Positions 1 to 64,000 of a stretch of 64,000 nucleotides of DNA are shown piece after piece. The notes below the pieces were generated by a model. That model made no database searches and was not told where the DNA came from. It saw only the letters and a list, made by a program, of their open reading frames with translations. A program made the translations under genes and the position numbers. Source of the DNA: Candidatus Krumholzibacteriota bacterium. Lineage in GTDB: Bacteria; Krumholzibacteriota; Krumholzibacteriia; LZORAL124-64-63. The stretch is from NCBI GenBank assembly GCA_024277025.1, contig JAJRWA010000048.1, positions 29,653 to 93,652 of the forward strand, given 5' to 3'. Within the stretch, counting starts at the first letter, position 1, and every line of letters starts with the position of its first letter.

Positions 1-4
1 CGAA

Positions 5-718
5 TCAGGCCCGCTGGCGCCGTCGAATTCGGCGTTTGAGCCAGATCACCACGAGCCACAGGCCGCTGGTGGCCAGCAGCCAGGCCACCACCGCGGCGGT
101 GATCAACAACGGGTTGTTGAAGTCGTCCCGCGCGCTGTAGTCCATGATGTGCAGCATCCAGAAGAAATCATAGATGCGCCAAATCGTGTTGCGGCGGCCG
201 ACCACCTGGCCGGTCCGGGGCGAGACATATACCGTTGTGTGGCGTGAGTCGTTGAACTCGACGCGCCAGAGAGGCAGGTCGCGGCCGCGTATTTCGAGCA
301 GGGGTTCGGTCTGGTTGGTGATGGACTCCACCTCGCCGGGTCCGGCGTAGTCGTATTGGGCCACCGCGCCGGCGGTTTCGGCTGTCAGCGGGGAAAGCCT
401 TTGGCCGGTGGCGGCGTGAGCCAGGACGGTCTGTTCCCCAGCCCGCAGGCGGTAGACTGGTTCCTGCTGCCAGGTCGTCAGTTCGGCCCGGTCCAGTGCG
501 TCCAGTCCCAGATCACGGGCGATCCGGTCCGGCGCGCGCAGGCTGGTGTCAGCCGGCAGGGGCGCCGGTTCGTGGACGGCCACCCAATCCTCGCCGCGCA
601 CTTTCTCGATGGGCACCACACTCATGACAAAACCGCCGGTGATCCACAGCACGACCTGGATCCCGATCAACAGGCCGACGCCCTGATGGGTGCTGAGTAT
701 CAAGCGCGAAACCTTCAT
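5..718 (-). CDS. PepSY-associated TM-helix domain protein
   Basis: The track ORF is 5..838 (-). The internal Met MKVSRLIL at 718 sits just before a TM helix, so the N-terminus was trimmed to it. The C-terminal motif IWRIYDFFWMLHIMDY followed by a terminal TM helix is typical of the PepSY_TM family. Confidence 0.55.
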   Translation of the reverse strand: MKVSRLILSTHQGVGLLIGIQVVLWITGGFVMSVVPIEKVRGEDWVAVHEPAPLPADTSLRAPDRIARDLGLDALDRAELTTWQQEPVYRLRAGEQTVLAHAATGQRLSPLTAETAGAVAQYDYAGPGEVESITNQTEPLLEIRGRDLPLWRVEFNDSRHTTVYVSPRTGQVVGRRNTIWRIYDFFWMLHIMDYSARDDFNNPLLITAAVVAWLLATSGLWLVVIWLKRRIRRRQRA

Positions 719-989
719 GGAAGCGTCCTTCCGGCGAAACTGGAGAAAATTTATTTTGCGCAGTGAAGCATTGCTGCGCTGAACTGTCAAATAGCTGCTC
801 GCCGTTTGCGCCGAATGAGCCACCCCATAGGTCAACATTTTCGGCGAGTAGTGTCTATTGCCAAATTTCAGGACAATTGTTGCCTAAATATATGAAAAAT
901 GGTATGGTGAGGCCCTCGCCCAATGCCGTTCAGCGGTCATTTTGCCGCGCTTGCACAGGGTGTGTTTTTACCTTTGGGGATTGGTAGGA

Positions 990-2753
990 ATGAAGAAACT
1001 ACTCGTAGTGATTGTCGCCGTCGGCCTGCCTCTGGCGATCTGGGCCCCAGATAGCAGCGGCAGGAACATTCCGGCCGCCACCAATTGGATGGACATCGCC
1101 ACCGGCGCCACGGCGGATCCGGGCCACAATTCAGGGTTGGCCTGGGGCGATTTTGACGGCGATGGGGACGATGACCTTTACCTGACCAAGGCCGATTTGG
1201 GTGAACCGAACGTGTTGCTGATGAGCAATGGGGACGGCAGCTTCGACGTCTGCGATGTGCCGGTGCTGGGTGACACCCTGACCAGCCTTTCCGCCTCGTG
1301 GGGCGACTTCGATCACGATGGCGATCCGGATCTCTTTCTGGCCAATCTGGATGGTTCGAACCGGGTCTTCCGCAACGACGGGGCCGGCGGCAGCTGCTGG
1401 CAGTTCACTGAGTTGTTCAGCGCCAACCTGGCTTTGGTCGGCGAGACGACCAGTGCCGAATGGGTGGACTACGATCACGACGGCCAGCTCGAGGTCTATG
1501 TTTCCAATCGGGACGGCAACAATCAATTGCTCGCCGGCGGGGCCGGGTTTGTGGACGTGGTGCCGACGGACCTGCTGTTTCCGGGCGCGTCGCAGGGCAC
1601 GGCCTGGTGCGACTACAATGGCGACCTGCTGCCCGACATGTACCTGGTGGGTGAAGACACGAACAACTTCCTGTATGAACAGCAGGGACCGTCATCCTTC
1701 ATCGAACAGACTCTGACGACCAACCTCAGTGGCCAGGGATGTTCCTGGGGCGACTACGACAATGACGGTGATTTTGATGTCTTTGTGACGCACTGGAACC
1801 GCCGCGACATCTTGTGGGAGAACCAGGGTGGGGGCGTCTTTGCCGCTCTGACCAGCTCCTGGCTCAGCAACAGCAACGGCCAGGCCGCGGCCTGGGGCGA
1901 CTACGACAACGACGGGTTCCTGGACTTGTTCGTGGCCAATTCATACGGGCCGAACGAGCTCTATCACAACGAGGGCGGCAGCGGAAACTTCACCTTGGTG
2001 GGCAACGTGGAACCGCCGGCCACCGACCGGACCATCGGCGCAGCCTGGGCTGATGTTGATCTGGACGGTGACCTGGACTTGTATCTGTGCAACCACGATG
2101 CGAGTAATAAACTGCTGCGCAATGACCAGTCCGGCGCCACCCAATGGTTGCGGGTCGAGGTGCGCGGTGTGGGCACCGGTGCCCAGTCCAACGGTTCGGC
2201 CCTCGGGGCAATCATCAAGGTCGAAGCCGGTGGCCTGACCATGTGGCGCCAGGTCAGCGGCAGCACCGGTTATGGCAGCCAGGGTCCTCTGGTTCAGCAC
2301 TTCGGTCTGGCCGGCGAAACGGTTGTGGATCGGGTTACGGTTACCTGGCCCTATCGCGACGGCAATGGTCTGCACTACCAGTCCCAGGTCACCAACCTGG
2401 CGGCGAACCAGACCATCCTGATGGTCGAGCCGGTCATTGCCGCTTCGGCGGTGCCGGACCGCCAACTGCCGCTGAACTACACTCTGGGCCGGAGTGTTAC
2501 CAACCCGTTCAATCCCCAGACAACCCTGCCCTACTCCCTGGTGCAGGCCGGCCGGGTGGATCTGCGCGTGTACGACCTTAACGGCAACCTGGTCAAGGTC
2601 CTGATTGCCGGGGAGACCCTCGGTGCGGGCCAGTACTCGGCAACCTGGCAGGGACGCGATCAGGCTGGCAAGCGGGTGGCTGCCGGCGTGTACTTCTACC
2701 ACTTCCTTTTTGACGGCGTCGGCGAGACGCGGCGCGTGGTGCTGGTCAAGTGA
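990..2753 (+). CDS. CRTAC1-like FG-GAP/VCBS-repeat protein with ASPIC/UnbV domain and C-terminal T9SS (Por_Secre_tail-like) sorting domain
   Basis: The ORF 942..2753 was trimmed to the signal-peptide start MKKLLVVIVAVGLPLAIWA (ATG at 990, GGTAGGA upstream). It has repeated WGDxDxDGDxDLF FG-GAP-type repeats. The UnbV/ASPIC-like stretch reads GAIIKVEAGG...GSTGYGSQGPLVQHFGL. The C-terminus reads NPFNPQTTLPY...DLRVYDLNGNLV...AGVYFYHF, typical of T9SS type-A CTDs. Confidence 0.7.
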   Translation: MKKLLVVIVAVGLPLAIWAPDSSGRNIPAATNWMDIATGATADPGHNSGLAWGDFDGDGDDDLYLTKADLGEPNVLLMSNGDGSFDVCDVPVLGDTLTSLSASWGDFDHDGDPDLFLANLDGSNRVFRNDGAGGSCWQFTELFSANLALVGETTSAEWVDYDHDGQLEVYVSNRDGNNQLLAGGAGFVDVVPTDLLFPGASQGTAWCDYNGDLLPDMYLVGEDTNNFLYEQQGPSSFIEQTLTTNLSGQGCSWGDYDNDGDFDVFVTHWNRRDILWENQGGGVFAALTSSWLSNSNGQAAAWGDYDNDGFLDLFVANSYGPNELYHNEGGSGNFTLVGNVEPPATDRTIGAAWADVDLDGDLDLYLCNHDASNKLLRNDQSGATQWLRVEVRGVGTGAQSNGSALGAIIKVEAGGLTMWRQVSGSTGYGSQGPLVQHFGLAGETVVDRVTVTWPYRDGNGLHYQSQVTNLAANQTILMVEPVIAASAVPDRQLPLNYTLGRSVTNPFNPQTTLPYSLVQAGRVDLRVYDLNGNLVKVLIAGETLGAGQYSATWQGRDQAGKRVAAGVYFYHFLFDGVGETRRVVLVK

Positions 2754-2867
2754 CCGGTGGGGTTTGCGACAACCCATGCGTGTCCCGGGCTTCTTCACTA
2801 CCTTGTGCCCTCACGCGAGAATCGACGACCCCGGCGGCTGCGGTCGCCCTGCCGATAAAGGACTCCC

Positions 2868-4112
2868 ATGCGTCTTGGATCCATCGCCCTGCTCGGGCTG
2901 ATCATGCTGTCAGCCGGGCCCGCGTTCGCGGCCTGGCAAGGCCAGACCACCACCGTCGACGGCGTCACCACGGTGACCAATCCCGAAACCCCGGCCAATG
3001 GCGCAACCCGCCAGGAACTGCACGAACTGTGGCGCCGCGGGGGCGACGAGGACGAGATCTTCTTTGGCACCGTGGCCGAGTTTCTCACGGACCAGGATGG
3101 GAACATCTACCTGCTGGACGGCCAGCTGTCGGAGATCCAGGTCTTCAGCGCCGGGGGTGATCATCTGCGCACCATCGGTCGTCAGGGTGAGGGGCCGGGC
3201 GAGTTTCAGAACGGCGCCGACATGTTCTGGAGTGCCGCAGGCGAGATCGGTGTGGTGCAGGCCTGGCCCGGCAAGATCGTCATGATCACCCCCGAGGGTG
3301 ATCCCGGCACGGCCTATCCGCTGCCCTACCGCCAGGGTGGTGGCTATCAGTCCGTGGTGCGCGCCAAGCTGGCCGGCGGCAACATCATCCTGACCGGAAC
3401 GGCCTGGACCCGCGAGGACGGCAACCAGATCCAGTACACCTACCTGAACGCCTACGACGCGGGTGGCCAGGAGGTGGCCCACTACACCGAGACCGCCGAG
3501 GAAATGCACTTCGGCCAGTACGAATTCCAGGAAGCCAACTACACTGATTTCAAGCGGCGCTGGGATGTGGCGCCCGACGGTCGGGTTGCCGCCGCGCTCA
3601 GTTTCGACGACTACCGCGTTCACATCTGGCATGCCGACGGCACCCTGGACCGGATCATCGAGCGTCCGGATTACCAGCCGGTCGCCCGCACGGCCGCGGA
3701 GAAGGACCGCTTCCAGGCCATGTACGATTCGTTCACCCGCTGGAACCGCGGCAGCACCTTCAAGGTCAGCGACCGGCACCAGGCCATCGGGCAGTTGTTC
3801 TTTCGCGAGGATGGCACCCTGTGGGTCCAGTCCAGCGCGGCCCGGTGGCGCTCCGCTGACGGCATCTACACCAGTTTCGATGTCTACGACACGGTGGGCC
3901 GCTACCTGCAGCGGGTCGATCTGCTGGCCGACGCGGATGCCAGCCAGGACATGTTCTACATAACCGGGGACCGGGCCTACATCGTCACTGATCTGATCAA
4001 CGCGATCATGGCCAGCGTGGGGGGCGACAGCGAAGACGCTGAAGATGAGGATGCCGAACCGGTGGAGGTCATTGCCTTCGAATTCAACCCCATGGTGGCC
4101 ACGGCACCCTGA
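2868..4112 (+). CDS. secreted NHL-repeat / six-bladed beta-propeller protein
   Basis: Signal peptide MRLGSIALLGLIMLSAGPAFA. NHL-like repeats such as DGNIYLLDGQLSEIQVFSAGGDHLRTIGRQGEGPGEF. An acidic C-terminal tail. Confidence 0.5.
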   Translation: MRLGSIALLGLIMLSAGPAFAAWQGQTTTVDGVTTVTNPETPANGATRQELHELWRRGGDEDEIFFGTVAEFLTDQDGNIYLLDGQLSEIQVFSAGGDHLRTIGRQGEGPGEFQNGADMFWSAAGEIGVVQAWPGKIVMITPEGDPGTAYPLPYRQGGGYQSVVRAKLAGGNIILTGTAWTREDGNQIQYTYLNAYDAGGQEVAHYTETAEEMHFGQYEFQEANYTDFKRRWDVAPDGRVAAALSFDDYRVHIWHADGTLDRIIERPDYQPVARTAAEKDRFQAMYDSFTRWNRGSTFKVSDRHQAIGQLFFREDGTLWVQSSAARWRSADGIYTSFDVYDTVGRYLQRVDLLADADASQDMFYITGDRAYIVTDLINAIMASVGGDSEDAEDEDAEPVEVIAFEFNPMVATAP

Positions 4113-4231
4113 ACAAAGCCTTTTCGGCTTGCGCCGGCTTGGTCTTGCATTAAATTGGACAAAAAGATCCAGATACACCAGTCCACTCCGCAGGGAGGCC
4201 TAAGATTAATACAGCCGCCATCACACAGGAA

Positions 4232-5452
4232 ATGACACTTTTTGCCATCACCGAGGAATTCCCCGAGACCATCCCTGTTTTTGTGACCAACGGCTACGAG
4301 CACGTCGGCGACGAGAAGAAGCGCCAGGCCCAGGGCAGGATGGTCACCCTGGCCCAGGCCATGCAGATGAAGAACAAGGACGCGGCTGCCTTCATCAAAC
4401 TGCTGGAAGCGGCGGTGGCCGAGAACCGCCAGCAGCAGGACGTGACCCTCAACACCATCGAGGACGAGAACGAGATCTTCCCCACCAGCGGTGATATCCG
4501 CGTGGCCGGCTTGTTGCCTTGTCCGGTGCGCATCCCGCTGCTCGAGGCGTTCGACAGCCTGAGCAAGAAGATCACCGCCGAGACAGGCAAAACCGTGGGC
4601 ATGAAGCTGGCTGCGGCCTCGGTCGGTGCCGATATCCTGGATCAGGGCCTGGCCAGGATCGAAACCGAGGCCGACCTGCCGGATATTTTCCTCTCGGCCG
4701 GCTTCGAAGCCTTCTTCGACCAGAAGAACATGGCCCGCTTCAAGGACAAGGGCGTGTTCACGGACCGCAGCTGGGACGAGCACAACGCCATGATGAAGCC
4801 CTATGGCCTGCAGGATCCGGACGGCCACTACGCCATGCTGGGTATCGTGCCGGCTGTGTTCCTGGTCGACAAGACCCAGCTCGAAGAGGGCGAAGAGATC
4901 CCCCGGACCTGGGCCGAGATCCTGGGGCCCCGCTTCAAGGGCAAGGTCAGCATGCCGGTCGGCGACTTCGATCTGTTCAACGGCATCCTGCTGACGATCT
5001 GGAAGGAATTCGGCGACGAGGGCGTCGCAGCCATCGGGCGCAACCTGCTGGAAGGCATGCACCCCAGCCAGGCCGCGGGCCGGTTCGCGCCCAAGGGCGG
5101 CAAGGGCCCGATGATTTCGGTCATTCCGTATTTCTTCAGCAAGATGGCCCAGTTCAACCCGCACGCGGAGATCGTCTGGCCCAGCGACGGCGCCGTGGTC
5201 AGCCCCATTTTCATGCTGCTGAAAAAGAGCGCGCCCAGGGAAGCCGAGCAGATCGCCGAGTTCTTCGCCAGCAAGGAAGTGGGCGAGATTCTGGCCCATC
5301 GCGGCCTGTTCCCCAGTTGCCATCCCGAGGTCGAGAACCACGTGCCGGACGAGGCGCCGCTGATGTGGCTGGGCTGGGACTTCATCCGCGAGAACGATCT
5401 GGGCGCGCTCATTCCCCGGGTCAACGATATCTTTCTGAAGGCAGGCGAATGA
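4232..5452 (+). CDS. cytoplasmic DUF1858-domain protein fused to an ABC-type substrate-binding-protein (SBP) fold
   Basis: The N-terminal roughly 65 aa (FPETIPVFVTNGYEHV...MVTLAQAMQMKNKDAAAFIKLLEAA) fit the DUF1858 pattern. The remainder resembles periplasmic-binding-protein type II folds but has no signal peptide. The stop overlaps the next gene (TGAcATG). Confidence 0.55.
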   Translation: MTLFAITEEFPETIPVFVTNGYEHVGDEKKRQAQGRMVTLAQAMQMKNKDAAAFIKLLEAAVAENRQQQDVTLNTIEDENEIFPTSGDIRVAGLLPCPVRIPLLEAFDSLSKKITAETGKTVGMKLAAASVGADILDQGLARIETEADLPDIFLSAGFEAFFDQKNMARFKDKGVFTDRSWDEHNAMMKPYGLQDPDGHYAMLGIVPAVFLVDKTQLEEGEEIPRTWAEILGPRFKGKVSMPVGDFDLFNGILLTIWKEFGDEGVAAIGRNLLEGMHPSQAAGRFAPKGGKGPMISVIPYFFSKMAQFNPHAEIVWPSDGAVVSPIFMLLKKSAPREAEQIAEFFASKEVGEILAHRGLFPSCHPEVENHVPDEAPLMWLGWDFIRENDLGALIPRVNDIFLKAGE

Positions 5453-5453
5453 C

Positions 5454-6194
5454 ATGCGTTTCGTGACGGTTAGCGGTCCGCCCAGCTCGGGGAAGACCGC
5501 GGTGATCATCAAGACCCTCGAGCATCTGCAGAAGGCCGACAAACAGGTGGGCGTCGTCAAGTTCGACTGTCTGTTCACCGACGACGACGAGCTGTACCGC
5601 AAGCACGGTATCAAGGTGCGCAAGGGCCTGGCCGGCGCTTTGTGTCCGGACCACTACTTCGTCAGCAACGTCGAAGAGTGCGTGCAGTGGGGCAAGCTGG
5701 AGGGCCTGGACGTGCTGGTCAGCGAGAGTGCCGGCCTGTGCAACCGCTGCTCGCCGCATATCCGGGAGATCATGGCCGTCTGCGTGATCGACAACCTCAG
5801 CGGCATCAACACTCCCAAGAAGATCGGGCCCATGCTGAAGGCCGCCGACGTGGTGGTGATCACCAAGGGCGACATTGTCAGCCAGGCCGAGCGCGAGGTG
5901 TTCGCCGCGCGGGTGCACATGGTCAACAGCAAGGCGCGCATCCTGCACGTGAATGGTATCACCGGCCAGGGCAGTTTTGAGTTGAGCACCGTCTGGACCG
6001 AGGTCGAAGACACCGAGACAGTGGAAGGATTGCGCCTGCGTTTCAGCATGCCGGCGGCCCTGTGCTCGTACTGCCTGGGCGAGACGCGCATCGGGTCGGA
6101 TTTCCAGATGGGCAACGTGCGCAAGATGGACCTGGAGATGCCCACGGGTGTGAAGACCGATGGCGGACCGACCACTCTGGGGGGCCAGTCATGA
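5454..6194 (+). CDS. G3E-family P-loop GTPase (HypB/UreG/CobW/MeaB-like metallochaperone-type)
   Basis: Walker A GPPSSGKT, a Cys/His stretch ALCPDHY, the switch/ESAGL motif VLVSESAGLCNRCSP, and the NKxD-like VVITKGDI. Tightly coupled to the flanking genes. Confidence 0.7.
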   Translation: MRFVTVSGPPSSGKTAVIIKTLEHLQKADKQVGVVKFDCLFTDDDELYRKHGIKVRKGLAGALCPDHYFVSNVEECVQWGKLEGLDVLVSESAGLCNRCSPHIREIMAVCVIDNLSGINTPKKIGPMLKAADVVVITKGDIVSQAEREVFAARVHMVNSKARILHVNGITGQGSFELSTVWTEVEDTETVEGLRLRFSMPAALCSYCLGETRIGSDFQMGNVRKMDLEMPTGVKTDGGPTTLGGQS

Positions 6195-7156
6195 GCCGTG
6201 GCCTGGCAACCCTGACGGTCGCCGACATGCTCGACCGCTGGCCTTTCGCGGCGCAGCATTTCGCGGACGGTGGTTATGCCGAGATTGCCGATCAGCCCGA
6301 GGCTGTACTGGGCGAGATTTTCGACTCTGGGCAACTGACGGCTCTGGACGAGTTCCTGACCATGATGGAGGACTTCCTCGGCGGCAACGAGGAGAAGGTG
6401 GCGGAGATCACCATCACCGGCGGCTTCGCCAAGGACGGCAGCGACGAGCCTGTGCGCAAGCTGACGGTTAAGGTCGGCGAAGTGGTCTGCATCGTCGGAC
6501 CCACCGGCAGCGGCAAGAGCCGCCTGCTGGCGGACATCGAGTGGGTGGCCCGGGGTGATACGCCGACCGGCCGCCACGTGACGATCAACGGCCAGGTGCC
6601 CGATGACAAATGGCGTTTCTCGTCGGAGTACAAGCTGGTGGCGCAGCTCTCACAGAACATGAACTTCGTCATGGACCTGACGGTGGAGGAGTTCCTGTCC
6701 CTGCACGCGGAGTCACGGCAGGTCGGCGATCCGGCCGGGAAGATCCAGCGCATCTGGAATTGGGCGAATGAGTTGGCGGGCGAGCCGTTTGCGCTCGATA
6801 CGCCGGTGACCAGTCTGTCGGGCGGCCAGTCGCGGGCCTTGATGATCGCCGATACGGCGGTGTTGAGCGCCAGCCCGGTGGTGCTCATTGATGAGATCGA
6901 GAACGCGGGCATCGACCGGCAGCAGGCGTTGGATATCCTGATCCGCGAAGAGAAGATCGTGCTGATGGCGACCCATGATCCGATTCTGGCCTTGATGGGG
7001 GACCGCCGGGTGGTGATCAACAACGGGGCGATGCGGAAGGTGATCGAGCCGAGCGAGGCGGAGCACGCCAATCTGGAGGAGTTGCGGGCCATTGACGAGC
7101 GGATGATGGGGCTGCGGCATCGGTTGCGGATGGGGGAACGGTTGGATGAGATATAA
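6191..7156 (+). CDS. ABC transporter ATP-binding protein with roughly 100-aa N-terminal extension (no cognate permease nearby)
   Basis: Walker A GPTGSGKS, signature LSGGQ, Walker B VVLIDEIE, H-loop ATHD. The start was set at ATG 6191, which overlaps the upstream stop (ATGA), rather than at the ORF-track start 6062. The N-terminal extension LTVADMLDRWPFAAQHFADGGYAEI...ALDEFLTMMEDFL resembles the DUF1858 pattern of the upstream protein. Confidence 0.75.
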   Translation: MSRGLATLTVADMLDRWPFAAQHFADGGYAEIADQPEAVLGEIFDSGQLTALDEFLTMMEDFLGGNEEKVAEITITGGFAKDGSDEPVRKLTVKVGEVVCIVGPTGSGKSRLLADIEWVARGDTPTGRHVTINGQVPDDKWRFSSEYKLVAQLSQNMNFVMDLTVEEFLSLHAESRQVGDPAGKIQRIWNWANELAGEPFALDTPVTSLSGGQSRALMIADTAVLSASPVVLIDEIENAGIDRQQALDILIREEKIVLMATHDPILALMGDRRVVINNGAMRKVIEPSEAEHANLEELRAIDERMMGLRHRLRMGERLDEI

Positions 7157-7423
7157 GGGGATCCGGAATTGTTCACTGTACACCGTAGGTGCACCCTGTC
7201 CCTTTCACCATATGAGTATTCAGCGGGGAGCGCTCTCTGGCTCTGCCGGTCCGTATTTTGTTGTGGTCCAGTTATCGGGGAGCAGATTCGCGGCATTGGG
7301 ATCTTTTATTGATCGGAGAACGGGATATCCCGGTTGTTGAGTCCGGTGTCAAGAGGCGGAGGTTCGGGCCTATGTGGCATCCGGGGCTTCCGGAATGATA
7401 TGAGTTCGCCCTCCTGCTGTAGC

Positions 7424-7466
7424 CCGGGTCCGGGCCGCCGGGAGGGAAAGTGTCACCCGGTTTTTC
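7424..7466 (+). terminator. possible intrinsic terminator (GC stem followed by TTTTT) downstream of the ABC gene
   Basis: The sequence cccgggtccgggccgccgggagggaaagtgtcacccggttttt, in which the ccgggt and acccgg arms are followed by a T5 run. The stem is imperfect and the loop long, so confidence is low. Confidence 0.2.
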
Positions 7467-7504
7467 GGCCAGGACATGAACATGCTGCACTGCTCGCTAA
7501 ACTG

Positions 7505-9004
7505 TTAGAACCCGTTGACCCTGACCGGCTCCCAATGCCCGACAACGTTGCCATCGCCCAACTGACCATAGGTGTTGGCGCCCCAGGCCCACAGGGTCCC
7601 GTCACTCCGCAGGGCCAGATTGTGACTTCCGCCCGCCGCGATCATGGTGATATCGGTGAGATTGTTCACCCAGGTGCGCACATCGGAGTTGTTGTAGGTC
7701 CCGTCGCCCAGTTGGCCAAACCCATTGCCGCCCCAGGACATGACCCGGCCATCGGCACCCAGGGCCAGGCTGTGGAAAGATCCTGCGGCCACGGCCAGGA
7801 TGCTATCAATCAATTCCACTCCGTTCGGTCCTCTGCTGGTCGCGTCGCTGTATCGACCCAACTGGCCTTCGGCATTGACGCCCCAGGAATATACGGCACC
7901 TGACTCATGCAAGGTCAGCACATGGAGGTAGCGCGTCGAGATGGCGGTGTAGTTGTCCGTATTGGCTATGGCCGAAGGTGTGTTGCCCAGGACAAGATCC
8001 CCGTCGGTCACCCGGCCCAGCAGGCCGCCAGAATTAGATCCCCAGGAGGACAGAGGACTATCGTGTGTGCCGTCGCTAAAAGGCTTGAAGAAATTGTCGT
8101 TGTTGCCAGCCGCGACCAGGCCCGGCGTGTGCCAGAAACTGGTAAGCACCAGGGTCGGTACCTCGACCCAGCCACCCTCGTAGCCCAGGCCCAGATGGCC
8201 ACCCGTGTTGCTACCCCACACGTAGACGTCCCCATTCCCGGTGACGCCCAGTGAGTGGGTGCGTCCCGCCGCCACCGCAGTAAAATTCGTCGGCGCGGAG
8301 ACGAGGGTTGGCGACCAGTGTGGCTGGTTGTCGCCGACGCCCAGGGCACCATAGGTGTTGTAGCCCATGGCGTACAGCCGGCCACTACCGGTCAGCACCA
8401 AAGTATGTCGCCAGCCCGAAGAGACGGCTACCACGTCAGTGACGCCGGCCACCAGGACCGGCTCGTGCGCGTGTTGGAAGGAGCCGATACCCAGTTGGCC
8501 GTCGTCATTCCGGCCCCACGCGTAGAGGAAGCCCTGGGCGTCAACCAGGAACGAGCAAAAATCACCGCACGCTATAAGCCTGATGCCAAGTGCCTGGGTG
8601 GGGGTTGCTGCGATCTGGGTGGATAAATCGCTTGTGCCGGCGTCATTGACTGCAGCGACCCGATAATGGTAGGTCGTGCCGTTGGTCAGATTCGCGTGGA
8701 CAAATGGTGGCGCCGCAACCGCGATGGCCGAGTCGTCGACCTGGACCGACTCGTCCAGGTCCCAGTAGACAATGTAGCCGGTGGCATCTGAGACAGTGGC
8801 CCAGGTCAAGGTTATGCTGGTCGGGGCCGCGGTGGCGGTCAACCCGCTCGGGATGCCCGGCGGCACCGGCGCCTGGACCGCCGTTGGGGTGTTGTTGTCG
8901 CAGCCCGAGCCCACAAGAGCCAAACCGAGAATCAGAACAGTCACGACGCGACGGTGGAACTTGGGGTGAGCGTGATGACTTCGGGTACTAATTTGCTTGG
9001 ACAT
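7505..9004 (-). CDS. lipoprotein with fibronectin type III domain and RCC1 (regulator of chromosome condensation) beta-propeller repeats
   Basis: Lipobox LVGSGC, an FN3-like stretch (LTATAAPTSITLTWATV...YHYRVAAVN), and repeated RCC1 motifs (WGRNDDGQLG, GYNTYGALGVG, WGSNTGGHLGLG, WGVNAEGQLG, WGANTYGQLGDG). Confidence 0.7.
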   Translation of the reverse strand: MSKQISTRSHHAHPKFHRRVVTVLILGLALVGSGCDNNTPTAVQAPVPPGIPSGLTATAAPTSITLTWATVSDATGYIVYWDLDESVQVDDSAIAVAAPPFVHANLTNGTTYHYRVAAVNDAGTSDLSTQIAATPTQALGIRLIACGDFCSFLVDAQGFLYAWGRNDDGQLGIGSFQHAHEPVLVAGVTDVVAVSSGWRHTLVLTGSGRLYAMGYNTYGALGVGDNQPHWSPTLVSAPTNFTAVAAGRTHSLGVTGNGDVYVWGSNTGGHLGLGYEGGWVEVPTLVLTSFWHTPGLVAAGNNDNFFKPFSDGTHDSPLSSWGSNSGGLLGRVTDGDLVLGNTPSAIANTDNYTAISTRYLHVLTLHESGAVYSWGVNAEGQLGRYSDATSRGPNGVELIDSILAVAAGSFHSLALGADGRVMSWGGNGFGQLGDGTYNNSDVRTWVNNLTDITMIAAGGSHNLALRSDGTLWAWGANTYGQLGDGNVVGHWEPVRVNGF

Positions 9005-9385
9005 GGATAGCTCCCGGTTGACACAATGGTGACACTACTGAGACGTCTGATCCGGAACAACAATCACAGATATGAAGATGTTTTTTGCCGCGAGATAGCC
9101 GACAAATACGACAAATCCCGGCGACACCCGGACCGAAGACTTATCCAGCGGTTTCTCTGCAAGGCCTGCAAGCACAGCTTCAGCACCCGGATTTTCAGCA
9201 CCACCTACTGGCAGAAGCGACAGCCCGCCATATGTGGAGTTGAATCGCCGCAATTTCGAAGGCTGGGGACAATACGGCGGACGGCGTAGTTGCGGGCGGC
9301 GCGAGGCGGAGGGAACTATCGATCCCGGTTTGGGTCAGGGCTGGTTCGGGAGGTTGGGTTGTGGGCTCTCGCCCCGGGGGGGGCG

Positions 9386-19261: not shown

Positions 19262-20706
19262 TAGAAACGATTCCACAGCATCTGGTTGGTCACCTCGTGG
19301 TGGAACATGATCTCCGCGCGCTTGATGCGGTCGCCCAACTCGTGGGGACAGCGATGAGCGCTCATTTTCTTCAGCTCCAGATACTTGCTGTGGGAGTCTT
19401 CGCCCAGCACTTCACGCACCCAGGAGCTGCGCCGGTAGCTGCCCATGGCGTCGTAGATGTTGCCGGGCAACAGGCGTTTGCGGATCCGCTTGGGCTTGGG
19501 CGCGTCGGCGGCCGGCAGGGGACCTTCCAGGCCGGTTCGCAGCAGGGCGTAGATCAGCAGATAGGGGTTGGAATCGGGGCCCACCGACCGCACTTCGATG
19601 CGCTGGCCTTTGCGGCCCGCCAGGGGGATGCGCACCATGCTGCTGCGGTCGGTCGCGCTGGCGGCGATCTCGTTGGGAGCTTCGTAGTTGGGGTCCAGGC
19701 GGCGGTAGGCGTTGACGCTGGCGTTCAGCAGCAGGCACATCTCCTCGGCCGAGTGCAGCAGCCGCTTGGTGAAATCCAGGCCGGTGGCGGACATGTGGTT
19801 CGGGCCGGCCTCGTCGTAGAACAGGTTCTCGCCGTTGCGGGCGAGGCTCATGTTGGTGTGCATCCCGCTGCCGTTGATCCCGGTCACGGGCTTGGGCAGG
19901 AAGCTGGCGGTCATATCCATGGAATGGGCGACCTGCCGGCAGAGCAGCTTGTAGAGCTGGATGCGGTCCGCGGCGATCAGGGCGCCGGCGTACTTGAAGT
20001 TCATTTCGAACTGGCTGGGGCCGACTTCCGGATGGTCCTTCTCGTTCTCGAAGCCCATGGCGCGCTGCACTTCGGCCGCCGAGTCGATGAACTGGCGCAG
20101 GCGCGACTGGGGCAGGCTGTTGTAGTAGCCGCCGGTGCTGACCAGATCGAAGTTGCCGGTCTTGTAGTAGTGGCGTTCGACGTCCCGGCCATTGAAGATG
20201 AAGCCTTCGATCTCGGCCGAGACGTTGGCCACCAGGCCGTCGTTCCGGTAGAGGTCACGGGTGTACTCCATCAGGCGGCCGCGAAAATCCGAGATGTAGG
20301 GTCGCCCCGCCTGGTCGAGGACCGAGGCGAAGACCAGCACCTTGCCCGGACCGAATACGTCCGAAGGCATCCAGTAGAAGGCCCGCCAGTCGATGCCCAG
20401 CCGCAGGTCGCTTTCGGCGATGCGCGTGAAACCCCGGATTGACGACCCGTCGAACGTGAGCTGATCGGTGCCCAGCAGGTATTTCTTGTCGTAGTCCAGC
20501 ATGTGCAGCCGGCCTTCGAGGTCCGAAAAGGCCACGGTAACGGCCTTGATCCGCTTCTCGCCCTCGAGGTATTCACGGCGTTCCTTCTCGACCTTGTCCA
20601 TGGGAGTCCAGTTCTCCTGGTGGGCCTTGGACTCGAGGTTCAGTTCTTCCAGGCGGTCGTAGGGAATCTCCAGGAACTCGCGCAACGGGGTATTGGTCGG
20701 ATGCAT
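19261..20706 (-). CDS. glnA: glutamine synthetase family protein (type uncertain, roughly 480 aa)
   Basis: GS catalytic-domain motifs PSQFEMNF, KPVTGINGSGMHTNMSL and NPYLL. An N-terminal beta-grasp-like region. Confidence 0.75.
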   Translation of the reverse strand: MHPTNTPLREFLEIPYDRLEELNLESKAHQENWTPMDKVEKERREYLEGEKRIKAVTVAFSDLEGRLHMLDYDKKYLLGTDQLTFDGSSIRGFTRIAESDLRLGIDWRAFYWMPSDVFGPGKVLVFASVLDQAGRPYISDFRGRLMEYTRDLYRNDGLVANVSAEIEGFIFNGRDVERHYYKTGNFDLVSTGGYYNSLPQSRLRQFIDSAAEVQRAMGFENEKDHPEVGPSQFEMNFKYAGALIAADRIQLYKLLCRQVAHSMDMTASFLPKPVTGINGSGMHTNMSLARNGENLFYDEAGPNHMSATGLDFTKRLLHSAEEMCLLLNASVNAYRRLDPNYEAPNEIAASATDRSSMVRIPLAGRKGQRIEVRSVGPDSNPYLLIYALLRTGLEGPLPAADAPKPKRIRKRLLPGNIYDAMGSYRRSSWVREVLGEDSHSKYLELKKMSAHRCPHELGDRIKRAEIMFHHEVTNQMLWNRF

Positions 20707-20937
20707 CGGGAGCCTCGCTTGGCAGGGTGGATGAGTCGTACTTGCGTCTATTATACAGTGTTTAAGACTATCGGCAAGTAAAATAAGCTAAAAGTGTTAA
20801 TATTGTGCGCAATGGACCCAGATGTTTCGTGTTGTGGCGCAAGAGGGATCACGCCGAACCCGAGTAGCCAGTTGTTTACGGCCCGGCCGGATGTCTCTAT
20901 GATCAAGTCCACACTGGAAGCGAAAGAGAGGCGCACC

Positions 20938-21507
20938 ATGCTCAAGCGGATACTCATGACAGCCTGGCTCTGCGGAGCGCTGATCACGGCGGCCGCCCTG
21001 GCCGGCGAACCAGCCCCCGACGTGGCGCAGGCCCGGGCGCTGGTGCAGGAATTCGGCACCGGCCTGAAGAGCAAACTGAAGACGGCCATGAAAGAGGGCG
21101 GGCCCCTGGCCGCGATCGAGGTCTGCCACCTTGAGGCGCCCCTGGTGGCCGCCGCTGTTGGTGCGGACACGGGCTGGGAGGTCGGCCGCACCAGCCTGAA
21201 GCTGCGCAATCCGGACAACGCCCCGGATGCCTGGGAGACCGCCGTGCTGAAAGCTTTCGCCGAGCGCCGGGCCGCCGGCGAGGACGGCAAGACACTGGAA
21301 TTCTTCGAAGTCGTGACGCAGGACGGGCAGTCGACACTGCGCTACATGAAGGCGATTCCCCTGGGCGGCGTGTGCCTGAAGTGCCATGGCCGACAAGTGA
21401 GTGCCGAAGTCAGGCAAAAAATCGGCGAGTACTATCCGGAGGACGCGGCCACGGGCTACGGGCCGGGAGAGATTCGCGGGGCGTTCACGCTGCGGAAGAA
21501 AATCTAG
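20938..21507 (+). CDS. secreted DUF3365 (Tll0287-like) c-type heme family protein
   Basis: The ORF was trimmed to MLKRILMTAWLCGALITAAALAG (ATG 20938). A C-terminal CLKCHG (CXXCH). The overall pattern matches DUF3365 proteins. Confidence 0.5.
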   Translation: MLKRILMTAWLCGALITAAALAGEPAPDVAQARALVQEFGTGLKSKLKTAMKEGGPLAAIEVCHLEAPLVAAAVGADTGWEVGRTSLKLRNPDNAPDAWETAVLKAFAERRAAGEDGKTLEFFEVVTQDGQSTLRYMKAIPLGGVCLKCHGRQVSAEVRQKIGEYYPEDAATGYGPGEIRGAFTLRKKI

Positions 21508-21549
21508 CGGGAGGGCCGACGCGGTCGGCCCTCCGCACGGTCGGCAGGA

Positions 21550-23595
21550 CTACCAGACCTTCACGCGCTCTTCGGGCGGCAGGTACATCTTGTCGCCCTC
21601 CTTCACGTCAAAGGTCTCGTAGAACTCGGGCATGTTGGCCAGGGTGCCCAGCACCCGGAACCGCGGCGGGCTGTGGGGGTCGGTGGCCACGCGGTTGCGC
21701 ATGGCCGCTTCCCGCGCCTTGGCGCGCCAGACCTGGCCGTAGCCCAGGAAGAAGCGCTGGTCGCCGGTCATGCCGTCGATCACCGGCGCTTCCTGGCCGT
21801 CCAGCGAGTTGTGGTAGGCTCGCCAGGCAATGGTCACGCCGGCCAGGTCGCCGATGTTCTCACCGAGCGTGAGCTCGCCGTTGATGTTCAGGTCTTCGAA
21901 CACCTTGTAGGAGGCGAACTGGGCCACCAGTTTCTCGGTGCGCTGCTTGAACTCGGCCAGATCATTCTCGGTCCACCAGTTGCGCAGGTTCCCGTCACCG
22001 TCGTAGCGCGAACCCTGGTCGTCGAAGCCGTGGCCCATCTCGTGGCCGATGACCGCCCCGATGGCCCCGTAGTTCACCGCGTCGTCGGCCGCGAGGTTGA
22101 AGAACGGCGGCTGCAGGATGGCGGCCGGAAAGACGATCTCGTTGCGCGTCGGGCTGTAGTAGGCGTTGACCGTTTGCGGCGTCATGCCCCATTCCCAGTC
22201 GCGGATCGGGCCGCCCAGTTTTTCGCGGCTTTGCTGCCACTGGAACGCGCTGGCCCGCATCAGGTTGCCCACCAGGTCGCCCGCGCGGATTTCCAGGTTG
22301 CTGTAATCCTTCCAGATATCCGGATAGCCGACCTTGGGCGTGAAACGGGCCAGCTTTTCCAGCGACGCCCGGCGCGTCTCGGGGCTCATCCACTCCAGGT
22401 TGGTGATGGCGTCGCCGTAGGCCCCGCGCAGGTTTTCCACCAACTGGACCATGCGCTCCTTGGCCTCGGGCGTGAAGTGTTTCTTGACGTAGACTTTGCC
22501 GATGACCTCGCCGAGGCTGCCGTTGACCGTGTCCACACCGCGCTTCCACCGCGGCTGCTGCTCGTCCTGCCCGTTGAGGGTCCGGCTGTAGAATGCGAAG
22601 TTCTGCCGCTCGAACTCGGGGCTCAGGTTGTCGGCGAACCGGTTCAGCAGATTCCATTTCAGGTAGGTCTTCCAGTCGGCCAGCGAGGTTGTGTTGAAGA
22701 TGGCGTTGAAGCCCTGGATGTAACTCGGCTGCGCGATGATCAGGTCCTGGACCTCGTCCAGCCCCGCTGCGTGCAGGTACGCGTCCCACTTCAGCCCGAG
22801 GCCCAGCTCACCCAGGTCGCTGACGGCATACTTGTTGTACCGTTTCTCGCTGTCGCGGTTGGCGACGTTGGTCCAGTGGTTCCTGGCCAGGCTCGTTTCC
22901 AGGGCCATCACCATGGCGGCCGATCCCGTCGGATCCGGCCAGCCGGCCAGGCTGAACATGCGGGTGATGTGGTCGACGTAGGCGGCCCGCAGGTCGAGCG
23001 AGCGGGGGTCATCCCGGAAGTAGTAGTCCCGATCCGGCAGACCGAGACCGGATTGCCACAGGTGCACCGCGTAACGCGTGGCGTCCTTGGCGTCGACGGT
23101 CACGAAGGCGGCGAAGGGGCCGCCCGCGCCGATCTCGCGCGAGTGGGCCAGGTAGGCTGACAGGTCGTGCTTGTCGAGCAGGGCGTCGATGGCGTCGAGC
23201 TCGGTCTTGAGCGGCGCGAGTCCGGCCTGCGCCACTGCAACCGTATCCATGAACGAGTTGTAGAGGTCGGCGACCTTCTGTTCATCACTGCCTGGCTGGA
23301 TGTCGGTCTGGGCGGCCAGATCCTGGATGATCACCAGCACATCCTGCCGGGCTTTCTCGCGCAGATCCCGGAAACCGCCGGCGCTGGTCTGGTCGGCCGG
23401 GATTTCGGTTTCCTTCAGCCAGGTGCCGTTGACGTACTCGAAGAAATCGTCCTGGGGCCGCACCGACTTGTCCATGTTGGACTGGTCGATACCGCTGACC
23501 AGGGTCTCGGTGCGGGTTGCACCGGAGTCGTTTGAGCCGCCGCTGCAGCCCGCCAGCAGGGCGACGCAGCACAGCAGCCAGAGTGTCTTTTCCAT
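21550..23595 (-). CDS. pepO: M13-family zinc metallopeptidase lipoprotein (neprilysin/PepO-like)
   Basis: Trimmed to MEKTLWLLCCVALLAGCSGG (lipobox). HEMGHGFDD zincin motif, the NAYY motif, and GENIGDLAG (ENIADxGG-like). Confidence 0.85.
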   Translation of the reverse strand: MEKTLWLLCCVALLAGCSGGSNDSGATRTETLVSGIDQSNMDKSVRPQDDFFEYVNGTWLKETEIPADQTSAGGFRDLREKARQDVLVIIQDLAAQTDIQPGSDEQKVADLYNSFMDTVAVAQAGLAPLKTELDAIDALLDKHDLSAYLAHSREIGAGGPFAAFVTVDAKDATRYAVHLWQSGLGLPDRDYYFRDDPRSLDLRAAYVDHITRMFSLAGWPDPTGSAAMVMALETSLARNHWTNVANRDSEKRYNKYAVSDLGELGLGLKWDAYLHAAGLDEVQDLIIAQPSYIQGFNAIFNTTSLADWKTYLKWNLLNRFADNLSPEFERQNFAFYSRTLNGQDEQQPRWKRGVDTVNGSLGEVIGKVYVKKHFTPEAKERMVQLVENLRGAYGDAITNLEWMSPETRRASLEKLARFTPKVGYPDIWKDYSNLEIRAGDLVGNLMRASAFQWQQSREKLGGPIRDWEWGMTPQTVNAYYSPTRNEIVFPAAILQPPFFNLAADDAVNYGAIGAVIGHEMGHGFDDQGSRYDGDGNLRNWWTENDLAEFKQRTEKLVAQFASYKVFEDLNINGELTLGENIGDLAGVTIAWRAYHNSLDGQEAPVIDGMTGDQRFFLGYGQVWRAKAREAAMRNRVATDPHSPPRFRVLGTLANMPEFYETFDVKEGDKMYLPPEERVKVW

Positions 23596-23759
23596 ACCAA
23601 ACCTCTTCGTTGTTCTGTAGTGTCGGACAAACCCGTTGTGGGGCAACGGGTTGAACAATATTGGGTCAAGGTGGGTCGGGTGGGATCTACCGCAGCCTTT
23701 TTCAAAAAGTAATGCGGATTCGTGCCGTGAATGTTGCCAAAAATCTGACCGGGGAGATT

Positions 23760-25565
23760 CTACTGCACCATCACCTGGAATTTCAGCGAAAAACTGCTGG
23801 GCCCGGAAATATCCCGGCCCAGAAAAATACCGCGGGGGCGGATGCGGATGTGCGTGACCGCTGGATCGTACCCCAGGGCGTCGGGCACCGGTCGGTAGCT
23901 GAAACTGGCGCCGCCGTCATTGGAGAAGGCGATCAGGCGCCGGCGCAGCCGCAGGCCACTGCTGACCGGGCCGTCGACGAACAGGACCGCCCCGGTCGTC
24001 GAGCCGGGGAATGTGTTCACGTACAGAGCCGTGTTGGCGGGCACCGGATTGATGACTTCGACCGTGTTGCGGTCGACCGTGCCGGCCCTGATGTTGCTGG
24101 TCGTCACCGTGCAAACCAGGGTCGCGCCGGGAATCGCCTTGGGGTTGGCCGCGCCGTTGATCGGGTCGGCCACCGTTTCGGTGAAACTGGCCGAGGTGAG
24201 TTCGGCGTCGGGCAGCACGACATTCAGGGCCATGGTGCCGGTATCATTGGCCGGATTGAAGTCGAAGGAACCGCCGCTGACGCTGACCAGCAGGTCGGGT
24301 GATCCGACGGCGCCGGGATCCGGCTGCACGGTGAATTCCAGGGGCAGGCTCTGGCCGGCCAGGACCGGCCCCGGTCGGCTCCAGGTGATGACAGGCAGGG
24401 CGCCGGTGTTCACGGTCCAGCCGCTGCCGGTCGTGCCGGTGTAGGCCAGGCCGGCGGGCAGGGTCACCGTCAGGCTGACCGGCAGGGGCTCGTCGCTGGG
24501 GCCGTTGTTGACCAGGGTCAGCGCGATCCGGCCGGGTTCCAATACGAACAGGGGATCGTCCGGGGCCGCGGTGAAGGCCAGGTCGGTCAGGGGCGTGTTG
24601 GTCACCGAAATGACTTCGGCCGACAGCAGCACCAGGTCCCGCCCCGAGCGGTAGACGGTCGTGGCCTGGATGTCGCCGGCGTTCAGGTAGGGCGTGACGT
24701 CGTAGATATCCAGATCCACGCCCCACTGGTCGCTCAGCCCGGCGGTGTTGACCGTGGAATTGAACTGGTTGTTGACCGGATTCAGGGGGTCCAGCAGGGC
24801 GTTGCCGTTGAAGGTCAGCCCCTCGGTATAGCCATTGAGGCTGCCGCTGTTCTCGGCGTCGCCTTCCCAGGTCAGGTGCCCCACCTTGCCGTTGATGTCG
24901 CTGGCGGCGATCTCGAAATCGGTGGCCGTCACGGCGATCTGGCCGCCGCGGTAGTACTGGAAGCCGTCGAAGATGTTGACCACGCGGTTCGATTCGTCCG
25001 GATGCTCGTAGACCACGATCAGCGACCAGCCGGCCAGCACCGCCTGCACGTTGCAGTGGGGCCAGGCCGTGTTGACGTCCAGATTGCCGAAAGTGTAGAG
25101 TCCGTTGCCCTTGGCTGCGACCAGGGCGGTCACGTCGGCCATGCCGCTGAAGAAATCGTAACGGCTGAAGCCCAGGCTGAAGACCTCGGTGAACTGGCGA
25201 TCGGCCGTGACCGCGGCCCCGTCGAGGGTCACGTCCCAGTCCGGCGTGCGTTGGGTCGACAGGAACTGATCGGACCAGGAGCCGGCCCAGTACAAGTAGG
25301 CGGCCCGGACCGTGGCGCCGGCCGGCAGGTCGGTCAAGGCCGCGGTGTCGTAGTTGTCCACGGCACAGGCGTCGGTCAGGTTCGAGCCGCGGCGCAGCGA
25401 GCCGGCGGTGCCGACGAAGTTCACGTGGCCGGCGTGGGTGGCGTGCAGGCTGATCGGCGTGCCGGCGCGGACGCTGCCGGGCAGCAGCAGCCAGCCGCTG
25501 AGCAGCAGCGGGATCAGGCCACGAAGGCGCCGGTAGTCCGGCTGATGTCTAGCGCAGCATCTCAT
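23760..25565 (-). CDS. secreted DUF11-domain surface protein with N-terminal MshQ/LamG-like beta-sandwich region
   Basis: Signal peptide. The N-terminal motif DACAVDNYDTAALTDLPAGATVRAAYLYWAGSW is reminiscent of MshQ/LamG-type proteins (from memory, low certainty). DUF11 repeat TLVNNGPSDEPLPVSLTVTLPAGLAY. The C-terminal about 60 aa (NPVPANTALYVN...AVTHIRIRP...FQVMVQ) are shared with three downstream paralogs. The gene overlaps the giant gene's stop by 17 nt. Confidence 0.5.
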   Translation of the reverse strand: MRCCARHQPDYRRLRGLIPLLLSGWLLLPGSVRAGTPISLHATHAGHVNFVGTAGSLRRGSNLTDACAVDNYDTAALTDLPAGATVRAAYLYWAGSWSDQFLSTQRTPDWDVTLDGAAVTADRQFTEVFSLGFSRYDFFSGMADVTALVAAKGNGLYTFGNLDVNTAWPHCNVQAVLAGWSLIVVYEHPDESNRVVNIFDGFQYYRGGQIAVTATDFEIAASDINGKVGHLTWEGDAENSGSLNGYTEGLTFNGNALLDPLNPVNNQFNSTVNTAGLSDQWGVDLDIYDVTPYLNAGDIQATTVYRSGRDLVLLSAEVISVTNTPLTDLAFTAAPDDPLFVLEPGRIALTLVNNGPSDEPLPVSLTVTLPAGLAYTGTTGSGWTVNTGALPVITWSRPGPVLAGQSLPLEFTVQPDPGAVGSPDLLVSVSGGSFDFNPANDTGTMALNVVLPDAELTSASFTETVADPINGAANPKAIPGATLVCTVTTSNIRAGTVDRNTVEVINPVPANTALYVNTFPGSTTGAVLFVDGPVSSGLRLRRRLIAFSNDGGASFSYRPVPDALGYDPAVTHIRIRPRGIFLGRDISGPSSFSLKFQVMVQ

Positions 25566-28500
25566 GGGTCGTTTCCTGGTTGAGCCGGACCCGGAACCGC
25601 AGATACGGTCCCTGGGCCGTGTAGTCCACCGCCGAGAAATCGCGGTCGCGATAACCGGTGAAGTTGTAGCCGAGACTGAGCCAGATATCCTCGAGCAGTT
25701 TGTAGCCGCCGCTCAGTCCGGCGCTGTAGTCGACGATGCCCGTGCGCCAGGCGTGCCGCCCGGCGGCGCGGGCGCCGATATCCCAGTGGCTGCCCAGGAA
25801 GTGACGCCACTCCAGGCCCAGCTGGTCGGTCGTGCTTTCGTAACGGCGGCCGGCGATCGTGTCGCGGCCATAGCGCACTCCGATCAGGGTGGAAAGCTGG
25901 TCCCGCTCGCCGAACATGCGCAGCAGGTTCAGGTTGTTCACCACGCGCCAGCTGGACAGGGCCGTCAGGTCGCCGGTCTGGTCCTCGGCCCGCCACGACA
26001 GGCGGTGCAGAATCGTCCATGGGTTATCATCCGGCCGCCACGACAGGCCGACGCTCACATCGGACAGATAGTGGTGCCCGGCCAGGCGGTAGTCCGTGCG
26101 CACCAGTCGCAAGCTGGCCAGCAGGCCGGTCTGCGTGCCTGGTTCGACGTGCACGCCGCCGCTCAGGCCCCATTTTTCGGACTCGGTGCTGGTGCGGTAT
26201 TCCAGGCGCTGGTCCACCAGCCACAGGCCGCCGCGGTAGGTGAAGCCGAAGGTGCCGGCGGTGAAGTCGCTGTCGATCGTCGGTGCGGCAACAGTCGAGT
26301 CTGACGGTGCGCCGCTGCTGCGGCCGTGGTCCAGTCCGCCGTCCAGATACCAGTGGTCGTTAAGGCGCAGGCTCTGCTTCAGGCCCAGATTGGCAAAGAC
26401 GCGGCGGTCGCTTTCGCGGCTGCGCCGCTCGGCCGAAGAAACCAGCCGCGCCCCGTGCCAGGGCACCGATTCGACGCCCAACCGGGTGCGGTGAGTGGCC
26501 GGCCCGCCGCCATCGACCAGTTCCTGGGCCAGAAACAGCTTCTGGTTGCGCACGACTTCGTACTCCAGGGCGGCTGTCGTGCGGGTCGGGAAGTCGGCAA
26601 TGTCATCCTGGCCGGCGATGGCCTGCTCGCGCCCCAGCCGGATGCGGCCGCGGCCCTCGAGCACTTTCACCGAGGCGTCGGCTGTCAATTGGCGGGCTTG
26701 CTGCAAGGTACCGTCGCTCTGCTCGTCGTTGGCTGCGCGCAGGCCCAGCCCGGCGGTGAACACACGGCTGTTGTGGTTCACCTTCATCTCGCCGAACTGG
26801 CGCTCGGCGGTGCTGACCAGATCGCGCTGGGCAAACACGGTGGCGTCCAGCCGCCAGGCTTCGTGGGGCTGCCAACGGGCGTCGGCGCCGTATTTGCGTG
26901 CACCCGACTCGCTGGCGTTCTGGTGGCCGAGGCCGAATCCGGCCTGTTGGTCGCGGTAGTACAGCCGGCCGATCAATGGCCCGGCGCGCTGGCTGAGTTC
27001 GCCGAACCAGGCATCCCGTCGGCCGGTGCCGCGAATATCGCTGCCGGCATACTCGGCCTTCAAGCGCAGCGACTGAGTCAAGTCCCAGCGGGTGTCCACA
27101 CCGGCCAGAACATCGGCCTGGCCACCCTGGGTGCCTTCCCGGATGCCGGTCACGCCGACCTCGACCGGGCCGGCGCCGGGTCGCCAGGAGCCGCGCCCGC
27201 CGACGGTGACTTCGGCGCTGCTGGCGGTCTCGGTCTCGTACTCGGCAATGATCCAGATCGGGTTGAAATTCTCGTCCTGGCTGGGGATCGGTTCCTTGAA
27301 GAACAGGGTGCCGTCCAGGTCGTCCAGGGTGTAGTCGACCGAGCGGGTCAGGTGCCGCTCGCTGATAATGATCTCGCTGCGATAGCGGTCCCGCACCTGC
27401 AGGATAATCTTCTCGGACTGGGGGATCAGCCGGCCCGCGGTCAGGCGGTACAGCCCAGAGGTGCCGTCGCCCCGGATCTCGTCCCGCCGGAAATTCTGCC
27501 GGTTCTCGCTGGCAAAGACGTCGAACCCCAGCTGCGCGCCTCGCCGACTGCTGCGCAGACCGGTCAGCGCCCGGTTGTAGCGCCCCAGTTCGGTCACCGT
27601 CAGGCCCGAGTTGAAATCGCCGTACAGGGCGTAGAACTGAGCCCGCTCGAGCCGGATGTACAGGTGGTCACTGGTCGGCGCGTCGTGCTTCTGGACCACC
27701 GCGTCGCCGTACACCGTGTAGTACGCGTCGGGGTCCACCACGCCGAACAGGCCCGGCACCGGCCGCCGTTCCGGGTCGGTGCTGTCGTAGGCCAAAGTCA
27801 GCAGCCACTTGCCTTTCAGGCGGCCCTTGGCAAAGAAGGCCAGGCGCCCGTCGGCATAGAAATCCTCGTTCCGGTCGGCAGCCGCCAGCTGTTCAAGATT
27901 GCCGCTGACCGTGTTGTAGCCCACGGTCCCGGACACGACCCCGGCCAGGATCCAGTCACGGGCCGCGGGCTGCAGCCAGGCCCGCAGTTCCTCTTCATGG
28001 TCGAGCAACCCCAGGTTGAGCACCGCTTCGCCCGAACTCGTGGTCGGAGCCAGGGTCAGCAGGGCCACGCCGTCGGGCCCGATGGTGTAGGTGGGGATCT
28101 TCTCCTGCAGCTCTGTGATGGTCTCGCGCTGGGCCTGGCCCTTCTCGCGCCAGGCTTCGTGCGGGGGCGCCACGGTGAACTTGCCGACCACCTCGCGGCG
28201 CGCCGGATAGCCCATCGAGTCGGTCAGGCGCACCGCAATGACGGGCTTCGTCTTGCCGTCGGCCACCAGCCGGGATCGTTCGGGCACCAGCTGGACAAAG
28301 ACCGGCGGACCGGAGTAGTGGATCCTGCGCTCCAGGTGGCGGACCAGCCTGCCGCGGGTATCGACGATGTCCACGGCCAGCAGGTTGTCGCCGTCGGTGA
28401 GGTCCAGTCCGGTCCAGGTGCTGACGGCGATCCGGCCGTCCGGCCCGACGATCCGGCCCGCGAAATTCAGGCGCCCGGCGGCCTTGCCGTTCAGGAACAG

Positions 28501-31389
28501 GCGCAGGCTGTCGCTGCCGGCGTGCTGCACCGCGAGCTTGATGGACGGCAGATGGGGCAGGTGTCCGTGCGGCGGCCAGAGGATGCGCTCACCGGCGCTG
28601 GCGCTGGCCAGCCAGGCCTCGTCATAGCTCGGCATCGTGGCCGCGGGCTGGACGGTGCCACCGGCATCCGGCCAGGCTTCGCCCGGCCGGAAACCCGTGA
28701 CCGGCCGCCGGGCCTGCTCGTGATCGTGCAACGCCTGGTCCGGCAGCCGGTGCACCACTTTCCGGGTCCACACCTGCAGGGTCACCCGCCGGTTGGCGGC
28801 CCGCCCCGCTGCGGTGCGGTTGTCGGCCACCGGTTCCCTGGCGCCCAGGCCGTACATGGCCAGCTGGGCCTCACTCAGGTGCAGCTGCCGGGAAATGTAG
28901 TTGCCGACCGCCTCGGCCCGGGCCAGCGAAAGAGCGTGGTTGTCCGTGTACACCGGATGGGCGCCGGGCCGGATGCGCTGGCTGTCCGTGTGCCCGATGA
29001 CCTTGACCGCCGTGATCTCCAGGTTCGCCAGACCGGCCAGCAGGGTGTCGATCTCCGCCAGATCCGCCGGTCCCAGCTCGGCACTCAAGCTGGCAAAGCG
29101 CGGCCGCAGGACCATTTCCGGCTGTTCCTGGCGCAATACCTCGGGCACCAGATTGATCGCGGTGCGCACGACTGCGGACCGCAGGTTGCGCTCGGTCGGG
29201 GTGTCGCACACCAGCAGGGTCTTTACCGCCAGGTCAGCGCGGTGCAGCGGTGGGACGACCGTGGCGCCATATTCGATCGTGAGAGCCTGATCGGCCGGCA
29301 AGTCACCCAGCCGGTAGACCAGGGTGCCGTCGCCGACCACCGGGTCCGGCACCGGCTGGCCGCCCAGACGCGAAGAACCGGGCGTGTAGGCAATCCCCGC
29401 GGGCAGGACCACCGTCAGGCGCAGGTTGCGCAGGGGCACCAGATCCGCGTCGATCCGGACCTGGCCCGTGACCGTCGCACCTTGCAGGGCGGTGTCCACG
29501 GCCAGCCCGAGCGTGCCGGCCACCGGCGGCACCCGCTGCAGCCGGAAATCACTGCGCCAGACCGTGCCGCCCTGCAGGTCGACCAGATGGGACCAAGGGT
29601 GGGCGCTGTACAGCGTGTCACCGCTGCAGTCGCCCGGCACGTAGTCGGGCGGCAGGCTTTCGCGGTCCAGTTGCACGACGTGGGCGCCGGGCGCGACGCC
29701 CGCGATATGGTAGCGCCCCTGGGCGTCCGTCACGGCGAAGGCGCCGCTCTCGAGATAAATGCGCACGCCGGCGATGCCGGTGCCCGAATCGGCTTCACAA
29801 TCGAAGCCCAGGACCCGACCGAGCAGGGTGTTGCTTGCGCCGAACAGATCGCGCCGCACGTTGACCAGCGCGCTGGCCTCGTTGGAGGTGACGGCGGCCC
29901 AGCGGGCGGTCGCCCGGTTGACCGCGTCGCCGGCCGGCGCGCCCGGCACCACGGCCGCCACGTAGCGAAAGGTCACGGTCGCGCCCGCGGCCAGCTCGGC
30001 GTGGGCGAAGGTGAGGGTGCGGCCATCGGGCGTGATGACGGGATCGCCCACCGGTTGGCTGTCCAGCAGCGTCGAACCGGCTTCGTAGCGAAAGCCGAGC
30101 GGCAGCTTGTCGGTCACCGTCAGGTTCGACGCGTCGTTGTCGGTCGTGTTCTGGACGCGGATTTCGTAGGCGAGAAAGTCGCCGATGGCCACACTGGCCC
30201 GCCCGGCCGTCTTGGTCACGAAGAGGTCGGTGTCGACCCGGTCGACCGGCAGGTCCAGCAGGAGCGGCTGGTCCGGCATGGCGAACGGTTCACCGCGGGA
30301 GCCGGGTGTCAGCAAAGCGTAGGGGCCGCCGGCGACCGACTGCAGCTGCGCGTCGGTCAGGCGCGACGGCGCGCGGTAGCCCGGCGGCACGTCCAGCTCA
30401 AGCCGGTACTGGCCCGCCTGTACGTGCGGGAAACGGAAACCGCCGGGGCCAAATTCATAGATTTGGCCGCCCGTGTCGCTGACCGGCCGGCCGGTCGTGA
30501 CCGTCGCCGGAAAGGCGGCGCTGCCGTCGACACCCAGCACGACGGCCGGCAGCCCGGTGCTGTTGTCGATGAGGCGAACCGTGACACCGTCGAGGGCCTC
30601 GCCGGTGCGGGAATCGAATACGCGGCCCACCGGATCGAAACGAGCGGTGGCCTGGGACTGGTCGGCCGGATCCCGGACGTCGGCGTAGACCAGACTGACA
30701 GTCTGGTCCTGGCCCACGCTCAGGCTGCCGTCCTTGGCCTGGGCCACAGCGCCGGTGGTCTGAATGAAGCCGAGAAATTCACCGGTGTCCGGCCCGGTCT
30801 CGTACAACCTGAGCAATTCACGATCGCCCAGGCTGTCGTTGCGAATGGTTAACAGGATCGTGTCCCGGCTCACGGCATCCCGGTTCTGATCCGCATCGAC
30901 CAGGTGCAGAAAAACGGGATCGCCCTGGGCGAAGAGGGTGGTCGAAACCAGCGGGACCGGCTGCGAGATATTGATCGGCGCCCCGCCGACGGGGACTGGC
31001 CCGGGCAGGGTCCGGAAAGGACCGCCGGCCTCGCCGCTGACGCTGTATTCGGTGCTGACCACGGGTACGGCGAGGGCTGTCCGCAGGCCGGGCTCGTAAC
31101 GCATGAAACCCGCTTCGCTGCCGGAACGCGCCGGCACGACGACCAGATTGACGGCATTGCTCAACCGGTTGAGCCCGCTGCGCGAGCCGGCACCGTAGGT
31201 GGCGCTGGCGATGTTCGTGATGATCGTGCCCGGCGGCTGCTGGGCGCTGGCCGGCGTGGGAGTGCCGGAGTGGAAAAAGATCAGCGGCACCGCAACCAGG
31301 AAACACCGCCGCCACACATGCGGAATCACGGCTCTGAAAAGAGCCGCGATTCCGCAGGAGGCAGTGCGTTTGGTGCCGTTGCGCAACAT
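25549..31389 (-). CDS. giant (1946 aa) outer-membrane-associated protein: DUF11 and carboxypeptidase-regulatory-like domains, internal OmpA-like peptidoglycan-binding domain, probable C-terminal beta-barrel
   Basis: The N-terminus GTIITNIASATYGAG resembles the small DUF11 paralogs. CarbopepD_reg-like folds at about aa 255-335 and 525-575 (GVRIYLESGAFAVTDAQGRYHIAGVAPG). DUF11 at about aa 390-500 (LAYEIRVQNTTDNDASNLTVTDKLPLGFRY). OmpA C-like domain at about aa 760-875, roughly nt 28764-29109 (VIGHTDSQ...NHALSLARAEAV...NRRVTLQV). A roughly 1050-aa C-terminal region of alternating amphipathic strands ends ...PYLRFRVRL. The antisense 1508-aa ORF has low complexity and was rejected. Confidence 0.6.
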   Translation of the reverse strand: MLRNGTKRTASCGIAALFRAVIPHVWRRCFLVAVPLIFFHSGTPTPASAQQPPGTIITNIASATYGAGSRSGLNRLSNAVNLVVVPARSGSEAGFMRYEPGLRTALAVPVVSTEYSVSGEAGGPFRTLPGPVPVGGAPINISQPVPLVSTTLFAQGDPVFLHLVDADQNRDAVSRDTILLTIRNDSLGDRELLRLYETGPDTGEFLGFIQTTGAVAQAKDGSLSVGQDQTVSLVYADVRDPADQSQATARFDPVGRVFDSRTGEALDGVTVRLIDNSTGLPAVVLGVDGSAAFPATVTTGRPVSDTGGQIYEFGPGGFRFPHVQAGQYRLELDVPPGYRAPSRLTDAQLQSVAGGPYALLTPGSRGEPFAMPDQPLLLDLPVDRVDTDLFVTKTAGRASVAIGDFLAYEIRVQNTTDNDASNLTVTDKLPLGFRYEAGSTLLDSQPVGDPVITPDGRTLTFAHAELAAGATVTFRYVAAVVPGAPAGDAVNRATARWAAVTSNEASALVNVRRDLFGASNTLLGRVLGFDCEADSGTGIAGVRIYLESGAFAVTDAQGRYHIAGVAPGAHVVQLDRESLPPDYVPGDCSGDTLYSAHPWSHLVDLQGGTVWRSDFRLQRVPPVAGTLGLAVDTALQGATVTGQVRIDADLVPLRNLRLTVVLPAGIAYTPGSSRLGGQPVPDPVVGDGTLVYRLGDLPADQALTIEYGATVVPPLHRADLAVKTLLVCDTPTERNLRSAVVRTAINLVPEVLRQEQPEMVLRPRFASLSAELGPADLAEIDTLLAGLANLEITAVKVIGHTDSQRIRPGAHPVYTDNHALSLARAEAVGNYISRQLHLSEAQLAMYGLGAREPVADNRTAAGRAANRRVTLQVWTRKVVHRLPDQALHDHEQARRPVTGFRPGEAWPDAGGTVQPAATMPSYDEAWLASASAGERILWPPHGHLPHLPSIKLAVQHAGSDSLRLFLNGKAAGRLNFAGRIVGPDGRIAVSTWTGLDLTDGDNLLAVDIVDTRGRLVRHLERRIHYSGPPVFVQLVPERSRLVADGKTKPVIAVRLTDSMGYPARREVVGKFTVAPPHEAWREKGQAQRETITELQEKIPTYTIGPDGVALLTLAPTTSSGEAVLNLGLLDHEEELRAWLQPAARDWILAGVVSGTVGYNTVSGNLEQLAAADRNEDFYADGRLAFFAKGRLKGKWLLTLAYDSTDPERRPVPGLFGVVDPDAYYTVYGDAVVQKHDAPTSDHLYIRLERAQFYALYGDFNSGLTVTELGRYNRALTGLRSSRRGAQLGFDVFASENRQNFRRDEIRGDGTSGLYRLTAGRLIPQSEKIILQVRDRYRSEIIISERHLTRSVDYTLDDLDGTLFFKEPIPSQDENFNPIWIIAEYETETASSAEVTVGGRGSWRPGAGPVEVGVTGIREGTQGGQADVLAGVDTRWDLTQSLRLKAEYAGSDIRGTGRRDAWFGELSQRAGPLIGRLYYRDQQAGFGLGHQNASESGARKYGADARWQPHEAWRLDATVFAQRDLVSTAERQFGEMKVNHNSRVFTAGLGLRAANDEQSDGTLQQARQLTADASVKVLEGRGRIRLGREQAIAGQDDIADFPTRTTAALEYEVVRNQKLFLAQELVDGGGPATHRTRLGVESVPWHGARLVSSAERRSRESDRRVFANLGLKQSLRLNDHWYLDGGLDHGRSSGAPSDSTVAAPTIDSDFTAGTFGFTYRGGLWLVDQRLEYRTSTESEKWGLSGGVHVEPGTQTGLLASLRLVRTDYRLAGHHYLSDVSVGLSWRPDDNPWTILHRLSWRAEDQTGDLTALSSWRVVNNLNLLRMFGERDQLSTLIGVRYGRDTIAGRRYESTTDQLGLEWRHFLGSHWDIGARAAGRHAWRTGIVDYSAGLSGGYKLLEDIWLSLGYNFTGYRDRDFSAVDYTAQGPYLRFRVRLNQETTHEMLR

Positions 31390-31397
31390 GTCCGGGG

Positions 31398-32456
31398 CTA
31401 CTGGATGATCACCTGGAATGTGCTCAGGGCAGCGCCTGCGGCGGCAATGCTCGGAAACAGGACCCGCATGTGGGTGACCGTCGGGTCGGTGCCGTCACCG
31501 CTGTCGACCGGCGTGTAGGCCCAGGTCGTTCCGCCGTCGTTGCTGTATTCCAGCGTGCCGGCCGGGGCCACCGAGTGGCTGCCGACGACGAAGCTGGTGT
31601 TGGCCGGCACCGGGTCGACGACCACGATATTGTCGGCGCTCGAGCCGCCGTTGTTGGTCAGATTGACCGTGTAGTTGACGTTGGCGCCGGGGATGTTCTT
31701 GGGCCGGGTCACGCCGTTGATCGGGTCGCTCATGACCGCGTGGGTCTTGACGACCTGCAGGTCGGCCGAGGCCACCTCGTAGGTCGAACGGCTGCTGTGG
31801 GCGCCGTCGTTGGCACCGTCGGCGCTGCCGGCGGCGTCGGCGAACACGATCTGGACCACCGACGGATCGTCGGCGCTGGCCGCGTCGTCCGCGGCGATGA
31901 CCGCGCCCTGGGCGGCGGGGGCGCCGCCATTGCTGGTGCGGGCCAGCAGGTCGTAGTTGGCCAGTTCGGCGTTGGCCGCGGTCAGGGGAATATCACTGAC
32001 GATGAACACGTTCTGCGTGGCGTCAATGGCCAGCTCGTCGATGAACGTCGCGTTGTCGGTGGCCGGCTCGTAGATGCCGTTGCCGTTGACGTCGACGAAG
32101 ACGTTCACGTTGGTCGCGTCGAAGTCGTCCCCGGCATCGGCCACGGCGGTCAGGGCGTAGTCCTGGACCGTGTTGCCGCTGTTGGTGACGGCATAGCTCA
32201 GCACGCGGGCGAGCATGCCGGGCACGACCACGATGTTGGCGGCGTCCAGGGTGGCGACCGAGACATCAACGCGGTTGTCGACCAGAAAGGTCGCCACGTT
32301 GCTGTTGATCGTGGCCTGGGGCAGTCCGCCGACCTGATAGTCGACCGTGGCGCTGTTGTTGACCGTGGTGCCCGAGGGCGTGCCGCCGGCCAGGGCGCTG
32401 CCGGCCAGGGCCAGCAGAAGTACGGCCGCAGCCAGAGTAGTGATCCTTCGTTTCAT
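31398..32456 (-). CDS. secreted DUF11 (conserved repeat domain)-family protein, paralog A
   Basis: Signal peptide MKRRITTLAAAVLLLALAGSALA. N-terminal motif GTPSGTTVNNSATVDY. A Ca-binding-like stretch DxNGNGIYEP. DUF11 repeat NYTVNLTNNGGSSADNIVVVDPVPANTSFVVGS. C-terminal TVTHMRVLF...FQVIIQ. Confidence 0.55.
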   Translation of the reverse strand: MKRRITTLAAAVLLLALAGSALAGGTPSGTTVNNSATVDYQVGGLPQATINSNVATFLVDNRVDVSVATLDAANIVVVPGMLARVLSYAVTNSGNTVQDYALTAVADAGDDFDATNVNVFVDVNGNGIYEPATDNATFIDELAIDATQNVFIVSDIPLTAANAELANYDLLARTSNGGAPAAQGAVIAADDAASADDPSVVQIVFADAAGSADGANDGAHSSRSTYEVASADLQVVKTHAVMSDPINGVTRPKNIPGANVNYTVNLTNNGGSSADNIVVVDPVPANTSFVVGSHSVAPAGTLEYSNDGGTTWAYTPVDSGDGTDPTVTHMRVLFPSIAAAGAALSTFQVIIQ

Positions 32457-32480
32457 CTGTTCTACCTCCTGTGGAAGTTG

Positions 32481-32969
32481 CTAGAGCAACCGGGTGGTGT
32501 AGCTCACCTGACCGGTTTCGCCCGGCGCCAGTGATCTGTGGAATTGCCAACGGATATGGGTGCAGTCCTGGGGCAGGGCCCGACGCGACTGACCTGCACT
32601 GTCAGTCACCGTCAGGTCGGACAACGGGCCGAACACATGGCCGCCGTCCACCGAGTAGAGGGTTTCCAGCCCGGCCGGATTGGCGGCCGCGCGACGGAAT
32701 TCCATGTGCTCGGGAATCGGATTCGTGATGAAAATATCGTCGGCCGGCTCGCTGCCCTGGTTGTCGTAGACGAGGGTGTAGATGACCTCGTCACCGGGCA
32801 CGACCGTTTCGGCCGGCACCCGCTGCACGGACCGCGTGCCGTCCGGTTGTTCCTGGACGACTTCGACCTCGGCCAGCGCGCGCAGAGCCACGCCGGCCAC
32901 GGCCGTTTGGGCCGCCGCCAGCGAAACGCCGAGCAGACTGATGAAAATCAGCGTCCGGCGCAGGTTCAT
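32481..32969 (-). CDS. small secreted DUF11-like protein, paralog B
   Basis: The ORF (TTG-initiated to 33008 in the track) was trimmed to ATG 32969, MNLRRTLIFISLLGVSLAAAQTA. DUF11-like VPGDEVIYTLVYDNQGSEPADDIFITNPIPEHMEF. C-terminal CTHIRWQF...VSYTTRLL. Confidence 0.45.
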   Translation of the reverse strand: MNLRRTLIFISLLGVSLAAAQTAVAGVALRALAEVEVVQEQPDGTRSVQRVPAETVVPGDEVIYTLVYDNQGSEPADDIFITNPIPEHMEFRRAAANPAGLETLYSVDGGHVFGPLSDLTVTDSAGQSRRALPQDCTHIRWQFHRSLAPGETGQVSYTTRLL

Positions 32970-33000
32970 AGGGATAGTTGTCACTTGCTTACCTCCTGGG

Positions 33001-33996
33001 TTATTCAAGGGTCACCTGGAAAGAGATCCGTTGTGTCGGCGTGTCGGCTGTCATGTCTCCGAGGGCAATGGTGACCGCGCCCTCCAATTGGTCGGCCACG
33101 TCGCCGGCATCGCTGTCGGCGGCGTCGCTCAGGGGAGTGTCGTTGAGCAGAAGCGTGCCCGGGCGATAGACCGTGCCCGGGGGAATGGGGTCGGTCACGC
33201 GCACGTCGTGGGCGATGCCGCTGCCGCTGACCGTGACGGTGATCGTGTAGGTGATGAGGCCGGTCTCGTCGACCTCGTTGCCGGGCAGGGTGCGGCCCGC
33301 GGTGTCGGTCACCACGGCGGTCTTGAAGAGGTTGACCTGGACTGCGGCCACTTCCAGGGTGCCGACGGCGTCGGCGAACCCGCCGGCCAGCCCGATGATC
33401 GCGTCGGTGCCACCGTCGCCCTGGCCGTAGACCACGGTGCCCGGCACGCCGTAGCCCTCCGCGGAACCGACGGCCAGTTTCAGGTCGCCGCGATCGCCGG
33501 TGGCCAGAGCCGGCGGCACGATGCCCACCAGGAAGACCGTCAGCGGCTGGTCCGCGGCCAGTTCGGGATCGTTCACACCCTCGATGTAGATTTCATCCTG
33601 CAGGGGGTCGTAGTAGCCGTTGCCGTTGGTGTCCAGATGGATCGCGGGGTTCAGCGGGTCGAAGTCGTCGCCGGCCAGGGCGTTGATGGCCGTCAGCAGA
33701 AACGTCTCCTGGCCATTGCCCGTGTTCTGCAGGCGAAAGGTCAGCGCCGCGCCGGTGTCGCCAGCGTACACCGGCACGGCGGCCGCATCCTGCCAGGCCA
33801 GCGTGAAGTCCAGGACTTCATTGACCGGCAGGGAGAGCAAGTTGCTCGCCGTGGTCATATTCTGGCCGGCCTGCGTGTACGAGACCATCGCCTGGCTTTG
33901 GATCAGCGTACCGGCGGGCGTGCCGACTGCTGCAGCCAGGGATGTTTGCAGGCACGCCATGAGGGTCAAGGCCAACAGCCTTGCCGGGCGTCTCAT
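33001..33996 (-). CDS. secreted DUF11-family protein, paralog C
   Basis: Signal peptide MRRPARLLALTLMACLQTSLAAAVG. N-terminal GTPAGTLIQSQAMVSY, DDFDPLNPAIHLDTNGNGYYDP, and DUF11 repeat GLITYTITVTVSGSGIAHDVRVTDPIPPGTVYRPG. Clearly paralogous to 31398..32456. Ends ISFQVTLE. Confidence 0.55.
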   Translation of the reverse strand: MRRPARLLALTLMACLQTSLAAAVGTPAGTLIQSQAMVSYTQAGQNMTTASNLLSLPVNEVLDFTLAWQDAAAVPVYAGDTGAALTFRLQNTGNGQETFLLTAINALAGDDFDPLNPAIHLDTNGNGYYDPLQDEIYIEGVNDPELAADQPLTVFLVGIVPPALATGDRGDLKLAVGSAEGYGVPGTVVYGQGDGGTDAIIGLAGGFADAVGTLEVAAVQVNLFKTAVVTDTAGRTLPGNEVDETGLITYTITVTVSGSGIAHDVRVTDPIPPGTVYRPGTLLLNDTPLSDAADSDAGDVADQLEGAVTIALGDMTADTPTQRISFQVTLE

Positions 33997-34370
33997 GCGC
34001 GATCACTTCCCCCTCCGGACCGGGCCCCTGGGGGGCCGTCCGGATATTATCGAATCATGCCAACGGACGCCGTGGGCGACACGGCATCTGTGGGGGGCAT
34101 CGGAAGCGGGGCCTGCGGGATTGAGTTTATTTCCGGCTAATGAAGGCTGTAGCGGCGGTAATGGGCGATTGGGGGCGATCGGGGCTTATTGGGTGTGATT
34201 GTGCTTCAATGGGGAGCAGCCCGCCTTCGGATCCGTCGGCTCTGCGGGGGCTGGCGCGCAGGGCATCCGGCAATTGTTCCCAGACCGGCGGTTGATCATG
34301 TATCATGAGGCGGCAGGAGATCTTCTCTTTCAACCCTCGAACCGGCCACAACCAGAACAGCGAGGATCAC

Positions 34371-34859
34371 GTGCCATTCAATCATTTTGACCGGGAGGGC
34401 CACGCCCACATGGTCGATGTCTCGGGCAAGGAGACAACCCTGCGCGAAGCCGTCGTCGAGGCCCGGGTCACCGTGGGGCCAAAGTTGCTGCAGCGCATTC
34501 TGGACCGTGGCCTGACCAAGGGTGACGTGCTCGGCGTGGCGCGCCTGGCCGGGATCGCCGCCACCAAGAAGACCCCCGACCTGATTCCCCTGGCCCACCC
34601 GCTGGCTGTGCACCACGCGGCGATCGCGTTCGAGCCCGACCCGGCAGCCGGTGTGCTGAAGATCCGCTGCACGGTCCGGGCCGAGGAAAAAACCGGGGTC
34701 GAGATGGAAGCGATGACCGGCGCCACGGTGGCCGGCCTGACCGTCTACGACATGTGCAAGGGCGAGCGGCGGGATATCGAGCTGGGGCCGGTGCGCCTGC
34801 TGCGCAAATCCGGTGGCCGCAGCGGACTCTACCAATACGATGGCGACGGGGAGGGTTGA
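34371..34859 (+). CDS. moaC: cyclic pyranopterin monophosphate synthase MoaC
   Basis: GHAHMVDVSGKETTLREAVVEA...GDVLGVARLAGIAATKKTPDLIPLAHP...KTGVEMEAMTGATVAGLTVYDMCK aligns by eye with E. coli MoaC. The start was set at the GTG at 34371 (GAGGA upstream); the maximal ORF begins at ATG 34305. Confidence 0.8.
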   Translation: MPFNHFDREGHAHMVDVSGKETTLREAVVEARVTVGPKLLQRILDRGLTKGDVLGVARLAGIAATKKTPDLIPLAHPLAVHHAAIAFEPDPAAGVLKIRCTVRAEEKTGVEMEAMTGATVAGLTVYDMCKGERRDIELGPVRLLRKSGGRSGLYQYDGDGEG

Positions 34860-35367
34860 TTTGGCCGGCGCACTGAACCTGAAGACCGGAGTCCTGGTCC
34901 TGAGTGACAAGGGTTCCCGCGGCGAGCGCGAGGACGCCAGTGGCCCGGCCCTGCTGGACTTCCTGGCCGACCAGGGGGTGCCGGACGCCGAACTGGTCAT
35001 CCTGCCGGATGAGCGCCCGCTTATCGCCGAGTCCCTGGCGCGGTGGGCGGACCAGGAGGGTTTCGACCTGATCCTCACCTGCGGCGGCACCGGGGTTTCG
35101 CCCCGGGATGTCACCCCGGAAGCGACGCGCGACGTCATCACCACCGAGCTGCCGGGCTTCGGCGAACAGATGCGGGCGGTCAGCCTCACCAAGTCGCCCC
35201 ACGCCATCATCAGCCGGGCGACCGCCGGCATTCGCCGGCACACCCTGATCATCAACCTGCCGGGCAGTCCCCGGGCCGCGGTCGAAAATCTGGCCGCGGT
35301 CTGGCCGGCGGTGCCGCATGCGATAGCCAAGTTGCAGGGGGACGACGCGGACTGCGCCCAGGGTTAG
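34840..35367 (+). CDS. moaB: molybdopterin adenylyltransferase-like MoaB/MogA family protein
   Basis: LTCGGTGVSPRDVTPEA and GVLVLSDKGSRGEREDASG are typical of MogA/MoaB. The ATG at 34840 overlaps the moaC 3' end by 20 nt; alternative starts are GTG 34813 and TTG 34861. Confidence 0.75.
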   Translation: MATGRVDLAGALNLKTGVLVLSDKGSRGEREDASGPALLDFLADQGVPDAELVILPDERPLIAESLARWADQEGFDLILTCGGTGVSPRDVTPEATRDVITTELPGFGEQMRAVSLTKSPHAIISRATAGIRRHTLIINLPGSPRAAVENLAAVWPAVPHAIAKLQGDDADCAQG

Positions 35368-37184
35368 ACTTCAGCGGGTTGTTTGGTCCACCACAGGATC
35401 GTGTCGCGCAGTTGTTTGGCCTTCAGCGGCTTGGTCAGGAAGTCGTCCATGTTTGCGGCCAGGCACTTCTCCTTGTAGCCCGCCAGGGCGTGGGCCGTCA
35501 GGGCCACGATGGGAATGCGCCGGCCGGCATCCTCGAGCGCCCGAATCCTCGCGGTCGCGGCGAAACCGTCCATGACCGGCATCTGCACGTCCATCAGGAT
35601 CAGATCAAAACTGTTTTTCTCCCACAGGGCAACGCCCTCTTCGCCGTTCTCGGCCCATTTGATGTCGGCGCCGGCCTTCTGCAGGATGTGGGTGGCCAAC
35701 TTGGCGTTGACCAGGTTGTCTTCCACCAGCAGGATCCGGATTCCGCTCAGTTTCCGGTCATCGCCGTCGGCTGCCGGCGCGACGTCGGGCGTGGCGGCGA
35801 CCGGTGCCTGGCAGGAGGCCAGCGGCAAGGTGAAGGAGAACGTGCTGCCCTCGCCCTCGGTGCTCGCCAGTTTGATCTGGCCGTCCATCATGTTGATGAT
35901 GCGCGCGGAAATGGTCAGGCCCAGACCCGTGCCGCCGAACTGCCGTGTCGTGGTGCCGTCGGCCTGGCGGAAGGCTTCGAAAATGTGGGCCTGGTTGGCG
36001 GCCGGGATGCCGATGCCCGTGTCCTGCACGGCGAACCGGATCCGCGGCGAGTCGTTGCCCCGGTCCACGACGCTCACACTGAGCGTGACAGTGCCGTGTT
36101 CGGTGAATTTCAGGGCGTTGCCGACCAGGTTGGTCAGGACCTGCCAGAGGCGCAGGCTGTCCCCGAGCACCGCTTCGGGCAGGCCTGCCGCCAGCCTGAC
36201 TTCGAGTTTGTTGTGGCGGTCATCCGCCGCCGTCTGCAGCGGCTTGACGACGTTTTCCACCAGGTCGAGCAGGCGGAACGGCGCGGGATCCAGCTCGAAC
36301 TTGCCCGATTCGATCTTGGAGAAATCGAGAATCTAATTGATGACCCGCAGCAGGGTTTCACCCGAAATGCGGATGTCGTTCATGTACTCCCGCTGCGCCG
36401 GGTCCAGTTCGGTGTCGAGCATCAGGTTGGTCAGGCCGATGACCCCGTTCATCGGTGTGCGGATCTCATGGCTCATGTTGGCCAGGAACTCGCTCTTGGC
36501 GCGATTGGCCGCGACCACTTCGTCACGGGCGGCCTCCAGGTCATCCGCCCGCTGCCGCAAGTCTTCCTCGCGTTCGAGTCTCGTCCAGAACTCGCGATGG
36601 AAGTAGGCGCCCAGGGTGTGGACCTGGACCGTGTAGAACATCAGAAGCCCGGCCAGGGAGATCGCCCTGGTTTCGCCCGAGGCCAACAGCGTGATGATGT
36701 GCGGCAGCATGATCATGCCGACGAAGACGCGGAAGATCTTCATGCGGGGCGACAGGCTGCTGGTGGCGCTGGCCGCGATTCCGATACTGGTCATCACCAG
36801 GATGTAGTAGGACCAGCCCATACCGAAGTGGATCAGGACTCCGGCATTGCCCAGCCCCCAGACCAGGGCCGGAAACAGGGTGCCCAGGAAGAAGCGGTTC
36901 AGCCAGCGCCCGGGGTTCTTGTCGTAGCACGAGGCGAAGGATCGGGCCAACCGAATGCGCAAGAGCCCCGAGACCAGGTACAGGGCCGTCACACCCAACG
37001 ATGGCAACAGGGCTTCCGACTTGAGATCGGTCATCAGCATGACGATGATTGTCAGGGGCACATAGCTGAGGGCGACGCGCAGCGAACGGCGCGCCAGTTC
37101 CTGGTCGGCAGGACGGTTCAGCCGCAGGTTGTGGGCGGAATCACCTTGCTCGGTGGTCTGCAGGATTTGGGAATGTTCCATCAC
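35364..37184 (-). pseudogene. hybrid sensor histidine kinase (membrane sensor-HisKA-HATPase-REC) interrupted by an in-frame TAG; possible pseudogene or sequencing error
   Basis: The upstream half (36333..37184) has TM helices and an H-box, [18 protein letters not shown]...LLRVIN, then TAG (plus-strand cta at 36333-36335). Translation continues in frame as ILDFSKIESGKFEL. The second half (35364..36260 in the track) encodes HATPase_c (VGNALKFT...GGTGLGLTIS) and a receiver domain (ILLVEDNLVNAKL...DLILMDVQMPVMDG...TKPL). The stop replaces the conserved Asp of the NDILDFSKIE motif. Confidence 0.55.
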
Positions 37185-37399
37185 GGGTCCACAGGCCTCT
37201 TAGGGAAAAACAGGTGTACTTGTCACCATTATCGACCGCGGAAGTAACGTCTAAAGAATTCTTTGGCACCGCCGGCCAGCCCGAAACCGCCCTTGCGCCC
37301 TATCAATCCGCTCACCATCTTTGCGCCATGGACAACGACGACACAGCGATCTACCCCGTACTGCCGGCCGGTTTCGGCCGCTTCTTCAGGGATATATCC

Positions 37400-37885
37400 A
37401 TGCGGGTGACAGAGTTATCGGACGATGACCGCCTCTGGGTCAAGGAACGCACCGAGTTGCTATTCGGCGGCGATTTTGTTGTTTCCCGCTCCGAAGTCCA
37501 TGATCCCCACAAACTGCCGGGTTTCATCGCCACCGAGGGACGCGAGCGCGTCGGGCTCATCACCTATCATCTGGTCGATGATGTTTGCGAGATCGTGACC
37601 ATTGACGCTCTGTGCCAGTTCATGGGTGTCGGCACGATGCTCTTGGAAAAGGTGGAAAGCGTGGCCCGTGCGGCCGGCTGCACCAAGCTCTGGACCATCA
37701 CCACCAACGATCGTCTGGACGCGCAGCGGTTCTTCCAGAAGCGTGGCTTCGTGATCAGCGAGGTCAGGCTGGGGGCCATGACCAAGATCCGCCTGCTGAA
37801 GCCGAATGTGCCCAAGGTGGGTGACTACGGTATTCCGGTCCGTGATGAACTGGAATTCGAAAAGCCCCTGCTGCCGCTTGAATAG
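37400..37885 (+). CDS. GNAT-family N-acetyltransferase
   Basis: The acetyl-CoA binding region QFMGVGTMLLEKVESVARAAGCTKLW...RFFQKRGF. The start is uncertain; alternatives are ATG 37328 or 37214. Confidence 0.55.
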   Translation: MRVTELSDDDRLWVKERTELLFGGDFVVSRSEVHDPHKLPGFIATEGRERVGLITYHLVDDVCEIVTIDALCQFMGVGTMLLEKVESVARAAGCTKLWTITTNDRLDAQRFFQKRGFVISEVRLGAMTKIRLLKPNVPKVGDYGIPVRDELEFEKPLLPLE

Positions 37886-37891
37886 TCCTGC

Positions 37892-38593
37892 CTACCGCTC
37901 CTGCCTGCCATAGGCGCCTACCAGCCGGGAAATCAGCACCGCCAGAAAAAGCGTGCCCGTCAGGGCCTCGAGAATGGCCAGCGAGCGGGCAATGGGCGAC
38001 ACCGGGCTGATGTCCCCATAGCCCAGGGTCGTCAGCGTGACGAAGCTGAAATAGATCAGGTTCGCGCTGGGTGCCGTCGTTCCCCCGGCCAACGGTTGGG
38101 TGAACGCCTGCGGGTCCGTGGCCGCGACCGGCGCGTACAGGACGGTCCAGACCACGCCCAGCAGGACGTAGGTGCAAAGGGCGTAGCCGATGGTATCGAG
38201 AGTCACGCACTTCGCATTGAAGATCTTGATCAGCATGAGCCGGATGATCGCCAGGTACAAAGTCAGGACGAAGAGATAGGTCAGCCAGCGGAGCACCGGG
38301 TGGTCAACCACATCGGACAGGAAAGACAAGGCGATACTTGGGATGCCGAGGGCCAGTCCGGCCCACAGGTGGCGGTGGGAATCGGCCGCCACGATGATGA
38401 CGGCCAGCACGACCACGGCGTTGTAGATCGAGGGCAGCAGGCGCCCACCGGCGCCCAGGGCGGTCAGCAGGATCTGGCCGATCAGGGCCAGCAACAGGAT
38501 CAGCGTCCGGCTGCGGCCGGCGAGGTTGAACAGAAAAAAGCCGCTGTTGCCGCCGGCGTGCACGTACTGCTGTTCCTGATTCCGATGGGACAT
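37892..38593 (-). CDS. two-TM-type potassium channel family protein (Ion_trans_2)
   Basis: The selectivity filter TTLGYGD flanked by TM helices. Confidence 0.7.
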   Translation of the reverse strand: MSHRNQEQQYVHAGGNSGFFLFNLAGRSRTLILLLALIGQILLTALGAGGRLLPSIYNAVVVLAVIIVAADSHRHLWAGLALGIPSIALSFLSDVVDHPVLRWLTYLFVLTLYLAIIRLMLIKIFNAKCVTLDTIGYALCTYVLLGVVWTVLYAPVAATDPQAFTQPLAGGTTAPSANLIYFSFVTLTTLGYGDISPVSPIARSLAILEALTGTLFLAVLISRLVGAYGRQER

Positions 38594-38654
38594 GTCCGGG
38601 TCAGCTCTTCTTCCCGCCGTTCACGGCGTCCGGGTCAGTCGCATCCTAACCGGC

Positions 38655-41468
38655 TCACTTGGTCAGGACAACTCTTTGTGTGGCCTGGTCGCCGCGGCCG
38701 GCGACCAGCCGCACGAGATAGACCCCGCTGGCGGCCGTGCGGCCCCGGTCATCGCGCCCGTCCCACTGCAGTTGTCCGCGCGTGTCAGTGGTCGGTCCGC
38801 GGTAGAGCTGCCGGATCCGCCGCCCCCGCAGATCGTACACCGTCACCGCCAGAGGCCCGGGCCGCGCGATCGCATAGGAGATATTGACGACCGGATTGAA
38901 GGGATTCGGCCAGGCCGCCAACCGGGTCGTCACTGCGGTCGGCGGGCCGTCGGGTACCGGCGCCGGCGCGAGGCCGCGACCGAGCGTGATGCCGTCGATG
39001 AAGAAGCCGGCGCCGCTCACTCCGCTGTCCGATCCGAACGCCAGGCGGAAGCGGAACGAGCCCCCGGTCAGCCCGCTGATGTCAAAGACAGTGCCCGTCC
39101 AATGGTCGGAAGTCCCGGACCAGCCGGCCTGCTGGCCGAGGCCGCCCAGGAACAGATCACTGTAACCCTCGACGGGTGCCAGCAGGGTGGACGTGCTGTC
39201 GGTGCCGACAGTCAGATTCACGCCGTCGAAGTTGGCTTCCGTGGCGCTGAAGTAGTGGAAACTCAGGTAGTACGGCCCCGCGGACACGCCGCTCAGATCG
39301 TACAGGGGGCTGCTCAGGGTGTCGGCCTGGTCGTCGGCATAGCCCAGACCATCCATCCCGATCCCCCAGCACTGGCTGCCGGTGAAGGCGTCGGTCACGC
39401 CGGCCGGCGGGACCCCGTGGGTCCACAGACCCTGGCCCGCGGCGAAACCGCCGTCATCGGCGCCGAAATCCTCGCCGACCGGAGCGAGAACCGGGCTGAG
39501 AGTGACTGTGCCTGTGGCCCCGCCGGTCGAGAAGTCGAGCACCCGGGCGCCGAAGCCCGGCACGCCGTGGACCAGCACCTGGTCGCTCAGGCCCACCGGC
39601 ACCTGGGGCAGGACAAAAGAGCCGTCGGCGCCGCTGATCGCCGCCGGCACCGGCACGGTCAGCGGCTCGATGCGCGCGCCGGACAAAGGCAGCCCGTTGC
39701 CGTAGACCACGCCCGCGATATCCACCCGCGCCACCGGGGTCAGGACCATATCCGCGACAACCGGGCTGCCCAGGGCAATGACCGCCGCCGTGCTGTCCGG
39801 TTCGTAGCCAAAGAGGGAAAACCCGATTTCCGTGGGGCCGACCAGCAGGGGCAGACGCCAACTGCCGGCAGCATCGGTCAGGGTGGTTGCGCCGCCGCCG
39901 CTGACGGCCACCAGCACCCCGGCCACGGGCAGGCCCGTGGCCTGGTCCGTCACCACCCCCGACACCTCGCCAATGCCGGTGTCGGCCAGGGCGTAGGCGG
40001 CGACCAGATCGGGCCGGGTGCCGATCAGCTGCGGTCCGTTGACCGGGGTGCCGGTCTGGCGCAACAGATCCCGGGCCAGGCGGGCGTCCAGACTGAAGCC
40101 GTGCCGGGCGCGGACCATGCCCGCCAGGCTGACCACCGCGCCGGTCACCACGGGGGTGGCGCTGCTGGTTCCGTTGAACTGGGCGGTGTACCACTGCTGC
40201 TCGGGAAACTCCGGCGAACCCTGCAGGTCGCCATAGGCCAGAGTGGTCACATCGAAGCCCCAGCCGTTGAGGTCCACCCGCTGGCCGTGGTTGGTGAAGT
40301 AGGCCGGATCGAGCGTGACCCCATCGGTGGCCCCGACCAGGATGGCGCCGCTGTGGCGGACGGCCGGATCGAACAGCCCCTGATAGATGGCGGCGTCCAG
40401 ATCGACCGCGCCGTTGCCGGCCGCTTCGAGCACCATGATCCCCTGCCGGGTGACCGCCTCGATGGCCGCGAAGTTGTCCTGCCAGAATTCCATGGGCACG
40501 TAGCCCTCCTGGCCGACTCCGGTGGCCTCGGGCCCGGGCGCGTGCAGCTCGATGACAATGACATCACCGGGTCCGAGCAGGGCGCCTGCGGCCAGGATCG
40601 CTTCGCTGGTGGACTGGTCACCGATGGACGAACTGCCCACGGCACAGGCCGGGGCGATGCCGGTCACGCCCAACCCGTTGTCCTGGCCCCGGATCACGCC
40701 GAGCACCGCCGTGCCATGCCAGCGCCAACTGCCGCTGTCGATGTGGGTGCCGAGATCAGCCAGGGGCGCCGGCAGGTCCTCGTGGCTCCACAGCCAGGCA
40801 CCTTCGACATCGATCACCTGCACGCCGGCCCCCAGGGCGCCGGCCTGGCCGCGCATGCTCAAGGCGCCGATGCCCGCGGGCGCATCGGCCAGATACCCCT
40901 GCAGGTGCTCAAACGAGGCCGAAGCGGTATCGGCGGCTGCCGAGGGGAACCCGGGACCGGTTCGGCCGAAGTCCAGCACCGCCGGTGTGGCCACCGGCTC
41001 CAACCAGGCCAAATCGATGGCGGGGTCGTCCTGCAGTCGGGCGACCAGCTTGTTCAGTACCTGACGGTCGCGTGTTCCGGCCTCGAACTGGGCGTAGCGG
41101 GCCAGCGGCAAGTAGCGGGCGCGGTCCTCGGCTTGGGCCAGGCCGCGCGCGGCGGTCGGCATTCTGGCGGTCAGCCGGGCGCCCGGGACCAGATTCGTGA
41201 CCAGGTTCAGCACCCGCCGGCCATTGCCGGCAGCCTTGGCCGGGGCGGTAACTGACACGCCATCCGGCCCCATGTGCAGCCCCGCCGTGGGGGCAAAACG
41301 GATGACCAGCCGGCCGCTGGGTGCGGTCGTCTGCAAACGTGGTGAACCACCGGGACTTGCCGGATCCGGCGCCGCAACCAGCCTGTTGGGGCCGCCAAAA
41401 ACGCTCGATATCACAAAAACGGCCAAAAAATAACGAAAAACGCCGGTCCAGGTGATTTTCCTGTTCAT
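38655..41468 (-). CDS. secreted S8-family subtilisin-like serine peptidase with Cpd-reg-like domains and C-terminal T9SS sorting domain
   Basis: Catalytic triad contexts DSGSWRWHGTAVLGV and GTSSATPVVTGA. Repeated beta-sandwich GVVTDQATGLPVAGVLVAV. C-terminal WPNPFNPVVNISYAI...VTVYDLRGRRI...SGVYLVRLV. Confidence 0.8.
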   Translation of the reverse strand: MNRKITWTGVFRYFLAVFVISSVFGGPNRLVAAPDPASPGGSPRLQTTAPSGRLVIRFAPTAGLHMGPDGVSVTAPAKAAGNGRRVLNLVTNLVPGARLTARMPTAARGLAQAEDRARYLPLARYAQFEAGTRDRQVLNKLVARLQDDPAIDLAWLEPVATPAVLDFGRTGPGFPSAAADTASASFEHLQGYLADAPAGIGALSMRGQAGALGAGVQVIDVEGAWLWSHEDLPAPLADLGTHIDSGSWRWHGTAVLGVIRGQDNGLGVTGIAPACAVGSSSIGDQSTSEAILAAGALLGPGDVIVIELHAPGPEATGVGQEGYVPMEFWQDNFAAIEAVTRQGIMVLEAAGNGAVDLDAAIYQGLFDPAVRHSGAILVGATDGVTLDPAYFTNHGQRVDLNGWGFDVTTLAYGDLQGSPEFPEQQWYTAQFNGTSSATPVVTGAVVSLAGMVRARHGFSLDARLARDLLRQTGTPVNGPQLIGTRPDLVAAYALADTGIGEVSGVVTDQATGLPVAGVLVAVSGGGATTLTDAAGSWRLPLLVGPTEIGFSLFGYEPDSTAAVIALGSPVVADMVLTPVARVDIAGVVYGNGLPLSGARIEPLTVPVPAAISGADGSFVLPQVPVGLSDQVLVHGVPGFGARVLDFSTGGATGTVTLSPVLAPVGEDFGADDGGFAAGQGLWTHGVPPAGVTDAFTGSQCWGIGMDGLGYADDQADTLSSPLYDLSGVSAGPYYLSFHYFSATEANFDGVNLTVGTDSTSTLLAPVEGYSDLFLGGLGQQAGWSGTSDHWTGTVFDISGLTGGSFRFRLAFGSDSGVSGAGFFIDGITLGRGLAPAPVPDGPPTAVTTRLAAWPNPFNPVVNISYAIARPGPLAVTVYDLRGRRIRQLYRGPTTDTRGQLQWDGRDDRGRTAASGVYLVRLVAGRGDQATQRVVLTK

Positions 41469-41618
41469 GTATTTCCCCTCGGTCCTCTATGATGGGCCCA
41501 ATCGGATACCTGAGTTCGGTGGCTTTGGCCTCAATTATACCAAATCCCACCTCGTTCCGCCGGATTTTGGGACCAGACCGAAACTTCTGTTCTCGCGAAC
41601 CCCGTCCCGGAGGCTGAA

Positions 41619-43400
41619 ATGGACGCCCAGCAAAAGGTCGCAGCGCTACGCAAGCTGATGAAGAAAAACAAGGTGGATGCCTACTACATCCCCAGCGCCG
41701 ACCCCCACATGAGCGAGTATCTGCCTGACTGCTGGAAGTACCGGGACTGGTTGAGTGGCTTTAGCGGTTCGGCGGGCGAACTGATCATCGGGGCGCGCAA
41801 GGCCGGCCTGTGGACCGACGGCCGCTATTTTCTGCAGGCTGGCAACGAGCTCAAGGGTTCAGGCATCGACCTGATGAAGCTGGGCGAGCCCGGCACGCCG
41901 TCCATGACCGCCTGGGTCGCCGGTACCCTGAAGAAGGGTCAGGCCCTGGGCGTGGACCCGACGGTGATCTCGGTGGCCTCGGCCGAGCAGTTCGAGCGGG
42001 CTCTGGCACCCCACGGGATCAAGGTCAAATTCCTGCGCACCAATCTGGTGAACAAGTTGTTGGAGGACCGTCCGGAGCCCAGCCTGGCGCCGATCGTCAA
42101 TCACAGCTCCAAGTTTGCCGGCGAGACGGTGGGCAACAAGATGAAGCGCGTGCGCGAGGCCATGAAACAGGCCGGGACCAGGGCCCACGTCATCGGCGCC
42201 CTCGACCAGGTGGCCTGGCTGCTGAACATCCGCTCCAATGACATCGCCTACACGCCCGTGGTGATCAGCTACGTGCTGCTGACCGAGCGCGGCTGCAACC
42301 TGTACGTCGACCAGCGCAAGGTGCCGAAGGGCTTCAAGGTGGCGCTGCGCAAGCGGGCCACGCTCAAACCGTATGACGCGATCTGGAATGATCTGAAGGC
42401 CCTGGCCAAGAAGAAGCAGAAGATCTGGATCGATCCGGTCACGACCAACCGGCGGGTGGTCGACGAACTCAGGGGTTGCACCTTCCACCAGGCAGCCAGT
42501 CCGATCACGGCCATGAAGGCGATCAAGAACCAGGTGCAGATCACCGGAATCACCAACGCCCATCGGCGTGACGGCGTGGCCATGGTCCGTTTCCTGAAAT
42601 GGCTGGAGAAGGCGGTGCCGAAGGGCGATGTGACCGAGATCTCGGCCGCCGACCAGCTCGAGGCCTTCCGGGCCATGGGTGACGGCTTCAAGGACCTGAG
42701 CTTCAACACGATCAGTGGGTACGCGGCCAACGGCGCGATCATCCACTACGGGCCGAGCAAGAAGAGCAACGCCAAGCTCAAGCCGCAGGGGCTGTACCTG
42801 ATCGACAGCGGCGGGCAGTATCCGGACGGGACGACCGACATCACGCGGACCCTGGCCCTGGGCAAACCCACGCCCAGGCAGATCGACTGCTTTACGCGGG
42901 TGCTGATGGGCACGATCGACTGCACGATCACCCCCTTCCCCGCCGGCACGCCGGGTTACCGCAACGAGATGTTCGCGCGCAAGGCCCTGTGGGAGATCGG
43001 CGAGGACTACGCCCATGGCACCGGCCACGGGGTGGGGCAGTATCTGGGCGTGCACGAGGGGCCGCACAGCCTGAAGAACCTCATGACGCCGCCCTTTGTC
43101 GAGGGCAACCTGATGTCGATCGAGCCGGGGCACTACGAGGCGGGCAAGTTCGGCATCCGCATCGAGCATCTGGCCTTCGTGGTCAAGCACGAGAAATTCA
43201 GCACCAGGGAGCGCACCTGGTACACCTTCCATCCGGTGACGCTGTGCCCGATCGATCGCCGGCTGGTCAACAAGAAGATCATGACGCGGGTTCAGATCGA
43301 TTGGTTGAACAACTACCACAAGCGGTGCTATCAGGAGCTGGCCTCGAGCCTGGACAAGGATCACCGCGAGTGGCTGCAGAAAGCCTGTCGCCCGATCTAG
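41619..43400 (+). CDS. pepP: Xaa-Pro aminopeptidase (M24B, aminopeptidase P, three-domain eukaryote-like form)
   Basis: Creatinase-N-like N-terminal domains. M24 metal ligands in context: DSGGQYPDGTTDITRT, HGTGHGVG, SIEPGHYE. Confidence 0.85.
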   Translation: MDAQQKVAALRKLMKKNKVDAYYIPSADPHMSEYLPDCWKYRDWLSGFSGSAGELIIGARKAGLWTDGRYFLQAGNELKGSGIDLMKLGEPGTPSMTAWVAGTLKKGQALGVDPTVISVASAEQFERALAPHGIKVKFLRTNLVNKLLEDRPEPSLAPIVNHSSKFAGETVGNKMKRVREAMKQAGTRAHVIGALDQVAWLLNIRSNDIAYTPVVISYVLLTERGCNLYVDQRKVPKGFKVALRKRATLKPYDAIWNDLKALAKKKQKIWIDPVTTNRRVVDELRGCTFHQAASPITAMKAIKNQVQITGITNAHRRDGVAMVRFLKWLEKAVPKGDVTEISAADQLEAFRAMGDGFKDLSFNTISGYAANGAIIHYGPSKKSNAKLKPQGLYLIDSGGQYPDGTTDITRTLALGKPTPRQIDCFTRVLMGTIDCTITPFPAGTPGYRNEMFARKALWEIGEDYAHGTGHGVGQYLGVHEGPHSLKNLMTPPFVEGNLMSIEPGHYEAGKFGIRIEHLAFVVKHEKFSTRERTWYTFHPVTLCPIDRRLVNKKIMTRVQIDWLNNYHKRCYQELASSLDKDHREWLQKACRPI

Positions 43401-43426
43401 GACCCGGGACGGACGGGAGCCGCCGC

Positions 43427-44251
43427 GTGACTTCGTCGCCGAAAGACCAGGGTGCGTTTGCCGGCTCGAGCTGGAATCCCGAGCAGTACAACAAGTTCGC
43501 CGATAGTCGCTCGCGACCCGGCTGGGATCTTCTCAACCGGATCGCCGACTGTTCGCCGGCGGTCATCTACGATCTGGGGTGCGGCACCGGCCGGCTGACC
43601 CGGGCTCTGGCCGAGCGCTGGCCGGCCGCGCAGGTCATCGGCGTCGATCATTCGCCGGAGATGCTGGCGGCCGCCGCCGAGGGCGGTGGCCCCATCGAGT
43701 GGCGGCGGGCCGATCTGCAGGATTGGCTGCCCGACGAGCGGCCGGATCTGCTCTACGCCAACGCGTCCCTGCACTGGGTCACCGACCACGCCACGGTCTT
43801 TCCCCGCCTGCTCAACAGTCTGAACCCGGGCGGCTGCCTGGCGGTGCAGATGCCGCTCAGCTGGGCGCTGCCCTCGCACCGGCTCATGCGCGAAACGCTG
43901 GTTGACGGTGGTCCCGGCGGCCGGCCGTTGGGCCCGCCGGAGCTGCGCCAGGCCGTGGCCCGCAACTGGGTGGGCACCGCCGCCGGATACCATGAGATGC
44001 TGGCCGGGCTGACCGATAGCCTGGAGATCTGGGAGACGGAATACCTGCAGGTGCTGGCGGGTGACGATCCGGTGCTGGCCTGGGTGCGCAGCACCGGCCT
44101 GCGGCCCATCCTCAACAGCCTGGACCAACAGGAACGGGACCTGTTCTTGGCGGCCTACGCCCAGCGGCTGCGGGCGGCCTACCCCGTGCGAAAGGACGGC
44201 CGCACCCTCTTCCCCTTCCGGCGCCTGTTCCTGGTGGCCAGGGTCCGCTAG
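43427..44251 (+). CDS. tam: trans-aconitate 2-methyltransferase
   Basis: WNPEQYNKFADSRSRPGWDLL, DLGCGTGRLT, LYANASLHWVTDHATVFPRLLNSLNPGGCLAVQMP and LFPFRRLFLVARV align by eye along the full length with E. coli Tam. The start was taken as the in-frame GTG at 43427 (GGGAG upstream), since no ATG precedes the conserved WNP motif. Confidence 0.75.
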   Translation: MTSSPKDQGAFAGSSWNPEQYNKFADSRSRPGWDLLNRIADCSPAVIYDLGCGTGRLTRALAERWPAAQVIGVDHSPEMLAAAAEGGGPIEWRRADLQDWLPDERPDLLYANASLHWVTDHATVFPRLLNSLNPGGCLAVQMPLSWALPSHRLMRETLVDGGPGGRPLGPPELRQAVARNWVGTAAGYHEMLAGLTDSLEIWETEYLQVLAGDDPVLAWVRSTGLRPILNSLDQQERDLFLAAYAQRLRAAYPVRKDGRTLFPFRRLFLVARVR

Positions 44252-45120
44252 GCCGGCTGGGCGCCGCGGTGACCCATGATGCGCGCAACGGCGGCCCGCT
44301 GTTCTTCACTTTTCGCCTCGATCAGCCGTTCGTAGTAGGCGGAACAATGTTCCGGCTCGATGTGCTGGACGGTCGGCAGATCCCACGCCGTATCGTAGCC
44401 GAACGCCTGCAGAAAGGGATCCATGGCCGGCCGGTAGTGGGAGACGTCCGCGGGGGTGAACCACTGGCGCCAACTGCCGGCCTGTTTGGTGCGCACCACG
44501 CGGCTGTGCTTCCGGTCGACCTGTCCGGAGCCGGAGAGTTCGAACCCGAGGTAGGCCGCCAACCCGGCCAGGTCGTCCTGCACGAAATCCTCGTAGCGGA
44601 CGAAGTGGAATCCGGTCAGGGATTGGAACAGGGTCACGGCGTCCGGGGGCGCGGGGGCCGCCGTCGTGGGGGGCGCGGCTGCCGGGCCTGCAGCCTGCTG
44701 CAGTTCCCGGTCGAGTTCTTCGATTTCCCGGACGCTCACCGGGCGCCGGCCGCTTTCCTTCTCGCGCAGCAGGTCGGCCATGCGGGCGGTCTTGTCCGGC
44801 GCCATGAAATAGTCGCTGTGGTAGCCCAGCCGGTAGAGCAGGGCGCTGATATGGCGGTCGCGGGGGTCGCGGATGATGGCGATCTTCCGGTCGAAGGCGT
44901 CGAACGAATCGAGATCGACCGGGGCGGCGCCGCCAATGAGCGTCTTGGCCACAACGTGGTCGGCGCCCGGATCGAGCTGCGGGGGGCAGGCGGTCCGTTC
45001 GAAGAGTTCCTGCACCACACCGTCCAGCGAGTTGCGCAGCCGGTAGTGCAGGCCGGTGGTGCCCGTCTTGGCTTGCCCGACGATCAGGATTTTCACGGCG
45101 CCATTCCTTGTCCTGGCCAC
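44248..45120 (-). CDS. sulfotransferase-family protein
   Basis: A 5'-PSB-like P-loop KILIVGQAKTGTTGL and a 3'-PB-like IIRDPRDRHISALLY. Confidence 0.55.
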   Translation of the reverse strand: MARTRNGAVKILIVGQAKTGTTGLHYRLRNSLDGVVQELFERTACPPQLDPGADHVVAKTLIGGAAPVDLDSFDAFDRKIAIIRDPRDRHISALLYRLGYHSDYFMAPDKTARMADLLREKESGRRPVSVREIEELDRELQQAAGPAAAPPTTAAPAPPDAVTLFQSLTGFHFVRYEDFVQDDLAGLAAYLGFELSGSGQVDRKHSRVVRTKQAGSWRQWFTPADVSHYRPAMDPFLQAFGYDTAWDLPTVQHIEPEHCSAYYERLIEAKSEEQRAAVARIMGHRGAQPA

Positions 45121-45270
45121 TTTTCAGGCAGACTGACGGCACCGGGCGGGCCAAAGGGGGTCCGTGCCGTCGAAATCGGTTATACTCTGGCCGGATGTGC
45201 AATTGTGGGGCCGGAATGGTACCGGCCGCCGCAGTCAATGGTGTCTGGTCCAACGTGAACGCGAGGACGC

Positions 45271-46254
45271 ATGAGGAATCTCTTTCTGGCCCTGGTCTGT
45301 CTGCTGTTTGTGCCGGCGACCGCTCTGAGCGGCACGCTGCCGCCGGACGGTACGATTCTGCAGCGGGAAACCGTGGCCGCCGAAACGCCTGGCATCCGGC
45401 TCGAACGGATTGTCTACGCCAGCGATGGCCTGGAGGTCGAGGCATACCTTGCCCAGCCGGCGGCTATCACCGCGCCGGTGCCCTGCGTGGTCCGGCTGCG
45501 TGGCGGCAACCGTGACTTTGGCGCCTGGACCGATGAGCGGGCCCGCCTGCGCCTCGCGCCGCTCGCCGGGCGAGGCTACATCGTGGTCGCCACCCAATAC
45601 CGGGGCAACGGCCGGCACGGCCGCAAGATGTATCCGGGGGACCACATCTGCGCGGGCTGCGACGAGGCCGTCGGCGGCCGGGGACGGGAAGAATTCGGCG
45701 GCGCCGAGGTGAACGATGTGCTGGCGCTGCTGCCGCTGCTGGACGACCTGCCCGGGGCTGACACCAAACGCATCGGGTTGTTTGGCTGGAGCCGCGGCGG
45801 CATGATGACCTACCTGACGCTCAAGGCCAGCGACCGCTTCGCCGCCGCGATCGTTGGCGCGGGAGTAGCGGACGCCGTGGCGAGTTTCGCTCAGCGCCCC
45901 GGCATGGCCACCCATGTGTACGCCGAGTTGATTCCGGGCTGGGCCGATGAGAGCCGGCGCCAGGCTGCTCTTGAGGCGCGTTCGGCCGTGCTCTGGGCCG
46001 AGCAGTTGCCGGCCGAGACGCCGATACTGCTGCTGCACGGCACGGGCGACTGGCGCGTGGATCCAACCCAGGCCCTGGACATGGCGGCCGCCCTGCTGAA
46101 GGCCCACCGGCCGTTCCGCCTGGTGATGCTCGAGGGTGGTGATCACGGGTTGACGGAATATGAGGACGAGGTGCACCGGCAGGTGAACCACTGGCTGGAC
46201 TACTACGTTCGGGACAGGGGGCAATGGCCGGACCTGGCGCCCCACGGGCGATAG
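45271..46254 (+). CDS. secreted alpha/beta hydrolase (S9/dienelactone-hydrolase-like)
   Basis: Signal peptide. Nucleophile elbow GWSRGG, and HGTGDWRVD...GGDHGL (Asp/His). Confidence 0.6.
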   Translation: MRNLFLALVCLLFVPATALSGTLPPDGTILQRETVAAETPGIRLERIVYASDGLEVEAYLAQPAAITAPVPCVVRLRGGNRDFGAWTDERARLRLAPLAGRGYIVVATQYRGNGRHGRKMYPGDHICAGCDEAVGGRGREEFGGAEVNDVLALLPLLDDLPGADTKRIGLFGWSRGGMMTYLTLKASDRFAAAIVGAGVADAVASFAQRPGMATHVYAELIPGWADESRRQAALEARSAVLWAEQLPAETPILLLHGTGDWRVDPTQALDMAAALLKAHRPFRLVMLEGGDHGLTEYEDEVHRQVNHWLDYYVRDRGQWPDLAPHGR

Positions 46255-46358
46255 CGAGGAATCGGACTCCTGATCTGCGGTCGGCGTACCGCGAGACTCC
46301 CCGAGCCCGCCGGTACCGGCTCGGGGAGAAAAGGGAGACACAATTTCGGCGGCACAAC

Positions 46359-47009
46359 CTATCTGTAGAGAGCTTTTAGCGTCCCCCAGGTTTGGCTGTC
46401 GGTGGCGACCGGCTGCTCCTCGTAGATCGCGATCTGCAGTGACATGACCTGACCGGCAACGAGTGGATCAACGGGATCGTCGGCGTCCACATAGGCGGTG
46501 AAACCGGCAATGCTCTGGACGTTGGCCAGACCGATTTCAAGGGCGGCGTTGTCCTCATTGACACAGCGGCCAGCGGGTGCGGCCGGCAGGGTGAAGCTCG
46601 TGATGTTGCCGACAAAGAGATCGACGCTGGCCAGCTTCACGGCGCCGCCGACGACCGGAACAGGCTCACTGTACCCGACAATCAGTTCGCCGGAATCGCC
46701 AAAATTGAGGTAGGGAACCGGGAAACTCCAACCCAGGATGTTGATCCCTTCGGTACCGGTCACTTTGCATTCGAAGCCACTGACATTGGTCACCGTGCGC
46801 TCGGCGCCGGTGCCGAAGTCGGGATTCACCGGATTGAACAGATAGAAGTCCAGGGTCACTTGCGTGTTGTTGTACAGCCGGAAGCAGTTGGCATCGTAGG
46901 CCGTACCCGACCCGGGGTCAAAAGTGAAAGTGTTTGCCTGGGGGTCAAGCTGAGCCAACGAGCTGGAGGCGAAGAACAGCGCCATAAGAATAGTGAGGGT
47001 GGATTTCAT
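46359..47009 (-). CDS. secreted hypothetical protein
   Basis: Signal peptide MKSTLTILMALFFASSSLAQ. Coding-like composition, with no recognisable motif. Confidence 0.45.
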   Translation of the reverse strand: MKSTLTILMALFFASSSLAQLDPQANTFTFDPGSGTAYDANCFRLYNNTQVTLDFYLFNPVNPDFGTGAERTVTNVSGFECKVTGTEGINILGWSFPVPYLNFGDSGELIVGYSEPVPVVGGAVKLASVDLFVGNITSFTLPAAPAGRCVNEDNAALEIGLANVQSIAGFTAYVDADDPVDPLVAGQVMSLQIAIYEEQPVATDSQTWGTLKALYR

Positions 47010-47150
47010 GAGCTATGGTCCCTTCTGCCAAGGGTGGATGTGTCCGTACCAAAGATAGTGAGCAGGGCAATGGTTTTCAGTATACCAGACTGAACAGGGG
47101 TTTGGGGGTTATTCGTGGGGTGGAGTCAGAAGCGAAGTGGATGGACGTCG

Positions 47151-47176
47151 CGGAGCCGCCTGGCCGGGCGGCTCCG
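47151..47176 (-). terminator. hairpin downstream of the ammonium transporter gene (possible terminator, no U-run)
   Basis: A 10-bp perfect inverted repeat cggagccgcc/ggcggctccg with a 6-nt loop, 22-47 nt beyond the minus-strand stop at 47198. Confidence 0.3.
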
Positions 47177-47197
47177 GGCCTTGTATCGCCTGGGCGT

Positions 47198-48355
47198 TCA
47201 TTCGACGAATTCCGTCGCGTCCTGGTAGGGCTGATCCCGGTGCCCGGATAGCGCCAGCACCCGGCCCGCGACCAAGCCGGCAACCAGCGCCACAACGATG
47301 GTGATGCCGATGCCCAGCCCCTGCGCCCCGCAGTTGATCCCGCCGACAAAGACCAGCGCCGCCAGACCGCCGAGCAGTCCCGGAATGCCGTGCAGGTTCG
47401 AGACGCCGCACGTGTCGACCAGGCGCAGGCCCTTTTGCAGGCGATCCTGGACCACAGCAAAGCCGAAAGTAGAGGCCAGACCGGCCACGGCGCCGATCAG
47501 AAAAGCCACCGGCAACGAGACCCGATCGCAGGTCGAGCCGATGGCGACGCCGCCGGCCAGAGTGGCGTTGGCGATGTCGGCCGCGTTGATGCCGCGGCGC
47601 AGAACGACGGTCGCCGCATAGGTCAGCAGCGTGGAACCGCACAGGGCGATGATCACGTTCATCGCCGTGGCGGGTACCGACTCGGCCGGTACCAGCGCCG
47701 CGCAGAAGCTGGGCCAGAAGACCCACAGCACCATGCTGCCCAACAACGAGAACCGGTCGCTGGTGAAGTCGCTGGCCACGGCCGCGCCACGATCCCGGGC
47801 GGTGGTCATGCTGATGGCGACGCCCAGACCGAACAGGGCCCCGAAGGCATGAATCACAATCGAGCCGCCGGTGTCGACAAAGGCGCCGCTCGCCACCAGG
47901 CCCCAGCCCCCGTCCAGCAGGATCCACTCGTTCAGCATGTAGGCCGGCAGGAAGAGAATTGCCAGTATCATGTACTGCCACATTTTCAGGCGACCGAGCA
48001 CCGCACCGGCACAGATCAGCAGGCTGGCCGCGGCGAACTCGGTCAGAACCAACCCCTCGATGCCCGCGGCCGGGTGTCCGAACCACCCGCTCGTTTTCAG
48101 CATGAAGTAGGCCGGGATGGCCGTGGCGACCATCAGGTAGGTCGCGGTCAGAGCGGACAATCCGTAGCCACGCACGAACACCATCAGAAAACCGAAACCG
48201 AGCAGGAGCATGGCCATGACATGGATGGCCCGGTTGTAGATCTGCACGTCGGTGACGGCAGCCAGGTCACTCTGGGCGCAGGCGGTTGAGGCGGCCAGAC
48301 CACTGCACAGCACAACACCCAGCACGGCCAACAGCATCGCGGATCGCTTGGTCAT
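47198..48355 (-). CDS. Rh-type (Rh50-like) ammonium transporter, Amt/MEP/Rh superfamily
   Basis: The ORF was trimmed to MTKRSAMLLAVLGVVLCSG (ATG 48355, GGAG RBS). Rh-family signatures DTGGSIVIHAFGALFGL and CGVSNLHGIPGLLGG, rather than the AmtB DFAGG motif. A signal peptide as in Nitrosomonas Rh50. Confidence 0.75.
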   Translation of the reverse strand: MTKRSAMLLAVLGVVLCSGLAASTACAQSDLAAVTDVQIYNRAIHVMAMLLLGFGFLMVFVRGYGLSALTATYLMVATAIPAYFMLKTSGWFGHPAAGIEGLVLTEFAAASLLICAGAVLGRLKMWQYMILAILFLPAYMLNEWILLDGGWGLVASGAFVDTGGSIVIHAFGALFGLGVAISMTTARDRGAAVASDFTSDRFSLLGSMVLWVFWPSFCAALVPAESVPATAMNVIIALCGSTLLTYAATVVLRRGINAADIANATLAGGVAIGSTCDRVSLPVAFLIGAVAGLASTFGFAVVQDRLQKGLRLVDTCGVSNLHGIPGLLGGLAALVFVGGINCGAQGLGIGITIVVALVAGLVAGRVLALSGHRDQPYQDATEFVE

Positions 48356-48385
48356 GGGATTTACTCCGGGAAAGAGGTGTGAAAC

Positions 48386-48410
48386 GGTTGTTGTTAGTTT
48401 TTCAACAACC
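48386..48410. promoter_or_regulatory. 8-bp inverted repeat GGTTGTTG-N9-CAACAACC in the amt/DUF4136 divergent promoter region (candidate operator)
   Basis: A perfect inverted repeat about 30-55 nt upstream of the Rh/Amt start codon, within a 240-nt divergent intergenic region. Confidence 0.25.
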
Positions 48411-48595
48411 AAGATGAGGTCTCGGTCAGCGGTTGTCAAAGCCGGTGTCCCCACTCGCTTGTTCGCCCGCCATATCATCTTCCGCATGGCGCTTTCGGGG
48501 GCCTCATAGTACAATTCAGCGCTACAGGGGAGCCCAAGTGGCCGTTTGTATCCCGTCAGGGTAACGCGACCGATATCACCAGGAGGTTAGAAGCG

Positions 48596-49159
48596 ATGAA
48601 TTCACGCCAGTCCAGGATCCTGCTCAGCGGTGCGCTCGGGGTGTTGCTGTTGGCCACGCTGACCGGTTGCTCCAGCATCTCGGTCAACTATGACTATGAT
48701 CAGAATGCGGCCTTCGGCAGCTACCGAACCTACGCCTGGCTGGGATCTCCGGACACCGGCAACGCGAATCCGGCGGTCAACAAGCTGAGCAGCGATCTGT
48801 TGGACAAGCGGATTCACGAAGCGGTCGATGCCGAGATGGGCAACCGCAACATCACCGCGGCGGACAATCCCGACGTGCTGGTGAAGTACTTCCTCGGCAC
48901 GGAGGACAAGGTGCAGGTCACCGACTGGGGCTATCGCTATTCCGACTACTACTGGGGCCACGGTGGCCGTCAGATCGACGTGACCCAGTACACGGAAGGC
49001 ACTCTCGTGGTCGACATTATCGACGCGGCGACCAAGACTCTGGTCTGGCGCGGTACGGCGACCGGTACGGTTGACGGCCAGCAACGTACCCCGGAGCAGC
49101 TGCAGGAACGCATCAATGAAGTGGTCGCCAAGATTTTTGCCAACTTCCCGCCCAAGTAA
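48596..49159 (+). CDS. DUF4136-like lipoprotein
   Basis: Lipobox LLATLTGCSS. Size and pattern (YDYDQNAAFGSYRTYAW...) resemble the DUF4136 family. Confidence 0.5.
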   Translation: MNSRQSRILLSGALGVLLLATLTGCSSISVNYDYDQNAAFGSYRTYAWLGSPDTGNANPAVNKLSSDLLDKRIHEAVDAEMGNRNITAADNPDVLVKYFLGTEDKVQVTDWGYRYSDYYWGHGGRQIDVTQYTEGTLVVDIIDAATKTLVWRGTATGTVDGQQRTPEQLQERINEVVAKIFANFPPK

Positions 49160-49222
49160 GTGAATGGGGCAATCGCGTGGGTGCGCGCGATTGTCCCGCC
49201 ATTCGAAGTGAGGATCCAACCG

Positions 49223-50374
49223 ATGTTTCCTGGTTTTCTGCGCCGGCAAAGGGCCGGTTCCGGTATCAGTCTGTTCCTGACGGCGATTCTGATCCTGGCG
49301 GCGACGGCCATGCCGTCCCGTGCCGAACAGGCCATCCCGGCCAAGGTGGATCCGCGCGTTGAACTGATGGGGATCATCTTTCGACTTGCCGGCAACCCGG
49401 AATTCAATCAGGGGCGGCTGCACGCCTATGAAAAGGAAGTCGACCGGGCCTTCGCGGAACTGGGCGGCCATCCGGCCGTGGTCCTGGCCCGCCGGCTGCG
49501 GGAAGACAATGGAATCGGTTACGGCGCGGTCATGGCCTTGGCTCTGCACGTGACCAACCCGCCGGAACTGGCGGAGCGGGTCCCGTTCGACCCGTTGCCG
49601 TCCGGCCTGGACCCGCGCTGGACCGCGGATACGGCCCGGGAATTCCTGCAAGCAGCGCGGCTCTTTGCGCGGGACTCCCATTTCATGGCTTTCTTCAGCG
49701 ATCACCAGGGGATCCATGATCTGACGATCAATCGCCTGAATATCGCGTTGGACAAGGTCTCGATGGCCGCCTGGTGCCGGGCGTACTTCGGCGCTGCGCC
49801 ACGGGAGGCTTTCTCGGTTGAAGTCGGCCTGATCAACGGGCCTACGGCCTACGGTCTCCGGGTCGTCCTGCCCTCGGGCGAGACGGAGCGCCACAGTGTC
49901 ATCGGGGCGGGACAGATCGACTCGGCCGGGATGCCGGAATTCTCACCCGACATCATGCAGACGATTATCCACGAGTACCTGTACACCCATGTGGCCACGC
50001 TGGATCTGGCAGGGAGAGACCGGTTGGCGGCGGCGGGGCAGGCCCTGTACGCCGAAGTGGGGCCGGTCCTGGCGGGACTGGGCTACAACGATTGGCTGGC
50101 GATGGTCGACGAGTCGCTCGTGCGGGCGCTCACCATCCGCTGGCTGGCTGCCGGCGTTGCCCGGGAACAGGTGACCGCGGCGGTGGATTATCAGCAGAAG
50201 ATGGGGTTCTACTGGATCGACGGTCTTGATGCCTTGCTGGCTGAATTCGAAGGGCAGCGCACCAAGTATCCGACCCTGGCCGGGTTCATGCCCCGCATCT
50301 CGGACTACTTCACCGAGTATGCGGCCGATGCCGTGGCGCGCATCGATGCGGTTGAGGCGGGCTGGGGGCACTAG
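49223..50374 (+). CDS. secreted hypothetical protein (possibly DUF4932-like)
   Basis: Trimmed to MFPGFLRRQ...AMPSRAEQ (ATG 49223, GAGGA RBS). No diagnostic catalytic motif; the family assignment is a guess. Confidence 0.45.
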   Translation: MFPGFLRRQRAGSGISLFLTAILILAATAMPSRAEQAIPAKVDPRVELMGIIFRLAGNPEFNQGRLHAYEKEVDRAFAELGGHPAVVLARRLREDNGIGYGAVMALALHVTNPPELAERVPFDPLPSGLDPRWTADTAREFLQAARLFARDSHFMAFFSDHQGIHDLTINRLNIALDKVSMAAWCRAYFGAAPREAFSVEVGLINGPTAYGLRVVLPSGETERHSVIGAGQIDSAGMPEFSPDIMQTIIHEYLYTHVATLDLAGRDRLAAAGQALYAEVGPVLAGLGYNDWLAMVDESLVRALTIRWLAAGVAREQVTAAVDYQQKMGFYWIDGLDALLAEFEGQRTKYPTLAGFMPRISDYFTEYAADAVARIDAVEAGWGH

Positions 50375-50412
50375 GTGGTTGTGACCGGCAGTGCCCCCGG
50401 GCGTGTCGGAGG

Positions 50413-51120
50413 CTACTTCTGGACCGGTAGACCGGCTGCGGTCCAGGCCTTGATGCCGCCGTTCAGGTTGGTCACGCTGGTGAAACCGTGGTCGATCAGC
50501 AGACGAGCGGCGACGGTACTGCGGTTGCCCGACCGACAATAGACGAAGACCGGCTTGTCCTTGTACGCCGCCAACTCACCCAGTTTCTCCTGCAGGACCT
50601 GCACCGGCACCAGATGGGCATCCTTGAGATGGCCATCGCTGAATTCTCCGGCCGTGCGCACATCCAGGATGAACGGATCCACGTTGCTGATCAAAGCGGC
50701 GCCTTCGGCGGCGGACACTTCCGCATATCCCGTCGCGACCAGATCCACGGCTGTGATGGCACCTTTGGCCGAACCGGCCGTGAAGGGGTAGCTGCCCACT
50801 TGCGGCACCTTGAAATAGGCTTTCTCGCCCTCGGCCACCGGATAGCTCTTGTTCACGTCGAGGTCGGGGATGACAATCGTGATCGCCTGGCCAGTAGTTG
50901 ATTCCAGACGCACATAATCACCGCGGTATATGGTGAAGTTCTGCGGCTCGGCCGCCGTCGGGTCGACAGTCAGCACCCGCAGGCCGGCTTCGATACGGCC
51001 CGAAATGGCGGGGCCGGCGTGGTCGGCCTGGGACTGGTCGGCCGCTCCGCCACCATTGCAGGCGGCGATGATAATCAGCAGGCTCACGGACAGGATCAGG
51101 ACGGGGATGCGGCGGGCCAT
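50413..51120 (-). CDS. lipoprotein with C-terminal rhodanese-like (sulfurtransferase) domain
   Basis: Trimmed to MARRIPVLILSVSLLIIIAACNGG (ATG 51120, GGAGGA RBS). Rhodanese active-site loop VYCRSGNRS. Confidence 0.65.
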   Translation of the reverse strand: MARRIPVLILSVSLLIIIAACNGGGAADQSQADHAGPAISGRIEAGLRVLTVDPTAAEPQNFTIYRGDYVRLESTTGQAITIVIPDLDVNKSYPVAEGEKAYFKVPQVGSYPFTAGSAKGAITAVDLVATGYAEVSAAEGAALISNVDPFILDVRTAGEFSDGHLKDAHLVPVQVLQEKLGELAAYKDKPVFVYCRSGNRSTVAARLLIDHGFTSVTNLNGGIKAWTAAGLPVQK

Positions 51121-51489
51121 GGATTTCCTCCGGAAGAAATGACAGAGAGCAAATTCCGAACAGTGGGGATTATGTTTACGAAGTGTTGGCATGGCAAGGA
51201 ATTCCGAGCAATCTGGTCGAAAAGGAATTTCCAGAATGTTAGCAAATGTCAAAACATAGGAAATAAATGGGAGATGGCGGTTCCTTAACCGGATTTTAAG
51301 TTATTGAAAATAAATATCATAACGAAGAATGACGCCGTGGATTTTTTTTTTGATTTCCCAAACGAGTCGACTACATTTCTTGCAGTTAAGAAAAATCGCA
51401 ACAAAGAATGTGCGATGCTCCGGAACGGCCCACCCACCCAACCATGGGGCGAGCCCGGGCCTCCGGAAGAACTGCGAAAGGCGCCGCCG
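51121..51489 (+). promoter_or_regulatory. roughly 370-nt AT-rich (about 40% GC) intergenic leader upstream of the mrp/mbx-like operon
   Basis: A marked compositional dip in a 65% GC background. It contains ggaattccgag...ggaatttccag half-site repeats and a T10 run, so it probably holds the operon promoter and operators. Confidence 0.35.
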
Positions 51490-51990
51490 ATGAAGCGTGC
51501 ATTTCCCTTCCTGTTCGTGACGGTGGTCATGTGGCTGCTCTGGCTGGTTCTGGCCGGCAATCTGGATCCCCAGGAAATGCTGGCCGGCGCCGTGGTCGCC
51601 GTGCTGGTGGCGGCCCTGCGCAGCAGCGGACCCTGCCTGCTGGGTGGTCCCGAAGTCCTGCATCCCAGGCGGATTCTCTACGCCCTCGCCTACATCCCCT
51701 ACATGATCTGGGCCATTGTTCTGGCCAACCTGGACGTGGCCGGTCGCGTGCTCCGGCCGCGCCTGAAAATCAACCCCGGCATTGTCAAGGTCCGCACGAA
51801 CCTGCACAGCCAGGTCGGCCGCATGATCCTGGCCAATTCCATCACTCTGACCCCCGGCACCCTGTCGGTGGATATCGTCGGTGACGACATGTACATCCAC
51901 TGGATTGATGTCGAGTCGCGGGATGCCGAAGCCGCCACGCGCAAAATCGCCGCGGGCTTCGAAAAGTATCTGGAGGTCATCTTTGGTTGA
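51490..51990 (+). CDS. mrpE: Na+/H+ antiporter subunit E homolog (MrpE/MnhE; MbhA-like)
   Basis: Trimmed to MKRAFPFLFVTVVMWLLW (ATG 51490). Pattern typical of MnhE (LANLDVAGRVLRPRLKINPGIV...LANSITLTPGTLSVD). Confidence 0.7.
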   Translation: MKRAFPFLFVTVVMWLLWLVLAGNLDPQEMLAGAVVAVLVAALRSSGPCLLGGPEVLHPRRILYALAYIPYMIWAIVLANLDVAGRVLRPRLKINPGIVKVRTNLHSQVGRMILANSITLTPGTLSVDIVGDDMYIHWIDVESRDAEAATRKIAAGFEKYLEVIFG

Positions 51991-52243
51991 TCTGCTGTTG
52001 AAAGCCGCGCTGCAGTTCGCCGGCCTGGCCATTTTGCTGGGTACCTGGCGCCTGCTCAAGGGACCGGACGCGCCCAATCGCGTCGTTGCCCTGGATGTGC
52101 TCACCCTGGTGACCATGCCGTTGCTGGTCGGTCTGGCCATCATGGCTGACCGGGTGATCTACCTGGATGTCGCGCTGGTCTACGCCGTACTCGCCTTCCT
52201 GGGCGTGCTGGCTCTGGCCCGCTACTACGATCGGGGGATCTGA
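51983..52243 (+). CDS. mrpF: antiporter subunit F homolog (MrpF/MnhF; MbhB-like)
   Basis: TTG at 51983 overlaps the mrpE stop. A small 3-TM protein with MnhF-like RLLKGPDAPNRVVALDVL. Confidence 0.55.
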   Translation: MVDLLLKAALQFAGLAILLGTWRLLKGPDAPNRVVALDVLTLVTMPLLVGLAIMADRVIYLDVALVYAVLAFLGVLALARYYDRGI

Positions 52244-52244
52244 G

Positions 52245-52643
52245 ATGACTGATCTGATGCGACTCGTGGGGGCGTCCCTGACCTTTCTGGGGTCCGCGTT
52301 CCTGTTTCTGGGCGCGCTGGGCATCTTCCGCATGCCGGATATCTACAACCGCATGCAGGCCGGCACCAAGGCCACGACCCTGGGCAATATCCTGACCCTG
52401 ACCGGATTGGGCCTGCTGGCGCCGGCCTGGCTGCCCAAGATCATGCTGATCGTGCTGTTCGTGCTGATCACCAATCCCCTCAGTAGCCACGCCCTGGCGC
52501 GGGCGGCCCACCGCAGCGGCGTAACCCTGGCCCGCGAGACGATCTATGACGCTCTGCGCGAGGACGAGGAAGCGGCCGGCATCGGTCCCGGCTCGCCCGT
52601 GGAGATCGATGCGGCGGCCGGAAGTTCAGAGGTGACACCATGA
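52245..52643 (+). CDS. mrpG: antiporter subunit G homolog (MrpG/MnhG; MbhC-like)
   Basis: ATG 52245, 1 nt after the mrpF stop. MnhG-like RMPDIYNRMQAGTKATTLG. Confidence 0.7.
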   Translation: MTDLMRLVGASLTFLGSAFLFLGALGIFRMPDIYNRMQAGTKATTLGNILTLTGLGLLAPAWLPKIMLIVLFVLITNPLSSHALARAAHRSGVTLARETIYDALREDEEAAGIGPGSPVEIDAAAGSSEVTP

Positions 52644-52879
52644 TGTATCTGGATCTGCTGGTCTGCCTGGTCCTGGTCCTGTCCGGCGTGGCGGCCATGA
52701 ATACCCGCAATCTGGTTTCGGCTGCGGTCATGGTCGGCGTCGTCAGCCTGCTGGTCAGCTATCTCTTCCTGCGCATGGGCGCGCCCGACGTGGCGATGAC
52801 CGAGGCGTCCATCGGTGCGGGCCTCAGCACCATCATCTTCCTGATCGCCATCCGGCGCACCGAGGAGGAGGAGCGATGA
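52640..52879 (+). CDS. DUF4040-like small membrane subunit (MnhB N-terminal-domain homolog; MbhD-like)
   Basis: 79 aa with 2-3 TM helices. ATGA overlap with mrpG. Confidence 0.45.
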   Translation: MMYLDLLVCLVLVLSGVAAMNTRNLVSAAVMVGVVSLLVSYLFLRMGAPDVAMTEASIGAGLSTIIFLIAIRRTEEEER

Positions 52880-53589
52880 AACAGATCCTGTCGGTCGTGC
52901 TGCTGCTGGCCATGGGCTGGTTCCTGGTGGGGCTGGTGCCCCTGGGACAACCCACTGAGCCGGGCCGCGTGGCGCAGCACTATATAGACAACGGTATCGA
53001 CGAGAACCGCGGCGCCAACCTGGTGACCAGCGTTATCGTCAACTACCGCGGCTTCGATACGCTCGGCGAGGTGACGGTGCTCTTCCTGTCGGTCGCCGGT
53101 GCGGGCTTCGTCCTGCGGCGGCGCGACGGCCTGGTCCGCCACGAGCACCGGCCCTCAAGTGAGATCCTGCAAACCGGTGCCCGGATGCTCTTTGCGCCGA
53201 TCGTCGTGTTTGGCGCCTACATCTTCGTGCACGGACACCTGTCGCCGGGTGGCGGCTTCCAGGGCGGTGCGGTGATCGCCTCGGCGGTGATGCTGCTGCT
53301 GCTGGCCGATCGTTCCCACCACCTGCCGCACGGCCTGATGCACTGGCTCGAGTCCATGGCCGGCTTTGGCTACGTCATGGCCGGTGTGGCCGGTTTGGTC
53401 GTGGCCGGATCCTTCCTCTCCAACCAGGGCGTGCTGCCCCTGGGCACCTGGAACCGCCTGTTCTCGGCCGGCATCATCCCGATCATCTACATCCTGGTCG
53501 GGCTGAAGGTGGGCACCGAGCTGAGCTCGCTGCTCGACGTGATGATCGACACCGGCCGGCCCGCCCGGCAGGAAGGGGGCCGGTCATGA
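52876..53589 (+). CDS. MnhB-domain membrane subunit (MrpB-like; MbhE/F-like)
   Basis: The canonical MnhB motif NLVTSVIVNYRGFDTLGEVTVLF. ATGA overlap upstream. Confidence 0.7.
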   Translation: MKQILSVVLLLAMGWFLVGLVPLGQPTEPGRVAQHYIDNGIDENRGANLVTSVIVNYRGFDTLGEVTVLFLSVAGAGFVLRRRDGLVRHEHRPSSEILQTGARMLFAPIVVFGAYIFVHGHLSPGGGFQGGAVIASAVMLLLLADRSHHLPHGLMHWLESMAGFGYVMAGVAGLVVAGSFLSNQGVLPLGTWNRLFSAGIIPIIYILVGLKVGTELSSLLDVMIDTGRPARQEGGRS

Positions 53590-53954
53590 ACGCCGTGACG
53601 CCCGCGACCCTGTACCTGGTGACGGCGATCCTGCTGATCCTGATCGGCCTGGCCGGCGTCCTGGTGCGGCGCAATATCCTGAAGATGGTGCTGGGCTTTG
53701 CCCTGGCCGATACCGGCATCAACCTGCTGATCGCCACCCTGGGCAGCAACCCCGAACGCACCGCGCCCATCCTGGACAAACCTGAACTGTTGGCGAACCC
53801 CTCGCTGGTGGTCGACCCGATCCCGCAGGCCCTGGTGCTGACCGCCATCGTCATCGGTCTCGGGGTCACGGCCCTGATGCTGGCCTACGTCATTCGCCTG
53901 TACGCTCTGCGCCAGAGCCTGGACATCCGTGACTTCGGGAGGCTGAAGTGGTAA
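53586..53954 (+). CDS. NuoK/MrpC-like small membrane subunit (MbhG-like)
   Basis: 122 aa, 3 TM helices, NuoK-like MVLGFALADTGINLLIA. Confidence 0.7.
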   Translation: MNAVTPATLYLVTAILLILIGLAGVLVRRNILKMVLGFALADTGINLLIATLGSNPERTAPILDKPELLANPSLVVDPIPQALVLTAIVIGLGVTALMLAYVIRLYALRQSLDIRDFGRLKW

Positions 53955-56900
53955 TCGATCCCATCCTGCTGGTAGCCGTACCGCTTGGTGTTGCTTTCCT
54001 GCTGCCTTTGTTCAGCAAGCTGGGCCGGACCGCGGCCACGGCCGTGCAAGGGCTGACCATCGTGTTCACGGCCCTGGTGGCGGTGTCCTGGTTGCCCGGT
54101 CTGCTGGACGGAAGCCTGGCGCCGGCCAATATCCTGACCGGCGGCTACGACGCCCCGATCGCGATCAACCTGCACTTCGGCTTGACCGAGGCCGTGCTCT
54201 GTCTGCTGGCTTCGCTGACCGCCCTGGGCAGTTTGTCCTACCTGTCGGTGCGCGAAGACGAGCACACGATCGGGCGCAGCGGCCTGCTGCAACTGCTGAT
54301 CATGACCGGTGCCTTCGGCCTGATCATGACCCGCGACCTGTTCAACCTGTTCGTGTTCCTGGAGATCGCTTCCATCGGCACCTACGCCCTGGTCGCCTTC
54401 GGCAAGGAAGAGACCAGCCTCGAGGCCGGCTTCAAGTACATGCTGACCGGCGCGGTGGCGAGCATCTTCCTGCTGATCGGCATCGCCTTCCTGTACAAGC
54501 TGACCGGCACCCTGAACATCGACGACATGGTGGGCCGGATGCCGCCGGCCGCGACGGCGGGCCTGGCTACGGTCATCCTGTTCCTGCTGATGGGCATGGC
54601 CATCGAGCTGAAGCTGCTGCCGGTCAACGGACCGGCCCTGGACCTGTATGACGGCGCGGACCCCGGCGTGATGGCCCTGCTGGTGGGCACCGTGGTCAAT
54701 GGCGTGCTGTTTGCCTTCTGGAAGATCGCCCTGCTGGTGCCCGGCACCTGGGACACGGCGATCATGACCCTGGGCATGGTGACTTTCGTGGGCAGCAACC
54801 TGCTGGCTGTCGCCCAGGATCGGCCGCGGCGCATGCTGGGCTACAGCTCAAGTGCCCAGATCGGCTTGCTGGTCTTTCTGGTGCCCCTGGTGCAACAGGG
54901 CACGGTGGCGTTGGCGGGCGCTGGCCTGCTGTTGATCAACCACACGCTGGCCAAAAGCGGCCTGTTGTGGCTGTCGGGCAAACATGCGGGCGAGACGCGC
55001 CGTGAATGGACCGGTGCCTTTGCCGGCAGCGTGGTGATGCGCACGGCCCTGATCATCTTCATTCTGGCGATCACCGGCTTGCCGCCCTTTCCCGGCTTCT
55101 GGGGCAAGTGGCAGGTCCTGAGCGACCTGATGGCCGGCGGTTACGGCTGGTGGGCGCTGCCGCTGCTGATCGGCTCGCTGCTGGAATTCGTCTACTACTA
55201 CGGCTGGTACCGGTATGTGCGCACGCCGGCGACCAGCAACGTTTCGGCGCGGCCATTGGGCGGGGCTTCCGACCTGGGTGGGGTCGTGGCTTTTGCCCTG
55301 GCCGCGCTGGTTTTCGGCGTGTGGCTCATGCGGGATCTGCCCGTGATGGGTGACCGGGTGCTGGTCTTCCTGACCGGTGTGGGCCTGGTGTTGACGCTGT
55401 TGCGTCGCCTGCCCCGCGTGGTGCTGGCCGCGACCGCGACGGCGGCCCTGGGCCTCGCGGCCTGGATCATGGCCACCGGCGGCGGTTTCGACCTGACGAC
55501 TCCGTCGGGCCTGTTCCACCTGCTGATCATCGGGGCCGGTCTGCTGGTGTCGATCGCCGGTTTGGCCGGCAGCTCGGGCACCGGTGAACGCTTCCACGGT
55601 CTGTTTCTGATCATGATCGCCTCGCTGCTGCTGCTGGTCAGCACCGACAACCTCCTGCTGTTCTTCGTGGCTTGGGAAGTGATGACCTGGACCAGCTATC
55701 TGGTGGTCACCTCCGGCCGGCTGGGCGCCAAACCCGGCCAGCTGTACATGGTGTTTTCCGGCGCGGCCGGCTTCCTGCTGCTCGGCGGGTTCATGCTGGC
55801 CATCGGCGCCGGCCACACCACGATCACCGGTCTGGGTCTGCTGACCGGATCGACGGCGGCCTGGACCTGGGGCCTGCTCGTAACCGGCTTCCTCGGCAAG
55901 TCGGCCGCCTGGGGCCTGCACATCTGGGCACCCGGTGCTTACAGTGAAGCCCCAGACCTGTTCACGCCGTTCCTGTCGGGCGTGATCTCCAAGATCCCCA
56001 TGTTCGGGATCGCCATGGTGGCCTTCCGCATCGCCGCGGGCAACCTGCCGGCCATCGGCGCGGTGGACCTGACCTGGTTGTTGGCGCTGATCGGCGGCCT
56101 GACCGCCTTCGGCCTGACCTTGGCCGCGGTGTTCCAGGAGGATGCCAAGAAGTTGCTGGCCTACTCGTCGGTCGGCCAGGTGGGCTACATCGTGGTCGGC
56201 CTGGCGATCCTGACGCCCCTGGGCTGGACCGCCGCCATGTTCCACGTCGTGCACCATCTCTTGTTCAAGGGCCTGCTGTTCCTGGCCATCGCCGGCGTGA
56301 TCATGCGCACCGGCACGCGCACCATGTACGAAATGGGCGGCCTGATCAAACGGATGCCCGTCAGCTTCATTTCGGTGCTGATCGGCATCATTGCCCTGTC
56401 CGGCGTACCGCCGCTGGCCGGCTTCACCGGCAAATGGCTGCTCTACCAGGCGCTGCTGGCCAAGGGCTGGCTGTTCATTCTGGTGCTGATGATGTTCTCG
56501 TCGGTCGTGGCCTTCATCTATATGTTCCGCCTGATCCACTCGGTCTTTCTCGGGCAGCTCAAGCCCCGGCACCGGGACATCAAGGAGGCGCCGCTGCCCC
56601 TGGTCATCTCCGAGGTGCTGATGATCGCCGGCGTGATGGCCCTGGCGGTGTTCCCGCAACTGCTGCTCAATCCGCTGAACGCCATGATGCACACCCAGTT
56701 CGGCCTGGACGCCCTGCGTATCGACGGCACGGTGCTGACCACCATGAGCGGCCACACACTGAACGCGACAGGCATGATGGTGCTGGTCCTGGTAATGTTC
56801 GTGGCCATGTTCCTGGTGCTGCTTCTGGTCAGCCCGCCCATGCGCAAGATTCGGCAGCTGGACATTGGCTTCGCCGGCGAGGTGCCACCGCCGGCCGAGG

Positions 56901-57115
56901 AAATCCACTTCGCCTCGCGCTTCGCCCAGCCCTACGAGCGGGCCTGGGCACCTTTCCTCAAGCCGCGGGCGACAAACTTCTGGCGGTCGGTGACCGAGAA
57001 CACCGGCGGCGTGATCGAGGCCGTGCGCAAGATCTATTCGGGCAACGGGCAGACCTACGTCCTGTATCCGGTGCTGTTGGTGGTCGTGTTCGCCCTGTTG
57101 GGCCTGGGAAGGTAG
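53948..57115 (+). CDS. fused tandem antiporter-like subunit (two NuoL/M/N-MrpD-type modules in one 1055-aa protein; MbxH+H'-like)
   Basis: GTG 53948 with a GGGAGG RBS. Two complete Proton_antipo_M-type modules, each with the YSS.xQ.G motif (LGYSSSAQIGLLVF at about aa 300, LAYSSVGQVGYIVV at about aa 740) and conserved TM Lys/Glu positions. Confidence 0.75.
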   Translation: MVIDPILLVAVPLGVAFLLPLFSKLGRTAATAVQGLTIVFTALVAVSWLPGLLDGSLAPANILTGGYDAPIAINLHFGLTEAVLCLLASLTALGSLSYLSVREDEHTIGRSGLLQLLIMTGAFGLIMTRDLFNLFVFLEIASIGTYALVAFGKEETSLEAGFKYMLTGAVASIFLLIGIAFLYKLTGTLNIDDMVGRMPPAATAGLATVILFLLMGMAIELKLLPVNGPALDLYDGADPGVMALLVGTVVNGVLFAFWKIALLVPGTWDTAIMTLGMVTFVGSNLLAVAQDRPRRMLGYSSSAQIGLLVFLVPLVQQGTVALAGAGLLLINHTLAKSGLLWLSGKHAGETRREWTGAFAGSVVMRTALIIFILAITGLPPFPGFWGKWQVLSDLMAGGYGWWALPLLIGSLLEFVYYYGWYRYVRTPATSNVSARPLGGASDLGGVVAFALAALVFGVWLMRDLPVMGDRVLVFLTGVGLVLTLLRRLPRVVLAATATAALGLAAWIMATGGGFDLTTPSGLFHLLIIGAGLLVSIAGLAGSSGTGERFHGLFLIMIASLLLLVSTDNLLLFFVAWEVMTWTSYLVVTSGRLGAKPGQLYMVFSGAAGFLLLGGFMLAIGAGHTTITGLGLLTGSTAAWTWGLLVTGFLGKSAAWGLHIWAPGAYSEAPDLFTPFLSGVISKIPMFGIAMVAFRIAAGNLPAIGAVDLTWLLALIGGLTAFGLTLAAVFQEDAKKLLAYSSVGQVGYIVVGLAILTPLGWTAAMFHVVHHLLFKGLLFLAIAGVIMRTGTRTMYEMGGLIKRMPVSFISVLIGIIALSGVPPLAGFTGKWLLYQALLAKGWLFILVLMMFSSVVAFIYMFRLIHSVFLGQLKPRHRDIKEAPLPLVISEVLMIAGVMALAVFPQLLLNPLNAMMHTQFGLDALRIDGTVLTTMSGHTLNATGMMVLVLVMFVAMFLVLLLVSPPMRKIRQLDIGFAGEVPPPAEEIHFASRFAQPYERAWAPFLKPRATNFWRSVTENTGGVIEAVRKIYSGNGQTYVLYPVLLVVVFALLGLGR

Positions 57116-57119
57116 CGCG

Positions 57120-58034
57120 ATGGAACTGTTCCCCAAGATCGGTTGGACCCTGTTGAGCCTGTTCGTGGCCATCAACTACGGGTTCCTCATCAACGGACTG
57201 ATCCGCAAGGTCATGGCCCGGATCCAGGGCCGCTTCGGACCGCCCCTGTGGCAGCCGTACATCGACATGGGCAAGCTGCTGGTGCAGCGCAACTCGATCA
57301 TGCACGGCTACATGCATTGGCTGGGGCCGATCTTCCGCTCGGTCGGCGGCATGGGCGTGTACGTGCTGGTGCCGGTGGTGATCGGCGAACCGCGCCTGGC
57401 CGGGTTCAGCGACATGGGCGATCTGCTGCTGATGATGTACTTCATGTTCTTCGGCTCGCTGGGCATGGCTCTGGGTGCCGGGGATGCCGGTCATCCCCAC
57501 AGCCCGATCGGCGTCAGTCGCGGCCTGAGCCAGATGACGGCCTTCGAAATGCCTTTCATTCTGGCGGTGGTCGCCCTGGCCGCCCACGTGGGCAGCTTCG
57601 ACATCAACGCGATCATCGCCACCCAGCAGCACGGCGTGCTGAGCTGGAACCTGTTCGCCAATCCGTTTGCTTCGGCGGCGGCGTTCCTGGCCCTGCTGGG
57701 CATGAACATGTACGCGCCGTTCAATATCGTGGGGGCGCCGACGGAAATCCCCGTCGGTCCGGCCACCGAGTACCAGAACTCGTACCTGTCGCTGATGATG
57801 ATCGGCCGCAGTGCCCTGGCCATCGGCAAGATGGTCATGTTCATGGACCTTTTCCTCGGCGGGGCGCACTCGATCGGCGCGGCCGTGGTCAAGATCCTGG
57901 CCATTTACTTCTGGTCCGTCTTCGTGGGTGCGGTCTTTCCCCGCTTCCGCACCGAACAATCGGTTCGCTTTTTTTTGCGCTGGCCCACCGCCTTTGGCGT
58001 GGCGGGCGTGCTGCTGACCCAGTGGGTGAGGTAA
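57120..58034 (+). CDS. NuoH-like membrane subunit (MbhM/EchB/HyfC family)
   Basis: NuoH signature region IRKVMARIQGRFGPPLWQPYIDMGKLL. 8 TM helices. Confidence 0.75.
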   Translation: MELFPKIGWTLLSLFVAINYGFLINGLIRKVMARIQGRFGPPLWQPYIDMGKLLVQRNSIMHGYMHWLGPIFRSVGGMGVYVLVPVVIGEPRLAGFSDMGDLLLMMYFMFFGSLGMALGAGDAGHPHSPIGVSRGLSQMTAFEMPFILAVVALAAHVGSFDINAIIATQQHGVLSWNLFANPFASAAAFLALLGMNMYAPFNIVGAPTEIPVGPATEYQNSYLSLMMIGRSALAIGKMVMFMDLFLGGAHSIGAAVVKILAIYFWSVFVGAVFPRFRTEQSVRFFLRWPTAFGVAGVLLTQWVR

Positions 58035-58038
58035 AACG

Positions 58039-58707
58039 ATGAAGAAGTTCGATCCGGATCGACCCTGGGACCTGACGACCCTGCCGACGACCATGGCACC
58101 GCAGGGCTCGCGTCCCCACGCGCCGGTGGAGGACCAGTGCTTCCTCGGCGCCGAGGCCGATATCAAGCAGCCGCCCAAGCTGCAGGAGGCCGTGGCCACC
58201 ATCAAGAACTGGTTCCGGGCCAGCAGCCTGAACGTGCTGGCCTTCGGCACCGGCTGCGGCGCCATCGAGCTGCGTCCGCTGTCGACCAGCCGTTTCGACA
58301 TGTCGCGCTTCGGCATCCCCGGCGCGCCGACACCGCGCCAATCCAACGTGTTCATCATCTCGGGCTACCTGTCGGTCAAGACCCTCACACGCGTGATCCG
58401 CTGCTACGAGCAGATGCCCGATCCCAAGTGGGTCGTCGCCCTCGGCTCGTGCACCATCAACGGCGGCATGTACTGGGACTCCTACAACACGATCAAGGTG
58501 TTGGATCTGTACCTGCCGGTCGACGTCTACGTCAGCGGCTGCATGCCGCGGCCCGAGGCCCTGATCGCCGGTTTCCAGTACCTGATGGACGACGTGAAGA
58601 AAGGCAAGGCCAACGGCTGGCACCACTACCTGGAGAACCTCGAGTGGTACCGCGAGAACCAGAAACAAGTCATCACCGACTGGGATCTTCCCAACTACAA
58701 CTGGTAG
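58039..58707 (+). CDS. NuoB-like [4Fe-4S] small subunit (MbhJ/EchC-like) with roughly 60-aa N-terminal extension
   Basis: FGTGCGAIE, LGSCTINGG and VSGCMPRPEA match the NuoB Cys ligand contexts. The first motif has a single Cys rather than CC. Confidence 0.7.
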   Translation: MKKFDPDRPWDLTTLPTTMAPQGSRPHAPVEDQCFLGAEADIKQPPKLQEAVATIKNWFRASSLNVLAFGTGCGAIELRPLSTSRFDMSRFGIPGAPTPRQSNVFIISGYLSVKTLTRVIRCYEQMPDPKWVVALGSCTINGGMYWDSYNTIKVLDLYLPVDVYVSGCMPRPEALIAGFQYLMDDVKKGKANGWHHYLENLEWYRENQKQVITDWDLPNYNW

Positions 58708-58713
58708 GGAGCC

Positions 58714-59295
58714 ATGTTCGATATCAACCACGGCAATCTCGATGACAGCCCGGATGTGGGCCAGGAAATCGTCCGCCGGATCCACGACCGGTTCGGCGAC
58801 TTCCCCGCACGTTTCCAGAAGGCGGACCTGGTCCGGCTGGACGTGCCGCAGAAGGACATCATCCCGGTGCTGAGTTGGCTGCGCACCGAAACACCCTTCG
58901 TGCAGCTGACCCACCTGACGGCCGTCGACTGGCTGGAGGACGGCCAGTTCGAACTGATGTACCTGGTCACGGCGCCGGACCTGATGGTCAGTCTGCACCT
59001 GTGTGTGCGCCTGGACCGCGCCAAGGCCGAGGCCGAAAGCGTGTTCAACCTCTGGCTGCAGGCCGAGACCTACGAGCAGGAAATCAACGAGATGTTCGGC
59101 ATTCATTTCCCGGGCAGTCCCCGGCAGGGCGTGCCGTTCATCCTCGAGGGCTGGCGGGATATGCCACCCATGCGCCGCGACTTCGACACCGTGGCCTACT
59201 GCGACCGCACCCATCCGGTGCGTCCGGGCCGCGAGCACCAGGACAGCCGCGTGTATGTCGGCCGCAAGTTCGGCGAGAAGGGGTATCTCAAATGA
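58714..59295 (+). CDS. NuoC-like (30 kDa subunit; MbhK-like)
   Basis: Size, position between the NuoB and NuoD homologs, and the ERExxDMFGIxF-like stretch YEQEINEMFGIHF. Confidence 0.65.
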   Translation: MFDINHGNLDDSPDVGQEIVRRIHDRFGDFPARFQKADLVRLDVPQKDIIPVLSWLRTETPFVQLTHLTAVDWLEDGQFELMYLVTAPDLMVSLHLCVRLDRAKAEAESVFNLWLQAETYEQEINEMFGIHFPGSPRQGVPFILEGWRDMPPMRRDFDTVAYCDRTHPVRPGREHQDSRVYVGRKFGEKGYLK

Positions 59296-60476
59296 GCGTT
59301 TTTGACTACACCACCCAGCCGGGCTTCGACCTGATCAGCGAGACGCCCAACGCGGGCACGACCGTCGATCCCAAGGAAGTGCAGCTGTGGTTCGGCCCCC
59401 AGCACCCCGGCATCACCGGCAACATGTCGGTGCAGTTGTGGCTCGAGGGCGACACGATCAAGCGCGGCATCACCCACGTGGGCTATCTGCACCGCGGCTT
59501 CGAGAAGCTGATGGAGCGCCGCAAGTTCATCCAGAGTTTTCCCATCGTCTGCCGCATGTGCGTGGCCGAACCGGACACCACCGAGTACCTGCTGGCCTCG
59601 TCGCTGGAAGAGCTGTCCGGTCTTGACCAGGCCGTGCCGGAAAAAGGCCAGTGGTTGCGCACCCTGGTCATGGAGATGTCGCGCCTGCAGGTGACGCTGA
59701 TGGTCATGGGCGGCCAGGTGGGCACCATGGGCATGGGCACGGCACCCAACTGGACCTACACCCTGCGGGATTTTCTGCTCGACAGCTTCGAAGAGCTGAC
59801 CGGCGGCCGCGTCTATCACATGTACATCACCTACGGCGGTGTGCGGCGCGATCTGACCCCGGGCTTTGCCCAGCGGCTGGAAGCCACCCTGGACCGGATC
59901 GAGGAGCGCCTGCCGTACCTCGACGACCTGATCCTGAACTCGGCCGTGTTCCAGCAGCGCACCCAGGGCGTGAGCGTGGTGCCGGCCGAGTGGGCCGACG
60001 AACTGGGCATCACCGGGCCGGTGCTCCGGGCCATGGGCGTCGCCCGCGACACGCGCCGGGACTATCCCTACCTGAAGTACCCCGAGCTGGACTTCAAGGT
60101 CTGCACCGCCACCGGCAGCGACATCTACGCGCGGACCCAGGTCCGGCGCGCCGAGATCGCCGAGAGCATCCACATCATCCGCCAGATCCTGCAGATGATG
60201 CCGCAGGAGGGGCCCTACTGCGCCAAGCTGCCCAACATGCTGACCTGGACCATCCCGGCCGGCTCGACCTATGTGCGGGCCGAGTCCAGCCGCGGCGAAA
60301 TGGGTTTCGTGATGGTCACCGACGGCAGCGACACGATCCGGCGCGTGCATCTGCGCGGGCCGAGCTACACCAACGCCGTGACGATCCTGGAGCGCATGCT
60401 GCCGGGCATGAACATCGCCGATCTGTCGGCCACCATGGTCTCGCTGCAGACCTGTCCGCCGGAAATCGAGAGGTAA
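59292..60476 (+). CDS. NuoD/[NiFe]-hydrogenase large-subunit homolog (MbhL/MbxL-like) retaining 3 of 4 Ni-Fe ligand cysteines
   Basis: ATG 59292 (ATGA overlap). FGPQHPGITG matches NuoD FGPQHP. The N-terminal CxxC is CRMC, at aa 87 and 90. The C-terminus ends LQTCPPEIER, where a hydrogenase has DPCxxCxxR, so the second Cys is replaced by Glu. Confidence 0.75.
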   Translation: MSVFDYTTQPGFDLISETPNAGTTVDPKEVQLWFGPQHPGITGNMSVQLWLEGDTIKRGITHVGYLHRGFEKLMERRKFIQSFPIVCRMCVAEPDTTEYLLASSLEELSGLDQAVPEKGQWLRTLVMEMSRLQVTLMVMGGQVGTMGMGTAPNWTYTLRDFLLDSFEELTGGRVYHMYITYGGVRRDLTPGFAQRLEATLDRIEERLPYLDDLILNSAVFQQRTQGVSVVPAEWADELGITGPVLRAMGVARDTRRDYPYLKYPELDFKVCTATGSDIYARTQVRRAEIAESIHIIRQILQMMPQEGPYCAKLPNMLTWTIPAGSTYVRAESSRGEMGFVMVTDGSDTIRRVHLRGPSYTNAVTILERMLPGMNIADLSATMVSLQTCPPEIER

Positions 60477-60480
60477 GCGC

Positions 60481-62256
60481 ATGAGCCTGAAGAATGTCAT
60501 CGCTCCGTTTTCGGCCTGGGCCCGTGCGGTCCAGAAACCGTTCACGGTACCCACGGCCGAGACCTTCCGGCCCGGGGCCGACCGCTACCGCGGCTGGCAC
60601 ATCAACGACACCGAGCAGTGCATCGGCTGCGGCACCTGCAGCGACATCTGCCAGAACAGCGCCATCGACATGAAGCCGGTCGACGAACCGAACAAGGGCG
60701 ACAGCGGTCTGCGGCCCCTGGTCGACTACGGTCGTTGCTGCTGGTGCGCCCTGTGCGTGGATGTCTGCCCGAGCGGTTCGCTGGGCCTGAGCAGCAACTA
60801 CATCTGGATCGACCGCGACCCGGATGTGTTCCGCTACATTCCCGGCGTGGACCGGAAGGAATGGGACAGCGACGAGAAGGGCTGGCGCAAGGATGACGGC
60901 TTCAACCTGGTCGACCCGGACCGCGTGCCCATGCCGATGATGATGCCTGTCGAGGACCGGGTGAAGACCTGGGCCGAGGTCGTCCTGGGCTACACCGAGG
61001 CCGAGGCGCGGGCCGAAGCCGCCCGTTGTGTGGAGTGCGGCCTGTGCGTGGCCGCCTGTCCGGCGCACATGCACATTCCCGACTACATCGCGGCGATCCG
61101 CGACGGCCACTACGACGTGGCCGTGAACCACATCTACGACAACAACCCGCTGCCCGAGATGTGCGGCAAGGTCTGCACACGGCGCTGCGAGGATGTCTGC
61201 TCGATCGGCGTCAACGGCGATCCGCTGGCCATCCGCTGGCTGAAGCGCTTTGCGACCGAGCAGTTCAGCGACCTGAGCGCGGTGCTCAGCCACGAGCAGC
61301 CCCAGATCGGCACCGGCAAGTCGGTGGCCGTGATCGGCGGCGGCCCCGGTGGTCTGACGACAGCCTTCTATCTGGCGGTGCGCGGTTTCAAGGTGACGGT
61401 GTTCGAGGCCTTGCCCCAAGTGGGCGGCGCCACGTTCTTCGGCATCCCCAAGTACCGTTTCCCGCTGGGTTCGCTGGAGAAGCAGATCAAGCTGATGACC
61501 GACTGGGGGGTCGAGATCAAGACCAATCACAAGGTTGAGCCTGACGAATTCAAGCAACTGCAGCAGGATTACGATGCGATCTACATCGGCACGGGCCTGT
61601 TGAAACCATCGAGCCTGCGGGCCGAGGGCGAAGATCTGCCCGGGGTGATGCCGGCGATCGAGATGCTGATCGACCACCACCTGGGCAAGACGGTCGAGGT
61701 TGGCCAGCACGTGGTTGTCGTCGGCGGCGGCAACGTGGCCATCGACGCGGCGCGCATCAGCCGCCGTCTGGGCGCCGAGGTGACCATCGCCTACCGGCGC
61801 CGCCTGGAGGACATGCCGGCGGACTACGAGGAGATCGAGGACGCCGAGGCCGAGGGCGTGCACCTGATGACCCAGAACATTCCCCTGCGCGTGGAACAGC
61901 TGCCCGGCGGCCGGCTGGACTTCATCTGGGGCCCGGCCGAGATGATCAGCGAAGGCGGCGGCCGGCCGCGGCCCAAGCTGATCGAAGGCATCGAGAACCA
62001 TCTCGCGGTGGACAAGGTCATCGTGGCCATCGGTCAGAAGCCGGATCTGCGCTGGCTGCCCGCCGATGTGGCCGAGCAGATCAGCAACAGCTGGGGCGGG
62101 ATCACCTGCGACGAGAACGGCATGACCGCCGCGCCGGGCGTGTTTGCCGGCGGCGACCTGGTGAATTCCACGGCCGACGCGATCAGCGCCATCGCCGACG
62201 GGCTCAAGGCTGTCGACGGCATCATCAACTATCTTGGCCTGGGCACCAAGCCGTAA
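60481..62256 (+). CDS. fusion of NuoI-like 2x[4Fe-4S] ferredoxin with GltD/SudA/NfnB-like FAD/NAD(P)H oxidoreductase
   Basis: The N-terminal region has CIGCGTCSDICQ and CCWCALCVDVCP (two 4Fe-4S motifs). Next come CVECGLCVAACP and GKVCTRRCEDVC, the Fe-S domain typical of the GltD small-subunit family. Then AVIGGGPGGLTTAF (FAD) and VVVVGGGNVAIDAA (NAD(P)) Rossmann motifs, and a C-terminal GVFAGGDL. Confidence 0.75.
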   Translation: MSLKNVIAPFSAWARAVQKPFTVPTAETFRPGADRYRGWHINDTEQCIGCGTCSDICQNSAIDMKPVDEPNKGDSGLRPLVDYGRCCWCALCVDVCPSGSLGLSSNYIWIDRDPDVFRYIPGVDRKEWDSDEKGWRKDDGFNLVDPDRVPMPMMMPVEDRVKTWAEVVLGYTEAEARAEAARCVECGLCVAACPAHMHIPDYIAAIRDGHYDVAVNHIYDNNPLPEMCGKVCTRRCEDVCSIGVNGDPLAIRWLKRFATEQFSDLSAVLSHEQPQIGTGKSVAVIGGGPGGLTTAFYLAVRGFKVTVFEALPQVGGATFFGIPKYRFPLGSLEKQIKLMTDWGVEIKTNHKVEPDEFKQLQQDYDAIYIGTGLLKPSSLRAEGEDLPGVMPAIEMLIDHHLGKTVEVGQHVVVVGGGNVAIDAARISRRLGAEVTIAYRRRLEDMPADYEEIEDAEAEGVHLMTQNIPLRVEQLPGGRLDFIWGPAEMISEGGGRPRPKLIEGIENHLAVDKVIVAIGQKPDLRWLPADVAEQISNSWGGITCDENGMTAAPGVFAGGDLVNSTADAISAIADGLKAVDGIINYLGLGTKP

Positions 62257-62267
62257 GGGAGAGCGCA

Positions 62268-62747
62268 ATGGTACGTGAAGGCGACGCGGGCAAGAAGAAC
62301 TTCAGCTCGGTGGACGACGCCATCGAGTTCGCGATCGGGCAGGAGATCAAGGCCGCGAATTTCTACCGCGAATTTGCCGGCAAGGCCACCCATCCGGGCG
62401 TGAAGAAGATGTGCACCGAGATGGCTGTGGAAGAGGACCGGCACAAGGAAATGCTGGAGAAACTCAAGGCCGGGCTGCCCTCCGGGCTGGCGACCGACCG
62501 GGTCACGGACCTGAAGATCAGCGACTATCTGCGCAGCTTCCGCATCGAGCCGGAGGCCGACCAGCAGGATCTGTTGATCGCCGCCATGAAGAGCGAAGCC
62601 CGCGCCGAACAGCTCTACCTGGACCTCGCGGCGATCTGCACCCTGCCCGACGTCAAGGAAGTGCTGTTGCGCCTGGCCGCCGAAGAGGGCGGCCACAAGG
62701 ACGTGTTCGAAAAGGAATACGACGACAATATCCTGGGCTCGAACTGA
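62268..62747 (+). CDS. rubrerythrin/ferritin-like diiron-fold protein
   Basis: Two E..H-type helix motifs (EIKAANFYREFA...EEDRHKEM and EARAEQLY...EEGGHKDVF). Confidence 0.55.
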   Translation: MVREGDAGKKNFSSVDDAIEFAIGQEIKAANFYREFAGKATHPGVKKMCTEMAVEEDRHKEMLEKLKAGLPSGLATDRVTDLKISDYLRSFRIEPEADQQDLLIAAMKSEARAEQLYLDLAAICTLPDVKEVLLRLAAEEGGHKDVFEKEYDDNILGSN

Positions 62748-62753
62748 GCGGCC

Positions 62754-63590
62754 CTACTTGTCGCCGAACCCGGCGCGCAGTTTGTCCAGCAGGTCCAGCG
62801 CCTCGATGTCGTTGGTCGCCGCGATGTCCTTCAATGACTGCTGCGGGTCCACCGTCAGGCCGGCTGCTTCCAGAATGCCGACGGCCTCACCCAGGTCCCG
62901 ATTGTAGTTCTCGCAGAATACGGCCAGGCTCAGCCGCCCCGAGCCCATGGGCATTGAAGTGGGGATCGCTTTGGGACCGGTCGGCCACTGTTCGGCCGGA
63001 CCTTTCATGATCTCGAACAGTTCGTGGGGTGAGAGGCCGTTGTCGTGGGCCAGTTTGGCAATGGTCACGTCCGGATCGGCAACCTCGATACCGGCTGCCG
63101 CCAGATGCGTTTTGGCCACATCCTTGTCCAAACCCACGTTGCGCAGGAATATGCGCAGGCCCGACTCTTCGGCGTGCCCGTAAGGGGGTTCGCCCAGAGC
63201 CAGCGCCGCATCGTCTTTGATTCCCTCACCCAGATTCTGGACCCAGACCATTGGGGGCACTTCCAGCAGCGTCAACGTGGCCACCACCGCCGTCACGCCC
63301 AGGGCCACATTGAAGTTCGGCGTGAAGAGTCGGAAATCCCGTGCCTTGTTCTTCATGTAGCTGGTTACCGGGCGCCAGTTGTAGTAGAGGTGGAAGAATC
63401 CGGCCAGCAGCATCAGGAAGCCTGAATTGGTGTGCAGGTTGCCCCATTGCGTCTTGGTCAGGCCCCATAATGACCAGTCGCTCCAGTAGGCGACCCGCCC
63501 CTGGGGCACGATGAACAGGATGATGCTGGAGGTGAGCATCAGGGCGATTGACATCAGCAGGGTCAACGAAACAATGCGGCGCAAGCTCAC
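62754..63590 (-). CDS. hypothetical integral membrane protein (DUF4405-like N-terminal TM pair plus soluble domain)
   Basis: Two N-terminal TM helices with conserved His/Trp (WGNLHTNSGFLML...FHLYYNW). Convergent with the rubrerythrin gene. Confidence 0.4.
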   Translation of the reverse strand: MSLRRIVSLTLLMSIALMLTSSIILFIVPQGRVAYWSDWSLWGLTKTQWGNLHTNSGFLMLLAGFFHLYYNWRPVTSYMKNKARDFRLFTPNFNVALGVTAVVATLTLLEVPPMVWVQNLGEGIKDDAALALGEPPYGHAEESGLRIFLRNVGLDKDVAKTHLAAAGIEVADPDVTIAKLAHDNGLSPHELFEIMKGPAEQWPTGPKAIPTSMPMGSGRLSLAVFCENYNRDLGEAVGILEAAGLTVDPQQSLKDIAATNDIEALDLLDKLRAGFGDK

Positions 63591-63646
63591 GACACAACTC
63601 TTTCGGGCAGGGGATGCGGGGGACCTGAAGTCCCCCTTGGGGTTCT

Positions 63647-64000
63647 CTATCGCCTGTAGGTGAGTCCGAAGACAATCTCGGCCCGAGTGTAGGCGAAAGG
63701 CTCGTTGTTGTTGTCCGCATCCTTGTATCGGTAGCGGATCAGGCCGGTCCAGCGGCTGCTCACAATATAGTCACCAGAGAGCTTGAAATTGAGGTAATTT
63801 TTCTGTCGCAGGTCCTGCGCCGGATCGTGGTCCACGTGGGCGGCATCGTAGCTTTTGCGGCTGTACCTGAGGCTTGCCCCCACCCTGTGGCCGGTGGGCC
63901 AGCGCCAGCCTCCGCCAACTTCGATCGCGGTGCCGGAGTAGTCCCAGTAACCCTCGTACTGGTCGGTGCTGTTGAAGAACTTCAACTCACCGTTGGCCCT
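63647..64000 (-). CDS. outer-membrane beta-barrel-like protein, 3' portion (gene continues beyond window end)
   Basis: Alternating aromatic/hydrophilic beta-strand pattern (RYRYKDADN, EIVFGLTYRR). The ORF is open to the window edge. Confidence 0.3.
   Translation of the reverse strand, partial: RANGELKFFNSTDQYEGYWDYSGTAIEVGGGWRWPTGHRVGASLRYSRKSYDAAHVDHDPAQDLRQKNYLNFKLSGDYIVSSRWTGLIRYRYKDADNNNEPFAYTRAEIVFGLTYRR

What the first reader, a model, noticed from the sequence alone, without database searches (positions are those of the whole stretch)
4232..7156. Permease-less trio: cytoplasmic DUF1858-SBP-fold protein, G3E metallochaperone-type GTPase, orphan ABC ATPase with DUF1858-like N-terminus
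The three genes are translationally coupled (TGAcATG and ATGA overlaps). The SBP-like protein has no signal peptide and an N-terminal DUF1858 module. The ABC ATPase has all nucleotide-binding motifs plus a roughly 100-aa N-terminal extension whose pattern (LTVADMLDRWPFAAQHFADGGYAEI...ALDEFLTMMEDFL) echoes the DUF1858 of the first protein. No transmembrane partner is encoded nearby. G3E GTPases (HypB, UreG, CobW, MeaB) deliver metals or cofactors, so the trio may be a soluble GTP/ATP-driven cofactor- or metal-handling module rather than a transporter.
Basis: partly seen in the sequence, partly recalled or inferred. Interest (0 to 1): 0.65.

Follow-up and report, generated by a model that had tools for sequence, protein, structure and literature searches.

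The report
Permease-less SBP–GTPase–ABC ATPase module
Three tightly coupled genes encode a cytoplasmic iron-binding-protein look-alike, a HypB/UreG-type GTPase and an ABC ATPase with no membrane partner. This uncharacterised soluble module sits next to the nitric-oxide-detoxifying hybrid cluster protein in other phyla, so it probably handles a metal or iron-sulfur centre rather than transporting anything.

Summary
Window 4232-7156 (+) carries three coupled genes (TGAcATG; ATGA overlap).

- **P1:** DUF1858 plus SBP_bac_6, with no signal peptide.
- **P2:** a G3E GTPase nearest HypB/UreG, with invariant Cys/His at their metal site.
- **P3:** an ABC ATPase with all nucleotide motifs and a ~67-aa helical N-domain.

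The N-domain's likeness to DUF1858 is only moderately supported: hhalign 62-71%, and the best PDB fold neighbour is a DUF1858 protein but not significantly.

The trio keeps the same order in all 72 loci from several phyla where the contig is long enough, usually with very short gaps. No permease family is co-conserved.

In the sister clade (Desulfuromonadales, Cloacimonadota, Spirochaetia, Fermentibacteria) four further links appear:
- an 80-aa HypA-like Cys-rich protein follows P3;
- a true hybrid cluster protein (Hcp) is adjacent in 28 of 41 loci, in three different arrangements;
- an Rrf2 regulator often precedes the genes;
- HcpR-type boxes lie upstream.

One contig encodes P1 and P2 as a single fused protein.

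The window's own clade (Krumholzibacteriota-like) has the bare trio behind a conserved promoter and palindrome.

My best reading is a soluble NTP-driven metal or cluster delivery or repair module tied to Hcp and N-oxide stress. I found no paper describing it. The function is inferred, not shown.

The parts
4129..4171 (+). Promoter-like TTGCGC-N16-TAAATT (4129-4156), followed by the inverted repeat TTGGACAAAAAGATCCA (4155-4171); a probable operator
   Evidence: The same layout is conserved upstream of P1 in close Krumholzibacteria-type loci (L006-L026, L001). It is the only exact copy in the 64-kb window. The generic sigma-70 scan found no promoter here, so this rests on phylogenetic footprinting only.
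4194..4207 (+). Shine-Dalgarno GGAGG (4194-4198) and the probable true start codon of P1, ATT at 4205
   Evidence: The in-frame upstream codons give MNTAAITQE-MTLF, matching the homologues' N-termini (MxxxxIxPEMTLF) and their 415-aa length.
4232..5452 (+). P1: a cytoplasmic protein with an N-terminal DUF1858 domain, a long linker helix and an FbpA/FutA-like class II SBP fold (SBP_bac_6). C97, R100, D245, D247, H277, W316 and D319 are invariant.
   Evidence: Pfam. PDB 2fi0, E 2.7e-9, for the N-domain. AF2 model pLDDT 86. Foldseek best hits FutA1/FbpA, E 1e-12. Invariant residues from 83 sequences. No TM segment or signal peptide.
5454..6194 (+). P2: a G3E P-loop GTPase nearest HypB/UreG. Motifs: GPPSSGKT, SESAG, TKGD. 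Invariant C39, C64-P-D-H67, C96xxC99, C110, C204xxC207.
   Evidence: Pfam cobW 54.8 bits. NCBIfam hypB 53 bits and ureG 33 bits, both below cut-off. C64 aligns with the CPH cysteine of H. pylori UreG and with the CH motif of the HypB structures 2wsm and 2hf8. Conservation in 77 sequences.
6191..6391 (+). P3 N-terminal domain: a family-specific, DUF1858-like helical domain of about 67 aa
   Evidence: AF2 pLDDT 83, helices 10-16, 20-26, 30-34, 40-43, 46-64. hhalign against the P1 DUF1858 domain: probability 71% and 62%, E 3.7e-5 and 7.3e-5. Foldseek top PDB hit 2k5e (a DUF1858 protein), TM 0.50, E 5.5. A profile search of 1.84 billion representatives returned 74 hits: fragments of this same ABC family apart from two very long proteins matched in repeated short stretches (not examined) and one internal match. 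None was a recognisable stand-alone DUF1858 protein.
6392..7156 (+). P3 ABC ATPase domain with a C-terminal helical tail; an orphan with no TMD partner
   Evidence: ABC_tran 57 bits. The best PDB and NCBIfam matches are transporter NBDs at only 40-50 bits, far below any equivalog cut-off. Motifs are nearly invariant across phyla.
7237..7259 (+). Terminator-like hairpin plus T-run downstream of P3
   Evidence: Consensus scan only. The next gene is convergent (RCC1-repeat protein, 7505-9004, minus strand).

Best explanation
The trio is a self-contained cytoplasmic NTPase module, not a transporter.

**Proposed mechanism (inferred).**
- P1 uses an FbpA/FutA-type two-lobe clamp to hold a metal species, most likely iron or an iron-containing fragment. 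The clamp carries an invariant Cys where I expect the first-strand ligand loop to be.
- P2, a HypB/UreG-like G3E GTPase with the conserved interface Cys/His site plus extra CxxC cysteines, receives the cargo and releases it under GTP control.
- P3, an ABC ATPase that would dimerise on ATP, supplies mechanical work. This could mean opening the clamp or the client, much as SufC does in SufBCD.
- The DUF1858 domain of P1 and the DUF1858-like domain of P3 would act as docking modules.

**Client (inferred).** In the sister clade the client is most likely the hybrid cluster protein Hcp, or Fe-S proteins damaged by NO. There the module gains a HypA-like partner and is co-located, and apparently co-regulated, with hcp. 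In the window's clade the same core works alone, under its own repressor-type operator.

**Shown:** domain identities, cytoplasmic location, absence of a conserved permease, conservation and coupling, and the Hcp, Rrf2 and HcpR-box linkage in relatives.
**Inferred:** the cargo, the order of hand-over and the client.
For: - **Domains:**
- **Conservation:** same order in 72 of 72 testable loci, with median gaps of 1-2 nt. Relatives were found in 292 species genomes across Krumholzibacteriota, Desulfuromonadales, Cloacimonadota, Spirochaetia, Fermentibacteria and Latescibacterota.
- **No co-conserved TM family:**
- **P2 metal ligands** are invariant and align with the CPH motif of UreG and the CH motif of HypB.
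- **P1 fold** is nearest to the iron-binding proteins FutA1 and FbpA.
- **Fourth gene** in 37 loci: an 80-aa protein with MHDGC...CxxC...CxxC...VTPCHA and sub-threshold HypA hits (E 1.7e-4 to 4e-3).
- **Hcp adjacency:** a true Hcp (NF003658, 840 bits against a cut-off of 367) is adjacent in 28 of 41 sister-clade loci and in L086-L090. It occurs divergent, downstream or upstream.
- **Rrf2 regulator** (IscR/SufR-like, sub-threshold) lies directly upstream in 10 or more loci.
- **TTGAC-N4-(G/A)TCAA boxes** lie at -70 to -95 in Desulfuromonadales. They match the HcpR motif of PMC1274295.
- **In-frame P1-P2 fusion** in L091.
- **DUF1858 proteins elsewhere** belong to N-oxide regulons: B. diazoefficiens NnrR and Thermus DrpB.
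Against: - There is no biochemical or genetic data for any member.
- In the window's own clade (about 40 loci plus the 64-kb window) no hcp, no HypA-like gene and no Rrf2 gene lies within the flanks. The Hcp link is therefore transferred by orthology.
- By motif inspection, the canonical FbpA Tyr-Tyr iron ligands are not kept (P-Y/x-F-F).
- E. coli and many other organisms mature Hcp without this module, so it cannot be universally required.
- SBP_bac_6 relatives also bind sugar phosphates, PLP and phosphonates, so the cargo need not be a metal.
Confidence: 0.5

Rival explanations
1. It is an ordinary ABC importer whose permease is encoded elsewhere. P1 would be exported by a non-classical route or would act from the cytoplasmic side.
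For: Source annotations call the proteins 'ABC transporter substrate-binding protein' and 'lipoprotein export ATPase'. The best matches of P3 are transporter NBDs.
Against: P1 begins with a folded DUF1858 domain and has no signal peptide or lipobox in any homologue. No TM family is co-conserved in 81 loci. A G3E GTPase sits between the two genes everywhere. P3 scores only 40-57 bits against transporter models.
Confidence: 0.04
2. It is a nickel, cobalt or zinc metallochaperone set for a different enzyme, such as [NiFe]-hydrogenase, CODH or urease, with P2 acting as a divergent HypB or UreG.
For: P2 is nearest to HypB and UreG and keeps their ligands. The fourth gene in relatives resembles HypA. 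The window encodes a group-4-hydrogenase-related membrane complex 46 kb away.
Against: P2 falls far below the hypB and ureG equivalog cut-offs. No hydrogenase, CODH or urease gene is the conserved neighbour; Hcp is. The NuoD-like subunit in the window has only one CxxC pair.
Confidence: 0.12
3. P1 binds a non-metal small molecule. Candidates are an N-oxide or hydroxylamine-related compound, a phosphorylated metabolite or a polyamine. The NTPases would then regulate sequestration, sensing or an enzymatic step.
For: Structural neighbours of P1 include AfuA (sugar phosphates), P5PA (PLP) and the 2-AEP-binding protein. The FbpA Tyr-Tyr site is not conserved. DUF1858 recurs in N-oxide-responsive proteins of unknown role.
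Against: This reading does not explain the invariant metal-type Cys/His ligands in P2 or the Cys-rich HypA-like partner. G3E GTPases are known only as metal or cofactor chaperones (established knowledge).
Confidence: 0.2

Closest known systems
HypA/HypB (and UreG/UreE) nickel-insertion GTPase systems
   Same: P2 is a G3E GTPase with Walker A, ESxG and [NT]KxD motifs and the interface Cys/His metal site. The sister clade adds an MH(D)-CxxC-CxxC protein that resembles HypA.
   Different: P2 lies below the hypB and ureG equivalog cut-offs and has extra invariant cysteines (C39, C110, C204xxC207). It is always flanked by an SBP-fold protein and an ABC ATPase. The conserved neighbour is Hcp, an iron-only enzyme, not a Ni enzyme.
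SufBCD (SufC soluble ABC ATPase) Fe-S assembly
   Same: A permease-less ABC ATPase acts in the cytoplasm in a metallocluster context. Rrf2-type (IscR/SufR-like) regulators lie nearby in relatives.
   Different: There is no SufB/SufD scaffold. P3 is not SufC-like by NCBIfam (not among the top hits). P3 also carries a unique N-terminal helical domain.
RIC/YtfE (ScdA_N plus hemerythrin) repair of iron centres, which works together with Hcp in E. coli
   Same: It has a DUF1858/ScdA_N-type N-domain, a proposed iron-donor role, and a genomic and regulatory link with Hcp and nitrosative stress.
   Different: There is no hemerythrin di-iron domain. An FbpA-like SBP fold takes its place, and two NTPases are added.
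FbpA/FutA periplasmic ferric-binding proteins of ABC importers
   Same: P1's C-terminal 320 aa adopt this fold (Foldseek E 1e-12, target TM about 0.66).
   Different: P1 is cytoplasmic, shares about 16% identity, does not conserve the Tyr-Tyr/His/Glu iron ligands, has an invariant Cys in the first ligand loop, and has no permease partner.
CooC/CooT/CooJ maturation of Ni-CODH (a homologue of Hcp)
   Same: Accessory NTPase-driven maturation of a prismane-family enzyme is the nearest conceptual precedent for an Hcp-linked accessory set.
   Different: CooC is a MinD-type ATPase, not a G3E GTPase or an ABC ATPase. None of the proteins are homologous.

Membership tests
ABC transporter (importer) system | The NBD carries Walker A, Q-loop, LSGGQ signature, Walker B and H-loop | tested here: met
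   All motifs are present and at least 90% conserved.
ABC transporter (importer) system | A cognate transmembrane permease is encoded with the NBD or co-conserved with it | tested here: not met
   No TM family is co-conserved in 81 loci. There is none near the trio in the window. The rest of each genome could not be scanned.
ABC transporter (importer) system | The substrate-binding protein is exported (signal peptide or lipobox) | tested here: not met
   The N-terminus is a DUF1858 domain in all homologues, with no hydrophobic leader even with the upstream ATT start.
G3E P-loop GTPases (CobW/HypB/UreG/MeaB) | Pfam PF02492 match above threshold, with Walker A, ESxG and [NT]KxD motifs | tested here: met
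   54.8 bits against a cut-off of 20.7. GPPSSGKT, SESAG and TKGD are conserved.
G3E P-loop GTPases (CobW/HypB/UreG/MeaB) | Cys/His metal-binding motif between Walker A and Walker B | tested here: met
   The invariant C64-P-D-H67 aligns with the CPH motif of UreG and the CH motif of HypB. C96/C99 lie near the second Cys of HypB.
HypB (equivalog TIGR00073) | Score above the curated cut-off | tested here: not met
   53.1 bits against a cut-off of 121.2.
UreG (equivalog TIGR00101) | Score above the curated cut-off | tested here: not met
   32.6 bits against a cut-off of 204.2.
DUF1858 (PF08984), P1 N-terminus | Pfam score above the gathering threshold | tested here: met
   41.6 bits against 32.2. 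The family profile hits PDB 2fi0 at E 2.7e-9.
DUF1858 (PF08984), P3 N-terminus | Detectable homology to DUF1858 by sequence, profile or fold | tested here: inconclusive
   - No Pfam hit for the window sequence. 3 of 24 relatives hit at E 0.013 or weaker.
- hhalign probability 62-71%, E 4e-5 to 7e-5.
- Foldseek top hit is the DUF1858 structure 2k5e, TM 0.50, but E 5.5.
- The profile search found no recognisable stand-alone DUF1858 protein.
FbpA/FutA ferric-binding proteins | Class II SBP fold of the SBP_bac_6 type | tested here: met
   Pfam 250 bits. Foldseek E 1e-12 to 2pt2, 3od7 and 1y4t.
FbpA/FutA ferric-binding proteins | Conserved His/Glu/Tyr-Tyr (or multi-Tyr) Fe(III) ligands | tested here: inconclusive
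   No Tyr-Tyr pair is conserved (P-Y/x-F-F at 299-302). Cys97 is invariant in the first loop. No residue-level structural alignment was available to confirm the equivalences.
RIC/YtfE | Hemerythrin-like di-iron domain after the ScdA_N-type domain | tested here: not met
   No hemerythrin match in P1, P2 or P3.
HypA (for the 80-aa fourth gene of relatives; absent from the window) | Pfam PF01155 score above threshold | tested here: not met
   17.5-22 bits against a cut-off of 28.9. It shows only the N-terminal MH(D) and the CxxC...CxxC resemblance.

The most novel reading that the evidence does not exclude
The module is a dedicated assembly or repair machine for the [4Fe-2S-2O] hybrid cluster of Hcp, or for NO-damaged Fe-S centres. 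In it a cytoplasmic SBP-fold protein acts as the iron or cluster-fragment donor. A HypB-like GTPase, helped by a mini-HypA in some lineages, gates delivery. An ABC ATPase powers the exchange. This would be a new class of metallocentre chaperone built from 'transporter' parts.
Probability: 0.3. Interest if true: 0.85.

Novelty: new variant of a known kind. Interest (0 to 1): 0.66.

Why it matters
How the hybrid cluster of Hcp is built or repaired is, to my knowledge, not known, and DUF1858 has no assigned function. My searches of the held library found no description of either.

This is a widespread, compact gene set that links an FbpA-like fold, a G3E GTPase and a soluble ABC ATPase to hcp. 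It gives a concrete, clonable candidate: Desulfuromusa kysingii DSM 7343 and Pelovirga terrestris are cultured carriers.

It would also correct systematic mis-annotation of these genes as iron or polyamine ABC transporters, and it would add a third kind of NTPase pairing to metallocentre biogenesis.

Tried and rejected
- **Exact-sequence look-up of the window's P1:** not on record.
- **Profile search of 1.84 billion representatives with the P3 N-domain:** it returned fragments of the same ABC family, plus two very long proteins and one internal match that I did not examine. It gave no bridge to a recognisable stand-alone DUF1858 protein.
- **Apparent P1-P2 fusion in L048:** an artefact of a run of N. 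The L091 fusion is clean, but it is a single long-read contig.
- **HcpR-type box (TTGAC-N4-GTCAA) upstream of the window's P1:** absent at up to 2 mismatches.
- **hcp, HypA-like gene and Rrf2 HMMs against the whole 64-kb window and the clade-A flanks:** no hits.
- **SufC or ABC-F type membership for P3:** not among the top NCBIfam hits.
- **Sequence searches of P1 against the PDB:** too remote to transfer ligand residues.
- **Literature searches** on DUF1858, on Hcp with HypB, CobW, GTPase, Rrf2 or ABC, and on HcpR regulons: no description of this gene set.
- **First operator pattern:** mistyped, so it gave no hits. Corrected.
Full report
**What is in the window**

Three co-directional ORFs occupy 4232-7156 on the + strand.

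The P1 stop TGA (5450-5452) is followed by one base and then the P2 ATG at 5454. The P3 ATG (6191) overlaps the P2 TGA (6192-6194). P3 ends at 7156, and a terminator-like hairpin follows at 7237-7249.

Pfam gives:
- P1: DUF1858 (residues 1-54, 41.6 bits, above threshold) plus SBP_bac_6 (residues 148-388, 250 bits).
- P2: the CobW/HypB/UreG nucleotide-binding domain.
- P3: ABC_tran, at only 57 bits.

NCBIfam places P2 nearest to HypB (53 bits) and UreG (33 bits), far below their cut-offs. P3 lies equally far below every transporter equivalog.

The homologues of P1 are 415 aa long and carry nine more N-terminal residues. In the window these residues are encoded in frame, upstream of the ATG, starting at ATT 4205 with GGAGG six bases before it. 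The true start is therefore probably 4205. With either start there is no signal peptide.

A GC3-guided gene call finds no multi-TM protein within about 30 kb of the trio. The immediate neighbours are secreted repeat proteins, an RCC1-repeat protein, a cytolysin-family protein and a LuxR-type regulator.

**Conservation**

P1 has more than 1,900 detectable relatives with the same two-domain architecture. P3 is even more conserved.

A scan of one genome per species found relatives in 292 species. The taxa include Krumholzibacteriota and other FCB-type MAGs, Desulfuromonadales (including the cultured Desulfuromusa kysingii DSM 7343 and Pelovirga terrestris), Cloacimonadota, Spirochaetia, Fermentibacteria and Latescibacterota.

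In every one of the 72 non-redundant loci where the contig is long enough, the order is P1-P2-P3 on one strand. The median inferred gaps are 1 and 2 nt.

Clustering of all flanking ORFs found no co-conserved transmembrane family. Only 11 of 81 loci have any ORF with 4 or more TM segments within 1.5 kb, and these ORFs are unrelated to each other. The 'permease-less' description is therefore robust at the level of gene neighbourhoods. Whole genomes could not be scanned.

**The three proteins**

*P1.* The AF2 model (pLDDT 86) shows a helical DUF1858 head, a long helix and a two-lobe alpha/beta body. The best solved-structure neighbours of that body are the iron-binding proteins FutA1, FbpA and cFbpA (E about 1e-12, target TM about 0.66, about 16% identity). 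Sugar-phosphate-, PLP- and phosphonate-binding relatives follow. Sequence similarity to any solved SBP is too low to transfer ligand residues.

Across 83 sequences the invariant polar residues include C97 and R100 (LLPCPVR, straight after the first strand), D245 and D247 (PVGDFDLFN), H277 (HPSQ), and W316 and D319. The FbpA-type Tyr-Tyr pair is not conserved.

*P2.* It has GPPSSGKT, SESAG and TKGD, and invariant C39, C64-P-D-H67, C96xxC99, C110 and C204xxC207. In pairwise alignments C64 falls on the CPH cysteine of H. pylori UreG and on the CH motif of the HypB structures 2wsm and 2hf8. That is the G3E dimer-interface metal site.

*P3.* It keeps every ABC motif with near-invariance across phyla.

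*The N-terminal domain of P3.* Its roughly 67 residues fold, in an AF2 model (pLDDT 83), into five helices. The order of these helices, and two single-residue bridges, mirror the DUF1858 head of P1.
- Profile-profile comparison with the DUF1858 domain of P1 gives 62-71% probability and E 4e-5 to 7e-5 over 60-63 columns.
- 3 of 24 relatives touch Pfam DUF1858 at E 0.013 or weaker.
- Only three PDB chains matched at E up to 10. The best is 2k5e (TM 0.50; the other two have TM below 0.3). I verified that 2k5e is a true DUF1858 protein, but the Foldseek E-value of 5.5 is not significant.
- A profile search of 1.84 billion representatives returned 74 hits. They are fragments of this same ABC family, apart from two very long proteins matched in repeated short stretches (P0398, P0409; not examined) and one internal match (P0431). 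None was a recognisable stand-alone DUF1858 protein.

I therefore call the N-domain 'DUF1858-like, probable but unproven'.

**Context in relatives**

The loci split into two clades.

*Clade A* comprises the window and about 40 Krumholzibacteriota-type loci (P1 57-86% identical). It has the bare trio.

*Clade B* (P1 45-53% identical) has four further features.
- **A fourth gene.** In 37 loci an 80-aa gene follows P3 directly. It encodes MHDGC...CxxC...CxxC...VTPCHA and gives sub-threshold HypA zinc-ribbon hits.
- **Hcp.** A Prismane-family gene is adjacent in 28 of 41 loci. NCBIfam identifies it as true hybrid cluster protein/hydroxylamine reductase (840 bits against a cut-off of 367). The arrangement differs by lineage. 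It is divergent in Desulfuromonadales. It is Rrf2-(cupin)-P1-P2-P3-80aa-(cupin)-hcp in three Cloacimonadota MAGs (L055, L071, L076) and in five long metagenome contigs of unnamed origin. It is hcp-P1-P2-P3-80aa in L002, which also has two cysteine desulfurases, TusA, an Rrf2 regulator and a sigma-54 activator nearby.
- **An Rrf2 regulator.** The Rrf2 proteins score best, though below threshold, against IscR and SUF regulators.
- **HcpR-type boxes.** In Desulfuromonadales one or two TTGAC-N4-(G/A)TCAA palindromes lie 70-95 nt before P1. This is the motif that Rodionov et al. assigned to HcpR in Desulfuromonas and Geobacter (PMC1274295).

One long-read contig (L091) encodes P1 and P2 as a single 641-aa protein with no N and no frame break. 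A second apparent fusion (L048) was an artefact of masked bases.

DUF1858 proteins elsewhere belong to N-oxide regulons: NnrR in Bradyrhizobium (PMC6710368) and DrpB in Thermus (PMC6282519).

**Regulation in the window's clade**

Upstream of P1, close relatives share TTGCGx-N16-TAAATT followed by the inverted repeat TTGGAyAAAAnGATCCA. The window has it exactly, at 4155-4171, and nowhere else in the 64 kb. Other clade-A branches carry a different palindrome (ATACC-N4-GGTAT). This points to a dedicated repressor of unknown identity. No HcpR-type box is present.

**Interpretation**

Shown:
- This is a conserved, cytoplasmic, tightly coupled trio without a permease.
- It is built from an FbpA-like SBP fold with a DUF1858 head, a HypB/UreG-like metal-site GTPase, and an orphan ABC ATPase.
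- In a sister clade it is genomically linked to Hcp, to a HypA-like protein, and to Fe-S-type and N-oxide-type regulation. The link by regulatory motif is probable rather than proven.

Inferred:
- The module moves or repairs a metal centre, most plausibly iron or an Fe-S/hybrid-cluster species.
- P1 acts as the holder, P2 as the GTP-gated inserter and P3 as the ATP-driven mechanical element, with Hcp or NO-damaged Fe-S proteins as clients.

The closest working analogies are HypAB, SufBCD (SufC) and RIC/YtfE. The module is a member of none of them (see the membership table).

Main caveats:
- No experiment exists.
- The window's clade lacks the Hcp neighbourhood.
- The FbpA iron ligands are not conserved.
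- Relatives with the same fold bind organic anions.

I found no paper describing this gene set.

**Verdict**

I extended it with the Hcp, Rrf2, HcpR-box and HypA-like links. I classify the module as a new variant of the known kind 'NTPase-driven metallocentre accessory system'. The function is inferred, with about 0.5 confidence.

Noticed in passing
window 4194-4207: P1 most likely starts at a rare ATT codon (4205), with a perfect GGAGG 6 nt upstream. The annotated ATG at 4232 is internal. Homologues are 415 aa long with matching extra residues.
   Followed up: partly
window 4129-4171: A conserved promoter-like TTGCGC-N16-TAAATT and the palindrome TTGGACAAAAAGATCCA are shared with close Krumholzibacteria loci. 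It is the only copy in the window, and the regulator is unknown. Other sub-branches use ATACC-N4-GGTAT instead (for example L033: TTCCATACCAAATGGTATGGAA).
   Followed up: partly
L045-L085 (Desulfuromonadales), about -70 to -95 before P1: FNR/HcpR-type boxes TTGAC-N4-(G/A)TCAA occur, often with a second copy towards the divergent hcp. They match the published HcpR motif for Desulfuromonas and Geobacter.
   Followed up: partly
L091 5066-6991: An in-frame natural fusion of P1 (DUF1858 plus SBP_bac_6) with the G3E GTPase gives a 641-aa protein. It is followed by the ABC ATPase, the 80-aa Cys-rich gene and a small ferredoxin.
   Followed up: yes
L002 4777-6914 and 13648-15132: In the hcp-linked locus L002 (and its duplicate L003), two cysteine desulfurase genes, a DUF7411 gene and TusA flank the module. 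An Rrf2 regulator and a GAF-sigma-54 (NorR-like) activator lie upstream.
   Followed up: no
window 52876-62747: An Mbx/Mbh-like gene cluster related to group-4 hydrogenases. It comprises MnhB/MbhE, NuoK-like, a fused 1055-aa Mrp-antiporter subunit, NuoH, NuoB and NuoCD-like genes. A GltD/SudA-type Fe-S flavoprotein and a rubrerythrin follow. The NuoD-like subunit has only one CxxC pair, so it may not bind Ni.
   Followed up: partly
window 9448-11076 (-): A 542-aa protein with a lipoprotein-like leader matches the thiol-activated (cholesterol-dependent) cytolysin family (E 2e-33). I would not have expected this family in this lineage.
   Followed up: no
window 942-2753, 12542-14830, 25549-31389: Several large secreted proteins. 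Two have FlgD-Ig-type C-terminal domains (one with FG-GAP/ASPIC repeats, one with LVIVD repeats). The third is a 1946-aa protein with DUF11, OmpA and CarboxypepD_reg domains.
   Followed up: no
L087-L089 (cupin genes inside the operon): Small Cupin_2 proteins are inserted between the Rrf2 gene and P1, or between the 80-aa gene and hcp, in some operons. Their role is unknown.
   Followed up: no

Follow-up and report, generated by a model that had tools for sequence, protein, structure and literature searches.

A family of predicted outer-membrane barrel proteins and their pilin-like partners suggest a donor-strand-linked surface fibre in diderm bacteria

Chaperone–usher pili (FimD/PapC, FimC/PapD) are built from small secreted Ig-like subunits and one large outer-membrane barrel protein. 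Their subunits combine an incomplete Ig-type domain with an N-terminal donor segment; the tip is an acceptor-only protein carrying an extra N-terminal domain (FimH), and a donor-bearing terminator anchors the fibre (PapH/FimI). In the archaeal threads (Saci_0406; PMC9715654), head-to-tail donor-strand complementation is combined with intermolecular isopeptide bonds. Sortase pili (BcpA, SpaA, RrgB, EbpB) contain CnaA/CnaB-type domains with Lys–Asn triads, and SpyTag/SpyCatcher, engineered from CnaB, is a split isopeptide domain that reassembles and ligates spontaneously. The CLIPPER/DUF11 fibrillar adhesins (A. silvestris B9T28_05395, PDB 9IFR; PMC12617251) consist of one long chain with complete domains in tandem, which may also carry an OmpA-like anchor. 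The triad of the solved CLIPPER domain consists of K715, D748 and N806 (PMC12617251).

Here we analysed by computation a 64,000-nucleotide stretch of DNA from a Candidatus Krumholzibacteriota bacterium, hereafter the window, which holds a five-gene operon, A-B-C-D-E. Its fourth gene, D, encodes a predicted outer-membrane protein with a pilin-like N-terminal part. The D proteins form a large, unstudied family, and our analysis suggests a previously undescribed way of building and anchoring a surface fibre in Gram-negative bacteria; neither the protein family nor the operon turned up in a search of the literature. We propose that D is the outer-membrane pore and anchor of a donor-strand-linked fibre encoded by this operon, a reading to which we assign a probability of about 55%.

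The operon and its distribution

The operon occupies positions 23760-33996 on the minus strand, with gaps of 31 nt between A and B, 24 nt between B and C and 8 nt between C and D, and a 17-nt overlap between D and the following gene E. The five genes are as follows.

33001..33996, minus strand: gene A, a pilin-like protein of 331 aa with a signal peptide, the N-terminal donor motif, an Ig-like middle domain and a truncated CLIPPER domain
32481..32969, minus strand: gene B, a secreted protein of 162 aa from its Met start, with a single truncated CLIPPER domain
31398..32456, minus strand: gene C, a second pilin-like protein of 352 aa, paralogous to A, with the motif and a truncated CLIPPER domain
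25549..31389, minus strand: gene D, a predicted outer-membrane protein of 1946 aa (ORF, HMM and AlphaFold2)
23760..25565, minus strand: gene E, a tip-type protein of 601 aa with a signal peptide, DUF3344, a complete DUF11 domain and a truncated CLIPPER domain

In HMM searches, the partner genes of D match only DUF11 and DUF3344. Two further candidates at the edges of the operon were rejected. The ORF at 34296-35330 (minus strand) upstream of A is spurious, the genuine genes there being the divergent moaC and moaB/mog, and the downstream M13 peptidase has no counterpart in 84 related loci. A 1508-aa ORF on the strand opposite to D was likewise discarded, as it lacks homologue support of the kind seen for D. 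A sequence search revealed more than 1000 homologues spanning the entire C-terminal region of D, and this reading frame is therefore not an artefact of GC-rich DNA.

Relatives of D are found in at least 585 species genomes from many diderm phyla, and fall into 2,520 clusters of 50% identity at E ≤ 1e-30. The carriers include Desulfobacterota, Nitrospirota, Woeseiaceae, Steroidobacteraceae, Burkholderiales, Myxococcota and Geobacter, together with relatives of Latescibacterota and Zixibacteria. The first-pass annotation of this DNA had called the domain order of D unusual. It is instead the rule of the family (about 2,500 cluster representatives), the barrel lying at the C-terminus in the best matches listed. 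In the 51 loci with enough DNA upstream of D to be counted, the genes A-B-C precede D in this order in 47; B is present in 50 of them, and A lies upstream of B in 47. Given that this conserved operon encodes secreted pilin-like proteins, a role of D in export or assembly fits the sequence data.

Domain architecture of D

The reading frame of 1946 residues and the order of its domains, DUF11, CarboxypepD_reg, OmpA and a predicted C-terminal barrel, had been read from the DNA beforehand, and both agree with the HMM searches and the AlphaFold2 models. The protein is divided as follows.

31243..31389, minus strand: residues 1-49, predicted signal peptide ending in ..PASA/QQ (sequence)
31120..31242, minus strand: residues 50-90, N-terminal donor motif PPGTIITNIASATY...SNAVNLV, shared with A and C (motif comparison)
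29110..31119, minus strand: residues 91-760, pilin-like stalk of Ig-type domains (Pfam, AlphaFold2 and Foldseek)
28765..29097, minus strand: residues 765-875, OmpA-like peptidoglycan-binding domain, an accessory insert (Pfam and alignments)
27967..28632, minus strand: residues 920-1141, pair of Ig-like beta-sandwich domains with a presumed periplasmic location (AlphaFold2, pLDDT 78-91)
27262..27966, minus strand: residues 1142-1376, module with the highest conservation in the family (alignment; poorly modelled by AlphaFold2)
25585..27261, minus strand: residues 1377-1935, 32 consecutive long beta-strands, predicted barrel (AlphaFold2 and Foldseek)

In the AlphaFold2 model, a helix at residues 14-42 has low pLDDT, the motif region reaches 73-82, and most later residue blocks up to about residue 510 exceed 90. 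The stalk includes a complete CLIPPER domain at residues 388-510 and another complete domain of DUF11-like type at residues 625-760, as well as two CarboxypepD_reg/CnaB-like domains. Pfam assigns residues 388-497 to DUF11/CLIPPER (51.4 bits against a gathering cutoff of 24.6) and residues 535-576 to CarboxypepD_reg (35.3 bits against 32.3). The CLIPPER domain holds the Lys, Asp and Asn triad in the segments LFVTKT...VTDKLP...AVNRATA. Moreover, the N-terminal region of about 700 residues resembles Gram-positive pilins in a Foldseek search, with BcpA (E = 4e-14) followed by SpaD, EbpB, SpaA and RrgB within a range of 4e-14 to 1e-9. This region also begins with a motif common to the neighbouring pilins, and D probably belongs to the fibre itself, besides forming its pore.

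The OmpA-like module, at first recognized from the sequence alone, is backed by an HMM match at residues 765-867 (PF00691; 46.6 bits against a gathering cutoff of 27.2), and the motifs GHTD, LSxxRA (here LSLARA) and NRRV are kept. It aligns with the solved peptidoglycan-binding domains of PA0833-PD, YfiB, YiaD and A. baumannii OmpA (3td3). In A. baumannii OmpA, the conserved Asp of GHTD and Arg of LSxxRA take part in DAP binding. These sequence features fit a putative peptidoglycan anchor. The module is present in 47 of 70 full-length relatives of D and missing in the other 23, in which barrel, N-terminal stalk and genes A-B-C are all retained. Wall anchoring is thus optional and not the core function of D. 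The initial suggestion that D could serve both as an export pore and as a cell-wall anchor survives in part: HMM and fold agree with an outer-membrane barrel combined with a peptidoglycan anchor.

Residues 880-1946 gave no sequence match in Pfam or the PDB. When the PDB was searched by sequence and by profile, the C-terminal region and the module at 1141-1380 likewise returned only chance matches, apart from the tail of OmpA. For the Ig-like region, family relatives show weak matches to Invasin_D3 and Big_1. The conserved module that follows is marked by the motifs RDWILxG..., DGRxAFFAKG, DEIRGDGTSGLY and NFNP, and may comprise the first barrel strands with an inserted plug-like domain, judging from the model. 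Its beta-rich conserved stretch at residues 1245-1376 is flanked by poorly modelled strands on one side and by the run of 32 strands on the other. The 32 strands have a mean length of 12.8 aa and are connected by short turns (AlphaFold2 model of the region after OmpA, pLDDT 71.9, pTM 0.59); their putative lipid-facing side is only mildly hydrophobic, with a mean Kyte-Doolittle value of 0.72. The last strand, GPYLRFRVRL, resembles a beta-signal but sits before the terminus, being followed by a tail of about 10-11 residues (NQETTHEMLR). The family consensus is similarly GPFxxFRxKF with a tail of about 10 residues.

Foldseek matches of the C-terminal model are exclusively large outer-membrane barrels, namely SlpA, LptD, SprA, MtrB and TonB-dependent transporters, at a probability of 1.0 and a TM-score of only about 0.2. 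In addition, relatives of D give weak Pfam matches to outer-membrane barrel families. The C-terminus of D is predicted to be an outer-membrane barrel of at least 32 strands. The barrel is smaller than the roughly 1000 aa first assumed: AlphaFold2 leaves it about 560-800 aa, and the remainder is taken up by domains of periplasmic type.

These features also bear on a different reading, in which D would chiefly be a giant porin or a structural tether between outer membrane and peptidoglycan, in the manner of OmpA, OmpM and Deinococcus SlpA, and its DUF11 neighbours would be coat or S-layer-like proteins merely attached to it and not polymerised through it. SlpA barrels are indeed the best Foldseek matches, the OmpA domain of D is intact, and weak NCBIfam matches to the Kustd1514 S-layer glycoprotein were found. 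However, an SlpA/OmpM-type tether, with an SLH domain and a coiled coil ahead of the barrel, was rejected, since D has no SLH domain and AlphaFold2 shows beta domains and OmpA instead. The loss of OmpA in relatives that retain the barrel, the stalk and A-B-C also speaks against a tether, which moreover leaves the shared N-terminal motif and the uniform C-terminal truncations of the neighbours unexplained. We consider this reading unlikely.

Truncated CLIPPER domains and the N-terminal motif

In hhalign, A, B and C each align through their C-terminal domain to the complete internal CLIPPER domain of D, with probabilities of 96-98% (E = 1e-9 to 1e-12). All three alignments stop at column 101 of the 136 template columns, without the segment 'G.AVN.A.A..G..SN.A.A.V.V'; in A, B, C and E, the CLIPPER domain ends exactly two strands early. 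Such a truncated domain occurs at the extreme C-terminus of about 204 non-D proteins. About 27 tip-type proteins of 486-1525 aa, with variable N-terminal parts, possess this acceptor and lack the donor motif, so that their acceptor cannot be completed in cis.

The donor motif follows the signal peptide directly in A, C and D, with the consensus 'GT.I.N.A.V.Y..GG...SN.....V'; in A it reads GTPAGTLIQSQAMVSY...SN. All 156 significant matches of the motif lie directly after a signal peptide and none is internal. At the level of the pattern, it resembles the two missing CLIPPER strands, including the isopeptide Asn. It joins the middle domain without a linker, as the end of one repeat runs into the next in a tandem array. 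Neither B nor E has the donor motif, whereas D has the motif and two DUF11-like domains that are both complete.

This complementary distribution of donors and acceptors, together with the strict A-B-C synteny, is left unexplained if D is an autotransporter-like, self-exporting fibrillar adhesin with its own stalk as passenger and with A, B, C and E as independent secreted or accessory proteins. The order of stalk and barrel does follow type Va logic, the stalk is adhesin- or pilin-like with a complete isopeptide triad, and an adhesin that joins a CLIPPER stalk to an OmpA-like anchor has been described (PMC12617251). Nevertheless, about 380 aa of folded domains (OmpA, the Ig-like pair and the conserved module) separate stalk and barrel, and no autotransporter HMM (PF03797) matches; a type Va autotransporter was therefore rejected. 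This reading appears improbable as a full account, and it could be combined with the donor-strand model, D then being the exported base subunit.

We further compared the motif with the missing strands by profile alignment. When the motif was appended to the acceptor of A, the hhalign match, previously columns 19-101, covered columns 19-134, and its score rose from 68.7 to 75.5, compared with 68-71 for controls. Family C showed no gain in hhalign score upon this fusion. With Pfam, the fused alignment was stretched to profile positions 97-112 of 114 and the score was not raised. An HMM of the motif gave no significant match to complete CLIPPER domains, 7 of its 13 weak matches lying at domain ends, and an hhalign comparison of motif and domain reached E = 0.016, but on the wrong strand of the pair.

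The weakness of this statistical link, the modelling of D's own motif as strands at moderate confidence (pLDDT 73-82), which makes cis packing possible, and the frequent self-complementation in monomer predictions of pilins (PMC9715654) would suit a motif that completes the C-terminal CLIPPER domain of its own chain by circular permutation, with A and C as secreted monomers and the motif of D either acting as an export signal or belonging to its first domain as an ordinary part; yet B and the tip-type proteins are truncated and motif-free, D has the motif and no truncated domain, and the linkerless junction is like that of tandem repeats. This reading is improbable.

The Lys, Asp and Asn positions of the families correspond to K715, D748 and N806 (PMC12617251). 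Both Lys and Asp of the acceptor are kept in 84 of 96 A/C proteins. The donor Asn occurs in all 40 C proteins, in 49 of 50 D proteins and in 34 of 40 A proteins. In the window, the acceptors of A and C retain Lys and Asp. The donor Asn of A is replaced by Ser, and the acceptor of E carries Ser/Glu and Asn in place of Lys and Asp; owing to these replacements, a covalent bond is excluded for at least some of the links here. The catalytic Asp of B is changed to Asn in nearly the whole family. Covariation between a donor without Asn and an acceptor without Lys/Asp is confined to this window and its closest relative, which together count as one lineage.

Proposed fibre and comparison with known systems

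Taken as a donor-strand-linked system, the operon would encode subunits that are split CLIPPER proteins. The acceptor would be the C-terminal domain short of two strands, and the donor a segment of about 35 residues at the N-terminus, which supplies strands to the preceding subunit by donor-strand complementation. This complementation might be locked by a spontaneous Lys–Asn isopeptide bond, as in SpyTag/SpyCatcher. Initially, an E-type protein or B, having only an acceptor, would start the fibre as its tip; B is a candidate for a minimal cap or initiator, or for a chaperone-like placeholder. Afterwards, A and C, with donor and acceptor, would extend the shaft. Finally, D would form the base, with a donor only and fused to the barrel; its stalk, being donor-only, would end the fibre and fix it to the barrel.

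We infer that the C-terminal strands of D close into a barrel of at least 32 strands, which would be the channel taking the Ig-like subunits to the surface. The periplasmic side would hold the Ig-like pair and the conserved module, and the OmpA insert, where present, would tie the machine to peptidoglycan. With the stalk of D outside the cell, the OmpA domain could lie in the periplasm only if the chain re-crossed the barrel. A stronger version of the model, a natural SpyTag/SpyCatcher fibre, is conceivable but rather doubtful. In it, slices of a CLIPPER array cut two strands off-register would join head to tail, be locked by intermolecular Lys–Asn isopeptide bonds and be extruded through the barrel; the N-terminus of the barrel protein would contribute the final donor strand and so tie the fibre covalently to it, and the optional OmpA module would hold the fibre at the wall.

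If the model is true, many environmental diderms build adhesive fibres none of whose parts is homologous to those of chaperone-usher, type IV, type V, curli or sortase pili. Among bacterial pili built by donor-strand complementation, it would be the first with covalent cross-links, and it would add one more to the largest single-chain outer-membrane barrels known. In addition, thousands of genes that are now annotated as 'OmpA family protein' or 'DUF11 domain-containing protein' would gain a function, and protein engineering might be offered a natural set of orthogonal 'tag/catcher' pairs.

The proposed system shares with chaperone-usher pili the small Ig-like subunits beside one large barrel protein, the incomplete domain with an N-terminal donor, the acceptor-only tip and the donor-bearing terminator. 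However, no match to Usher (PF00577), PapC_N or PapC_C was found at E ≤ 1 in D and 36 family members, the family profile retrieved no usher from the PDB, and PapD-like chaperones (Pili_assembly_N/C) are absent from the operon and from its neighbours in other loci. The usher barrel has 24 strands, compared with at least 32 predicted for D, and the subunits correspond to a CLIPPER/CnaA domain minus two strands rather than minus one. Unlike in chaperone-usher pili, there is no strand-donating chaperone, the terminator is fused to the barrel, and the residues permit a covalent lock.

The N-terminal 700 aa of D resemble sortase pilins, with CnaA/CnaB-type domains and Lys–Asn triads in both. The two differ in the diderm host and in the proposed strand complementation instead of transpeptidation. 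No LPXTG-like motif is present in the last 60 residues of A-E, except for a chance IAAAG in C, and no sortase domain is encoded in the operon; sortase-dependent pilins were therefore rejected. T9SS cargo was also rejected, as A, B, C and E do not match TIGR04183, which is matched by two other proteins of the window (26.7 and 30.0 bits).

The best structural matches to residues 1377-1935 of D are very large single-chain barrels, SlpA with 30, LptD with 26 and SprA with 36 strands, and SlpA has, like D, a wall-binding module N-terminal to its barrel. The TM-score is, however, only about 0.2 with no sequence similarity, and D has neither an SLH domain nor the LptD jellyroll, nor T9SS partners in its operon. 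Archaeal threads combine head-to-tail complementation with intermolecular isopeptide bonds, as proposed here, but have no outer-membrane machinery; neither they nor SpyTag/SpyCatcher are related in sequence to the D system. The CLIPPER adhesins belong to the same domain family and share the triad. In contrast to their complete tandem domains in one chain, the array is here apparently cut off-register, and the anchor has its own giant barrel.

Domain composition and predicted fold of protein D

The open reading frame of 1946 residues at 25549-31389 (-), here termed D, was confirmed by translation and domain search, and the OmpA match proposed for it in the first-pass annotation proved to be HMM-supported. 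Three Pfam domains score above the gathering threshold.

Pfam domains of D
Residues 388-497: DUF11 (now CLIPPER)
Residues 535-576: CarboxypepD_reg
Residues 765-867: OmpA

The OmpA module was also matched by the TssL, YiaD, YfiB and MotB-type models of NCBIfam, and alignment to solved peptidoglycan-binding domains showed that it keeps the GHTD, LSxxRA and NRRV motifs. The GC content of the window is 60%–71%. Homologues were found for the minus-strand frame of the locus only; a 1508-aa antisense ORF at 26326-30852 (+) is unsupported and represents a typical artefact of ~70% GC.

The N-terminal half (residues 1-880), modeled by AlphaFold2 with 40 homologues at a pLDDT of 87, begins with a signal-peptide helix, continues as a series of beta domains and closes with an OmpA fold of alpha/beta type (residues 774-879). 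Its top structural match in Foldseek is the Gram-positive sortase pilin BcpA (E = 4e-14), followed by the pilins SpaD, EbpB, SpaA, LrpA and RrgB and the adhesins SdrD and UafA.

Residues 880-1946 gave no match in Pfam or PDB sequences. Aligned with 35 homologues, this half yielded an AlphaFold2 model of pLDDT 71.9 and pTM 0.59, in which two confident beta-sandwich domains (residues ~920-1140) are followed by a segment of very low confidence (1145-1240), short strands (1245-1376) and 32 consecutive long strands (1377-1935). These 32 strands average 12.8 residues, are joined at most junctions by turns of 1-6 residues (a few of 9-17), and present one face with 62% polar residues. Against the PDB, Foldseek matched the model to large outer-membrane barrels, including Deinococcus SlpA, LptD, the T9SS translocon SprA, MtrB and TonB-dependent transporters, with probability 1.0 but TM-scores of only ~0.2. 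Some relatives of D show weak Pfam matches to the outer-membrane barrel families OMP_b-brl, DUF2490 and YfaZ, and the mid-region of some matches Invasin_D3 and Big_1. The 32-strand region is probably an outer-membrane barrel.

The best-conserved stretch of the family, residues 1120-1400, shows 68% mean column identity across phyla and has no detectable relative in the PDB or Pfam. It includes the following module, whose first 100 residues were modeled at pLDDT 25-39 and whose candidate roles are the first barrel strands, a plug or a gate.

27262-27966 (-): most conserved module of the D family, D residues 1142-1376

Operon context and distribution of the D family

D lies in an operon with four further genes.

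Genes flanking D
33001-33996 (-): A, 331 aa
32481-32969 (-): B, 162 aa
31398-32456 (-): C, 352 aa
23760-25565 (-): E, 601 aa, DUF3344 and DUF11, located after D

The intergenic gaps A/B, B/C and C/D are 31, 24 and 8 nt, and D overlaps E by 17 nt. Divergent moaC and moaB genes lie upstream; a downstream M13 peptidase was discounted, having no counterpart in related loci. Sufficient upstream DNA was available for 51 related loci; B and C occur in 50 of them, and 47 show the gene order A-B-C-D. Gene calls made independently at four loci agree with the A-B-C-D order, and in many related loci a large E-like gene lies 3' of D or 5' of A. A functional link of D to A, B and C is highly likely.

More than 1000 homologues match the C-terminal region of D over its full length, with 37%–69% identity, and 2,520 representatives of the family (E <= 1e-30) were found among 1.84 billion 50%-identity clusters. 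Among the best cluster matches listed, the barrel is C-terminal and the proteins are about 1000 to 3000 aa long. Relatives occur in at least 585 species-level genomes. Of the 80 best-matching loci listed, nearly all belong to metagenome-assembled genomes, with hosts among Desulfobacterota, Nitrospirota, Woeseiaceae, Steroidobacteraceae, Burkholderiales, Myxococcota, Lentisphaeria, Zetaproteobacteria and Geobacter; in the source records the relatives go by no name other than 'hypothetical', 'OmpA family' or 'DUF11 domain-containing'. One Desulfuromonadales contig (L024) holds two copies of the barrel region, at 1-1869 and 10745-13165, ~9 kb apart; therefore some genomes encode multiple systems of this kind. 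Among the 70 relatives whose N-terminal region is complete, 47 possess the OmpA module and 23 lack it. The module is an accessory insert. The earlier proposal of D as a combined export pore and cell-wall anchor stands only in part and needs correction.

Elsewhere, the window encodes several large secreted or surface proteins, three of which carry a FlgD_ig/T9SS type A sorting domain at the C-terminus. Two of them pass the TIGR04183 cutoff of 23 bits, with scores of 26.7 and 30.0, and the third falls short at 20 bits. These three domains make it probable that the host possesses a type IX secretion system. The host may not be a gammaproteobacterium, although the label of the closest homologue points to one. 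The cytolysin-family ORF listed below is an unusual find in an environmental diderm, and the two ORFs of the kinase, ~70 nt apart, could be separate genes or the product of a frameshift or of a sequencing error.

Other features of the window
942-2753 (+): FG-GAP/ASPIC protein, sorting domain
7505-9004 (-): 499-aa protein, fn3 domain then RCC1 repeats, likely a secreted beta-propeller
9448-11076 (-): 542-aa ORF, thiol-activated (cholesterol-dependent) cytolysin family PF01289, E = 1.9e-33
12542-14830 (-): LVIVD/beta-propeller protein, sorting domain
35364-37184 (-): hybrid sensor kinase apparently split into HATPase_c plus receiver (35364-36260) and HisKA (36333-37184)
38655-41468 (-): S8 subtilase with CarboxypepD_reg, sorting domain

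Proposed split CLIPPER subunits

The C-terminal domains of families A, B and C align by hhalign to the complete CLIPPER domain of D (probability 96%–98%, E = 1e-9 to 1e-12), and all stop at column 101 of the 136 template columns, short of the last two strands, for which the D-family consensus is G.AVN.A.A..G..SN.A.A.V.V. This truncated domain, termed the acceptor, forms the extreme C-terminus of ~204 non-D proteins from 84 loci. A, C and D begin, a few residues past the predicted signal-peptidase site, with a donor motif, (A/P)xGTxIxNxAxVxY..GG....SN.....V; all 156 significant matches of its HMM directly follow a signal peptide and none is internal. About 27 tip-type proteins (486-1525 aa, variable N-terminal domains) carry an acceptor without a donor, as does B; A and C carry both; D carries a donor and no truncated acceptor, both its DUF11-like domains being complete. 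We infer, as the main new point of this analysis, that these four classes fit together as a complementary donor/acceptor set.

In the solved CLIPPER domain the isopeptide bond involves a first-strand Lys, a catalytic Asp and a penultimate-strand Asn (PMC12617251). Here they are divided, with Lys and Asp in the acceptor and Asn in the donor. Of 96 A/C acceptors, 84 retain both Lys and Asp, as do most tip-type acceptors, and the donor Asn is retained in A (34/40), C (40/40) and D (49/50); B has Asn in place of the catalytic Asp almost everywhere. Since the donor motif joins the next domain without a linker, like a repeat-to-repeat junction in a tandem array, completing the distal domain of the same chain would be geometrically awkward. 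In direct tests, the similarity of the motif to the missing strands appears weak: appending it to acceptors extended the Pfam alignment over the motif without raising the score and improved hhalign for family A, not family C, and its HMM had no significant match inside complete CLIPPER domains. Overall, strand complementation in trans between subunits is slightly favored, and covalent locking of the joints is a more tentative proposal, somewhat short of an even chance.

Ser takes the place of the donor Asn of A in the window, and Cys does so in its closest relative, L058; the E acceptor lacks both Lys and Asp in these two loci. The two losses occur together only in this pair of loci, which hints, from a single lineage, that the A donor pairs with the E acceptor. 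In the window this pair cannot form an isopeptide bond.

Putative fibre model and comparison with known systems

We propose a putative model in which split CLIPPER subunits are linked by donor-strand complementation into a fibre with the polarity of chaperone-usher pili. Initially, an acceptor-only cap, for which the candidates are a tip adhesin (E, for example) and the minimal protein B, would start the fibre, which A and C would extend. Finally, the N-terminal donor strand of D would fill the last acceptor, ending the fibre and attaching it to the barrel protein. Export would run through the barrel as its channel, and the OmpA insert, where present, would bind the wall. At joints with Lys, Asp and Asn all present, an isopeptide bond would probably form spontaneously and lock the subunits together; candidate roles of B are those of a cap or initiator that binds non-covalently and of a donor-strand placeholder. 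If the pilin-like stalk of D lies outside, the ~25-residue linker before OmpA must return through the barrel; if it lies inside, the fibre base would be tethered in the periplasm. We assign this overall functional model a probability of about 0.55.

Domain searches rejected membership of the D system among autotransporters, T9SS cargo and SLH tethers. Its proposed working is reminiscent of the chaperone-usher pathway, but every test for homology to ushers, chaperones or chaperone-usher pilins failed. Fold and chemistry are shared with sortase pili, whereas the LPXTG motif and sortase are absent. Archaeal threads provide a precedent for donor-strand filaments with intermolecular isopeptide bonds (PMC9715654). 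Full-text literature searches yielded no description of the D family or operon. We place the putative A-E system among donor-strand pili with an outer-membrane platform, with a considerable probability that it merits the name of a new pilus class.

Follow-up and report, generated by a model that had tools for sequence, protein, structure and literature searches.

A set of five genes in a 64-kb stretch of DNA (hereafter the window) raises the question of why secreted proteins should share conserved sequences at both of their termini. A preliminary description of these proteins had suggested that they are subunits that interlock through donor strands or, alternatively, that the termini carry a sorting signal. 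The former possibility is favored here. The proteins, designated A to E, are proposed to be split-domain subunits that pair head-to-tail by donor-strand complementation and are secured by a Lys-Asn isopeptide lock, a reading to which a probability of roughly 0.6 can be attached.

Gene layout and conserved termini

The five ORFs of the operon, and all features located within them below, lie on the minus strand, and each ORF carries a signal peptide. Gene A (33001..33996; 331 aa) encodes a donor strand and an acceptor domain and is the proposed adaptor subunit. Gene B (32481..33008; 175 aa) specifies a lone acceptor-type domain devoid of a donor strand, while gene C (31398..32456; 352 aa), the proposed main shaft subunit, has a middle domain set between its donor strand and its acceptor. 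The giant product of gene D (25549..31389; 1946 aa) is donor-only and is the proposed anchor and export pore, and gene E (23760..25565; 601 aa) encodes a proposed tip protein whose parts are a DUF3344 head, one complete DUF11 domain and an acceptor at the C-terminal end. A is a paralog of C (30% identity, E=1e-23), and a C-terminal domain is common to C and E (E=5e-16). A scan for promoters and terminators returned nothing informative.

The donor strand is the N-terminal of the two conserved elements. The mature N-termini of A (GTPAGTLIQSQAMVSY), C (GTPSGTTVNNSATVDY) and D (PPGTIITNIASATYG) are described by the motif G[TD]x(1-2)[IVL]x[NS]xAx[VA]x[YW], which has exactly three matches in the six-frame translation of the window, all at these positions, as compared with a mean of 0.01 matches in 100 codon-shuffled windows. 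The sharing of an N-terminal motif by A, C and D, as first proposed, is thereby borne out. In A the strand spans residues 24-40 (VGTPAGTLIQSQAMVSY; 33877..33927) and presents Ser34 rather than Asn at the isopeptide position. In C it spans residues 25-42 (GTPSGTTVNNSATVDYQV; 32331..32384), can be aligned to the final strand of a complete CLIPPER domain and contains the proposed isopeptide Asn, N34 (32355-32357). In D it occupies residues 52-66 (31192..31236), directly after the signal peptide, and includes N59. The motif likewise begins directly after the signal peptide, at residue 22-34, in 114 of 118 C homologs, and most D orthologs possess an Asn-bearing version (26/43 by regular expression, with further cases recognized by eye). 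BLAST detects no significant similarity between the N-terminus of D and C; the best local alignment of the two proteins (E=0.96) pairs an internal last strand of D with the N-terminal strand of C.

At the opposite end, the proteins terminate in ..VTHMRVLF..FQVIIQ (C), ..VTHIRIRP..FQVMVQ (E), ..CTHIRWQF..YTTRLL (B) and ..ISFQVTLE (A). All of the terminal strings quoted in the preliminary description, as well as its GDDFD loop, can be located in the A-E sequences, and the F-x-V-x-[IVL] ending is indeed general. T-H-[IM]-R, however, is conserved in only part of the C family, plus B and E, and is an internal strand of the acceptor domain rather than a terminal motif.

The acceptor of A (33004..33360), which contains K225 and D269, is a CLIPPER domain cut short at strand F (ISFQVTLE). 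That of C (31401..31769) is a CLIPPER domain without its last strand that stops at FQVIIQ and contains the invariant K237 (31746-31748) and D281 (31614-31616). The corresponding domain of E (23763..24203) ends in FQVMVQ, and in this genome its Lys is replaced by Ser and its Asp by Asn (N506); in the window B protein the catalytic Asp is also replaced (N96) and the Lys is absent. Pfam DUF11 (PF01345; cut-off 24.6 bits) recognizes C (35.5 bits), B (26.6), D (51.4) and E (27.5), with A (22.1) falling under the cut-off, and TIGR01451 (cut-off 24 bits) recognizes A (34.6), B (32.0), C (40.0) and D (45.1); E has no NCBIfam match. A profile of the C family matches giant DUF11 proteins 20-50 times each, via its acceptor part. 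The point of truncation is precise, since in four protein families the domain stops at the same strand, as judged by constant tail lengths, and the C-terminus lies exactly 5 residues past F347 in 110 of 118 C homologs.

Between donor and acceptor, C contains a middle beta-sandwich domain (31770..32330, from AF2 secondary structure) that holds the acidic loop GDDFD...DVNGNGIYEP. A loop of the form GDDFD...D.NGNGxY(D/E)P occurs at residue 110 in both A and C, and D113, D122, Y129 and D134 of the C middle domain are each at least 85% conserved.

One CLIPPER domain divided between two ends

At the level of sequence, the N-terminal strand of C is the missing last strand of its truncated C-terminal DUF11/CLIPPER domain. 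The Pfam DUF11 match in that C-terminal domain ends at profile position 80-81 of 114, and when the N-terminal strand is appended to it, the match grows from 8-81 to 8-112. A similar comparison can be made with the complete CLIPPER domain inside D (K393/D427/N491; 29899..30228), which retains its own last strand. Global alignment of the permuted C construct to this domain scores 99.5 with the strand and 59.5 without it; shuffled versions of the strand give 71.1 +/- 6.3, none of 300 reaching 99.5. In the alignment the K, D and N columns of the two domains coincide.

These columns are the basis for a predicted isopeptide triad, a feature that the preliminary description did not mention. The assignment in C is modeled on the K715/D748/N806 triad of crystal structure 9IFR (PMC12617251), and the D domain is a normal member of the same family, with a K-D-N spacing of 34/64 as compared with 33/58 in 9IFR (PMC12617251); it is also the only recognized CLIPPER domain in the window D protein. 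In C, some 200 residues separate K237 and D281, in the C-terminal domain, from the Asn strand, which lies upstream at the N-terminus. C thus departs from the contiguous triad of DUF11/CLIPPER domains, and its predicted triad is complete only when both ends are combined. Conservation of the motifs in orthologs, which had been put forward as a check, is evident from alignment: T26, N34, A36, K237 and D281 are invariant in 118 C homologs that are otherwise 36-82% identical, and N34, K237 and D281 are also unchanged at 69/69 loci.

Additional features are consistent with this division. The sequence that follows the C donor strand (…SN.A..LVD.R) matches the linker that leads from a complete CLIPPER domain to the next domain in a tandem array. 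In one 696-aa protein (P0245), two C-like units are fused in frame without a second signal peptide, and the junction ...RFSVTVN-ASQAPNT-SIANTGSVAY is spaced like a normal F-G hairpin. The C-terminus of C, which forms strand F of a confidently modeled Ig-like domain (AF2 pLDDT ~97), has strand F as its aligned counterpart in complete CLIPPER domains. PDB sequence searches with the permuted domain and with a family profile found no relatives. Foldseek searches with the C model returned only generic tandem Ig matches (integrin legs, AgI/II, PrgB; TM ~0.3), which do not bear on docking of the N-terminal strand.

Donors and acceptors across the cassette

At ~80 loci, from more than 10 mostly uncultured phyla, the genes keep the order A-B-C-D with E at one end or the other, and D follows C at most loci whose contig runs past C. 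The locus search was run with a 43-sequence alignment of closer homologs. Hosts include Krumholzibacteriota, Fibrobacterota, Zixibacteria, Eisenbacteria, Campylobacterales, Gamma- and Betaproteobacteria, Myxococcota, Nitrospirota, Desulfobacterota and Spirochaetota, and one locus resides in the cultured Marinobacterium profundum. We found no description of the A-E cassette in the literature.

Donor and acceptor elements are distributed among these proteins in a characteristic manner. A and C contain both, and the acceptor K/D pair is kept in every classifiable A ortholog, including all 16 in which the donor Asn is replaced by Ser, Thr, Cys, Ala or Gly. B orthologs lack the donor strand (0/78); where the catalytic Asp would be expected, 59 of them have N, 7 have S and 11 have D. 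E orthologs also lack it (0/24), retain K/D in 19/24 and vary in their heads. Among D orthologs, a terminal open acceptor is undetected in 41/43, and the internal CLIPPER domain of window D, having its own last strand, has no need of the N-terminal one. The occurrence of donor-only, acceptor-only and dual proteins within one cassette favors pairing between proteins, as do the 16 A proteins that lack the donor Asn but keep K/D, and the natural two-unit fusion P0245. E proteins without K/D occur only where A lacks Asn (3/3; Fisher p=0.07, all cases from one clade), but in several cases an A protein that lacks Asn is accompanied by an E protein with K/D intact; the evidence that Asn loss in A is coupled to K/D loss in E is therefore only suggestive.

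It could instead be, although this seems unlikely, that A and C are circularly permuted CLIPPER proteins whose own N-terminal strand folds back, such that a K237-N34 bond staples a closed two-domain monomer and the operon yields individual surface or periplasmic proteins of great stability, not a chain. Such an arrangement accounts equally well for the invariant N34, K237 and D281 of C, and the pilin FimA can fold as a self-complemented monomer (PMC6615685). The AF2 monomer of C is very confident (pLDDT 94.6 overall and ~97 for residues 31-40 of the N-terminal strand; pTM 0.81), which is also what would be expected of a closed, self-complemented molecule; the model is in this respect compatible with the burial in a monomeric fold that the preliminary description had named as a refuting outcome. 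Self-closure leaves unexplained, however, the open, donor-less acceptors of E and B, with K/D kept in most E orthologs, the Asn-bearing donor strand on D, whose CLIPPER domain is already complete, and the A orthologs that have lost the donor Asn and yet all retain K/D. Moreover, the resemblance of the post-strand sequence to a tandem-array linker favors an extended arrangement over a folded-back one.

It is improbable that the termini reflect shared ancestry only, as plain edge strands of paralogous Ig-like domains that contribute to neither assembly nor cross-linking. The paralogy of A, C and E is clear, and DUF11 domains are common stalk modules, some of which have no isopeptide bonds (PMC12617251). 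Ancestry of this kind is difficult to reconcile with an invariant N34, K237 and D281 in sequences that have otherwise diverged to such an extent, with truncation at the same strand across four protein families, with the strict placement of the free C-terminus, or with the recurrence of the motif at the N-terminal end of D, a protein whose architecture is unrelated in other respects. The remaining proposal, that the C-terminal motif is a possibly cleaved sorting or secretion signal (T9SS CTD, sortase, exosortase or outer-membrane beta-signal), can be dismissed as very improbable: the F-x-V-x-[IVL]-x end is superficially beta-signal-like and the organism uses T9SS sorting, with TIGR04183 tails (cut-off 23 bits) on two other window proteins (38655-41468, 30.0 bits; 12542-14830, 26.7 bits), but A-E match no TIGR04183, LPXTG, PEP-CTERM or other sorting model and have neither a hydrophobic nor a charged tail, their C-terminus in the C model being the confidently placed strand F. 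The two alternatives of the preliminary description have thus fared differently, interlocking of subunits being in keeping with the donor strand as the missing CLIPPER strand and with the spread of donors and acceptors, and the sorting signal being unsupported.

A proposed self-locking fiber and its counterparts

The assembly outlined next is inferred, from subunit pairing and bond formation to polymer length, the D barrel as export route and the part played by B. Each acceptor would be a CLIPPER domain that ends after strand F and keeps the isopeptide Lys, in its first strand, and the catalytic Asp. The donor would be the missing last strand with the isopeptide Asn, placed right behind the signal peptide. 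Once exported by Sec, one protein would insert its donor strand into the open acceptor of another, and Lys and Asn would react spontaneously with the assistance of Asp, such that the resulting isopeptide bond locks the junction. Because both elements are present in A and C, these proteins probably form the shaft. E, with a variable head and only an acceptor, is the likely distal tip, and D, with only a donor strand, would end the chain and tie it covalently to an outer-membrane barrel of ~32 strands that may also act as the export pore. B, an acceptor without catalytic residues, could be a non-covalent cap or a periplasmic donor-strand holder or chaperone. The polymer may be a long fiber or a defined D-C-A-E stalk, and the donors (A, C and D) and acceptors (A, C and E) of an operon may be mutually specific. 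Not every junction in this genome would be covalent, given that the window A (S34) and E (S/N) proteins are without the bond-forming residues.

The barrel assigned to D (residues ~1377-1934; 25588..27261) is predicted by AF2 secondary structure to contain ~32 antiparallel strands, in a model of moderate confidence (pLDDT 72.7). In Foldseek it is matched best by the Deinococcus SlpA barrel, LptD, TonB-dependent receptors and SprA, with TM-scores of only ~0.15-0.27. SlpA, LptD and SprA belong to a class of single-chain barrels of at least 26 strands; the predicted D barrel would be comparable to these in strand number, and it is not linked to them by any sequence family match. The region has no Pfam match, as is also the case for more than 1000 homologs. 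D of this genome additionally carries an OmpA-like peptidoglycan-binding domain (28771..29097; Pfam OmpA E=4.6e-12) that is absent from some orthologs (e.g., the L001 ortholog). As this domain sits between the donor strand and the barrel, the chain could conceivably be periplasmic.

The principle of a donor strand combined with a covalent lock is already known from Clostridium perfringens BsaA and from archaeal threads. BsaA, a TasA-family protein, has an N-terminal donor strand and an N35-K74-E56 lock (PMC11580942). As in C, the strand follows the signal peptide, Asn bonds with Lys, an acidic residue catalyzes the reaction and no sortase is involved; the counterparts in C would be N34, K237 and D281, the bond being predicted from sequence. 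The BsaA fold is of the TasA/camelysin type, in contrast to the CLIPPER/DUF11 domains described here, and the mechanisms are probably analogous without homology. Pfam finds no TasA/Peptidase_M73-type match in A-E, and there is no signal peptidase gene in the cassette. BsaA is produced by a Gram-positive host as a single subunit type, with SipW and type IV pilus-dependent secretion (PMC11580942), and unlike the cassette it has neither an outer-membrane barrel anchor nor a division into tip, adaptor and anchor. The threads of Sulfolobus acidocaldarius (Saci_0406) similarly unite donor-strand complementation with an isopeptide bond (PMC9715654), and share with the cassette an N-terminal donor strand, a proposed covalent bond between subunits and independence from sortase. 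In threads the alpha-amine of the N-terminal residue, Asp24, is bonded to Asn57 in subunit n+2 (PMC9715654), and, unlike the cassette, they are archaeal, with a subunit that lacks a Pfam domain and no outer-membrane component.

Chaperone-usher pili (type 1, P) resemble the proposed assembly in several respects. Their pilins are without the last strand, which is supplied by the N-terminal extension of the next subunit, the tip adhesin consists of a head and an acceptor-only domain, a large outer-membrane barrel is present, and the gene order (subunit, small protein, subunit, barrel, adhesin) is similar. Unlike those proposed here, however, chaperone-usher junctions are non-covalent, and the D barrel differs in its number of strands, its own donor strand and a fused long Ig-like arm. 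The part of B would be to receive strands and not to provide one, and it matches DUF11-type models only. A-E contain no PapD-like chaperone or PF00577 usher (Pfam and NCBIfam, E<=0.1), and neither these families nor sortase were found in the cassette or in the variable flanks of 3 other loci. That no assembly enzyme is encoded fits self-catalyzed assembly. Sortase-dependent Gram-positive pili are, like the proposed fiber, covalent assemblies of Ig-like subunits with tip, shaft and base roles; in A-E, strand F is the last element, and neither an LPXTG signal nor a hydrophobic tail follows it. Type V pili (Bacteroidota FimA/Mfa) derive from a lipoprotein precursor whose N-terminal strand is removed by a protease, and their donor is C-terminal, in contrast to the N-terminal donor of the cassette. 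No FimA/Mfa family match was found in A-E by Pfam, and the lipobox-like LMAC of window A is not conserved.

It is possible, if somewhat short of even odds, that the cassette represents an unrecognized class of surface fiber in outer-membrane bacteria. In such a fiber the split isopeptide domain would be a built-in "Tag/Catcher" that polymerizes without a chaperone, usher-family protein or sortase, the ~32-strand barrel would be both export pore and covalent anchor, and up to three donor/acceptor pairs would operate. Should pairing between subunits be confirmed, a covalent, enzyme-free route to a fiber would be added to the outer-membrane pilus types. A role would also be provided for hundreds of small proteins annotated as "DUF11 domain-containing" and for the giant barrel family, whose more than 1000 members are devoid of domain annotation across the barrel.

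CLIPPER/DUF11 tandem-repeat fibrillar adhesins (PMC12617251; 9IFR) have the domain family and the Lys-Asp-Asn triad in common with the cassette; in these adhesins domains are contiguous and the bond lies within one chain. In the cassette the domain is split between the ends of a protein of ~350 aa, so the same chemistry would join separate polypeptides, and a tandem-repeat adhesin stalk would have been broken up into self-ligating modules. In SpyTag/SpyCatcher, a CnaB domain was artificially divided into a strand and a truncated domain; the cassette would be a natural, CnaA-like split, and its proteins would be natural peptide/protein ligation pairs of the same type, possibly partner-specific.

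A five-gene cassette of secreted DUF11 proteins

Five co-directional genes on the minus strand of the window each encode a protein with a signal peptide: A (33996-33001, 331 aa), B (33008-32481, 175 aa), C (32456-31398, 352 aa), D (31389-25549, 1946 aa) and E (25565-23760, 601 aa). Three of them fall within the segment (31398-33996) in which shared terminal motifs had been noticed. The overlaps between the stop of A and the start of B (8 nt, 33001-33008) and between the end of D and the start of E (17 nt, 25549-25565), together with the short gaps from B to C (24 nt) and from C to D (8 nt), suggest that A-E constitute a single translationally coupled operon. DUF11/TIGR01451 is matched in all five proteins (Pfam and NCBIfam), with additional CarboxypepD_reg and OmpA domains in D and an additional DUF3344 domain in E. 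The cassette is bordered by unrelated genes, a PepO-like peptidase at one end and moaC/moaB at the opposite end. Downstream of moaB (35364-37184, minus strand) are ORFs resembling a hybrid histidine kinase/response regulator, with HATPase and receiver motifs in translation. A lipobox-like LMAC lies in the signal peptide of A (residues 12-15, 33952-33963), just upstream of the N-terminal strand; the ortholog at L001, a cassette locus in another genome, does not keep it, which makes a role as a lipoprotein signal improbable.

Terminal motifs and the CLIPPER fold

DUF11 has recently been renamed CLIPPER, a CnaA-like Ig domain in which an intrachain isopeptide bond joins a first-strand Lys to a last-strand Asn with catalysis by an Asp, as exemplified by the K715, D748 and N806 triad of crystal structure 9IFR (PMC12617251). 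The C-terminal domains of A, B, C and E match only positions ~8-81 of the 114-position Pfam DUF11 profile, stopping at strand F, so that the last strand is absent; the Lys and Asp are retained in the truncated domain (K237/D281 in C and K225/D269 in A). The mature N-terminus, GT.sGT.[IV].N.A.V.Y, resembles this missing strand, and with the N-terminal strand of C appended to its C-terminal domain, the Pfam match runs on to position 112. In global alignment with the complete CLIPPER domain of D (K393/D427/N491), the permuted C domain scores 99.5, compared with 59.5 when the strand is omitted and 71.1 +/- 6.3 for shuffled-strand constructs, none of which attained 99.5 in 300 shuffles. The K, D and N columns of the two domains coincide. 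Profile extension, alignment scores and coinciding residues indicate that the two terminal motifs together make up a single isopeptide domain, split in two. The donor-strand test peptide for C, counterpart to C without residues 25-42, is GTPSGTTVNNSATVDYQV. No solved structure of a family member was detectable by sequence.

Every motif string quoted in the preliminary description is found in the window proteins, and the motifs are conserved among orthologs: T26, N34, A36, K237 and D281 are invariant in 118 full-length C homologs (36-82% identity to C). The N-terminal motif directly follows the signal peptide in 114 of these, and the C-terminus lies exactly five residues past F347 in 110. The acidic loop DDFD...D.NGNG.Y..D, a putative calcium site, is also well conserved in this set (D113, D122, Y129 and D134). 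Translated in all six frames, the window contains exactly three copies of the N-terminal motif, one at the mature N-terminus of each of A, C and D, against a mean of 0.01 in codon-shuffled windows. A and C are paralogous (E=1e-23), and C and E have a C-terminal domain in common (E=5e-16).

Donors, acceptors and probable pairing between chains

The cassette was sampled at 80 loci from a GTDB genome scan and at three more by exact look-up. The order A-B-C-D recurs, with E at either end, and the genes flanking the cassette vary from locus to locus. Loci closest to the window are from Krumholzibacteriota (76-78% identity); others reside in Fibrobacterota, Zixibacteria, Eisenbacteria, Campylobacterales, Steroidobacteraceae, Burkholderiales, Thiohalomonas, Myxococcota, Nitrospirota, Desulfobacterota and Spirochaetota.

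Donor strands (the N-terminal strands) and acceptor domains (the C-terminal domains lacking the last strand) were scored by HMMs across these loci. C is the most regular, with the donor Asn and the acceptor Lys and Asp (K/D) each present in 69/69. The A acceptor retains Asp in 65/65 and Lys in all that align, and its donor carries Asn in 41 and Ser, Thr, Cys, Ala or Gly in 16, including the window (S34). B has no donor (0/78), and its acceptor has N (59), S (7) or D (11) at the Asp position, without a conserved Lys. E likewise has no donor (0/24); K/D is present in 19 of its acceptors, that at L001 included, and the E of the window has S/N. Most D orthologs have an N-terminal donor that carries Asn (26/43 by regex, more by eye), and a terminal open acceptor went undetected in 41/43. 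By analogy, the division into acceptor-only proteins (E and B), proteins with both parts (A and C) and a donor-only protein (D) would correspond to the tip, shaft and anchor logic of donor-strand pili.

The head of E differs by locus, the types being DUF3344, beta-helix/NosD, DUF2341, SdrD_B and DUF7933. Heads were compared at five loci (L001, L012, L040, L042 and L050), of which that at L001 has no Pfam match at E<=0.001. Since these divergent heads are all mounted on the same acceptor domain, they appear to be exchanged as modules.

From the distribution of donors and acceptors, we consider pairing between chains to be the likelier central step, with a probability of about 0.6. E retains K/D without an Asn strand of its own, and D, whose CLIPPER domain has all its strands, bears a donor strand nonetheless. 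All 16 A orthologs without the donor Asn retain K/D in their own acceptor, which would be unexpected if the strand served its own chain. In addition, P0245, a metagenomic protein of 696 aa, is an in-frame fusion of two C-like units that lacks a second signal peptide, and its second donor strand follows strand F of the first acceptor by 7 residues, a junction that restores normal F-G hairpin spacing. In form, P0245 seems to stand midway between tandem-repeat adhesins and split subunits.

Alternatively, each protein could be a closed monomer whose own N-terminal strand completes its own acceptor. The AF2 monomer of C is highly confident, including this strand (pLDDT 94.6, pTM 0.81), and a closed monomer would give the same picture. 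FimA, a genuine pilin, forms both a self-complemented monomer and a polymer (PMC6615685), and the monomer model is therefore not decisive either way. The sorting signal offered in the preliminary description as another role for the C-terminal motif is rejected, none of A-E belonging to a T9SS-cargo family in Pfam or NCBIfam; its donor-strand suggestion is favored, sharpened to an isopeptide lock within a split domain.

For interchain pairing, several arrangements can be envisaged. Wherever E is without K/D, the A of that genome lacks the donor Asn as well (3/3, p=0.07, one clade), which hints at a possible A-to-E junction. Each operon has three donors and three catalytic acceptors, and the data fit a defined 1:1:1:1 stalk as well as they fit a long homopolymer of C. 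The relaxed donor Asn of A and the missing catalytic residues of B suggest that at least one junction is non-covalent.

Protein D and a proposed assembly

The last ~1070 residues of D (25588-28752, minus strand) have >1000 homologs at ~40% identity, among which no Pfam domain is found in this region. The AF2 model (pLDDT 72.7) contains Ig-like domains followed by ~32 long antiparallel strands, with a low-confidence segment of ~100 residues (D residues ~1145-1245) also ahead of these strands. Its best Foldseek matches, all with low TM-scores, are large outer-membrane barrels (Deinococcus SlpA, LptD, TonB-dependent receptors and SprA). Based on this model, D is predicted to be a giant barrel protein of the outer membrane, from whose N-terminal side extends a long Ig-like arm tipped by the donor strand. 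The OmpA-like peptidoglycan-binding domain of the window D is missing from some orthologs.

In the proposed assembly, Sec would export all five proteins, and the donor strand of one would enter beside strands A and F of the open CLIPPER domain of another, where the Lys-Asn isopeptide bond would form with the assistance of Asp. The order from tip to base would be E (or B), A, C (in one or many copies) and D, which would fix the chain to the outer membrane; conceivably, the chain passes through the D barrel.

Chaperone-usher pili have a division of labor similar to the one proposed here, CLIPPER tandem-repeat adhesins belong to the same domain family (PMC12617251), and archaeal threads are a looser match (PMC9715654). 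A-E belong to none of the chaperone-usher, sortase, TasA or type V families in Pfam and NCBIfam, and no description of this cassette was found in the literature searched. The principle is already known and the system is undescribed and widespread: a new variation, present in >10 phyla and in one cultured carrier, Marinobacterium profundum PAMC 27536, where it lies at ~29.2-41.2 kb of NZ_BCNS01000142.1.

Elsewhere in the window, two large secreted proteins on the minus strand have a T9SS type A sorting domain at the C-terminus (TIGR04183, cut-off 23), one of 937 aa (38655-41468, 30.0 bits) and one of 762 aa (12542-14830, 26.7 bits). This shows that the organism makes use of type IX secretion, in agreement with the Krumholzibacteriota/Fibrobacterota affinity of the operon. 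Residues 150-259 of D (~30613-30942) weakly match the Kustd1514 anammox S-layer glycoprotein in NCBIfam (E=6e-12, far below cut-off), and the 937-aa protein has the same weak match.

Follow-up and report, generated by a model that had tools for sequence, protein, structure and literature searches.

The best-matching described structure for the complex considered here is the MBS of Pyrococcus furiosus, previously named Mbx (structure 6U8Y). Its 13 genes follow the order A-B-C-D-F-G-H-H'-M-J-K-L-N, and it combines two antiporter-like modules with an Mrp Na+/H+ module. Electrons come from ferredoxin through MbsN, a ferredoxin-like subunit of 208 aa. Subunit L keeps two vestigial NiFe Cys, and the proximal cluster in subunit J is held by three Cys, the catalytic feature for sulfane reduction according to the MBS structure paper (PMC7684303). 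The P. furiosus MBH, a group 4d [NiFe]-hydrogenase (6CFW), is also Mrp-linked, with a ferredoxin-type peripheral arm and homologous subunits, but its NiFe site is complete (CxxC...CxxC), its proximal cluster is held by four Cys and it has just one antiporter-like subunit. The energy per two electrons has been put at ~42 kJ/mol for MBS with ferredoxin and ~12 for MBH (PMC8165549).

In bacteria, Mbx clusters are known from the Thermotogae (Thermosipho melanesiensis; T. maritima mbx), and Degli Esposti (2015) described an 'mbx-like operon' that includes a gltD-like subunit and ends with rubrerythrin (PMC4758237). Two further systems are relevant: complex I, and NfnAB/Xfn (5VJ7, 5JCA, 4YLF), the NADH-dependent ferredoxin:NADP+ oxidoreductase. 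The window analysed here is a stretch of 64,000 nucleotides from a Candidatus Krumholzibacteriota bacterium.

The operon and its relatives

Thirteen tightly packed genes run in one direction (+ strand) between 51490 and 62747. The initial annotation had proposed a co-directional, translationally coupled operon, and all of its ORFs were recovered at the same positions and with the same sizes.

51253..51489, no strand: AT-rich intergenic stretch separating the first operon gene from the divergently transcribed rhodanese-lipoprotein gene, presumed promoter/regulatory
51490..51990, +: MbxA/MbsA, MrpE-like, 166 aa (Pfam MNHE 1.6e-42; NCBIfam MrpE models)
51983..52243, +: MbxB, MrpF-like, ~86 aa, TTG start uncertain (Pfam MrpF_PhaF 1.1e-15)
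52245..52643, +: MbxC, MrpG-like, 132 aa (Pfam PhaG_MnhG_YufB 4.6e-25)
52640..52879, +: MbxD, MbhD-type, 79 aa, related to the C-terminal part of MrpA (Pfam MbhD 6.8e-22)
52876..53589, +: MbxF, MbhE and MnhB domains, 237 aa (Pfam MnhB 2e-24, MbhE 9.6e-10)
53586..53954, +: MbxG, MrpC/NuoK-like, 122 aa (Pfam Oxidored_q2 6.8e-25)
53948..57115, +: fused MbxH-MbxH', 1055 aa (PDB 6u8y_X 2.1e-61, 6u8y_H 8.3e-56)
57120..58034, +: MbxM, NuoH-like membrane anchor, 304 aa (PDB 6u8y_M 1.4e-39)
58039..58707, +: MbxJ, NuoB-like, proximal [4Fe-4S] subunit, 222 aa (PDB 6u8y_J 2.2e-63)
58714..59295, +: MbxK, NuoC-like, 193 aa (Pfam Complex1_30kDa 3.2e-22)
59292..60476, +: MbxL, NuoD/[NiFe]-large-subunit-like, 394 aa (PDB 6u8y_L 3e-88, full length)
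60481..62256, +: MbxN fused to an NfnB/GltD-like flavoprotein, 591 aa (Pfam Fer4_7/Fer4_9, Fer4_20, Pyr_redox_2)
62268..62747, +: rubrerythrin-family di-iron four-helix protein, 159 aa, final operon gene (Pfam Rubrerythrin 8.3e-18)

The operon is confirmed as real, far beyond chance, by its ORFs, by strong Pfam matches (E-values 1e-15 to 1e-80), by GC at the third position (0.73-0.91 in the operon frames) and by its junctions, which are overlaps of 4-8 nt (four of them ATGA) or gaps of 1-11 nt. GGAGG-like sites lie upstream of most starts.

The gene order is exactly that of Mbx/MBS, with two fusions, H to H' and N to the flavoprotein. Chains of 6U8Y are the best PDB matches, one-to-one, for subunits L, J, M, H, H' and N, ahead of complex I and MBH by 20-50 orders of magnitude. 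Judged by these homologies, the operon almost certainly encodes a bacterial Mbx/MBS membrane-bound oxidoreductase, a 12-subunit, complex-I-like and Mrp-linked complex, with the rubrerythrin-like gene co-transcribed behind it. The Mrp-linked Mbx/MBS-type assignment first made thus holds, but the order is standard and not rearranged. Nor is the 'split MnhB' (79 aa plus 237 aa) an oddity: it is the normal MbxD/MbxF arrangement, seen also in Thermosipho, Caldithrix and Pleomorphochaeta, and MbxF counterparts of 228-239 aa occur in three compared loci (L004, L005 and L086, the last from Thermosipho).

Within this group, the operon belongs to the Thermotogae Mbx family, the 'mbx-like operon' of Degli Esposti. 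Thermosipho melanesiensis and T. maritima have the same gene set and order, the same PRK13984-type N-flavoprotein fusion and the same rubrerythrin-like last gene; identity with Thermosipho is 44% across the N-fusion junction. In Thermosipho, however, H and H' are separate genes, and Rex lies upstream where the window has the divergent gene for a rhodanese-domain lipoprotein. The operon is also found in cultured Thermotogae (Thermosipho), Caldithrix, Pleomorphochaeta and ~80 metagenome loci. N is fused to the flavoprotein in 64 of the 75 bacterial MbsL-like loci where this is determinable, and H is fused to H' in ~26 of 36, a fusion that defines a large clade. The operon type is common in anaerobic bacteria and not rare. 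The bacterial host and the two fusions, initially taken as unusual, are not, the architecture with its terminal rubrerythrin having been published in 2015, and the Krumholzibacteriota operon is a further case of an already described type.

Membrane arm and catalytic module

Two antiporter modules do share one polypeptide, as first proposed. Residues ~1-420 of MbxH-MbxH' are MbsH/NuoN-like and residues ~510-1052 are MbsH'/NuoM-like, including the C-terminal extension (the 6u8y_X match spans 509-1052). The H' module retains E128, K217, K248, H336 and K399. The H module retains E138, E219 and K393, with N at K250 and L at H330. As the fused clade has lost the central lysine (MbsH K250) from its H module, its pumping stoichiometry may differ from that of MBS. 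The anchor MbxM matches 6cfw_M of MBH at only 1.9e-14, and its complex I matches are no better than 1e-7.

MbxJ is likewise much closer to MbsJ than to complex I (1.8e-36) or MbhJ (1.8e-24). Its motifs TGCG, GSCTINGG and GCMPRPE correspond to MbsJ C28, C93 and C123, and Gly replaces MbsJ C25, so that only three Cys are left to ligate the proximal [4Fe-4S] cluster, a pattern kept in 64/64 homologues. MbxL matches Nqo4 at 3.9e-58 and MbhL at 8e-40. RMC..E and CPPEIER stand where two CxxC motifs would be, giving Cys at two of the four [NiFe] positions and Glu at the other two; the retained Cys positions vary in relatives to Ala, Asn, Tyr or Val. Sequence comparison with Nqo4 found no equivalents of its His38 and Tyr87 in MbxL. 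The sequence thus rules out a [NiFe] site and canonical quinone ligands. Like MBS, the window complex thus pairs a three-Cys J cluster with two vestigial NiFe Cys. The initial annotation had named placement in complex I or in a characterised clade of known function as evidence against it, and this is half the case: the catalytic subunits fall inside MBS, a characterised clade, but the electron-input module differs.

The N-flavoprotein fusion

The joining of a NuoI-like subunit to an NAD(P)H/FAD oxidoreductase, noticed at the outset, is supported by Pfam, by NCBIfam PRK13984, which covers the protein end to end, and by PDB matches. Residues 1-105 are a NuoI-like 2x[4Fe-4S] domain (residues 9-117 match 6u8y_N at 1.8e-20), and a conserved linker follows. 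Residues ~160-262 are a Fer4_20 2x[4Fe-4S] domain, and residues 280-586 are the FAD and NAD(P)H domains. Relative to MbsN, ~430 aa are added; they carry a further pair of [4Fe-4S] clusters, FAD and a site for NAD(P)H. The match to 5vj7_A (residues 147-586, 7.5e-83; also 5jca_L and 4ylf_B) places the flavoprotein part nearest to NADP(H)-binding NfnB-type subunits, with which it has a 'TIAYRR' stretch in common. The NfnB-type large subunit aligns end to end with the C-terminal 440 residues, an alignment that covers the two cluster motifs as well as the two Rossmann folds.

Among 53 sequences, none of the 16 cluster cysteines varies and the linker keeps the same length, which argues for a single rigid wire carrying electrons from the flavin to the NuoI-like clusters. 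The NuoI-like domain, to which ferredoxin binds in MBS, is intact and has its 8 Cys. Whereas Nfn works with free ferredoxin, here the cluster chain is wired to the membrane complex. The operon also lacks the NfnA partner (FAD and [2Fe-2S]) of NfnAB, so Nfn-like flavin-based bifurcation is not expected.

Proposed electron flow and its alternatives

From the homologies, cofactor motifs, missing ligands and family conservation described above, we infer a donor, an acceptor, a direction of electron flow and ion coupling. NAD(P)H would dock at the NfnB/GltD-like domain of N and reduce FAD. Single electrons would then pass through the flavoprotein's two [4Fe-4S] clusters and the NuoI-like domain's two before reaching the proximal [4Fe-4S] of J, the fifth in the chain. 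Because this cluster, like that of P. furiosus MBS, is held by only three Cys, one of its irons would be left open, and within the J/L/M chamber that iron may reductively cleave the S-S bonds of sulfane sulfur such as polysulfide. Redox chemistry at this site could drive H+ through the H-H' modules and, in the Mrp-type A-G module, the exchange of Na+ and H+, building an ion gradient. Ferredoxin might be an additional input to the same chain. NAD(P)H-linked polysulfide reduction, the function first suggested, is a reasonable reading, and we take the full scheme, with H+/Na+ export, as the most likely one, its chances being about even.

In favour of a sulfane reductase are the rhodanese lipoprotein next to the operon and, in one related locus, an Npsr-like CoA-disulfide-reductase/rhodanese gene adjoining N. 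So is the 4.4-fold induction of T. maritima mbxA by S0 (PMC9431562), the same fused-N operon with rubrerythrin being present in Thermotogae (Thermosipho locus L086). The energetics count in its favour as well: by our calculation, exchanging ferredoxin (~-480 mV) for NAD(P)H (-320 mV) leaves ~11 kJ, comparable to MBH. Against it, sulfur-related neighbours are not conserved: they vary between loci, and the genes that recur beside the operon encode rubrerythrin, DHO_dh-like proteins and regulators. NAD(P)H also offers only a small driving force for polysulfide reduction. The NfnB-type flavins of Nfn bifurcate and need NfnA as high-potential partner, the fused clade lacks the central lysine in H, and part of the literature holds the Thermotogae/Thermoanaerobacter cluster to be a ferredoxin:NAD(P)+ oxidoreductase.

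That last role, the original 'Mbx' model and an analogue of Rnf, would send electrons from ferredoxin along the Fe-S chain to the fused flavoprotein and NAD(P)+ while the membrane arm pumps ions. The fused NfnB-like domain would supply the NAD(P)+ site missing in archaeal Mbx, the role was assigned by Degli Esposti (PMC4758237) and in the Mesotoga and Caldanaerobacter genome papers, and NfnAB genes lie immediately downstream in two related loci. However, such a path would skip the J/L/M chamber, the known coupling site of the enzyme family, whose three-Cys catalytic cluster is nevertheless invariant, and the model was dropped for the archaeal enzyme after purification. The S0 induction also speaks against it, as do the Rex genes that flank the operon in Thermosipho and ~4 metagenome loci. 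Rex is an NADH/NAD+ sensor that usually controls NADH-consuming, not NADH-producing, enzymes, which fits an NAD(H)-linked electron-disposal enzyme. We regard the ferredoxin:NAD(P)+ role and its route as rather unlikely. A dual-input sulfane reductase, in which ferredoxin and NAD(P)H both reduce the chain, or the flavoprotein equilibrates the two pools as a redox valve, would reconcile both literature views; pumping would be coupled only to electrons reaching the proximal cluster. The intact NuoI-like domain would permit it, and NfnB-type clusters do react with ferredoxin in Nfn, but the attached flavoprotein may cover the docking surface, and both the dual input and its selective coupling are tentative suggestions.

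Two further readings start from the large subunit. MbxL would be named NuoD by NCBIfam, since its PRK06075 score of 373.8 exceeds the cut-off of 360. The overall architecture is also complex-I-like: the Q-module (B, C, D, I) is homologous, a NuoH anchor is accompanied by subunits resembling NuoK and antiporters, and at the tip sits a flavoprotein that oxidises nucleotides. It is nonetheless very improbable that this is a simplified complex I working as an NAD(P)H:menaquinone oxidoreductase, with the flavoprotein as a one-subunit N-module. That flavoprotein is NfnB/GltD-type with FAD, in contrast to NuoF with FMN; equivalents of NuoA, NuoE, NuoG, NuoJ and NuoL are absent, as are the quinone-ligand residues of MbxL and the tandem Cys-Cys of MbxJ; Mrp E, F, G and B are present; and every subunit is much nearer MBS. 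An H2-evolving Mbh-type group 4 [NiFe]-hydrogenase, which common ancestry and the Mrp linkage might suggest, is refuted at the sequence level by the incomplete NiFe cysteine set of MbxL, and its probability is negligible. Scores of L, J and M against MBH are far lower than against MBS, and no hydrogenase maturation genes were found in the window regions examined. Of the two acceptors initially guessed, polysulfide stands as a reasonable reading, while protons are effectively excluded because L keeps only two of the four Cys and these vary in the family.

A sigma-70 consensus scan of the presumed promoter and regulatory region upstream of the operon found no convincing match on the + strand. 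At the other end, the rubrerythrin gene begins 11 nt past the N gene, behind a GGGAG site. Its product has the E / ExxH / E / ExxH pattern and, lacking any CxxC pair in its 159 aa, no rubredoxin domain. It would most likely guard the oxygen- and peroxide-sensitive clusters. A gene of this family follows N in 13 of 38 loci, and also in Thermosipho.

An Mbx/MBS-type operon with two fused proteins

The operon at 51490-62747 lies on the forward strand and consists of 13 co-directional genes, whose open reading frames have the sizes given in the initial annotation. Adjacent genes overlap by 4-8 nt or are separated by gaps of 1-11 nt, and most starts are preceded by a Shine-Dalgarno-like site. The third-position GC of the frames (0.73-0.91, in a window of ~64% GC) is that of real genes. 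A scan for sigma-70 promoters and terminators returned nothing informative.

According to Pfam, the first six genes encode, in order, MrpE, MrpF, MrpG, MbhD, MbhE+MnhB and NuoK/MrpC. Genes 7-11 encode a double Proton_antipo_M protein, NuoH, NuoB, NuoC and NuoD, gene 12 combines a NuoI-like dicluster domain, Fer4_20 and Pyr_redox_2 in one protein, and gene 13 encodes a rubrerythrin-family protein. Pfam detected no NuoE, NuoF or NuoG, the N-module of complex I, in the operon. In the Mbx/MBS subunit naming, the order is exactly A-B-C-D-F-G-H-H'-M-J-K-L-N, which is also the order in Caldithrix (locus L004), Pleomorphochaeta (L005) and Thermosipho melanesiensis (L086), with H and H' fused here in the same sequence. 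The subunits had been described as rearranged, which does not hold, and what was taken for a split MnhB (79 plus 237 aa) is simply MbxD and MbxF in their usual arrangement.

Each core subunit was compared against all PDB sequences. For every subunit compared, the top match was a chain of 6U8Y, the structure of the Pyrococcus furiosus membrane-bound sulfane reductase MBS (formerly Mbx), which bears out the earlier Mbx-like typing of the operon.

PDB matches of operon subunits, with E-values
L (NuoD-like): 6U8Y, 3e-88, full length; next Nqo4 (complex I), 3.9e-58; MbhL, 8e-40
J (NuoB-like): 6U8Y, 2.2e-63; next complex I, 1.8e-36; MbhJ, 1.8e-24
M (NuoH-like): 6U8Y, 1.4e-39; next HycD, 4e-15; MbhM, 2e-14
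Fused antiporter, N-terminal half: 6U8Y MbsH, 8.3e-56
Fused antiporter, C-terminal half: 6U8Y MbsH', 2.1e-61
N (NuoI-like), first 117 residues: 6U8Y MbsN, 1.8e-20

Compared with archaeal MBS, the operon has two real peculiarities, namely the H-H' fusion and a ~430-residue extension on N. Both fusions had been noted initially and both stand: the MbsH and MbsH' matches fall on one protein, and the NuoI-like subunit and the NAD(P)H/FAD oxidoreductase form a single 591-aa polypeptide. Assembly artefacts were ruled out as the origin of the fusions, since the same ones occur in dozens of independent contigs. Judged from its sequence, the operon is genuine and well-formed, and is an ordinary member of a widespread bacterial family that has so far been described by bioinformatics. 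Only its host lineage is new: the operon adds a host at phylum level and hardly anything more.

Predicted electron path through N, J and L

The gene for N directly follows that for L, and its product comprises a NuoI-like 2x[4Fe-4S] domain, a Fer4_20 2x[4Fe-4S] domain and an FAD/NAD(P)H module. Residues 147-586 align end to end with NfnB-type large subunits, the best match being P. furiosus NfnII/Xfn (5VJ7, 7.5e-83), followed by NfnI (5JCA) and Thermotoga maritima NfnB (4YLF), whereas true GltD (6S6S, 2e-56) matches more poorly. Residues 2-585 of the 591 align to the NCBIfam model PRK13984 (611 positions, 'putative oxidoreductase') with 568 bits. The equivalog cut-off of this model, 946, is higher and is adjusted to Thermotogae (the Thermosipho N scores 1195). 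None of the 16 cysteines that ligate the clusters varies across 53 full-length homologues, in which 96±1 residues always separate the second CxxCxxCxxxC motif from the third and the linker equals the flavoprotein body in conservation. These constraints point to a fixed geometry, in which FAD and four [4Fe-4S] clusters would lead to the cluster of J. No NfnA/PyrK-like gene is present in or adjoining the operon within the window, so the gene complement is not that of an NfnAB bifurcating transhydrogenase and Nfn-style bifurcation is not expected.

In MbsJ, the proximal cluster is held by just C28, C93 and C123, and polysulfide is reduced at its open iron; MBS can do without MbsJ C25 and MbsL C85/C385 (PMC7684303). 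The window J aligns without gaps to MbsJ residues 10-168, shortened loop included, and has cysteines at the C28, C93 and C123 equivalents only, with Gly at the C25 position. It contains a single Cys in TGCG in place of the tandem Cys-Cys of complex I NuoB, and its sequence offers no extra candidate cluster ligand. The pattern 'TGCG ... GSC ... GCMPRPE' is invariant in all 64 homologues surveyed. A proximal [4Fe-4S] cluster with three Cys ligands is thus predicted for the window J.

The L subunit is likewise of the MbsL type: its 'RMCVAEPD' and 'CPPEIER' align with 'RICVPEPD' and 'CPPDIDR' of MbsL. Cysteines occupy the first and third [NiFe]-ligand positions only, with Glu at the second and fourth, so the four-Cys (two CxxC) NiFe site of group 4 [NiFe]-hydrogenases (Mbh/Ech) is absent. 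The two retained cysteines vary among 83 relatives, one being replaced by Ala or Asn and the other by Tyr or Val, and are therefore read as non-essential vestiges. At the positions of the complex I quinone ligands, Nqo4 His38 and Tyr87, the window L has Thr and Val. Because L lacks both the NiFe cysteine site and these equivalents, hydrogen evolution and canonical quinone reduction are excluded as predicted activities. Protons, previously listed as a possible acceptor, are discounted by the two Glu residues among the four NiFe cysteine positions.

In bacterial MbsL-like proteins, the vestigial first NiFe cysteine is often preceded, at a distance of three residues, by an additional cysteine ('VCRxC'; window 59544-59561, L residues 85-90). 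This additional cysteine occurs in 58 of 83 MbsL-like sequences and not in archaeal MbsL. A restored CxxC NiFe motif was considered for this conserved 'VCRMC' cysteine and rejected: it sits at -3 of the first ligand, and +3 is Glu.

Antiporter fusion, driving force and electron donor

The H' module of the fused antiporter retains the complete set of conserved charged pump residues. The other module is altered:
53948-55250, forward strand: MbsH-like N-terminal module of the fused H-H' protein
This H module keeps E138, E219 and K393, and has N at K250 and L at H330. All 28 fused H-H' proteins (loci L005-L063 included) lack the central Lys of the H module (K250 is N, T, A, S, G or L) as well as H330, and K250 is retained in six of eight separate H genes. 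In a neighbour-joining tree of L subunits, calculated without support values, all loci with fused H-H' form one clade, which includes the window; the split forms branch at the base, as does archaeal MbsL. H-H' fusion and K250 loss thus coincide in one clade. No published description of K250 loss accompanying the fusion was found in the literature searched. Loss of the central Lys in the fused clade may lower the pumping stoichiometry to suit a much smaller driving force.

The reading best supported by these features is that NAD(P)H delivers electrons to sulfane sulfur and that ion translocation is coupled to this transfer. Electrons would pass from NAD(P)H to FAD, through the four clusters of N to the three-Cys proximal cluster of J, and on to sulfane sulfur; ions would move through H-H' and the Mrp-type module, with the J/L/M chamber as the coupling site, just as in MBS. 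The main weakness of an NAD(P)H-driven enzyme is thermodynamic. MBS with ferredoxin has ~42 kJ/mol per 2e- available, and the [NiFe]-hydrogenase MBH operates on 12 kJ (PMC8165549). By our calculation, ~11 kJ would be left if NAD(P)H replaced ferredoxin, similar to the 12 kJ of MBH. It is also possible that the complex is an Rnf-like Fd:NAD(P)+ oxidoreductase, and the bacterial cluster is still termed ferredoxin:NADP oxidoreductase in other genome papers; however, this would assign no function to the invariant catalytic cluster or to the chamber. Both views could be accommodated by a dual-donor enzyme. The one indirect pointer to an MBS-like activity, in which polysulfide or DMTS would be reduced with ferredoxin and Na+/H+ translocated, is that mbxA of T. 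maritima is induced 4.4-fold by S0; its MBX was proposed to be a sulfur reductase (PMC9431562). MBS is up-regulated with sulfur in strain 3DAC, a deep-branching bacterium (PMC10356935).

The full proposal, that NfnB-fused bacterial MBS is an NAD(P)H-driven ion-pumping sulfane reductase and that loss of the H-module Lys lowered its stoichiometry in the fused clade, is put forward tentatively, as somewhat more doubtful than probable. It concerns the whole family and not the window operon alone. If true, the complex would be an anaerobic counterpart of complex I whose nucleotide-oxidising input was gained independently, from the GltD/NfnB lineage and not from NuoEFG, and thus a second independent route to pyridine-nucleotide input for a complex-I-like machine. 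Annotations in genome papers vary between NADH dehydrogenase, glutamate synthase small chain, ferredoxin:NADP oxidoreductase and sulfur reductase; if NAD(P)H oxidation and sulfane reduction were established, many metabolic reconstructions of sediment and digester bacteria would be corrected. The literature searched yielded neither biochemical nor structural work on the fused bacterial form, and papers on Hyd24-12/Fermentibacteria and reviews of Nfn contained nothing relevant to the complex.

Distribution and gene neighbourhood

The complex occurs widely among anaerobic fermenters, with carriers in Thermotogae, Spirochaetes, Caldithrix, Acidobacteria, Planctomycetes, WOR-3, Fermentibacteria and Krumholzibacteria. 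The N fusion protein has thousands of homologues, the best 120 of which are all ~590 aa long and come from Acidobacteria, Planctomycetota, Myxococcota, Deltaproteobacteria, Caldithrix, Bacteroidales and Spirochaetes. The N junction alone (residues 1-190), compared with 1.84 billion representatives, matched 29 clusters at E ≤ 1e-30, of which ~15 are full length. The closest genome is a Candidatus Krumholzibacteriia MAG (identity 91% for N and 92% for L), which has the same rubrerythrin. The operon is conserved in full in a Caldithrix abyssi contig (H and H' as separate genes), Pleomorphochaeta sp. (H-H' fused, 1080 aa) and Thermosipho melanesiensis. The last has separate H and H', a rubrerythrin-like last gene, and a fused N that is 616 aa long and scores above the PRK13984 cut-off.

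A metagenome scan seeded by an MbsL-type alignment yielded 80 loci, over all of which features were counted by BLAST. N is fused to the flavoprotein in 64 of 75 determinable loci, four loci have a short N, and five have no N adjoining L. Called by ORF length, H-H' is a single ORF in ~26 of the 36 loci spanning that region and clearly split in nine. A separate contig scan with the fusion protein, using over-specific patterns, returned three loci only. In two metagenome contigs, the mbx-like operon is followed after a few kb by another, distantly related group-4-hydrogenase-like cluster (L078:9343-14122; L083:15773-20703), with NuoH, NuoB, NuoD and antiporter homologues of 27-38% identity.

The first gene downstream of N is of the rubrerythrin family in 13 of 38 loci, DHO_dh-like (dihydroorotate/dihydropyrimidine dehydrogenase-type) in six, NfnA-like followed by a second NfnB-like gene in two, and Npsr-like (CoA-disulfide reductase + rhodanese) in one. 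The relevant genes are:
L004:12220-13212, L011, L021, L026, L027, L044: DHO_dh-like gene directly after fused N
L012:12914-15276, L056:12999-15328: NfnA-like and second NfnB-like pair after N
50413-51120 of the window, reverse strand: lipoprotein with lipobox LIIIAAC and C-terminal rhodanese domain (active-site CRSGNR), divergent, directly upstream of the operon
62754-63590 of the window, reverse strand: DUF4405 membrane protein, convergent with the operon end
63647-63985 of the window, reverse strand: weak MtrB/PioB-like porin fragment, adjoining the DUF4405 gene

The DHO_dh-like and NfnA+NfnB neighbours hint at additional partners for the flavoprotein module. The rubrerythrin-family protein of the window has the di-iron motifs (E, ExxH, E, ExxH) and a Pfam match. 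It has just two isolated cysteines, as opposed to the two CxxC of a rubredoxin domain; with that domain absent, it is an 'erythrin'-type relative. Most simply, it would be a peroxide/oxygen protectant of labile clusters. The rhodanese lipoprotein is a plausible periplasmic sulfane-sulfur carrier. A rhodanese neighbour was found at one other surveyed locus only (L042, within the Npsr-like protein), and DUF4405 beside the operon at none, which places both outside any conserved system.

Most of the genes upstream encode regulators (Crp/Fnr 4, Rex 3, TetR 3). Rex, an NADH/NAD+-sensing repressor, adjoins the operon upstream in T. melanesiensis (L086:475-1104, reverse strand) and in metagenome loci, three upstream and one downstream; a published Rex-mbx link was searched for in the literature and none was found. 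Genes for DUF4136 lipoproteins are located no more than a few kb from the operon in the window (48596-49159, forward strand) as well as in Caldithrix (L004:19156-20396), possibly by coincidence.

The genes around the operon include many peptidases, a glutamine synthetase, an ammonium transporter and large surface proteins, which fits a proteolytic anaerobic heterotroph. A sensor kinase appears to be divided between two adjacent ORFs at 35364-37184 on the reverse strand (HisKA 36333-37184; HATPase_c+REC 35364-36260); either a frameshift or a true division of a hybrid kinase may account for this. DUF11-repeat surface proteins are clustered at 23760-32456 on the reverse strand, one of them 1946 aa long with OmpA and CarboxypepD_reg domains. 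Finally, a 542-aa ORF at 9448-11076 on the reverse strand matches the thiol-activated (cholesterol-dependent) cytolysin family (E 1.9e-33), which is unexpected in an environmental Krumholzibacteriota-like genome.
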